From a bacterium (GTDB lineage Bacteria; Krumholzibacteriota; Krumholzibacteriia; LZORAL124-64-63): a stretch of DNA of 20,586 bases. The first letter of the stretch is position 1; each line of letters begins with the position of its first letter. Positions 1-20,586 of the stretch are shown piece after piece. Under the pieces are notes generated by a model. The model had not been told where the DNA came from. It was given only the letters and a program-made list of their open reading frames with translations, and searched no databases. The translations under genes were made by a program, and so were the position numbers. The DNA lies in contig JANOEP010000069.1 of assembly GCA_031441465.1 (NCBI GenBank), positions 1 through 20,586 of the forward strand, written 5' to 3'.

Positions 1-56
1 GCTTCACGCTCGTCGGCCGACAGAACGATGGGTGTTACGGATCGACCGCGTGGCAT
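1..56 (-). CDS. IS630-family transposase, N-terminal fragment (partial at window edge)
   Basis: ATG at 56-54 with AGGAGG (69-64) upstream. Translates MPRGRSVTPIVLSADERE..., resembling the usual IS630 start 'MxRGRxxxxLxLSxEERxxL'. Too short for the ORF track. Confidence 0.7.
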   Translation of the reverse strand, partial: MPRGRSVTPIVLSADERE

Positions 57-140
57 AATCGCACCTCCTGTGGAAGACCTCGGGAGAAGTCTACAACAGG
101 GGCGCTATATAGTATAGTTAATCTTGGGACAGGACACTAG
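1..140 (-). mobile_element. Left end of an IS630-family insertion sequence (continues beyond the window edge)
   Basis: The minus strand reads CTAG-TGTCCTGTCCCAAGATTAACTATA..., i.e. a CTAG/TA target (137-140) followed by a terminal sequence of the kind seen in IS630 elements. An AGGAGG RBS and a transposase-like N-terminus follow. Hand count is 76/140 G+C (54%) versus 94/120 (78%) at 241-360. The second end is not in the window. Confidence 0.75.
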
Positions 141-147
141 CGGGCAG

Positions 148-176
148 TTGCCCGGTCCGCCGTCGCGGGGCATTAT
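148..176 (+). promoter_or_regulatory. Candidate sigma70-type promoter for the deaminase gene
   Basis: TTGCCC (148-153), 17 nt spacer, CATTAT (171-176), 38 nt upstream of the ATG at 215. The -35 overlaps the palindrome CGGGCA-GT-TGCCCG (141-154). Confidence 0.4.
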
Positions 177-214
177 AGGGGATGTGGACCGCAATCCCAA
201 CCACGGAGCTGACC

Positions 215-1525
215 ATGCGCGACCCGGACCTCTTCCTGCTCGAACACGCCGACCCCCTGGTCACGATGGACCCCGCCCGCCGCGTCCTGGACGACGGCTG
301 GGTGGCGGCGCGCGACGGGCTGATCGTCGGGGTGGGCGCGGGTCCGGCGCCCGCGCAGATCGACGGCGAACCCTGCGCGCGCTTCCGGCGGCTCGACGCG
401 CGGGGCCGGGTCGTGCTGCCGGGCCTGGTCAACACGCACCACCACCTCTACCAGACGCGCACGCGGGCCTGGCCCGGCGCCGTCGACGCGGAGCTGTTCC
501 CCTGGCTCGAGACGCTCTACCCGGTCTGGGCCGGCCTCTCGGACGAGGACGTCCACCGCGGCGCGCTGGTCGGCTGCCGCGAGCTGCTGCGCTCGGGCTG
601 CACCACGACCACCGACCACCACTACCTGTTCCCGCGCGACGCCTCGCCGGAGCTGATCGACATCACGGTGGCGGCGGCCCGCGAGGCGGGCATCCGCTTC
701 CACCCCACGCGCGGCAGCATGTCGCGCTCGCGGAAGGACGGCGGCCTGCCGCCGGACTCCGTGGTGCAGGACCACGACACGATCCTGGCCGACAGCGAAC
801 GGGTCATCCGGCTGCACCACGACCCCGCCCCGGACGCGATGACCCGCATCGCGCTCGCCCCCTGCTCGCCGTTCTCGGTCACCCCGGAGCTGATGCGCGA
901 CACGGCCGCGCTGGCCCGCCGCTTCGGCGTCCGCCTGCACACGCACCTGTCCGAGACGCGCGACGAGAACGACTACTGCACGCGCGTCTACGGGATGCGG
1001 CCGGTGGACCTGCTGGAGGACTGCGGCTGGCTGGCCGACGACGTCTGGCTGGCGCACGGCATCTGGTTCGACGACGCGGAGATCGCGCGGCTGGGGCGCG
1101 CGGGCGTCGCGATCGCCCACTGCCCCACCTCGAACATGCGCCTGGGCTCGGGCATCTGCCGCGTGCGCGACCTGCGGGCCGCGGGCTGCCCCGTCGGCCT
1201 GGCGGTGGACGGGTCGGCGAGCAACGACTCCTCCCACCTGCTGGCCGAGCTGCGCCAGTGCTTGCTGCTGCACCGCGTCCTGGGCGGCGCCGGCGGGATG
1301 ACGGTCGGGGAAGTGCTGGAGATGGCGACCCTGGGCGGCGCCGCCTGCCTCGGGCGCGACGACGTGGGTTCGCTCGCGCCGGGCAAGGCCTGCGACCTGG
1401 CGCTCTTCGACCTCGGGGACCTGGCCTACGACCGCGTGGGCGACCGCGTGGCCGCTCTGCTGCTCTGCCACCCCCGCGACGCCGCGGCGGTCGTGGTCGG
1501 CGGTCGTGAGGTCGCGCTCGGCTGA
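215..1525 (+). CDS. 8-oxoguanine deaminase-like metal-dependent amidohydrolase (AtzB/8-OGD subgroup), 436 aa
   Basis: Motifs PGLVNTHHHLYQT, GCTTTTDHHY, PCSPFS (characteristic of 8-oxoguanine deaminases), HTHLSET, AHCPTSNMRLGSG and VDGSASND. Start moved to ATG 215 because of GGAG at 205-208. Confidence 0.85.
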   Translation: MRDPDLFLLEHADPLVTMDPARRVLDDGWVAARDGLIVGVGAGPAPAQIDGEPCARFRRLDARGRVVLPGLVNTHHHLYQTRTRAWPGAVDAELFPWLETLYPVWAGLSDEDVHRGALVGCRELLRSGCTTTTDHHYLFPRDASPELIDITVAAAREAGIRFHPTRGSMSRSRKDGGLPPDSVVQDHDTILADSERVIRLHHDPAPDAMTRIALAPCSPFSVTPELMRDTAALARRFGVRLHTHLSETRDENDYCTRVYGMRPVDLLEDCGWLADDVWLAHGIWFDDAEIARLGRAGVAIAHCPTSNMRLGSGICRVRDLRAAGCPVGLAVDGSASNDSSHLLAELRQCLLLHRVLGGAGGMTVGEVLEMATLGGAACLGRDDVGSLAPGKACDLALFDLGDLAYDRVGDRVAALLLCHPRDAAAVVVGGREVALG

Positions 1526-1538
1526 GACCCCGGCCGGG

Positions 1539-3164
1539 TCAGAAGAGCCAGTCCGTGCTCAGGAACGAGCCGTGCCCCTCGCGCACGATCCGCGAGAACA
1601 GCTCCTTGTTGGCGTCGGTGGCCCGCGTCGCGGCCAGGGTGCGGATCGAGAAGACCCGCAGGGCGTCGCTCACCGACAGCGTGCCCTCGGCGGAGTCCTT
1701 GCGCCCGGTGAACGGGTACGTGTCGGGTCCGCGCTGGCACTGGGCGTTGACGTTGACGCGGCAGACCTGATTGACCAGCTGGTCGACCAGCCGGCCGACG
1801 ACCGCGGGATCGCGCCCGAACAGGCTGGCCTGCTGGCCGTAGGGCGACTCCATGATCGCGCGCACCGGTTCCTCGACGTCGTCGAAGACCGCCACCGGCA
1901 CCACGGGGCCGAACTGCTCCTCGTGGAAGATCCGCATGCCCGGCGCCGCCGGGTACACCACGGCCGGGTGGACGTAGGTGCCGTGCGCGACGCCGCCGTC
2001 GGGGTTGAGCACCTGCGCGCCGCGGGCGCGGGCGTCCGCGACGAGTTCCGCGAGGTACTGCGGCTTGCCGGCCTCGGGCAGCGGGGTGATCTGCGCGCCG
2101 GCATCCCAGGGCAACCCGGGGCGCAGGGCATCCACGGCGGCGACCAGGCGGCGGTTGAACTCCGCCGCGAGGCTGCGGTGCACGAAGATCAATTTGAGCG
2201 CCGTGCAGCGCTGGCCGTTGAACGACAGGGCGCCCGCGACGCATTCCGCGACCGCCTCGTCCAGATCGGCGTCGGGCAGCACGATGGCGGCGTTCTTGGC
2301 CTCGAGGCCCAGCACGCAACGCAGGCGGTGGGGCTTCGGGTGCTGCCGGCGCAGGATGTCGGCCACGCGGCTGGTGCCGATGAAGGCCAGCACGTCGATC
2401 CGGCCGGAGGCCATCAGCGGGCCCACGATCGTCGCGCCGTCGCCGTACACCGTGTTGACGACCCCGGGCGGGAAGGCGTCGCGGAAATCCGCGAGCAGCG
2501 GGTGGTGCAGCAGCACGCCCAGCTTGGGCGGCTTGAAGATGACCGTGTTGCCCATGACCAGGGCCGGGATCAGCGTGGCGAACGTCTCGTTCAGCGGGTA
2601 GTTGAACGGGCCCATGCACAGCACGACCCCCAGCGGCGAGCGGCGGATCTGGCCGACGATCCCCTCGTTCTGCTCGAAGCGCGACGAGGCGCGGTCCAGT
2701 TCCTTCATCGCCGCCACGGTGTCGTGGATGTAGGCGACGGTGCGGTCGAACTCCTTGCGCGCGTCGGGCAGCGACTTGCCGATCTCCCACATGATCATCC
2801 GCACGACCTCGTCGCGGCGTCGCGCCATCCGCGCGGCGAAGTCCTCCACGTGGGCCAGGCGCCGGCGCACGGCCATCGTGGGCCAAAGGCCGCGGCCGTG
2901 GTCCCAGGCCGCGCCCGCGGCGGCGAGCGCCGCCAGCGCCTGCTCGGCGCCCAGCACCGGGTAGGAACCGATCACCGCTTGCCGCGGGCCCGTGGTCGAG
3001 GGCACGCACACCGGCGACAACACGCGCTTGGTGGCCCCGTCCCAATCCCGCAGCTCGCCGCCGCAGAGCCAGGATGACTGCTCGACCAGCCCCGGCAGGC
3101 GGTGTTCGGGCGGCACGGCCTCGAGGTTCGGGAACAGCCGGCTGAAACGATCGGGTCCGGTCAT
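1539..3164 (-). CDS. gapN: NADP-dependent non-phosphorylating glyceraldehyde-3-phosphate dehydrogenase-like aldehyde dehydrogenase, 541 aa
   Basis: ALDH motifs MGPFNYPLNET, FKPPKLG, AFIGTS, LGLEAKN, catalytic FNGQRCTA, EEQFGP and FTGRKDSAEGTLSV. The long N-terminus and LGL[DE]AKN are typical of the ~540-aa GapN subgroup. Start ATG 3164 has AGGA upstream; the ORF-track extension to 3473 overlaps the divergent gene. Confidence 0.85.
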   Translation of the reverse strand: MTGPDRFSRLFPNLEAVPPEHRLPGLVEQSSWLCGGELRDWDGATKRVLSPVCVPSTTGPRQAVIGSYPVLGAEQALAALAAAGAAWDHGRGLWPTMAVRRRLAHVEDFAARMARRRDEVVRMIMWEIGKSLPDARKEFDRTVAYIHDTVAAMKELDRASSRFEQNEGIVGQIRRSPLGVVLCMGPFNYPLNETFATLIPALVMGNTVIFKPPKLGVLLHHPLLADFRDAFPPGVVNTVYGDGATIVGPLMASGRIDVLAFIGTSRVADILRRQHPKPHRLRCVLGLEAKNAAIVLPDADLDEAVAECVAGALSFNGQRCTALKLIFVHRSLAAEFNRRLVAAVDALRPGLPWDAGAQITPLPEAGKPQYLAELVADARARGAQVLNPDGGVAHGTYVHPAVVYPAAPGMRIFHEEQFGPVVPVAVFDDVEEPVRAIMESPYGQQASLFGRDPAVVGRLVDQLVNQVCRVNVNAQCQRGPDTYPFTGRKDSAEGTLSVSDALRVFSIRTLAATRATDANKELFSRIVREGHGSFLSTDWLF

Positions 3165-3208
3165 GGGTCCTGCCTTGCTGGGGGGTGCGCGGGGTCGCGG
3201 CTGCCGAC

Positions 3209-3223
3209 AATCTATGCTAGGCT
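3209..3223. promoter_or_regulatory. Overlapping divergent -10-like elements between gapN and the esterase
   Basis: AT-rich patch AATCTATGCTAGGCT in a GC-rich spacer. Plus strand: TATGCT (3213-3218) and extended TG-C-TAGGCT (3215-3223). Minus strand: TAGATT (3214-3209) and TAGCAT (3219-3214). No convincing -35. Confidence 0.35.
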
Positions 3224-3279
3224 GCCCGGACGGACCATGTGAAAACCCGGTGAAGATCCGGCGGGAGGGCCAGGGTTTC

Positions 3280-4422
3280 ATGCGCACCAAGGTGTTGACG
3301 TTGCCGATGCTCGCCGTCGCGACCATCGCCGCCGCCGCGCTCGCCGTCGCGGCCGTCCCGCCGCTCGAGCGCCTGGTCGCCATCGAGCGCCTGCCCATGC
3401 CCCAACGCCAGGCCGCGGTCACCACGCTGCTCGCCGACCACCCCTTCAACCCCGTCGTCGCGGGCGGCGACACGTTGCTGCTGTTCTACCGCGGACCCGG
3501 CCACGACGTGCGGCTCGCCGGCGACCAGACCGCCTGGCTGCCGACGCTGCCGCTGGCGCATCTGCCGGGCACCGACTTGTGGTCCTGCGTCCTGGCCCTG
3601 CCGACGCGCTCGCGGGTCGACTACAAGTTCGTGGTCGACGCGCTGTGGCTGCTCGACGCGCGCAACCCGCGGACCTGCACCGGCGGTTACGGGCCCAACT
3701 CCGAGCTGCGCGGGCTCGACTACCTCGAACCGGATTTCGTCGCCGCTCCGGTCGCGGCCGCCTGCCGGGTGGACCGCTACGAGCTGCCGGCGCCGGCGCT
3801 CGGCGGCCCCCGCGAGTTCCTGGTGCTGACCCCCCCGGGCGAGCCGCGCGGCCGGCGCCCCTGCCTGCTGGTCCACGACGGCCTGGAGTACGTCACGCTG
3901 GGTGGCCTGGACCGCGCGCTGGCCTGGCTCGCCGCGCAGCGTCCCGACGTCGACTGGCCGATCTGCGTGTGCGTCCCGCCGGGGCGCCGCACCGATGAAT
4001 ACGCCGGGGGGCTGCAGGAACCGTTCGGCTTGTGGCTGACCGGCACGCTGCAGCCCTTCGTCGCCGTGCAGCACGACGTGGGGATGACGTGGGGCGTCAT
4101 GGGCGCCAGCTACGGCGGCAACGCCGCGCTCAACCTGGCCCGCCGCTACCCCGGCCGCTTCGACCGCGTGGCCGCGATGAGCCCGTACGTCGCGCCCGAA
4201 CAGACGATCGGCTACGCGGCGATGCCCCCGCAGAGCGTGCGGGTCTACCTGAACTGGGGCGCCTTCGACCTGCCTCAGCTGATCCCGATGGACCGCGAGT
4301 TCGCCGCGCTGCTGGCCGGGTTCGGCTTCACCTGCCTGTCGGAAGAGAAGCCCCAGGGACATTCCTGGGGCTTCTGGCGGGACGCCCTTCCTTCGGCGCT
4401 GACGTTCCTCTACGGACCGTAG
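3280..4422 (+). CDS. Secreted enterochelin-esterase-like alpha/beta hydrolase with N-terminal Ig-like (CBM48/E-set) domain, 380 aa
   Basis: Signal-peptide-like MRTKVLTLPMLAVATIAAAALAVAA. E-set-type segment (LAGD...GTDLW...YKFVVD...LDARNP), then LLVHDG, nucleophile elbow GASYGG and catalytic His in GHSWGFW. GGGAGG upstream of ATG 3280. Confidence 0.8.
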   Translation: MRTKVLTLPMLAVATIAAAALAVAAVPPLERLVAIERLPMPQRQAAVTTLLADHPFNPVVAGGDTLLLFYRGPGHDVRLAGDQTAWLPTLPLAHLPGTDLWSCVLALPTRSRVDYKFVVDALWLLDARNPRTCTGGYGPNSELRGLDYLEPDFVAAPVAAACRVDRYELPAPALGGPREFLVLTPPGEPRGRRPCLLVHDGLEYVTLGGLDRALAWLAAQRPDVDWPICVCVPPGRRTDEYAGGLQEPFGLWLTGTLQPFVAVQHDVGMTWGVMGASYGGNAALNLARRYPGRFDRVAAMSPYVAPEQTIGYAAMPPQSVRVYLNWGAFDLPQLIPMDREFAALLAGFGFTCLSEEKPQGHSWGFWRDALPSALTFLYGP

Positions 4423-4427
4423 GCCGG

Positions 4428-7400
4428 TTACTTCCGCACGCCCTCCCCCGGTTTGCTCTTGTCGGGATAGGCCGGCGTCGCGGGGATCCGCCACGTCGCT
4501 CCCTCGTCCTTCAGACGGCCGAGCAGGTGCCCGATCGCGAAGTCGAGCTGCTCGTCCTTGCCGGCCACGACGTTGGCGGGCTGATTCTGCACCGCGAGGT
4601 GGGGCTCGACGCCGCGGCCCTCGATGATCCACTTCCCGTGCAGGTCGTAGAGGCCGAACTGGGGCGGGGTGACTGTGCCGCCGTCGACGAGGTCCTGGTG
4701 GGGCTCGATGCCGATGGCGCCGCCCCAGGTGCGCATGCCGATCACGGTGGCGAGGTCCCTGACCTTGACCGCTTCGGCGAAGAACTCGCCGTTGCTGCCG
4801 GTGTCCTCGTTGATCAGGACCGCCAGCGGCCCGTGGAACACGCGCTCGGGGTTGCGGCCGGGGCCGCCTTCGCGCGGGATGGTCATGGACCACAGCACGC
4901 GCTCGAGCCGGTCGATGATCATGTCGCCGACGAAGCCGCCGCCGTTGTCGCGCTCGTCGATGACGAGGCCCTCCTTGCCCGCCTGCGGGTACCAGTAGGC
5001 GCCGAACTCGACGAGGCCGGCCTCGCCCATATCGGGCAGGTGGAGGTAGCCGAGGCGGCCGCCCGACTTCTCCTCGACGTAGCGGCGGTTGGCCTCCACC
5101 CAGGCGCGGTAGCGCAGGCCGACCTCGCCGCGCAGCGGCTCCACGACGACCGTGCGCGGGTGCTTGCCCTCGGGGTTGTCGGCGACCGTCAGCTCGACCG
5201 TCCGGCCGGCGCCGTCGGCGAGCAGCTCGTAGGGGTTGGCGCGGGGGGCCAGCGACCGGCCGTCGACGGCCAGCAGGAAGTCGCCCTCGCGCACGTCCAC
5301 GCCGGGTTCGTCCAGCGGCGAGCGCGCGTCGGCGTCCCAGCTGCGGCCGGGCAGGATGCGGGCGATGCGCACGCCGCCGCTAGGCTGATCGACGGCGAAG
5401 TCGCAGCCGAGCATCGCCGTGCGCGACGGTTCGCCGGCGTGCTGCTGGTCGCCCCCGTAGACGTAGGTGTGGCCGATGTTCAACTCGGCGATCATCTCCC
5501 CGATCAGGTAGGTGAGGTCGCCGCGCGCGCCGCACCACGGGACCAGGGCGGCGTACTTGTCGTGGATCTTGCGCCAGTCGACGCCGTGCATGCCCTCGTC
5601 GTAGAACCAGTCGCGCTCGATGCGCCAGGCCTCGTCGAACATCTGGCGGTACTCCTGCGCGCGGTCCACGCGCAGGCGCACGCCGTCGAGGTCGACCGCG
5701 CCGTCGCCGGGCTTGAACTCCTGCCCCGCGTCGACCACGCCGTAGGCGGCGCCGGCGCGGTACGCCATCTTCTTGCCGTCGGCCGACAGGTGATAGTTGG
5801 CGAGACCGGCGCCCAGGTCCTTGGCCTCGCGCTCCTCGATGTCGTACGCCACGAGGGCGAGGTCGCTCTCGGCGGTGCGGTCGTCGACGGTCTGGTACTT
5901 GGAGAAGATCGGCTCGTCGCGGCGCAGCATCAGGCAGCCGTCGGCGGTCGCGGTGAGGCGGAAGTAGTTGCCGGCGTCCACGCCGGGGACCGCCAGCACG
6001 CGCTCGCCGAGACCGGCGAGATCGACCCGGGTGGCGGCGGCCTTGCCGGCGTCGCCGGAACCGTCCGGGTCCTTCTTGTCGTCCGCCTTCTTGTCGTCGA
6101 CCGTCGCTGTGACCAGGCCCGGATCCTCGAAGAACGGCGAGCGCTCGCCGTCCTTCAGCAGCACGAGGTAGGGCTTCGCCAGGTCCATGAAGATGTGGTT
6201 CTGATCCTGCCGGTCCATGATCGGGGTGAACGTGCGGTTGCTCAGGAACCAGAGGTAGCGCCCCTCGGGATCGAATCCGGGCGACCAGCTCGTGAAGAAG
6301 TCGTCGGTGACCTGCGTGATCTTGCCGGAGGCGAGTCCGTAGAGGCAGATCACCTCGTTCATGTTCTCGGTGTTCTTGCTGTAGGCCACCCACTGGCCGT
6401 CGGGCGACCAGACGTAGTCGAGGATGCCCCACCGCTCCCAGGCGTCGTCGTACTCGCCCTGGTCGATCACGGTGATCTTCCCGGTGCCGACATCCACCAT
6501 GTTCAGGCGCATGAACTTGTCGCCCCAGAGAATCCGCTGCGAGTCGGGCGACCAGACGGGCTGCAGCAGGAAGCCCCGGTTGTCGGGCGTCAGCGAACGC
6601 CAGGGATCGCGGCCGCGCTGGTCGGCGAGGTAGAGCTGCTCCTCGCCGCTGCGGTCGCTGACGAAGCAGACCCAGCGGCCGTCCGGCGACCAGGCGGCGT
6701 TCTTCTCGCGGCTGGCGCTGGAACGGGAGAGGTCGAACCACTCGCCCTTCTCGGCGGGCAGGCTGAGGATCTCGCCGCGGGCCTCCAGCAGCAGGCGTTC
6801 GCCGGCGGGCGACAGGCCGAAGCTGCCGGTCGCCGGCGCCGCGTCGACCAGTTCGGAGCGCATCGGCGCGCGGTCGGTGGCGACGTCGATCGCGACCTCG
6901 CGGTCGGCGCCGGTGGCGAGGTCCAGCACGCGCAGGCCGCCGGCGTGCTGGTAGACGACCATGCCGGCGCCGCAGCCCGGCGACTTCACGTCGTAGTCGC
7001 GGTACTGCGTCAGGCGCGTCACGCCCGAGCCCGCGGGGTCCATCGCGTAGAGGTTGAGGGTGCCGTCCTCGCGGTCGCTCAGGAAGACGATGCTGTCCTG
7101 CCACCACATCGGGAAATTATCGGTGCCCTCGAAGTCGGTGACCTTCACGATGGCGCCGGAGGCGAAGTCGGCCACCCACACGTCCTGGGCCATGCCGCCC
7201 TGGTAGCGCTTCCAGGTGGCGCCCTCGCGGGCGATGCGGTTGTAGGCGAGGCGCTTGCCGTCGGGCGAGAAGCTCGCCAGCGCGCCGCGGTCGACGGCCA
7301 CCTTCTCGGGCAGGCCGCCCTCGCGGTCGACGAGGAAGAGCTGCGGCTGGCCGAGCGGGTGCTCCCGCGCCGACCGGAACAGGATGCGCCGGCCGTCGGG

Positions 7401-7760
7401 ATGCCAGTCGAGCGTCTGGTCCGCGCCGGCGTGGAACGTCAGCCGGCGCGGCGCGCCGCCGGCGGTCGGCATCACGTAGACGTCGGCGCCGCCGTCGTAG
7501 TCGCCGGTGAAGGCGACCCACTGGCCGTCAGGGCTGAACCTGCCGGCGGTCTCGAAGCCGGGACCGTTGGTGAGCCGGTGGGCCCGGCCGCCGGACGCCG
7601 GCGCCAGCCAGAGGTCGTCCTCGTAGGTGAAGACGAGGTGCTCGGCGCTGATGTCGGGGTTGCGCATGAGCTGCGACGCGCCCGGTGCGGAAGCGGACAC
7701 GCCGGCGGGCGCGGCGGCCGTCAGCACGACCGCGAGGGTGAGGATGGCCAGTCGTTTCAA
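4428..7760 (-). CDS. Tricorn protease homolog (peptidase S41; beta-propellers, PDZ, catalytic domain), exported, about 1110 aa
   Basis: TolB/PD40-like repeats (FSPDGQWVAF, WHPDG, FSPDGKRLAY, WSPDG), 'QMFDEAWR..RDWFYDEGMHGVDW', ELNIGHTY (His), PDZ-like segment, GYLHLPDM, IDERDNGGG, catalytic TGSNGE and GMRTWGG. TTG start at 7760 is preceded by AGGAGGAG and followed by the signal peptide MKRLAILTLAVVLTAAAPAGVSA. Confidence 0.92.
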   Translation of the reverse strand: MKRLAILTLAVVLTAAAPAGVSASAPGASQLMRNPDISAEHLVFTYEDDLWLAPASGGRAHRLTNGPGFETAGRFSPDGQWVAFTGDYDGGADVYVMPTAGGAPRRLTFHAGADQTLDWHPDGRRILFRSAREHPLGQPQLFLVDREGGLPEKVAVDRGALASFSPDGKRLAYNRIAREGATWKRYQGGMAQDVWVADFASGAIVKVTDFEGTDNFPMWWQDSIVFLSDREDGTLNLYAMDPAGSGVTRLTQYRDYDVKSPGCGAGMVVYQHAGGLRVLDLATGADREVAIDVATDRAPMRSELVDAAPATGSFGLSPAGERLLLEARGEILSLPAEKGEWFDLSRSSASREKNAAWSPDGRWVCFVSDRSGEEQLYLADQRGRDPWRSLTPDNRGFLLQPVWSPDSQRILWGDKFMRLNMVDVGTGKITVIDQGEYDDAWERWGILDYVWSPDGQWVAYSKNTENMNEVICLYGLASGKITQVTDDFFTSWSPGFDPEGRYLWFLSNRTFTPIMDRQDQNHIFMDLAKPYLVLLKDGERSPFFEDPGLVTATVDDKKADDKKDPDGSGDAGKAAATRVDLAGLGERVLAVPGVDAGNYFRLTATADGCLMLRRDEPIFSKYQTVDDRTAESDLALVAYDIEEREAKDLGAGLANYHLSADGKKMAYRAGAAYGVVDAGQEFKPGDGAVDLDGVRLRVDRAQEYRQMFDEAWRIERDWFYDEGMHGVDWRKIHDKYAALVPWCGARGDLTYLIGEMIAELNIGHTYVYGGDQQHAGEPSRTAMLGCDFAVDQPSGGVRIARILPGRSWDADARSPLDEPGVDVREGDFLLAVDGRSLAPRANPYELLADGAGRTVELTVADNPEGKHPRTVVVEPLRGEVGLRYRAWVEANRRYVEEKSGGRLGYLHLPDMGEAGLVEFGAYWYPQAGKEGLVIDERDNGGGFVGDMIIDRLERVLWSMTIPREGGPGRNPERVFHGPLAVLINEDTGSNGEFFAEAVKVRDLATVIGMRTWGGAIGIEPHQDLVDGGTVTPPQFGLYDLHGKWIIEGRGVEPHLAVQNQPANVVAGKDEQLDFAIGHLLGRLKDEGATWRIPATPAYPDKSKPGEGVRK

Positions 7761-7822
7761 GGGATTCTCCTCCTGGGGGACGGCTCGTGGTGGGTCGGAA
7801 CTCCGTCGTCGGGATACGGGCA

Positions 7823-8206
7823 TCAACCGGGGATCCCCGGCTTGACCATGAACGTCTTTTCCTTACGAATCTCGACCGTGCCCGGTTTCGCGCCCTGCGG
7901 TTTCGTGACGAAGCGGGCCGGCGTCCCGGAGACCGCCACCAGCTTGGCCTCGCGCACCTTGCTGTGCCAGGCGGCGACCGCGGCGGCGGCCTCGAGCACC
8001 TCGCGCGGCGGCTCCTCGCCCGCCGGCACCTGCAGCACGACGTGGCTGCTCGGGCGGCCCTTCACGTGGAACCACCAGTCGTTGGCCTTGGCGATCTTCA
8101 GGCTGAGGCGGTCGTTGTCGGCGTCGGTGCGGCCGGCCAGCACGACCCAGCCGCCGGGCAGCTCGTAGCGCCACAGGGAAGGCTCCGGGGGGCGGCGGTC
8201 CGTCAT
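7823..8206 (-). CDS. Stand-alone NFACT-R (DUF814) RNA-binding domain protein, 127 aa
   Basis: [40 protein letters not shown] and [12 protein letters not shown] match the NFACT-R domain of RqcH/FbpA proteins. ATG 8206 overlaps the upstream stop (ATGA), with GAGGCGG RBS-like sequence upstream. Confidence 0.88.
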
Positions 8207-8880
8207 GTCGCCGCCTCGAGGAAGGTCGCCACTTCGTCGAAGGGCTTGCGGTGGAGATCGGGCACCGTGCAGCCCGGCGCGGGATGGCCGACGACCAGCA
8301 GCAGGAAGGGCCGCTCGTGCCGGGGCCTGCCGAGCACCTCGTTGAGGAAATTCATGGGGCTCGGCGTGTGGGTCAACGTCGCCAGGCCGGCCCGATGAAA
8401 GGCGGTGATCAGCATGCCCGTGGCGATGCCCACGGACTCCGTAGGGTAGTAGTGCGTGACGCGCTCGCCGTCGGGTCCGACTCCCTGGCGCATCTGGAAG
8501 ATGGCGATCAGCCAGGGCGCCTTTTCCAGGAAGGGCTTGCACGCATCCGTGCCGAGCGGGCGCAGGGCCTCGAGCCAGTCCCCCGGAGCGCGACCGCCGT
8601 AGAAGGTCCGCTCCTCGGCCTCCGCCGCTTCGCAGATGCGGTGCTTGACGGCCGGGTCGCTCACGGCCACGAAATGCCAGGGTTGCTGGTTGGCGCCGCT
8701 CGGGGCGCTGGCGGCCGCGCGCAGGCAATCGGCGATCAGCGCGGCCGGCACCGGCCGGTCGCTGAAATCGCGAACCGAGCGGCGACAGGCCAAGTCCTCG
8801 GCGAAATCGCGGGCCCGGGCGGCCGCTTCCGAGGGTGCCCGTTCGCGGAAATCCAGGGGTATGCGGGGAGCTTCGTCCAT
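8203..8880 (-). CDS. Iodotyrosine deiodinase (IYD)-like flavoprotein, nitroreductase superfamily, 225 aa
   Basis: RRSVRDFS and [12 protein letters not shown] (FMN binding), lid EAEERTFY...[38 protein letters not shown] and C-terminal VPDLHRKP. This layout is characteristic of the IYD subgroup. AAGGA upstream of ATG 8880. Confidence 0.85.
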
Positions 8881-9093
8881 GGCGGTCCTTGCTGCGCGGT
8901 GGGTGGCACGGATCTGGGCCAGTCTAAGCCCTGGGGCGTCCTGCGGCTCGGAAAAACTGGAACCGGGACCCCGGTTTCGTGTAGATTGGCCCCGGTTGCC
9001 CGGCGGCGCCGCCCACCAGCGGCGTCTGTCGTGTTTGGGCGCGCGCCGGGCTCCCTCATCCCAAACCAACCCAGCTACGGAGGACTCGAAGCG

Positions 9094-10053
9094 ATGATCG
9101 AGGTACGTGACGTCACGAAGCGGTTCGGAGCCACCGTCGCCCTCGACGGCGTCTCGTTCCGCCTCGACAAGGGCGAGATCCTCGGCTTCCTGGGGCCCAA
9201 CGGGGCCGGCAAGAGCACCGCCATGAAGATCGTCACCACGTTCCTGGCGCCCGACGCGGGCACGGTCAGCGTGGACGGCATCGACGTGCTCCGCAATCCC
9301 CTGGAAGTCCGCAGCCGCATCGGCTACCTGCCGGAGAACCACCCGCTGTACGTGGACATGATGGTCCACGAGTACCTGCAGTTCGTCGGCCGGGCGCGCG
9401 GCCTGGCCGGCGACGAGCTGCGGCGACGGCTGGAGTGGGTCGTGGAGGCCTGCGGGCTCGGCAGCGTCTTCCGCAAGCCGATCAACGAACTCTCCAAGGG
9501 CTTCCGGCAGCGCACCGGCCTGGCGCAGGCGCTGATCCACGATCCCGAGGTGCTGATCCTCGACGAGCCCACCAGCGGGCTGGACCCCCTGCAGATCATC
9601 GGCATCCGCGAATTGATCCAGGGGCTCGCCCGCACCAAGACGATCATCTTCAGCACGCACATCCTGCAGGAAGTGTCCCCGGTCACCGACCGCGTCGTGA
9701 TCATCAACGGCGGGCGGATCATCGCCGATGGGCGCATCGGCGAGCTGGAGCGGGCGGCCATGGGACGCAACCGCATCTACGTCGCCTACCGCGCCCCGGC
9801 CGCCGAGGTCGAGGCGGCCCTGCGCGACCTGGGCGGCCTGCACGAGGTGCGGCCGGTAGCCGGACGCGAGGGCGCGGCCCGCTTCGAGGTGCGCGCCGAT
9901 TTCGAGCATGACATGCTGGCGCCGCTGAGCCGGCTGGCCCAGTCGCGCGGCTGGGACCTGCTGGAGCTGCAGGAGGCGCCGTTCAGCCTCGAGGACACCT
10001 TCATCGCCCTGACGCGACAGAGCGGGGCTTCCCGGGAGGTGAGCCATGTCTAA
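9094..10053 (+). CDS. ABC transporter ATP-binding subunit (ABC-2 / GldA-like), 319 aa
   Basis: Walker [15 protein letters not shown], signature LSKGFRQR, Walker [11 protein letters not shown] switch and C-terminal SLEDTF. GGAGG RBS upstream of ATG 9094. Confidence 0.93.
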
Positions 10054-10771
10054 CACCGGCGTGATCTTCCGCCGCGAATTCGCGGCCTACTTCAACAGCC
10101 CGATCGCCTACATCTTCATCATCGTGTTCCTGGTGCTCAACTGCGGCTTGTTCATGACGCCGTTCTTCCTGGCGCAGCTCGCGGACATGCGCGACTTCTT
10201 CGGGAACCTGCCGCTGTTCCTGATCTTCTTCATCCCCGCGGTGACCATGCGGCTGTGGGCCGAAGACAAGCGCAGCGGCACCTTCGAACTGCTGATGACG
10301 CTGCCCATGAAGTCCAGCGAGGTCATGCTCGGCAAGTACTTCGCGGCGATGGCCTTCTACGTGGTGGCGCTGCTCGGGACGCTGCCGATCCCCATCATGC
10401 TGGCGCTGCTGGGCAACCCCGACCTGGGCGCCGTGTTCGGCGGCTACCTCGGGGCGCTGCTGCTGGGCGGCCTGTACATGGCCGTGGGCATCTTCACCAG
10501 CGGCCTGCTGCGCGACCAGATCTCCGCCTTCATCCTGGGCATGCTGGCCTGCTTCGCGCTGTTCCTGGTCGGGGTGCCGGCCGTTTCGGCCACCATCGAC
10601 GGCTGGGTCGGCGGCTTCGGTTCGTTCCTGCAGAACGCGTTCGGCCTGATGCCCCACTACCAGGCGCTGCAGCGCGGCGTCCTGGAGCTGGGCGACCTCG
10701 CCTACTTCCTGGGCCTGACGGCCGTGTTCCTGGTCCTGAACGCCGTCTGGCTGGAAGGGAGGAAGTACTGA
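10046..10771 (+). CDS. ABC-2 type permease (GldF-like), 241 aa
   Basis: [38 protein letters not shown] and about 6 hydrophobic segments. Overlaps the ATPase stop by 8 nt; GGAGG RBS. Confidence 0.9.
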
Positions 10772-12480
10772 TGAGCACCAAGCGCCGGAACTTCCGCGTG
10801 ACCTTCGCCGTCACCGCCCTGCTGCTGCTGGCCGTGTCGGTGCTGCTGACCGACGTGCTGGGCGGCTTCGGCGGCGCGCGCGTCGACCTGACCAGCGAGC
10901 GCCTGTACACCATGGCGCCGGCCGCCAAGGACATCCTCAAGGGGCTGAAGGCCCCCGTGCAGGTGAAGCTCTACATCACCGGCGCGGCGGCCATGCCGAC
11001 CGAGCTGAAGACCCTCGAACGCGACGTCACCGACAAGCTGCGCGACTACGCCCAGGCGTCCGGGGGCATGATCCAGTACAGTATCCACGACCCGCAGGAC
11101 GACGAGGACCTCCAGGGCAAGTTGTCGGAGCGGGGAATCCAGCCGTTCCAGGTCCAGTCGATCGAGAAGGACGAGATCGGCGTCAAGCTGATCTGGAGCG
11201 CCATGACCGTGGCCTACAAGGACCGTCCCGAGGAGATCATGCCGCAGGTCCTGCCGCAGTCGCTGGCCACCTTCGAGTACGACCTGATCTCGCGCGTCTA
11301 CCGCCTGACCCGCGACCGCGACCCCAAGGTGGCCCTGATCGCGCCGCTGCAGGAGATCGACCCGCAGACCGCCATGCAGTACCTGCAGCGCGGCATGCAG
11401 CCGCCCGAGCCCGTGGACGTCTACACCTCGATCGCCCAATACCTCCAGCAGGAGCACTACCAGGTCGAGCGCGTGTCGCTGACGCCGGATTCGCGCATCC
11501 CGGCCGACGCCGACGCGCTGCTGGTGCTCAACCCGTCGGGCTTCGACGAGCGGCAGGCCTTCGAGATCAACCGCGCCATCAGCAACGGCACCAACACGCT
11601 GATCGCCGTGCAGCTGCACACCTACGGCTACCAGCCGGGCATGCGTGGCGGCTTCACGATCAGCGGCGCCAGCCAGACCAGCGGCCTCGAGTCCGTGCTG
11701 GGCGCCTTCGGCGTGACCGTCGACACGCGCCACCTGCTGGACGCCAGCCACGAAACCCTGGCCGTGCCCCGCACCCAGAACGTCGGCGGCATGCGCTTCC
11801 AGACCAACGAGCCGGTGCGCCTGCCGGTGCAGGTCAAGGTCACCGAGACCCAGATGAACCAGGACTCGCCCCTGGGCAACCGCATCGCGAACCTGCTCTA
11901 CCTGTGGGGCACCGCCCTGGACCTGGACACCGCCAGGCTCGGGACCAACGGCCTGACCTCGACGGTGCTGTTCACCGCCAGCGAGCGCGCCTGGCGCGCG
12001 CCGTTCACCGACGGGATGCTGCCCGGGAGCCTGTTCTCGCCCGAGGGCAAGCAGATCGAGCCGAGGCTGCCCCTGGCGGTGCTGCTCGAGGGCACCTTCC
12101 CCGACGCCTTCGCCGGCCGCCCGACTCCCGTCTGGCCGACGGCGCCCGACGCCGCCGTCTCGCCGGCACAAGACACGCCGACCCCGCTGCGCGGCGACGA
12201 GGCCCGCGTCGCGGTGATCGGCTGCGCCAAGATGTTCGACGACATGGGACTGCAAGCCGGGCAGAACGCCCTGCTGCTGCTCAACGCCGTCGACGCCCTG
12301 ACCCACGGCGAGGAGATGATCTCGATCCGCTCGAAGGCTCTGACCCAGCGCGTGATCCGACCGGTCGACGACGGCGAGAAGCTCTTCTACCGCCTGTTCG
12401 CCGCCGTGCTGGTGCCCGTCGCCCTGGCGGCCTTCGGCCTGCTGCGGGCCGCGAAGCGCCGCAAGGAGGCGGCGCGATGA
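10771..12480 (+). CDS. GldG-family ABC transporter auxiliary component, 569 aa
   Basis: N-terminal TM helix, RVDLTSERLYTM (GldG 'DLT...Y[ST]L'), thioredoxin-like region (IHDP...GIQP), FEYDL, LLNAVDALT...ISIRSK..R and a C-terminal TM with basic tail. TGATG overlap with the permease. Confidence 0.88.
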   Translation: MSTKRRNFRVTFAVTALLLLAVSVLLTDVLGGFGGARVDLTSERLYTMAPAAKDILKGLKAPVQVKLYITGAAAMPTELKTLERDVTDKLRDYAQASGGMIQYSIHDPQDDEDLQGKLSERGIQPFQVQSIEKDEIGVKLIWSAMTVAYKDRPEEIMPQVLPQSLATFEYDLISRVYRLTRDRDPKVALIAPLQEIDPQTAMQYLQRGMQPPEPVDVYTSIAQYLQQEHYQVERVSLTPDSRIPADADALLVLNPSGFDERQAFEINRAISNGTNTLIAVQLHTYGYQPGMRGGFTISGASQTSGLESVLGAFGVTVDTRHLLDASHETLAVPRTQNVGGMRFQTNEPVRLPVQVKVTETQMNQDSPLGNRIANLLYLWGTALDLDTARLGTNGLTSTVLFTASERAWRAPFTDGMLPGSLFSPEGKQIEPRLPLAVLLEGTFPDAFAGRPTPVWPTAPDAAVSPAQDTPTPLRGDEARVAVIGCAKMFDDMGLQAGQNALLLLNAVDALTHGEEMISIRSKALTQRVIRPVDDGEKLFYRLFAAVLVPVALAAFGLLRAAKRRKEAAR

Positions 12481-13505
12481 CCCGCAACCGTCCCCTGCTG
12501 ATCCTGGCCCTGACCGTCGTAATGCTGCTGGCCTTCAGCGTCGTGCAGCGGGTGCTGCACCGGCGCGCCGTGACGTCCCCGACCACCGCCACCGTGGTGG
12601 CGGCGGACTTCGAACCGGCGGACATCAACCGCGTCACGGTCGGCACCGCAGCCGACTCGGTGGCGGTCGTGCTCGAGCGGCTGGGCGAGGGCTGGGTCGC
12701 CCGCACCGCCTGGGGCCATCCCGTCGACCCGCGCAAGCTCCAGGAGCTGCTGGCGGCCCTGGACAGCCTGCAGGGGGACTTCCGCTCCGACGAGCCGGCG
12801 ATCCTGGAAGACTACGGTCTGGGCCCGCAGTCGGATCCCGTGAAGGTGACCCTGTTCGGCAAGGACTGGCAGCCGGTCTGCGCGCTGCTGCTGGGCAAGC
12901 GCGCCGACGACGGCTCGGGCGTCTTCGTGCGCGCGCCGGGCAGCCACGCGGTCTACCTGGTCAGGACCGAGGTGCGGGGCAAGCTCGGGCTGTGGGCCCC
13001 GGAGGCGAAGCCGGAGACGCGCACGTTCCTGGACCTGTCGGTGTTCAAGACCGACGCCGCCGGCATCCGCCAGATCGCCCTGCACGACGGGGACAAGACC
13101 CTGGTCATGGAGAAGGTCCTGACGACCGCCGGATCCGGCGACGGGTCCGCGCCGCCGCCCCAGGACTGGGAGTGGACGCTGACCGCACCCTCGCGCCGCG
13201 CCCTGGCGAAGACGAAGGTCGACGGCGTGATGAACGCGCTGACCGGCATCCAGGCCGCCGACATCGCCGACCCCGGAGTCGGCATGGAGAAGTACGGCCT
13301 GTGGAAGGCCGCACGCCGCGTCGAGGTGACGCTGGCGGACGGTTCGACCTTCGAACTGCGCGTCGGCGACGCGCAGCCGGCCACGGGGGGCGCCCAGCCG
13401 GGGCGCTACTGCATGACGTCGCGCGACACCAGGATCTGGGTGATCCGCGAGAACAAGCTCGACCAGATCTTCAAGAAGCTCGCCGACCTGACGCCGGACG
13501 CCTGA
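12477..13505 (+). CDS. DUF4340 domain membrane-anchored protein, 342 aa
   Basis: N-terminal TM anchor and two internal repeats of the pattern 'W......P.D..K...LL.AL..L.......YGL...V.....L.LG'. Position after GldG is typical. ATGA overlap with a GGAGG RBS. Confidence 0.8.
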   Translation: MTRNRPLLILALTVVMLLAFSVVQRVLHRRAVTSPTTATVVAADFEPADINRVTVGTAADSVAVVLERLGEGWVARTAWGHPVDPRKLQELLAALDSLQGDFRSDEPAILEDYGLGPQSDPVKVTLFGKDWQPVCALLLGKRADDGSGVFVRAPGSHAVYLVRTEVRGKLGLWAPEAKPETRTFLDLSVFKTDAAGIRQIALHDGDKTLVMEKVLTTAGSGDGSAPPPQDWEWTLTAPSRRALAKTKVDGVMNALTGIQAADIADPGVGMEKYGLWKAARRVEVTLADGSTFELRVGDAQPATGGAQPGRYCMTSRDTRIWVIRENKLDQIFKKLADLTPDA

Positions 13506-13526
13506 TCCGGTCCGCCGGCCCCGCCC

Positions 13527-13558
13527 AACGCCCGGGCGGCCCTCTCCCGGGCGTTTTT
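13527..13558 (+). terminator. Rho-independent terminator of the ABC operon
   Basis: Perfect 10-bp stem AACGCCCGGG (13527-13536) / CCCGGGCGTT (13546-13555), 9-nt loop, T run 13554-13558, 21 nt after the DUF4340 stop. Confidence 0.75.
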
Positions 13559-13642
13559 GCTTGCAGATTCAGGGGCCGGGGATGATCCTGAACCTGTACC
13601 TGACACGATGTCCCCCACGCGCCCAGCACCGGAGGCCAGGAC

Positions 13643-15010
13643 TTGAAGCAGAGCGTAACAAGCGCCCCCGGGGTGCTGCTGACCAACGCGAACGTGCTGG
13701 ACTACCTGCCGCCGCAGATGAACGCGGCGCCCGACCCGCGCGTCGAGACCGCCGACCTGCGCCTCGCGGGCGGCCGCATCGTCGAGCGCGGACGCGGTCT
13801 CGCGCCGCACGACGGCGAAGAAGTCCGCGACCTGGACGGCCGCACGGTCATGCCGGGACTGATCAACGCCCACCACCACCTCTACTCCACGCTGGCGCCG
13901 GGCATGCCGCCGCCGGCGAACACGCCGCGCAGCTTCCAGGACGTGCTGACGGAGATCTGGTGGAAGCTGGACCGCGCGCTGGATCCCGAAGCCATCCGGA
14001 TCAGCGCGGTGTCGGGCGCCTGGGACGCGCTGCGCTGCGGCACGACGATGATCTTCGACCACCACAGCAGCCTGACCTCGGTCGGCGGCTCGCTCGACCT
14101 GGTGGAAGAGGGCCTGCGCGACGCCGGCTTGCGCGGGTGCCTCTGCTACGAGGTCACCGACCGCGGCGGGCCCGGCAGCCGCGACACCTGCCTGGAGGAG
14201 ACTCGCCGCTACCTGCAGAAGACCGCCGCGCCCGTCGACGGCGTTCCCGTCGTCGGCGTTCCTTGGTTCAAGGGCCTGGTCGGCGCCCACGCCGGCTTCA
14301 CGCTGGAGGACGCCACGCTCGACAGCCTGGCGGCGCTCTGCTCCGAATTCGATACCGGCGTGCACATCCACCTGGCCGAAGGCGCGACGGACCGCGAGAT
14401 CTGCCATGACCGCGGCTGGCCCGACCCGCTGGTGCGGCTGGACCGGCACGGCCTGATCCGCCCCCGCAGCCTGCTGGCCCACGGCGTGGACCTCACCCCG
14501 CTGGACCTGCAGACGATCGAGGAGAAGGGCGCCTGGCTGGTGCACAACGGCCGCTCGAACATGAACAACGGCGTCGGGCGCGCGCCGGTCGACCGCTTCC
14601 CCCCGCGCAGTTGCCTGGGCACCGACGGCCTGGACGGCAACATGTTCGGCGAGCTGCGCACGACGTTCTACCGCGGCAACGAGACCGGCCGCGGCCCGTT
14701 GGGCTTCAAGGGCGCCGAGCGCTTCTGGATCGGCGGCTACCAGCTCGCCCGCGAGATCTTCGGCGAACCCTTCGGTTCGCTGGACGCCGGCGCGCCCGCC
14801 GACTTCTTGATCGGCTGCGAGGACCAGAAGCAGCCGCTGCACCAGGGGAATTGGCTCGGCTTGCTGCTGTTCGGCATGCAGCCCCGCGTGATCCAGGAAG
14901 TCTGGGTCGACGGCGCGCCGCGCTACCGCCGCGGCGATCCGGCGCCGTACGACGGCAAAGCCTGCCGCGCCGCCGCCAAGCGTATCTGGGACCGCATGTC
15001 CAACCTCTGA
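13643..15010 (+). CDS. ssnA: SsnA-like amidohydrolase (purine ring-opening / 'selenium metabolism-linked' family), 455 aa
   Basis: MPGLINAHHHLYSTLA, L.EIWWKLD, GTT.IFDHHSS, CYEVTDR, GAHAGFTL, HIHLAEG, SNMNNGVG and LGTDG are SsnA-family signatures. TTG start with GGAGG at 13631-13635. Adjacent to ygeY/ygeW-like genes. Confidence 0.8.
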   Translation: MKQSVTSAPGVLLTNANVLDYLPPQMNAAPDPRVETADLRLAGGRIVERGRGLAPHDGEEVRDLDGRTVMPGLINAHHHLYSTLAPGMPPPANTPRSFQDVLTEIWWKLDRALDPEAIRISAVSGAWDALRCGTTMIFDHHSSLTSVGGSLDLVEEGLRDAGLRGCLCYEVTDRGGPGSRDTCLEETRRYLQKTAAPVDGVPVVGVPWFKGLVGAHAGFTLEDATLDSLAALCSEFDTGVHIHLAEGATDREICHDRGWPDPLVRLDRHGLIRPRSLLAHGVDLTPLDLQTIEEKGAWLVHNGRSNMNNGVGRAPVDRFPPRSCLGTDGLDGNMFGELRTTFYRGNETGRGPLGFKGAERFWIGGYQLAREIFGEPFGSLDAGAPADFLIGCEDQKQPLHQGNWLGLLLFGMQPRVIQEVWVDGAPRYRRGDPAPYDGKACRAAAKRIWDRMSNL

Positions 15011-15075
15011 TCCACGACACCGGCTGGTCGCCCCCCACAACGGGCGCGCCCGGCCGGGGCGTATCCGGAGCCGCG

Positions 15076-16287
15076 ATGACCACGAAGAACCCCCTCGACG
15101 CCGCCCGCGCCCTCGAAGCACCCATGATCGCCTTCCTGCGCGACATCGTCGCCATCCCGAGCCTTTCGGGACAGGAGGAACGGGTCGTGCGCCGCGTCGC
15201 GCAGGAGATGGAACGCGTCGGCTTCGACGAGGTGCGCCTCGACGGCCTCGGCAACGTGCTCGGTCGCATCGGCGACGGTCCGCGCGTGGTGGCCTTCGAC
15301 GCCCACCTCGACACCGTCGATGTGAGCGATCCCGCCCAGTGGCTCTGCGACCCCTTCCGGGGCAAGCTGGAAGACGGCCGCGTCTACGGCCGCGGGTCCG
15401 TCGACCAGAAGGCCGGCATGGCCGGCATGGTCTACGCCGGCAAGCTGATGAAGGAACTCGGGCTGCTCGATGGCTGCCAGGTGTGGATGGTCGGCTCGGT
15501 GATGGAAGAGGATTGCGACGGCCTCTGCTGGCACTACATCCTGCAGGAGCAGCTGCTGCGGCCCGAGGTCGTCGTCTCGACCGAGCCCACCGGCCTGACC
15601 CTGACCCGCGGCCAGCGCGGGCGCATGGAGATCCGGGTCACCTCGCACGGCGTGTCGTGCCACGGCTCGGCACCGGAGCGCGGGGTCAACGCCGTCTACA
15701 AACTGGCGCCGGCCTGCGCGGCGATCGAGCGGCTGAACGACCGGTTGGGACACGACGACTTCCTGGGCAAGGGCACCTGCACCGTCAGCATGTTCCAGAG
15801 CCTTTCGCCGAGCCTGTGCGCGGTGCCCGACAAGGCCGAACTGCACATCGACCGCCGCCTGACCGCGGGCGAGACCCGCGACGGCGCCCTGCGCGAGGTG
15901 CGCGAGGCCCTGGCCGCGGCCGGCGTCGAAGCCGAGGTGCGGCTGCTGACCTACGAGGTCCCCGCCTGGACCGGCCTGGTCTACCCCATGGAGAAGTACT
16001 ACCCGACGTGGCTGATGCCCGCGGACCACCCCGCGGTGCGCGCGGGCGTCGTCGCGCACGCGGGCGTGTTCGGCGCGCCGCCCGTGGTCTCGCGCTGGAC
16101 CTTCAGCACCAACGGCGTGGCCATCAACGGGCTGCACGGGGTGCCCTGCGTCGGCTTCGGACCGGGCCAGGAAGCCCTGGCCCACGCCCCCAACGAGTAC
16201 GTCCCGGTGGACGACGTCGTGCGGGCCTGCGCCTTCTACACGGCGTTCCCGCAATCCTTCCTGAACATCGACCGAGGTGCGACATGA
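15076..16287 (+). CDS. ygeY: YgeY-family M20 metallo-amidohydrolase, 403 aa
   Basis: FDAHLDTV, GRGSVDQKAG, MEEDCDGLCWHYI, STEPT, RGQRGRMEI, SCHGSAPERGVNA, FLGKGT, SPSLCAV, WTFSTNGV and AHAPNE match YgeY closely. GGAG upstream of ATG 15076. Confidence 0.9.
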   Translation: MTTKNPLDAARALEAPMIAFLRDIVAIPSLSGQEERVVRRVAQEMERVGFDEVRLDGLGNVLGRIGDGPRVVAFDAHLDTVDVSDPAQWLCDPFRGKLEDGRVYGRGSVDQKAGMAGMVYAGKLMKELGLLDGCQVWMVGSVMEEDCDGLCWHYILQEQLLRPEVVVSTEPTGLTLTRGQRGRMEIRVTSHGVSCHGSAPERGVNAVYKLAPACAAIERLNDRLGHDDFLGKGTCTVSMFQSLSPSLCAVPDKAELHIDRRLTAGETRDGALREVREALAAAGVEAEVRLLTYEVPAWTGLVYPMEKYYPTWLMPADHPAVRAGVVAHAGVFGAPPVVSRWTFSTNGVAINGLHGVPCVGFGPGQEALAHAPNEYVPVDDVVRACAFYTAFPQSFLNIDRGAT

Positions 16288-17261
16288 GCAAGATCCTGCA
16301 GGGCAAGCATTTCATCGACACCGAGGACTGGGCCGACGACGAGCTGGAACTGATGCTCGCGACCGCCGGCGACCTCAAGCGCAAGTTCTACCGCGACGAG
16401 CCGCACGCGCTGCTGCGCGACCGCACCCTGTTCGCGCTGCTCTTCGAGCAGAGCACCCGCACCCGCAACTCCATGGAAGCGGGCATGACCCAGCTCGGCG
16501 GCCACTGCCACGTGCTGACCCCCGACAAGCTGCAACTCAGCCACGGCGAGACGGTCATGGATACCGCGCGCGTGCTGGGCCGCATGGGCCACGGCATCGC
16601 CATCCGCAACTGCGATTTCGGCGTGGGCAACAAGTTCATGCGCGAGATCGCCGGCATCTCGCGCGTGCCCCTGATCAACCTGCAGTGCGACGTCTACCAC
16701 CCCTGCCAGGCGGCGGCCGACATCATGACCGTGCGCGAGAAGTTCCGCGGCGAGACGCGGGGCCGCAAGATCGTCGTGAGCTGGACCTACGCCCCGAGCT
16801 ACGTGCGCCCCATCTCGGTGCCCCAGTCCGAGATCCTGATCATGACGCGCATGGGACTGGACGTGACGCTGGCCCACCCGCCCGAGTTCAAGCTGATGCC
16901 GGACATCCTCGAGCGCGCCCGCGCGAACGCGCGGCGCAGCGGCGGCAAGTTCGAGATCGTCGACGACATGGACGCTGGTTTCGAGGGCGCCCACGTGGTC
17001 TACCCCAAGAGCTGGGGCTGCCTGGTGCACGAGCCCGACCGCGCGGCCGCCGTCCAGCACATCGAGAAGTACCCCGGCTGGATCTGCGACGAGCGCCGCA
17101 TGAAGCTGGCCGCGCCCGACGCGATCTACATGCACCCGCTGCCGGCCTCGCGCGGCCAAGAGGTCACCGACGCGGTGATCGACGGCCCGCAGTCGGTGGT
17201 GTGGGACCAGGCCGAGAACCGCCTGCACACGGCCAAGGCCATCATGGCCCTCACCATGTAG
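16284..17261 (+). CDS. YgeW-related (knotted-type) carbamoyltransferase, 325 aa
   Basis: Carbamoyl-phosphate motifs STRT, HPCQ and HPLP. YgeW-like features HGET..TA, INLQCD, SWTYAPSYVRPISVPQ, LAHP and VYPKSW. No ornithine-binding SMG loop. ATGA overlap with ygeY; GAGG RBS. Confidence 0.85.
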   Translation: MSKILQGKHFIDTEDWADDELELMLATAGDLKRKFYRDEPHALLRDRTLFALLFEQSTRTRNSMEAGMTQLGGHCHVLTPDKLQLSHGETVMDTARVLGRMGHGIAIRNCDFGVGNKFMREIAGISRVPLINLQCDVYHPCQAAADIMTVREKFRGETRGRKIVVSWTYAPSYVRPISVPQSEILIMTRMGLDVTLAHPPEFKLMPDILERARANARRSGGKFEIVDDMDAGFEGAHVVYPKSWGCLVHEPDRAAAVQHIEKYPGWICDERRMKLAAPDAIYMHPLPASRGQEVTDAVIDGPQSVVWDQAENRLHTAKAIMALTM

Positions 17262-17277
17262 ACGCCGGGAGAGCGCG

Positions 17278-18519
17278 ATGCAGCTGCCGCAGGTCGGGAC
17301 CAATCCGCACTGGACGGGGTACGCCTGCGGGTTGTGCGGCAGGGCGCACCCGACGGACCACCGCGGCTTCGTGTGCGCCGGCTGCGGCGACGAGGGCATC
17401 CTCGACGCGACCTACGACTACGCGGCGATCCGCGCCGGCCTGCCCGACGGCGACCCCTTTCCGGCGCGGGGCCGGCCGGACCTCTGGCGCTACGCCGCGC
17501 TGCTGCCGCTGCAACCGGTGGCGCCCCACGCCTGCTGGTCGCTCGGCGACACGCCGCTGCACGCCCCGCACCGCCTGCGCGAACACCTCGGCCTGCCCCA
17601 CCTGCTGCTGAAGGACGACACCGCGCTGCCGTCGGCCAGTCTGAAGGACCGCGCCACGGCCATGGCGATGGCCGACTGCGCCCGCCTGGGCGTCGCGCAC
17701 GTGGCCGCCGCCTCGACGGGCAACGCCGCCGCCAGCCTCGCGGTGCTGGCGGCGCGCGCGGGCGTGCGCACGACGATCTTCGTGCCGGCCGCGGCGCCGC
17801 GGGCCAAGCTGGCCCAGCTCGAGCTGCACGGCGCCGAGGTCCGCCGCATCGACGGCACCTACGACGAGGCCTTCGACCTGTCCGTCCAGGAAACGCGGGC
17901 GCACGGTTGGTACTCCCGCAACTGCGCCTACAACCCGCTGCTGGTGGAGGGCAAGAAGACCTGCGCCCTGGAGATCGCCCACGCCCTGGATTTCCGGGCG
18001 CCCGACGCGGTGTTCGTGCCGACGGGCGACGGCTGCATCGTGTCGTCGACCGCCAAGGCCTTCCACGAGCTGGCGGAGGTCGGTCGCCTGGACCGCGTGC
18101 CGGCCGTGTTCGGCGTGCAGGCCGCGGGCGCCGCGCCGCTGTGCCGCGCCTGGCGGGAAGCCGGCGCGCGGGCCGCCGCGCTCACGCCGCGCGAGGTGCT
18201 GGCCGCCGTCGCGCCGGTCACGCCCGCGACCATCGCCGATTCGATCAGCGTGGGCGTCCCGCGCAACCGACTGAAGGCGTGGAAATACGTCGGGCGCAGC
18301 GGGGGCGGCTTCCTCGCCGTCGAGGACGAGGCGATCCGCGAGGCCATCCGCCTGCTGGCCCGACTCGCCGGCGTCTGGGCCGAACCGTCGGGGGCGGCGG
18401 GCTTCGCCGGCCTGTTGCTGGCCCGCGCGCAGGGGCTGATCGGGCCGCACGACAAGACCGTGGTGCTGGTCACGGGGCACGGGCTGAAGGATCCGCTGGC
18501 GGGGGTCCGGACGGATTAG
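17278..18519 (+). CDS. Threonine-synthase-like fold-type II PLP enzyme with N-terminal CxxC...CxxC, 413 aa
   Basis: CGLC...CAGC, LWRY, LGDTPL, PLP lysine in PSASLKDR, ASTGNAA, VEGKKT, VPTGDG, EPSGAAG and TGHGLKD. Starts 16 nt after the carbamoyltransferase; GGGAG RBS. Confidence 0.85.
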   Translation: MQLPQVGTNPHWTGYACGLCGRAHPTDHRGFVCAGCGDEGILDATYDYAAIRAGLPDGDPFPARGRPDLWRYAALLPLQPVAPHACWSLGDTPLHAPHRLREHLGLPHLLLKDDTALPSASLKDRATAMAMADCARLGVAHVAAASTGNAAASLAVLAARAGVRTTIFVPAAAPRAKLAQLELHGAEVRRIDGTYDEAFDLSVQETRAHGWYSRNCAYNPLLVEGKKTCALEIAHALDFRAPDAVFVPTGDGCIVSSTAKAFHELAEVGRLDRVPAVFGVQAAGAAPLCRAWREAGARAAALTPREVLAAVAPVTPATIADSISVGVPRNRLKAWKYVGRSGGGFLAVEDEAIREAIRLLARLAGVWAEPSGAAGFAGLLLARAQGLIGPHDKTVVLVTGHGLKDPLAGVRTD

Positions 18520-18564
18520 CCGCGCGCCCACGCGTCGTTCCCTGCTTCCAGGACTCTACATGTC

Positions 18565-19911
18565 TCAGCCCTGGCGCCGTTTATTCCGTTCGATCAAACC
18601 CACCACCACGAACGACAAGACGACGACCCCGGCGATCCCGATGACGAAGGGCCGCGCCGGTGCGCCGCTTCGCCGCTGGAACGGCTCGCCGAACCGCGCA
18701 TTGGGCCGGAAGTAAGCCTCCCCGTGCCGGTAGTCGAGGATCGTGTTGAAGCGCGCCAGCACCTCCAGGCACAGCACGCCGCCGGGCGGCGCCTGGTTGC
18801 CGGCTGAGGGCAGCTCCATATGGACCGGCACGTTCGGCAGGGAGAACCCCGCGATCACGAGTTCCGGCACCAGCACGACCTCGTTGCGGATCACCGCGCT
18901 GCCCACCCCGCGCGAGGCGCTCTTCCCGAGCACCCGCATCGCGCCGGGCAGACCGTGGGCCGCCGAGAAAGCCTGGTTGACGATCATGGTCCCCGTACCG
19001 GCGGTGTCCAGGACGAACAACCCGGCCTCCCTCTTCTCCCCGGCGACCAGGACGGTCTCCACCGCCGTGAGCGGGCCCGCGTACGGCATCGCGGTCTTCG
19101 CATATCCGGCCGACTTCGCGGGCAACTCGTCGTGGACGATCATGATCATGCGGTCGTAATCGATTTCGACCACCTTGCCCAGGAAAAGCGGCCAGCCGAC
19201 GATCCCGTCGGCCCGGTCGGCCTGCCTCTCCACCGCGATGAGCGGTTCGTGGTCCCACCGCAGCCCCGCGATGTCGAGCCGGTTGTCGCTGGCGGTCCGC
19301 CGTTCCGTCGAGCCGCCGGTCCCGGCGTTGATCGTCGTGCCGTCGAGCCGCAGTTCGGCTCCCTTGTCCAACGCGGACGGGTACAGGGCACAGCTTTCCG
19401 CCCCGGTGTCGAAGATGAGGTTCAGCGGCCCGGAACCGTTGATCGTGCCGACGACGTTCAGTTTGCCATTCTTGATCGAGATCGGGATGGTGTCGGGGCC
19501 GGCCGTGCGCGGGCCGAGCCGTTCGTATGCCTGCATCATCGTCGAGATTCGCGTGCGGCAGGAGTCCCGGCCCCCGAGCAGGACCGTGAAGTCGTAGGTG
19601 CGGCCGGGCAGGACGTCGAAGGAGAGCGAGTCGACGTCCGAGATGAACGTCACACGCTTCGCGGCGGTCGTCCTCAGCGCGGCGTAGACGTCGAGCGCGG
19701 CCGCGGGATCGACGACCCAGACGCCCTTCTGGAGACGGTCGCCGTCGCGGACGTCCACGGTCCCGGAATTCGCCGGGAGCACCGGCGGCGCCGCCCGGGC
19801 CGCGACGGCCGCCGTCACCAGGAACAACACCGGCAACCAGACGAACCGGCCATCCGCACGCCAGTGTCGAAGTGGCCACTGGGTCCGAGCTGCGGTGTTG
19901 CGCCATCGCAT
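18565..19911 (-). CDS. Retropepsin-like aspartic protease with two protease lobes and C-terminal membrane anchor, about 448 aa
   Basis: Lobe 1 has IFDTGA...DGIVG and lobe 2 has VLDTAG...GGVLC. Hydrophobic signal segment FVWLPVLFLVTAAVAARA; C-terminal FVIGIAGVVVLSFVVVGLI-ERNKRR. ATG 19911 preceded by GAGGGGG. Confidence 0.8.
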   Translation of the reverse strand: MRWRNTAARTQWPLRHWRADGRFVWLPVLFLVTAAVAARAAPPVLPANSGTVDVRDGDRLQKGVWVVDPAAALDVYAALRTTAAKRVTFISDVDSLSFDVLPGRTYDFTVLLGGRDSCRTRISTMMQAYERLGPRTAGPDTIPISIKNGKLNVVGTINGSGPLNLIFDTGAESCALYPSALDKGAELRLDGTTINAGTGGSTERRTASDNRLDIAGLRWDHEPLIAVERQADRADGIVGWPLFLGKVVEIDYDRMIMIVHDELPAKSAGYAKTAMPYAGPLTAVETVLVAGEKREAGLFVLDTAGTGTMIVNQAFSAAHGLPGAMRVLGKSASRGVGSAVIRNEVVLVPELVIAGFSLPNVPVHMELPSAGNQAPPGGVLCLEVLARFNTILDYRHGEAYFRPNARFGEPFQRRSGAPARPFVIGIAGVVVLSFVVVGLIERNKRRQG

Positions 19912-19950
19912 CAGGATACCCCCTCGAAGGAAAGACCACGGAACAGCGAG

Positions 19951-19978
19951 CCCGGCGAGGGCGTCAGCCTCCGCCGGG
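19951..19978 (-). other. Intergenic GC-rich stem-loop between the DUF1697 gene and the aspartic protease gene
   Basis: Minus-strand RNA CCCGGCGGAGGC-UGAC-GCCCUCGCCGGG forms a 12-position stem with one G-U pair and one A-C mismatch, 10 nt after the DUF1697 stop. No adjacent U tract. Confidence 0.5.
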
Positions 19979-19988
19979 GCGCGACGAT

Positions 19989-20537
19989 TCAAGCAGTCCG
20001 AGCGCCGCCGTCGGCAGCTGCCTGGATTTTGATTGCGGTGGCCCAGTTGCGGGTCGTGGCGGCCTCTCCCGTGAGGCGCGTGAAGACCTTGACGAGCTCG
20101 CTGTCGGCGACTCCGCCCGCGCACCAAAGGTAAGCCGCCAGCTTCCCGAGGGCGAAGGCCTCGGGAGACCACGATCGCGCCAGCAGCGGCCCAGCCGCTT
20201 GCAAGGCATCCGGATCCTGCAAGAAGGCCACCAGGTGCCGCGATGGGTCGTCTACCATGTCGCGCAGGGGATTCTCCCCGAGGATGGCCGCGAGATCCGC
20301 CGCACCGATCACGACCACCGGCACCGAGAAGCCGAACTCACGTTCGATCGCCGACCGGATGGCCCGCGCGTGCCCGGCGGCGTCCGGACTCTCCGTCGTG
20401 AAGACGACGTTGCCGCTGTTGAGCAGCGTGCTGACGTCGGCGTAGCCGAGGCTTTCGACCAGGCGCCTCAGGTCCGCCATGGCGACGCGCTTGGCGCGGC
20501 CGACGTTGACGCCGCGCAGCAGGGCGACGCACCTCAT
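19989..20537 (-). CDS. DUF1697 family protein, 182 aa
   Basis: Signature VALLRGVNVG...MADLR...LGY.DV.TLLNSGNVVF, ENP and TTRNWAT..K. Start ATG 20537 (GTG at 20540 or 20549 also possible). Confidence 0.9.
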   Translation of the reverse strand: MRCVALLRGVNVGRAKRVAMADLRRLVESLGYADVSTLLNSGNVVFTTESPDAAGHARAIRSAIEREFGFSVPVVVIGAADLAAILGENPLRDMVDDPSRHLVAFLQDPDALQAAGPLLARSWSPEAFALGKLAAYLWCAGGVADSELVKVFTRLTGEAATTRNWATAIKIQAAADGGARTA

Positions 20538-20586
20538 CACGATCGCCACCCCGCCGGGGATTTCAGCGGCGTTCCGCGGCCGGGGG

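Follow-up and report, generated by a model that had tools for sequence, protein, structure and literature searches.

Which enzyme would catalyse the last, PLP-dependent step of reductive purine breakdown where a gene cluster of this kind holds no diaminopropionate ammonia-lyase (YgeX, or DpaL)? The question is raised by four genes on a contig (C69) of an uncultured high-GC sediment bacterium. The window that we analysed is this whole contig, which is 20,586 nt long. An initial annotation read the genes as a variant urate/purine operon in which the PLP step is done by an enzyme from another branch of fold type II. The pathway behind the enzyme set that it gave as background, in which the E. coli cluster ygeW-ygeX-ygeY-hyuA-yqeA / ygfK-ssnA-ygfM-xdhD breaks down uric acid reductively (the 2,8-dioxopurine or "yanthine" route), was solved biochemically in 2025 (Li et al. 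2025, PMC12507026; see also Liu et al. 2025, 10.1101/2025.04.24.650524, and the commentary PMC12990295).

Layout and boundaries of the operon

The four genes are co-oriented on the plus strand at 13643-18519, with intergenic gaps of 65, -4 and 16 nt, and a convergent gene follows. On these points the coordinates agree fully with the initial annotation. The features are:

13527..13558, plus strand: terminator-like hairpin and U run, ending the upstream ABC/GldG/DUF4340 unit
13631..13635, plus strand: Shine-Dalgarno-like GGAGG, 7 nt 5' of the TTG start of gene 1, found by direct reading of the sequence
13643..15010, plus strand: gene 1, SsnA-like amidohydrolase, 455 aa, TTG start
15076..16287, plus strand: gene 2, YgeY-family M20 hydrolase, 403 aa
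16284..17261, plus strand: gene 3, short YgeW-like carbamoyltransferase, 325 aa, its start overlapping the YgeY stop by 4 nt
17278..18519, plus strand: gene 4, ThrC-like fold-type II PLP enzyme, 413 aa, Cys4 zinc ribbon at the N-terminus
18565..20172, minus strand: convergent aspartyl-protease-like gene (Pfam Asp_protease_2, 45.3 bits)

The aspartyl-protease-like gene lies 45 nt past the last stop of the operon; it marks the downstream boundary and is outside the system. The upstream terminator that had been described holds up in part. There is a hairpin with a 10-bp stem (GC-rich core of 8 bp, with 8 G-C pairs) and a 5-U run that starts within the 3' arm, positioned 22 nt past the stop of the DUF4340 gene at 13505, but the consensus terminator scan did not list it and the 65-nt fold at this place is no better than shuffled sequences (z -0.70, not significant).

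The order SsnA-like, YgeY, OTC-like, ThrC-like is kept in 19 of 24 related (close) loci at 57-96% protein identity, so the arrangement of the four genes is not due to chance. In 20 of 25 close loci the SsnA-like gene comes first, and at one close locus (L043) there was no pathway neighbour beside the ThrC-like gene. Contigs from RNA libraries of two studies (90-99% identical) span all three gene junctions, which is weak support given that DNA carry-over is possible.

Gene identities and the rest of the pathway in the genome

Pfam and NCBIfam assign genes 1-4 to Amidohydro_1/SsnA-like, YgeY, OTCace and PALP/ThrC-like, respectively. Gene 1, which had been called ssnA, is an SsnA homologue that falls below the family cut-offs: its best NCBIfam family is SsnA (NF005540, 321.6 bits against 444), it scores 286.6 against 455.5 on TIGR03314, and its identity to E. 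coli SsnA is 31.6% across 450 aa, its full length. Gene 2 belongs fully to the YgeY family, with scores well above both cut-offs (524.8 against 321 on NF009555 and 517.9 against 321.5 on TIGR03526) and 55% identity to E. coli YgeY across 390 aa.

Gene 3 scores below the cut-offs of every carbamoyltransferase family compared: OTC (NF001986, 257.7 against 306; TIGR00658, 250 against 280.85), AOTCase (234 against 288) and YgeW (NF005538, knotted carbamoyltransferase, 204.1 against 453; TIGR03316, 196 against 500). Its translation contains STRTR and HPCQ. We take STRTR and HPxQ to be the carbamoyl-phosphate-binding motifs of the transcarbamylase superfamily, which supports placing gene 3 in that superfamily and not specifically with OTC. 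It shares QxSHGE, LQCDxxHPxQ, WxYxPSYxxPxSVPQ and VYPKSW with E. coli YgeW (34% identity), and these motifs are not in the true OTC that the genome encodes on contig C10 (360.5 bits against a cut-off of 281). It does not have the insertions and C-terminal tail of YgeW. What had been called a ygeW-like gene is a short form that shares YgeW motifs, and not a canonical YgeW.

Gene 4 has a fold-type II core (PALP, 228.6 bits), and the nearest solved structures are ThrC entries (2d1f, 2zsj and 1uim). It has the fold, the N-terminal Cys4 ribbon, the PLP lysine, STGN and EGKKT in common with zinc-ribbon threonine synthase (NF006050 / PRK08197). The lysine is K123, in an SLKDR motif, and is invariant in the clade. 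However, gene 4 is under both ThrC cut-offs (NF006050, 253.5 against 303; TIGR00260, 149.5 against 167.1) and is 34% identical to a separate true ThrC in the genome, which reaches 557 bits against 303 on NF006050. Where threonine synthases have NPxRxEG, gene 4 has NPLLVEG, and this Arg is missing in 28/28 clade members while the genome's own ThrC and the two solved ThrCs that we aligned retain it. The Arg is presumably the ligand of the substrate phosphate, as in Thermus ThrC structures. The GNAGN loop is replaced by GDGC(I/V), and GWYxRN and ADSISVGxPRN are specific to the clade. A protein atlas labels look-alike clusters "threonine synthase".

The genome appears to have no ygeX/dpaL, as the initial annotation had it. 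In a profile search of the genome for DpaL no match reached 276 bits and the best (45.5 bits) was gene 4 itself; in the family comparison of the operon proteins, gene 4 has 50 bits on the DpaL model NF006058 against this cut-off; tblastn of E. coli YgeX against the genome gave no match of at least 60 bits. DpaL/YgeX is also a fold-type II PLP enzyme and holds the same slot in sister clusters, but within the fold its branch is another one.

The window lacks hyuA, ygfK, xdh and carbamate kinase. In line with the option that they are encoded elsewhere, we found homologues on other contigs, all of them either under the equivalog cut-offs or split by contig ends. C16 carries an XDH operon with separate FAD, FeS and Mo subunits, and the XdhD-like Mo subunit is 41% identical to E. 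coli XdhD (634 on TIGR03313, cut-off 1102). A YgfK FMN domain and a 2x[4Fe-4S] tail are split over the ends of contigs C27 and C64. The FMN domain alone scores 335 bits against a cut-off of 835, with the Fe-S tail on the other contig end; the split gene matches intact genes of 582-661 aa in 5/5 relatives. A HyuA-like gene is on C67 (335.6 bits, cut-off 393), and the ends of C29 and C52 hold two carbamate kinase fragments (255 and 195 bits, cut-off 358). The genome also encodes a 488-aa CysK-like PLP enzyme on C26 (58% identical to a distant homologue). In all, the pathway genes are spread over at least six contigs and do not form one cluster.

Neighbourhood of the ThrC-like clade and its distribution against DpaL

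We surveyed 55 distant ThrC-like loci (35-47% identity, many phyla) and counted xanthine dehydrogenase (XDH), UacX, SsnA, hydantoinase, YgeY, carbamoyltransferase and carbamate kinase genes as neighbours. At least one core purine-pathway neighbour is present at 44 of these loci and at least two at 37, while 6/55 have no pathway neighbour. The clade is not a housekeeping one. Its expected association with ygeY/ygeW-type genes is real and extends far beyond its own lineage: the ThrC-like gene sits inside complete XDH/UacX/SsnA/hydantoinase/YgeY clusters (L071 and G151), and in other families of the same phylum the OTC-like and ThrC-like genes directly adjoin XDH genes (G011, G025) or adjoin carbamate kinase and an SsnA-like gene (G012). 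At L049 and L086 it occurs together with a canonical YgeW (62-66% identical to E. coli). Usually, the short carbamoyltransferase and the ThrC-like gene swap jointly against YgeW and DpaL, and Chloroflexota-type loci have this pair with a nucleoside-type Bmp ABC transporter and without XDH.

A CysK-like PLP enzyme of about 488 aa is often found beside both cluster types. It is within 9 kb of the ThrC-like gene in 29/55 distant loci, and it is also in the DpaL-type clusters L105 and L106. It is missing from seven of the eight genomes of family f2 that have both YgeY and the ThrC-like gene, so the ThrC-like enzyme is independent of it.

Two samples together gave 56 YgeY-positive genomes. The ThrC-like gene occurs without DpaL in 41 of them and DpaL without the ThrC-like gene in 13, while one has both and one has neither, which makes the predicted mutual exclusion near-complete; related genomes are not independent, and the complementarity within the family may stem from few replacement events. 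The phylum sample (101 genomes) accounts for 47 of the YgeY-positive genomes (39 ThrC-like only, six DpaL only, one both, one neither) and the Clostridia sample (120 scored) for nine (two ThrC-like only, seven DpaL only). No DpaL turned up in any of ten further genomes with the ThrC-like gene that we checked. In sister genera of the family, the cluster is instead of the E. coli type and includes YgeW and DpaL. In all six DpaL-only genomes of the phylum sample, YgeW (62-71% to E. coli), YgfK and XDH surround DpaL, with an SsnA-like gene in three loci, YgeY in four, PALP488 in two and HyuA in two; contig ends truncate several of the loci. The DpaL of the one genome that holds both (G080) stands alone, and at L080 the ThrC-like gene has a DpaL homologue (51% identical) no more than 9 kb away.

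The proposed pathway, its alternatives and known clusters

We believe that the four genes probably encode the lower half of a variant of the reductive uric-acid (2,8-dioxopurine) pathway, in which the rings are opened and nitrogen is released, and that the ThrC-like enzyme is most likely a non-homologous substitute for DpaL. The absence of DpaL, the linkage of the clade and its complementarity with DpaL all support the variant operon of the initial annotation, as far as sequence can indicate. What counts against it is that three of the four proteins score under the cut-offs of the families with which we compare them, that the HyuA-, YgfK- and XdhD-like genes do so too and are scattered with the other pathway genes, and that the exclusion of DpaL has exceptions (G080 and L080). 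We infer every substrate and reaction in the scheme, while gene identities, operon conservation, clade linkage and DpaL complementarity are observed. Urate would first be reduced to a dihydro-dioxopurine by two enzymes encoded on other contigs, an XdhD-like molybdenum enzyme of three subunits and a short YgfK of the ferredoxin type. The SsnA-like amidohydrolase would open the pyrimidine ring of this reduced purine, and the HyuA-like hydantoinase, encoded elsewhere, would open the hydantoin ring to give 2,3-diureidopropionate. The short YgeW-like carbamoyltransferase could then take off one ureido group by phosphorolysis, yielding carbamoyl phosphate from which the carbamate kinase of the genome would make ATP. 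YgeY would hydrolyse the remaining ureido group to leave 2,3-diaminopropionate, and the ThrC-like PLP enzyme, in the role of YgeX/DpaL, would release pyruvate and ammonia by alpha,beta-elimination.

A urate-like module with the same logic (ring opening, phosphorolytic and hydrolytic ureido cleavage, a PLP step) might instead have some other ureido compound or N-heterocycle as its substrate, for example a different purine, a pyrimidine or a hydantoin derivative. We consider this unlikely, as we do its corollary that a different end product explains the different PLP enzyme and carbamoyltransferase. It would fit with the SsnA-like, carbamoyltransferase and PLP genes all being below the urate-pathway family cut-offs, with an operon that in its own lineage does not adjoin xdh, ygfK or hyuA, and with both the joint swapping and the Bmp transporter loci described above. 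However, YgeY is over its family cut-off, the ThrC-like gene also occurs with canonical YgeW and in complete clusters, and the way in which it and DpaL complement each other in YgeY-positive genomes suggests that the end substrate is the same. There is also a small chance that the operon is for urate but that a pathway intermediate undergoes some other PLP reaction on the ThrC-like enzyme, which would then not be a diaminopropionate ammonia-lyase. Threonine and cysteine synthases carry out replacements and are not plain lyases, which speaks for this option, as does the frequent proximity of the CysK-like enzyme, also encoded here. A beta-replacement (diaminopropionate to serine or cysteine), an elimination from a ureido-amino acid or a racemisation, maybe together with the 488-aa CysK-like enzyme, would be examples, and we rate these no higher. 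The CysK-like enzyme is found in DpaL-type clusters as well and is mostly missing in f2, and near-exclusive alternation with DpaL is simplest to understand as the same reaction.

That these are ordinary biosynthetic genes (ornithine carbamoyltransferase, threonine synthase and an ArgE/DapE deacylase) that are neighbours by chance is highly improbable. By best curated name, genes 3 and 4 are indeed an ornithine carbamoyltransferase and a threonine synthase, and the atlas uses the latter name for the look-alikes of gene 4. In 5/5 well-assembled relatives the top thrC match is the ThrC-like gene, with nothing else above the thrC cut-off, so it could in principle be the sole threonine synthase in those five; three of five DpaL-type relatives, however, have no thrC match at all, which indicates that absence of ThrC is common in the family. 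Against the biosynthetic reading, neither gene 3 nor gene 4 reaches any curated cut-off, the genome has a true OTC and a true ThrC elsewhere, gene 3 has the motifs of YgeW and not those of the genome's OTC, the NPxRxEG Arg is gone throughout the clade, and the clade, which alternates with DpaL, is associated across phyla with genes for XDH and carbamate kinase. Its genomic setting is purine catabolism, and not threonine synthesis.

Our preferred reading, the variant uric-acid pathway, has much in common with the E. coli cluster: an SsnA-type amidohydrolase, a YgeY hydrolase, a YgeW-type carbamoyltransferase and a terminal fold-type II PLP enzyme, with XdhD-, YgfK-, HyuA- and YqeA-like genes in the genome. 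It differs in having the ThrC-like enzyme in place of YgeX/DpaL, a short carbamoyltransferase of 325 aa, a YgfK without the central FAD/NAD(P)H module, an XDH of three separate subunits, and genes over several contigs instead of one island. Our literature search found no paper describing a ThrC-like substitution for DpaL. The C. difficile-type uricolytic cluster, with its UacX and UacY variants, likewise has pathway steps filled by non-homologous enzymes in different lineages, for example a reductase that has FMN and Fe-S domains and lacks the FAD/NAD(P)H module, and a ureido-cleaving enzyme that has been exchanged for another (Li et al. 2025, PMC12507026). The C. difficile-type cluster keeps YgeX, whereas here it would be the PLP step that is replaced and the phosphorolytic, ATP-yielding carbamoyltransferase that is kept. 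Since the pathway was already solved in 2025, what is new here is only the enzyme substitutions.

The operon and its carbamoyltransferase

The genome (3.49 Mb in 74 contigs, 96.8% complete, 71% G+C) carries the window as one entire contig, C69, of 20,586 bp. Four plus-strand genes lie at the positions given by the initial annotation, with the same gaps of 65, -4 and 16 nt:

13643-15010, plus strand: gene 1, SsnA-like; TTG start with GGAGG 7 nt upstream
15076-16287, plus strand: gene 2, YgeY (NCBIfam)
16284-17261, plus strand: gene 3, short YgeW-like carbamoyltransferase (NCBIfam and alignment)
17278-18519, plus strand: gene 4, threonine synthase-like (ThrC-like) PLP enzyme (NCBIfam and alignment)

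Upstream of these genes is a conserved but unrelated unit (ABC-ATPase, ABC-2 permease, GldG-like, DUF4340) that ends at 13505. Reading and folding the sequence after it gave a 10-bp hairpin with a 5-U run that starts within the hairpin's 3' arm. Because this hairpin is missed by a consensus terminator scan and its folding energy is no more favourable than that of shuffles, we call it terminator-like only, and the annotated terminator is confirmed only in part. The convergent downstream gene was also found as described. It is aspartyl-protease-like and begins 45 nt past the last operon stop. About 12 kb upstream on the same contig is a gene for 8-oxoguanine deaminase (182-1525, plus strand; 617 bits on NF006055, whose cut-off is 532), an enzyme that we take to convert 8-oxoguanine to urate and that could hence feed the pathway.

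Gene 2 is a full member of the YgeY family (524.8 bits against 321) and is 55% identical to its E. coli K-12 homologue. SsnA is the top NCBIfam match of gene 1, although its 321.6 bits are under the cut-off of 444, and the identity to E. coli SsnA is 31.6%. Gene 3 is under all of the cut-offs (OTC, 257.7 against 306; AOTCase, 234 against 288; YgeW, 204 against 453) and is 34% identical to E. coli YgeW. When we aligned it, we found that QxSHGE, LQCDxxHPxQ, WxYxPSYxxPxSVPQ and VYPKSW are common to gene 3, E. coli YgeW and the relatives' YgeW homologues, and are missing from the genome's own OTC. Gene 3 does not have YgeW's three insertions or its C-terminal extension, and its final 50 residues are OTC-like. 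For these reasons we describe its predicted product as a short YgeW-like carbamoyltransferase, neither OTC nor canonical YgeW.

Two studies have metatranscriptome libraries with contigs that match the window at 90-99% identity and together span all four genes, with junctions 1/2 and 2/3 bridged by contigs of run X16 and junction 3/4 by run X17. These contigs are relatives' sequences in which DNA carry-over is possible; they give no transcription, strand or level, and bins left uncovered are uninformative.

The ThrC-like enzyme and its neighbourhoods

Gene 4 scored below the cut-offs of both ThrC models (NF006050, 253.5 against 303; TIGR00260, 149.5 against 167). Its closest solved structures are threonine synthases (2d1f, E = 9e-47), it has a Cys4 ribbon at the N-terminus, and it keeps the PLP lysine (SLKDR) and the STGN and EGKKT motifs. 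Across the clade of ThrC-like proteins related to gene 4, the Arg of NPxRxEG is lost in 28 of 28 members; it is kept in both aligned solved ThrCs and in the genome's own ThrC. In the clade, the loop that is GNAGN in the solved enzymes reads GDG(C/N/T/S)x, with the Asp invariant, and GWYxRN and ADSISVGxPRN are clade-specific motifs. From the Thermus enzyme, we take this Arg and the first Asn of GNAGN to bind the substrate phosphate in ThrC; a literature search on the phosphate ligands of ThrC found no usable source. If these roles hold, the clade would have lost its phosphate site, which would fit, without proving, an amine leaving group in the substrate. In a protein atlas, the look-alike clusters are named 'threonine synthase' only.

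With the ThrC-like protein as the query and one genome per species, we obtained 175 confirmed relatives and kept 79 loci, 24 close and 55 distant. Neighbour families were assigned by strict coverage clustering and by tblastn with known proteins. The operon is real and conserved: the same four-gene order is present in 19 of the 24 close loci (57-96% identity), four others are cut by a contig or flank end, and the last (L043) has the ThrC-like gene alone. In five relatives (L030, L035, L039, L041 and L042) ygeY and the carbamoyltransferase gene are separated by an inserted gene whose product, about 215 aa long, has a lamin-tail domain (LTD).

The distant loci (35-47% identity) are labelled as Clostridia, Chloroflexota, Thermotogota, KSB1, Cryosericota/Caldisericota, Bipolaricaulota, Cloacimonadota, Armatimonadota and others. 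Of the 55, 44 have one or more core pathway neighbours and 37 have two or more. The co-occurrence with ygeY- and ygeW-type genes raised in the initial annotation is seen at both ranges. Six have no pathway neighbour, even when PALP488, a CysK-like PLP enzyme separate from gene 4, is counted.

Neighbours within 9 kb of the ThrC-like gene in the 55 distant loci
PALP488 (488-aa CysK-like PLP enzyme): 29
OTC-like carbamoyltransferase: 26
Carbamate kinase: 20
XDH Fe-S subunit: 18
XDH FAD subunit: 17
XDH Mo subunit: 15
D-hydantoinase: 12
SsnA-like: 10
YgeY: 10
UacX-like DHO_dh-Fer4 reductase: 9

A complete cluster in a Clostridiales MAG (L071) reads XDH / YgeY / OTC-like / PALP488 / hydantoinase / SsnA / UacX-like / ThrC-like / XDH, and genome G151 has a similar one. 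Within the window's phylum, in two other families, a pair of OTC-like and ThrC-like genes adjoins XDH genes in G011 and G025, and carbamate kinase and an SsnA-like gene in G012. Some distant loci (L046, L061, L062, L064, L085, L097 and similar ones) have two different carbamoyltransferases and carbamate kinase, with YgeY not within the locus, and there phosphorolysis could remove both ureido groups. A family-2 glycosyltransferase was found in 16 distant loci, and in many of these it lies between the ThrC-like and CysK-like genes (Chloroflexota-type, for example L065, L069, L087 and L098).

Alternation with DpaL

Canonical dpaL is absent from the window's genome, as the initial annotation had supposed: nothing scored over the DpaL cut-off, the top match was the ThrC-like gene itself (45.5 bits against 276), and E. 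coli YgeX had no tblastn match at or over 60 bits. We made a profile from the 28 clade members and scored it on a 101-genome sample of the window's phylum. The scores were bimodal (362-588 bits for the clade; at most 325 for true ThrCs, with the true ThrC of the window's genome at 288.7), and the clade threshold was set within this gap after the scores were known. One genome, G076, was counted as a clade member on a truncated match of 223 bits that covers the first 181 positions; the match lies at a contig end, and YgeY is about 1.1 kb away. In this sample 18 genomes were over the DpaL cut-off and 47 over that of YgeY. A sample of the class Clostridia was treated likewise, with 120 genomes scored and one unscored.

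ThrC-like gene and DpaL in YgeY-positive genomes
Window's phylum (101 genomes): YgeY-positive 47; ThrC-like only 39; DpaL only 6; both 1; neither 1
Clostridia class (120 scored): YgeY-positive 9; ThrC-like only 2; DpaL only 7; both 0; neither 0
Both samples: YgeY-positive 56; ThrC-like only 41; DpaL only 13; both 1; neither 1

The proposed mutual exclusivity with dpaL is near-complete in these YgeY-positive genomes. We read the counts as a pattern and not as a statistical test because related genomes are non-independent. The sole genome with both (G080) has an isolated DpaL without pathway neighbours, and the sole genome with neither (G043) has a YgeY barely over the cut-off. A further exception to exclusivity is L080, where the ThrC-like gene has near it a DpaL homologue that shares 51% identity with YgeX of E. 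coli. We found no DpaL over the cut-off in ten further ThrC-like genomes reached via the loci.

In the Clostridia DpaL-only genomes, the distance between DpaL and YgeY is about 0.1-2.5 kb. All six DpaL-only genomes of the phylum come from the family of the window (genera g13, g15, g18 and g21), so sister genera carry one or the other lower module. In all six, DpaL has around it YgfK, XDH and a YgeW that shares 62-71% identity with the E. coli protein; SsnA-like is there in three, YgeY in four, PALP488 in two and HyuA in two, several of these loci being cut by contig ends. The other eleven DpaL-positive genomes of the phylum are without YgeY, and the six DpaL surroundings that we inspected among them had no pathway neighbours. 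The carbamoyltransferase swap and the PLP swap are usually coupled, not always, because L049 and L086 pair the ThrC-like gene with canonical YgeW.

A point against our reading is a possible threonine synthase role for the ThrC-like gene. The window's genome has a separate true ThrC (C47; NF006050, 557 bits). In five of five well-assembled relatives, the top thrC match is the ThrC-like gene, with no other gene over the thrC cut-off, so in these five, where no paralogue speaks against it, it could in principle act as the threonine synthase. Of five DpaL-type relatives, two have a canonical thrC and three lack any thrC match; ThrC absence is therefore common in the family, whichever lower module is present. 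Several nearly complete genomes of family f1 (the relatives G075, G079 and G100, and G018, G036 and G024) lack a threonine synthase that passes the curated cut-off, a result that suggests either common threonine auxotrophy there or an unrecognised type of ThrC.

PALP488 was the other candidate for the DpaL step, either by itself or as a partner on which the ThrC-like enzyme would depend. It is highly conserved across phyla (mean column identity 63%), and in the phylum sample 37 of the 47 genomes with YgeY have it; in the window's genome it stands alone on contig C26 (C26:41716-43131; L101:8696-10153, minus strand). We rejected it in both roles, as a general rule, because it is also present in DpaL-type clusters and is missing from seven of the eight family f2 genomes that are positive for YgeY and the ThrC-like gene. 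By this distribution, PALP488 is a putative frequent accessory of environmental versions of the pathway, not a partner that enables the ThrC-like enzyme.

The rest of the pathway and what it would mean

Homologues of hyuA, ygfK, xdh and carbamate kinase are elsewhere in the genome, one of the two options in the initial annotation. C67 encodes a HyuA-like hydantoinase, C27 begins with a YgfK-like FMN domain, C16 has an operon for the FAD, FeS and Mo subunits of XDH, with a Mo subunit 41% identical to E. coli XdhD, and pieces of carbamate kinase are at the starts of C29 and C52. A true OTC is on C10 (360.5 bits), and an ATCase gene adjoins dihydroorotase on C27. A tblastn search with E. coli yqeB and yqeC found neither at or over 60 bits. 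The genome does have selD. This gene (C25:35277-36200) has one in-frame TGA, and its SelD probably contains selenocysteine.

The YgfK-like gene (C27:3-1370, minus strand) looked like a full-length YgfK cut by the contig end. We ruled this out: five of five well-assembled relatives have an intact short form of 582-661 aa, with the model match limited to positions 4-399 and thus without the central FAD/NAD(P)H module. Both relatives that we scanned for it have a 2x[4Fe-4S] domain behind the FMN domain. In the window's genome the Fe-S tail is at the start of C64 (about 100-575, plus strand), and the ends of C27 and C64 have a short translated stretch in common, so the gene is probably whole and divided by the assembly. 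A HAD hydrolase gene upstream of the short reductase is conserved in at least one relative. Contig C27 also has GatE-like and GatD-like genes (4579-8255; L014), an archaeal-type Glu-tRNA(Gln) amidotransferase in a bacterial genome.

Most likely, the operon encodes the lower half of a reductive urate pathway variant, with DpaL displaced by a PLP enzyme of ThrC origin and YgeW by a short carbamoyltransferase. We infer all of the reactions, and we consider the pathway assignment and the role of the ThrC-like enzyme, taken jointly, to be reasonably probable. It is improbable, in our judgment, that the short carbamoyltransferase and the ThrC-like enzyme form a distinct lower branch for a different regio- or stereo-isomer of the ureido intermediates, commoner in environmental anaerobes than the E. 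coli branch. Such a branch would end in a threonine synthase-style replacement that might turn diaminopropionate into serine, for instance, or into some other amino acid, and the C3 skeleton would be salvaged as an amino acid and not deaminated to pyruvate.

The sources on the anaerobic uric-acid pathway, published in 2025, are Li et al. (PMC12507026), Liu et al. (preprint, 10.1101/2025.04.24.650524) and a commentary (PMC12990295). The term 'threonine synthase' is missing from the main text of PMC12507026 and 10.1101/2025.04.24.650524. As the main text of PMC12507026 describes its neighbourhood network, 'YgeX' was assigned by Pfam PF00291, which any PALP protein matches, so ThrC-like neighbours would have counted as YgeX. 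Our full-text literature search found no paper tying a threonine synthase-like gene to ygeY or to XDH/carbamate kinase clusters.

The pathway, solved in gut bacteria, is in use to find and engineer urate-degrading microbes. If a ThrC-like enzyme does YgeX's job as we propose, homology screens that require YgeX and YgeW would miss many degraders. New names would be due for two widespread families whose present labels are 'threonine synthase' and 'ornithine carbamoyltransferase'. This bears on the metabolic reconstruction of uncultured bacteria, in which threonine or arginine prototrophy, for example, may be called falsely. Such a replacement of YgeX would also be a clean example of a threonine synthase scaffold recruited to a catabolic reaction on an amine instead of a phosphate ester.

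Follow-up and report, generated by a model that had tools for sequence, protein, structure and literature searches.

A threonine synthase-like PLP enzyme in a purine-breakdown operon: a candidate half of a two-enzyme module at the 2,3-diaminopropionate step

What does an enzyme with the fold of threonine synthase (ThrC, EC 4.2.3.1) do as the last gene of an operon for purine breakdown? The question is raised by P0001, encoded in the window, that is, in the whole 20,586-nucleotide stretch of Krumholzibacteriota DNA analysed here. The gene and its diagnostic positions are as follows.

17278..18519, plus strand: P0001, ThrC-fold PLP enzyme of 413 aa, the subject of this report
17326..17385, plus strand: four-Cys zinc-ribbon-like motif of the P0001 N-terminus (C17, C20, C33, C36), read in the translation
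17644..17646, plus strand: Lys123, the lysine that forms the Schiff base with PLP; matches the K of PTGSFKDR when aligned to solved threonine synthases and is invariant in 80/80 family rows
17917..17919, plus strand: Arg214, family-specific, adjoining Asn215; present in 80/80 family rows, with Leu, Val or Met in 16/16 canonical rows
17941..17943, plus strand: Leu222, at the threonine synthase Arg position (Thermus R160), by alignment to 1uim, 2d1f and 2zsj
18028..18030, plus strand: Asp251, in the Gly-rich PLP-phosphate loop; present in 80/80 family rows, with Asn or Gly in 16/16 canonical rows

P0001 has a fold-type II PLP fold, and its best matches in both sequence and structure are threonine synthases. 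It scores 228.6 bits with the PALP Pfam model; its AF2 model has a pLDDT of 95.2; the top Foldseek PDB matches of that model are the threonine synthases 2d1f, 6nmx and 2zsj; and its ESM Atlas matches fall into 'threonine synthase family' clusters only. The likeness extends to the PLP lysine, the STGN loop and an EGKKT motif, as well as to the N-terminal Cys4 ribbon of the PRK08197-type enzymes, of which C17, C20 and C33 are invariant in the alignment (80/80 family rows and 9/9 PRK08197 rows). Unlike threonine synthase, however, P0001 falls below both curated cut-offs, with 253.5 bits against 303 for PRK08197 (thrC) and 149.5 bits against 167.1 for the TIGR00260 equivalog. The original prediction expected automated annotation to call this gene thrC, which is what has happened to its relatives: their source records say 'threonine synthase', and many, more distant family members pass the TIGR00260 cut-off (one, G020, with 232.5 bits), although P0001 itself does not. 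A Shine-Dalgarno-like GGGAGAG lies upstream of the ATG.

Solved threonine synthases are those of Thermus (1uim/1v7c), M. tuberculosis (2d1f), Aquifex (2zsj) and B. subtilis (6cgq/6nmx). An HMMER alignment finds PTGSFKDR and NS.NP.R.EGQKT in 2d1f, 2zsj and 1uim, as had been claimed for true threonine synthases, and both motifs also occur in 7/7 short-type ThrC genes from related genomes. In the Thermus enzyme, the Ser and Arg of the second motif are reportedly ligands of the substrate phosphate. The translation of P0001 reads, as noted in the prediction, PSASLKDR at residues 118-125 (nt 17629-17652) and NCAYNPLLVEGKKT at residues 215-228 (nt 17920-17961). The proposed loss of phosphate-binding residues is borne out for the Arg: the position of Leu222 is occupied by Arg in 22/22 canonical or threonine synthase-like rows and in 0/80 family rows, with an Arg one residue later in 6/80. 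For the Ser it is not diagnostic, Ser/Thr at 'NS' being kept in many family members. The deviation of the PLP-lysine motif is real in P0001 but not diagnostic, PTGS(F/Y)KDR being kept in many family members; Lys123 presumably corresponds to Lys61 of the Thermus enzyme.

The family also has conserved residues of its own: R214, Y195, S322 and R329, the last of which is present in 78/80 rows and is a gain like Arg214. A further difference from threonine synthase is the replacement of the phosphate-loop Asn/Gly by Asp, the loop reading GDG in the family versus GNAGN or GGGTG in canonical threonine synthases; Asp251 thereby occupies what we take to be the site of a phosphate ligand in those enzymes. 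The prediction had asked whether the Arg and Ser might be retained or compensated. The Arg is lost in all 80 rows, but the gained R214 and R329 are a possible compensation; judging by sequence, they could in principle make up for the lost Arg and might still bind an anion.

The genomic setting is one of purine breakdown. The relevant genes of the window are these.

182..1525, plus strand: 8-oxoguanine deaminase; NF006055, 617.2 bits, over the cut-off of 532
13643..15010 (start 13643 or 13673), plus strand: SsnA-like amidohydrolase; NF005540 (SsnA), 321.6 bits, under the cut-off of 444; 32% identity to E. coli SsnA
15076..16287, plus strand: YgeY-family M20 hydrolase of 403 aa; NF009555, 523.2 bits, over the cut-off of 321
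16284..17261, plus strand: OTC-like carbamoyltransferase of 325 aa; OTCace_N and OTCace Pfam domains

P0001 closes a tight operon, in which it follows, in order, the SsnA-like amidohydrolase, YgeY and the carbamoyltransferase. The ATG of the carbamoyltransferase overlaps the YgeY stop codon as ATGA (4 nt), and a 16-nt gap separates it from P0001. The YgeY-family hydrolase is 55% identical to E. coli YgeY and is its sole tblastn match in the genome. The carbamoyltransferase lies below the NCBIfam cut-offs for both OTC (254.7 bits vs 306) and YgeW (200.7 vs 453), and is the genome's nearest relative of E. coli YgeW (34% identity, the best of 3 matches). Neither hom nor thrB is found among the 14 ORFs of the window by Pfam scan, in agreement with the prediction. 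Scans of positions 13000-19000 gave no promoter-like site and one terminator-like site, which is within the SsnA-like gene, with no excess over shuffled sequences. It should be noted that the 8-oxoguanine deaminase, a purine-feeding enzyme, is encoded on the same contig; its membership in the operon is putative at most.

The genome, from an uncultured organism and 96.8% complete, contains the second, canonical thrC for which the original prediction proposed to look: a PRK08197-type gene with the Arg on contig C47, scoring 557 bits against the cut-off of 303. Despite this gene, no homoserine kinase of the three types represented by TIGR00191, TIGR02535 and TIGR00938 is detected in the genome. 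DpaL is likewise undetected: tblastn with E. coli YgeX yields zero matches at 1e-5, and in a genome search with the DpaL model NF006058 nothing scores higher than P0001 itself, with 45.5 bits (cut-off 276). Found elsewhere in the genome by tblastn and NCBIfam models are homologues of the upper-pathway proteins (XdhD/YgfM, comprising XdhD-like genes with an FAD subunit, and a YgfK fragment), of the hydantoinase HyuA and of carbamate kinase. They lie on contigs C16, C27, C67 and C29/C52, all score under equivalog cut-offs, and YgfK and carbamate kinase are broken by contig ends. No homologues of E. coli yqeB or yqeC were found by tblastn. With its YgeY orthologue, its YgeW-, SsnA-, HyuA-, XdhD- and YgfK-like genes and its carbamate kinase, the genome resembles the known 2,8-dioxopurine gene set, but its genes are spread over several contigs, YgeX is missing, and the carbamoyltransferase is OTC-like, unlike the knotted YgeW type.

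A phylogeny, which the prediction had called for, unites the 80 rows of the P0001 family, from more than 10 phyla, in a single clade (SH-aLRT 99) set apart from the PRK08197 and short threonine synthase clades; the tree omits the class II thrC loci L101-L106, which gave no blastp match to two references. The family differs from threonine synthase in context as well, its neighbourhood being one of purine catabolism and not of hom/thrB. At least one purine-pathway gene lies within 8 kb at 63/79 family loci, the neighbours being carbamoyltransferase (48 loci), YgeY (32), SsnA (28), carbamate kinase (20), XDH parts (13-21) and DpaL (1). Among the close loci, 22/24 have both YgeY and carbamoyltransferase. 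In Thermobrachium celere (L031), whose genome has no DpaL, the gene adjoins YgeY and YgeW (72% and 66% identity to the E. coli proteins, respectively). In a sample of 301 Bacillota genomes, 61 have the family and 87 have YgeY, and 60/61 carriers are YgeY-positive (Fisher p 1e-40).

The family is accompanied by a long CysK-like PLP protein, encoded in the genome of P0001 at a distance from it (G000:C26:41695-43152). The two co-occur in 47/50 and in 55/57 family-carrying genomes; their cross-table in YgeY-positive Bacillota is 55/2/3/20 (p 1e-13), and the genes are at most 8 kb apart at 28/79 loci. This co-occurrence is new here. Because the partner is near-obligate, the lyase could be either protein. 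The association with DpaL is negative: among 80 YgeY-positive Bacillota genomes, 57 have the family and 22 have DpaL (cross-table 9/13/48/10, odds ratio 0.14, p 6e-4), and DpaL exceeds its cut-off in 2/50 family-carrying genomes. Both are present in 9 of those 80, in one case within the same cluster. In G054, the ThrC-like, CysK-like and DpaL genes all belong to one urate cluster, with ssnA, the ThrC-like and the CysK-like gene together while DpaL adjoins ygeY, carbamoyltransferase and yqeA; in G040, the three are mutually adjacent. In G227, the module adjoins xdhABC and ssnA, while DpaL and YgeY are on a separate contig. Since DpaL can stand beside the module, as in the nine genomes and in G054 and G040, the module is not simply redundant with DpaL.

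The best reading of these data, in our opinion, is that P0001 is the ThrC-fold half of a two-PLP-enzyme module with the CysK-like protein, acting at the 2,3-diaminopropionate step; which substrate it uses, which reaction it catalyzes and how it shares the work with the partner are what we infer. Two parts of the original reading hold up, namely that P0001 is not the housekeeping thrC and that its place is at the diaminopropionate/albizziin end of purine breakdown, whereas the lyase reaction is a candidate. Both parts are well supported by the operon with YgeY- and YgeW-like genes, the second thrC, the lack of DpaL, the conserved context and the almost complete confinement of the family to YgeY-positive genomes. 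P0001 is very probably a dedicated purine-pathway enzyme and not a housekeeping threonine synthase; that it is itself the diaminopropionate ammonia-lyase has, we judge, somewhat less than an even chance. In the reductive (2,8-dioxopurine) breakdown of urate and purines, the C3 core of the purine is freed as 2,3-diureidopropionate, whose two carbamoyl groups are then taken off by a YgeW-type carbamoyltransferase and the YgeY hydrolase. P0001 would next catalyze a PLP-dependent α,β-elimination of ammonia, converting 2,3-diaminopropionate to pyruvate, and would in this capacity replace the DpaL/YgeX that its genome lacks. Asp251 is proposed to meet the cationic β-amino group where threonine synthase meets an anionic phosphate.

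A different sharing of tasks, in which the CysK-like partner is the ammonia lyase and P0001 has an accessory, PLP-dependent role with that C3 amino acid as its substrate too, appears unlikely. Candidate reactions would be racemization of the D-isomer delivered by a D-specific hydantoinase route, or exchange of the β-amino group for water to give serine. The near-obligate co-occurrence, the proximity of the two genes and the coexistence of DpaL with the module speak for such a role, as does the last step of threonine synthase chemistry, in which water is added at C-β. Against it, the YgeY/carbamoyltransferase operon holds only P0001, and not the partner, in the window and in 22/24 close loci, and we know of no fold-type II racemase in the ThrC or CysK branches. 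Published work describes (R)-configured intermediates and a D-specific HyuA (PMC12507026; 10.1101/2025.04.24.650524), which again favors the accessory role. It is improbable that the module serves another part or branch of the pathway, such as a ring-opening side product or support of the upper pathway. The separation of module and DpaL in G054 and G227 argues for this, together with Thermosipho loci where the gene shares its operon with xdh genes; yet the gene of the window is coupled to lower-pathway genes, and 48/58 DpaL-less YgeY-positive Bacillota have the family and nothing else that could be proposed for the diaminopropionate step.

The second option of the original prediction, elimination of urea from 3-ureidoalanine (albizziin) to give pyruvate, strikes us as very improbable. 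One published scheme has YgeW yield albizziin (PMC12507026); the other has the 2-ureido compound, which is unable to bind PLP (10.1101/2025.04.24.650524). R214, R329, D251, S322 and Y195 would fit a neutral, polar ureido group, and some Chloroflexota loci have carbamoyltransferase and carbamate kinase without YgeY within 8 kb. However, YgeY, which removes that ureido group, adjoins the gene in the window and at the 32 loci counted above, and the YgeY-less clusters often have two carbamoyltransferases (L043, L044, L046, L067, L079). We consider least probable that P0001 is a genuine threonine synthase whose phosphate site was rebuilt with Arg214 and Arg329, its purine-cluster location being secondary. 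The ThrC fold, the two new conserved Arg and the many members above the TIGR00260 cut-off are compatible with this. The concern raised with the prediction, that the gene might be the only thrC, does not apply to its own genome, which has the C47 gene, but does apply to 20/50 other carriers, including 12/16 close relatives, in which the orthologue is the sole strong TIGR00260 match; in T. celere and in Thermosipho MAGs, the family gene is the only strong thrC-type match. The remaining 30/50 carriers have another thrC-type gene. The case from the sole-thrC carriers is softened because homoserine kinase of the three types is undetected in most of them, and because absence of a second thrC is no commoner with the family: a second thrC-type match is missing from 24/57 YgeY-positive Bacillota with the family and from 13/23 without it. 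thrB exceeds its cut-off in 1/26 genomes tested, and T. celere and the Thermosipho MAGs have GHMP-kinase matches under the cut-off only (at most 57 bits vs 168). The restriction of the family to 61 of the 301 Bacillota genomes, 60 of them with YgeY, and the presence of Asp251 where we assume a phosphate ligand in threonine synthase also count against this rival.

Among the closest known relatives in gene context is the diaminopropionate ammonia-lyase DpaL/YgeX, encoded in the ygeW-ygeX-ygeY-hyuA-yqeA cluster of E. coli. It and P0001 share the PALP superfamily, a place beside YgeY and a carbamoyltransferase, and the net reaction as proposed. They differ in sequence, being 25% identical over 140 residues; P0001 scores 50 bits against the cut-off of 276 for NF006058 (the DpaL/YgeX models being NF006058 and TIGR03528), and DpaL is missing from the top 49 Foldseek matches of P0001. 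Moreover, the P0001 family comes with a second PLP protein and can coexist with DpaL. Going by these comparisons, P0001 may work like DpaL, yet it is not a member of the DpaL family. Cysteate synthase of methanogens (TIGR03844) is another ThrC relative with a different reaction, but P0001 reaches 62.3 bits against its cut-off of 324.9, and cysteate synthase retains a phosphorylated substrate.

It was only in 2025 that the anaerobic pathway of urate breakdown was solved, and it is being used for urate-lowering probiotic design and gut metagenome scoring. As published, it ends with YgeW, YgeY, diaminopropionate, YgeX and pyruvate (PMC12507026; Dodd-lab preprint 10.1101/2025.04.24.650524), and the ThrC-like/CysK-like module goes unmentioned in four key papers on the pathway. 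The pair is present in 55 to 57, and DpaL in 22, of the 80 YgeY-positive Bacillota. It is conceivable, though on balance doubtful, that this pair is the commonest bacterial end of the 2,8-dioxopurine pathway, with chemistry beyond that of DpaL, and that the textbook end is the minority variant. Possibly, a D-intermediate is inverted and then undergoes elimination, or diaminopropionate is converted to serine or cysteine. Chemistry different from that of DpaL would explain why some genomes have all three enzymes in one cluster.

If the module takes the place of YgeX in most carriers, these are overlooked by gene sets with YgeX as a required member. Conversely, sets that count any PF00291 neighbour merge unrelated enzymes; PF00291, by which Li et al. 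2025 (PMC12507026) counted neighbourhood 'YgeX', cannot separate DpaL from the P0001 family. 'Threonine synthase' calls in turn inflate predicted threonine prototrophy, for example, in T. celere and the Thermosipho MAGs. If the proposed reading is true, it would add a new reaction to the ThrC fold, recognizable by a residue signature in which the Arg is lost and Arg214, Asp251, Ser322 and Arg329 are gained. Within the family, an Elusimicrobia subclade has the Arg one position later and is without both purine neighbours and the CysK-like partner; this subclade may consist of real threonine synthases.

The analysis shows that P0001, the 413-residue translation of a stop-free reading frame at 17278-18519 (+) of the window, belongs to a distinct and widespread family that is derived from ThrC, tied to reductive purine breakdown, and paired with a CysK-derived protein. 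Members of this family are commonly annotated as threonine synthase. P0001 itself contains a PALP domain (228.6 bits), and its top NCBIfam models are threonine synthases, both of which score it under their cut-offs (PRK08197, 253.5 versus 303 bits; TIGR00260, 149.5 versus 167.1 bits). It gives only 50 bits with the model of diaminopropionate ammonia-lyase (DpaL; cut-off 276) and 62.3 bits with that of cysteate synthase (cut-off 324.9). The closest solved relatives are the threonine synthases of M. tuberculosis, Aquifex, Thermus, and B. subtilis, with whose PLP lysine Lys123 of P0001 aligns. The two motifs quoted in the original prediction are indeed present, namely NCAYNPLLVEGKKT at residues 215-228 (nt 17920-17961) and PSASLKDR at residues 118-125. 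At the arginine position of the solved enzymes (Thermus R160, counted along the printed alignment) P0001 has Leu222, and it reads STGNA instead of their STGNT loop and GDGCI instead of their GNAGN loop. These threonine synthase residues reportedly bind the substrate phosphate in the Thermus structure. The AlphaFold model of P0001, computed from a 46-row family alignment, is confident (pLDDT 95.2); among solved structures, threonine synthases resemble it most, followed by threonine deaminases and serine racemases, and DpaL is absent among the best 49 structural matches.

A search for relatives, with one genome per species, produced 79 loci. Identity to P0001 is 57-96% in Gemmatimonadota-like, Krumholzibacteriota, and 'Fibrobacteraceae'-labelled MAGs, and 36-47% in Bacillota, Thermotogota, Chloroflexota, Caldisericota, KSB1, Bipolaricaulota, Cloacimonadota, Armatimonadota, Elusimicrobiota, and Acidobacteriota. 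The 80 family rows analyzed are P0001 itself, the 77 loci that remain of the 79 after removal of the truncated L007 and L026, L113 (which is the L052 gene again), and L130. None of the 80 has arginine at the threonine synthase position, with six having it shifted one residue downstream; the arginine is kept in every row of the PRK08197 type (9/9), the short threonine synthase type (7/7), and a third threonine synthase-like clade (6/6). The predicted loss of this arginine thus holds throughout the family, whereas the other differences first proposed, PSASLKDR versus PTGSFKDR and Ser versus Cys at 'NS', do not, both being variable within the family; PTGS(F/Y)KDR and RN(S/T) are present in many members. 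Arg214, Tyr195, Asp251, and Ser322 are each fixed in 80/80 family rows and found in none of 16 canonical rows, and Arg329 occurs in 78/80 and 0/16, respectively. A quick maximum-likelihood tree (113 rows, LG+G4, SH-aLRT support only, class II thrC loci L101-L106 left out) places the family rows in a single clade with a support of 99, separate from the PRK08197 and short threonine synthase clades. Distant members exceed the TIGR00260 'equivalog' cut-off (e.g., G020:C27:5048-6022, 232.5 bits), and standard pipelines will label them threonine synthase. An Elusimicrobia subclade (L045, L061, L064) reads NPYAREGKKT, i.e., with the arginine one residue past the threonine synthase position, and no purine gene lies within 8 kb of its members; the genomes of L045 and L064 (G031 and G041), which the search covered, contain neither a CysK-like partner nor another thrC-type match. 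These members of the family may be genuine threonine synthases.

The genes relevant to purine breakdown in the window, which is an entire contig (G000:C69) of 71% G+C, are as follows.

Purine-related genes accompanying P0001 (coordinates, strand, description)
182-1525, +, 8-oxoguanine deaminase (617 bits, above the equivalog cut-off of 532), sharing the contig with the purine operon
13643-15010, +, SsnA-like amidohydrolase (SsnA model 321.6 bits, cut-off 444)
15076-16287, +, YgeY-family hydrolase (523.2 bits, cut-off 321)
16284-17261, +, carbamoyltransferase (OTC model 254.7 bits, YgeW model 200.7 bits, both below cut-off)

The ATG of the carbamoyltransferase gene overlaps the ygeY stop codon, a gap of 16 nt separates it from P0001, which is preceded by a GGGAGAG stretch, and the gene after P0001 is convergent. 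The gene families of this operon match the E. coli ygeW-ygeX-ygeY-hyuA-yqeA / ygfK-ssnA-ygfM-xdhD island. Two 2025 studies (PMC12507026; preprint 10.1101/2025.04.24.650524) showed that this E. coli island degrades urate stepwise through 2,8-dioxopurine, a ureidomethyl-hydantoin, 2,3-diureidopropionate, a mono-ureido compound, and 2,3-diaminopropionate to pyruvate, the last step being catalyzed by YgeX. P0001 occupies the place expected for YgeX.

Searching the 96.8% complete genome by tblastn with E. coli K-12 proteins (locus L083) gave a single YgeY match (55% identical) together with matches to YgeW (34%) and SsnA (32%), all inside the window. Elsewhere are an XdhD match (41%) with small subunits on contig C16, a HyuA match (32%) on C67, an N-terminal YgfK fragment cut by the start of C27 (132-1325), and a carbamate kinase split across contig ends (C29:598-1140 and C52:3-494), so that the pathway is partly fragmentary in this assembly. 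NCBIfam agrees with the XdhD-, HyuA-, YgfK-like, and carbamate kinase identities, all under equivalog cut-offs. YgeX, YqeB, and YqeC had no tblastn match in the genome, and the best match of the DpaL model there is P0001 itself (45.5 bits).

The association with purine genes recurs in other genomes. Within flanks of at most 8 kb per side, many contigs being shorter, the family gene has as neighbors a carbamoyltransferase (48 of 79 loci), YgeY (32), an SsnA-type amidohydrolase (28), carbamate kinase (20), XDH subunits (13-21), HyuA (10), YgfK (4), and, at L062, a true YgeX (51% identical; 1). At least one pathway gene lies nearby in 63/79 loci; the 10 loci with neither a pathway gene nor a CysK-like partner are mostly from Elusimicrobia or on short contigs. 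The order YgeY-carbamoyltransferase-ThrC-like is repeated in 22 of 24 close loci. Downstream of its ThrC-like gene, Thermobrachium celere encodes YgeY and YgeW, which are 72% and 66% identical to the respective E. coli proteins. The L053 copy, from a Clostridiales MAG, is part of a same-strand row of about 15 genes, among them YgeY, a carbamoyltransferase, amidohydrolases of the HyuA-like and SsnA-like types, a UacX-type reductase, and XdhD. Five loci without YgeY (L043, L044, L046, L067, L079) have two carbamoyltransferase paralogues and carbamate kinase immediately 5' of the ThrC-like gene; such clusters might phosphorolyze both ureido groups, which would give two ATP.

The phyletic pattern is equally specific. 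In an evenly drawn set of 301 Bacillota genomes, YgeY is present in 87 (86 over cut-off) and the family, called with the A1 profile at E <=1e-120, in 61 (488-590 bits, next-best matches <=323). YgeY accompanies 60 of these 61 (both/YgeY only/family only/neither, 60/27/1/213; Fisher p 1e-40), which is a distribution that a housekeeping enzyme would not have. DpaL exceeds its cut-off in 2/50 family-carrying genomes. Among 80 of the 87 YgeY-positive Bacillota (7 were dropped), the family (57) is a more frequent companion of YgeY than DpaL (22): both occur in 9, DpaL alone in 13, the family alone in 48, and neither in 10 (odds ratio 0.14, p 6e-4). Thus, the two tend to be mutually exclusive, although not strictly.

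Pfam scans of eight loci revealed a second PALP protein of 450-500 residues close to the ThrC-like gene. This partner is a remote relative of cysteine synthase (cysK model, 86-141 bits versus a cut-off of 351), its closest solved relatives are CysK enzymes, and AlphaFold predicts a CysK core with extra helices (pLDDT 93.6). No characterized relative was found, and the copy in the genome of P0001 (485 residues, G000:C26:41695-43152 = L134:9696-11153, minus strand, 60% identical to the KSB1 copy) is far under every NCBIfam cut-off; it lies outside the window among unrelated genes. The partner is within 8 kb of the ThrC-like gene in 28/79 loci and present in 47/50 family-carrying genomes. Of the 80 Bacillota genomes, 55 encode both proteins and 20 encode neither, whereas 2 have the ThrC-like protein without the partner and 3 the partner without the ThrC-like protein (Fisher p 1e-13), so that 55 of the 57 family-positive genomes contain the partner. 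Hence, it is two PLP enzymes together that alternate with DpaL. In G054 (L135, G054:C20:13000-32900) the pair follows ssnA, with a true ygeX 5 kb on, beside ygeY, carbamoyltransferase, and yqeA, and in G040 (G040:C86:29073-33284, L062) the pair adjoins DpaL; thus, the pair is not simply redundant with DpaL. In Chloroflexota purine clusters, a family-2 glycosyltransferase gene (L066:9271-10218, L030:13006-13947) separates or flanks the two PLP genes.

Provided that they synthesize threonine, carriers without another strong thrC-type match might nevertheless use their P0001-type protein as threonine synthase. In 20 of 50 carrier genomes, no gene besides the ThrC-like one matches TIGR00260 strongly; among these 20 are 12/16 close relatives, two Thermosipho MAGs, two Elusimicrobia, and T. 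celere. Moreover, the gained Arg214 and Arg329 could, judging from sequence, still bind an anion. However, thrB exceeds its cut-off in only 1/26 genomes, T. celere and Thermosipho having only weak GHMP-kinase matches under cut-off, and a second thrC-type match is missing from YgeY-positive Bacillota as frequently without the family (13/23) as with it (24/57). A class II-type thrC adjoins a phosphoglycerate-mutase-like homoserine kinase in two close relatives; the others show neither. The genome of P0001 does contain a separate canonical thrC, on C47 (557 bits with PRK08197), which falls in the PRK08197 clade and reads YRLEGKKT, therefore keeping the arginine; the refuting condition set in the original prediction, that P0001 be the only thrC, therefore does not hold for this genome. 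No homoserine kinase was found in this genome with TIGR00191, TIGR02535, or TIGR00938, despite the C47 gene, and threonine synthesis is only partly accounted for.

In complete clusters such as that of L053, every other pathway step already has its enzyme, and the degree of identity of the YgeW and YgeY orthologues (62-72%) speaks for the same intermediates. The substrate left for a PLP enzyme is then 2,3-diaminopropionate, albizziin, the other candidate first proposed, being less likely. With the other steps covered and the intermediates apparently unchanged, deamination of diaminopropionate to pyruvate is taken as the most likely role of P0001; the elimination step itself may be assigned either to P0001 or to the CysK-like partner. 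Literature listings that combine threonine synthase with either diaminopropionate ammonia-lyase or uric acid, and listings on the pathway intermediates, contained no report of such a variant, the CysK-like partner not being among the terms. Text searches found no 'threonine' in PMC12507026, no 'threonine synthase' in the Dodd-lab 2025 preprint (10.1101/2025.04.24.650524), and neither 'threonine' nor 'cysteine synthase' in two preprints from 2022 (Kasahara et al.; Liu et al.). Li et al. (PMC12507026) counted YgeX neighbors via PF00291, which would include the ThrC-like family.

Between the deaminase gene and the purine operon, the window carries a gliding-motility-type ABC export set (8251-13505, +), with an ABC ATPase, an ABC-2 permease, a GldG-like auxiliary protein (ABC_transp_aux, DUF7088), and DUF4340 in a row. 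A Tricorn-type protease of 1132 residues with PD40 repeats and Tricorn C1, PDZ, and S41 domains is encoded at 4428-7826 (-).
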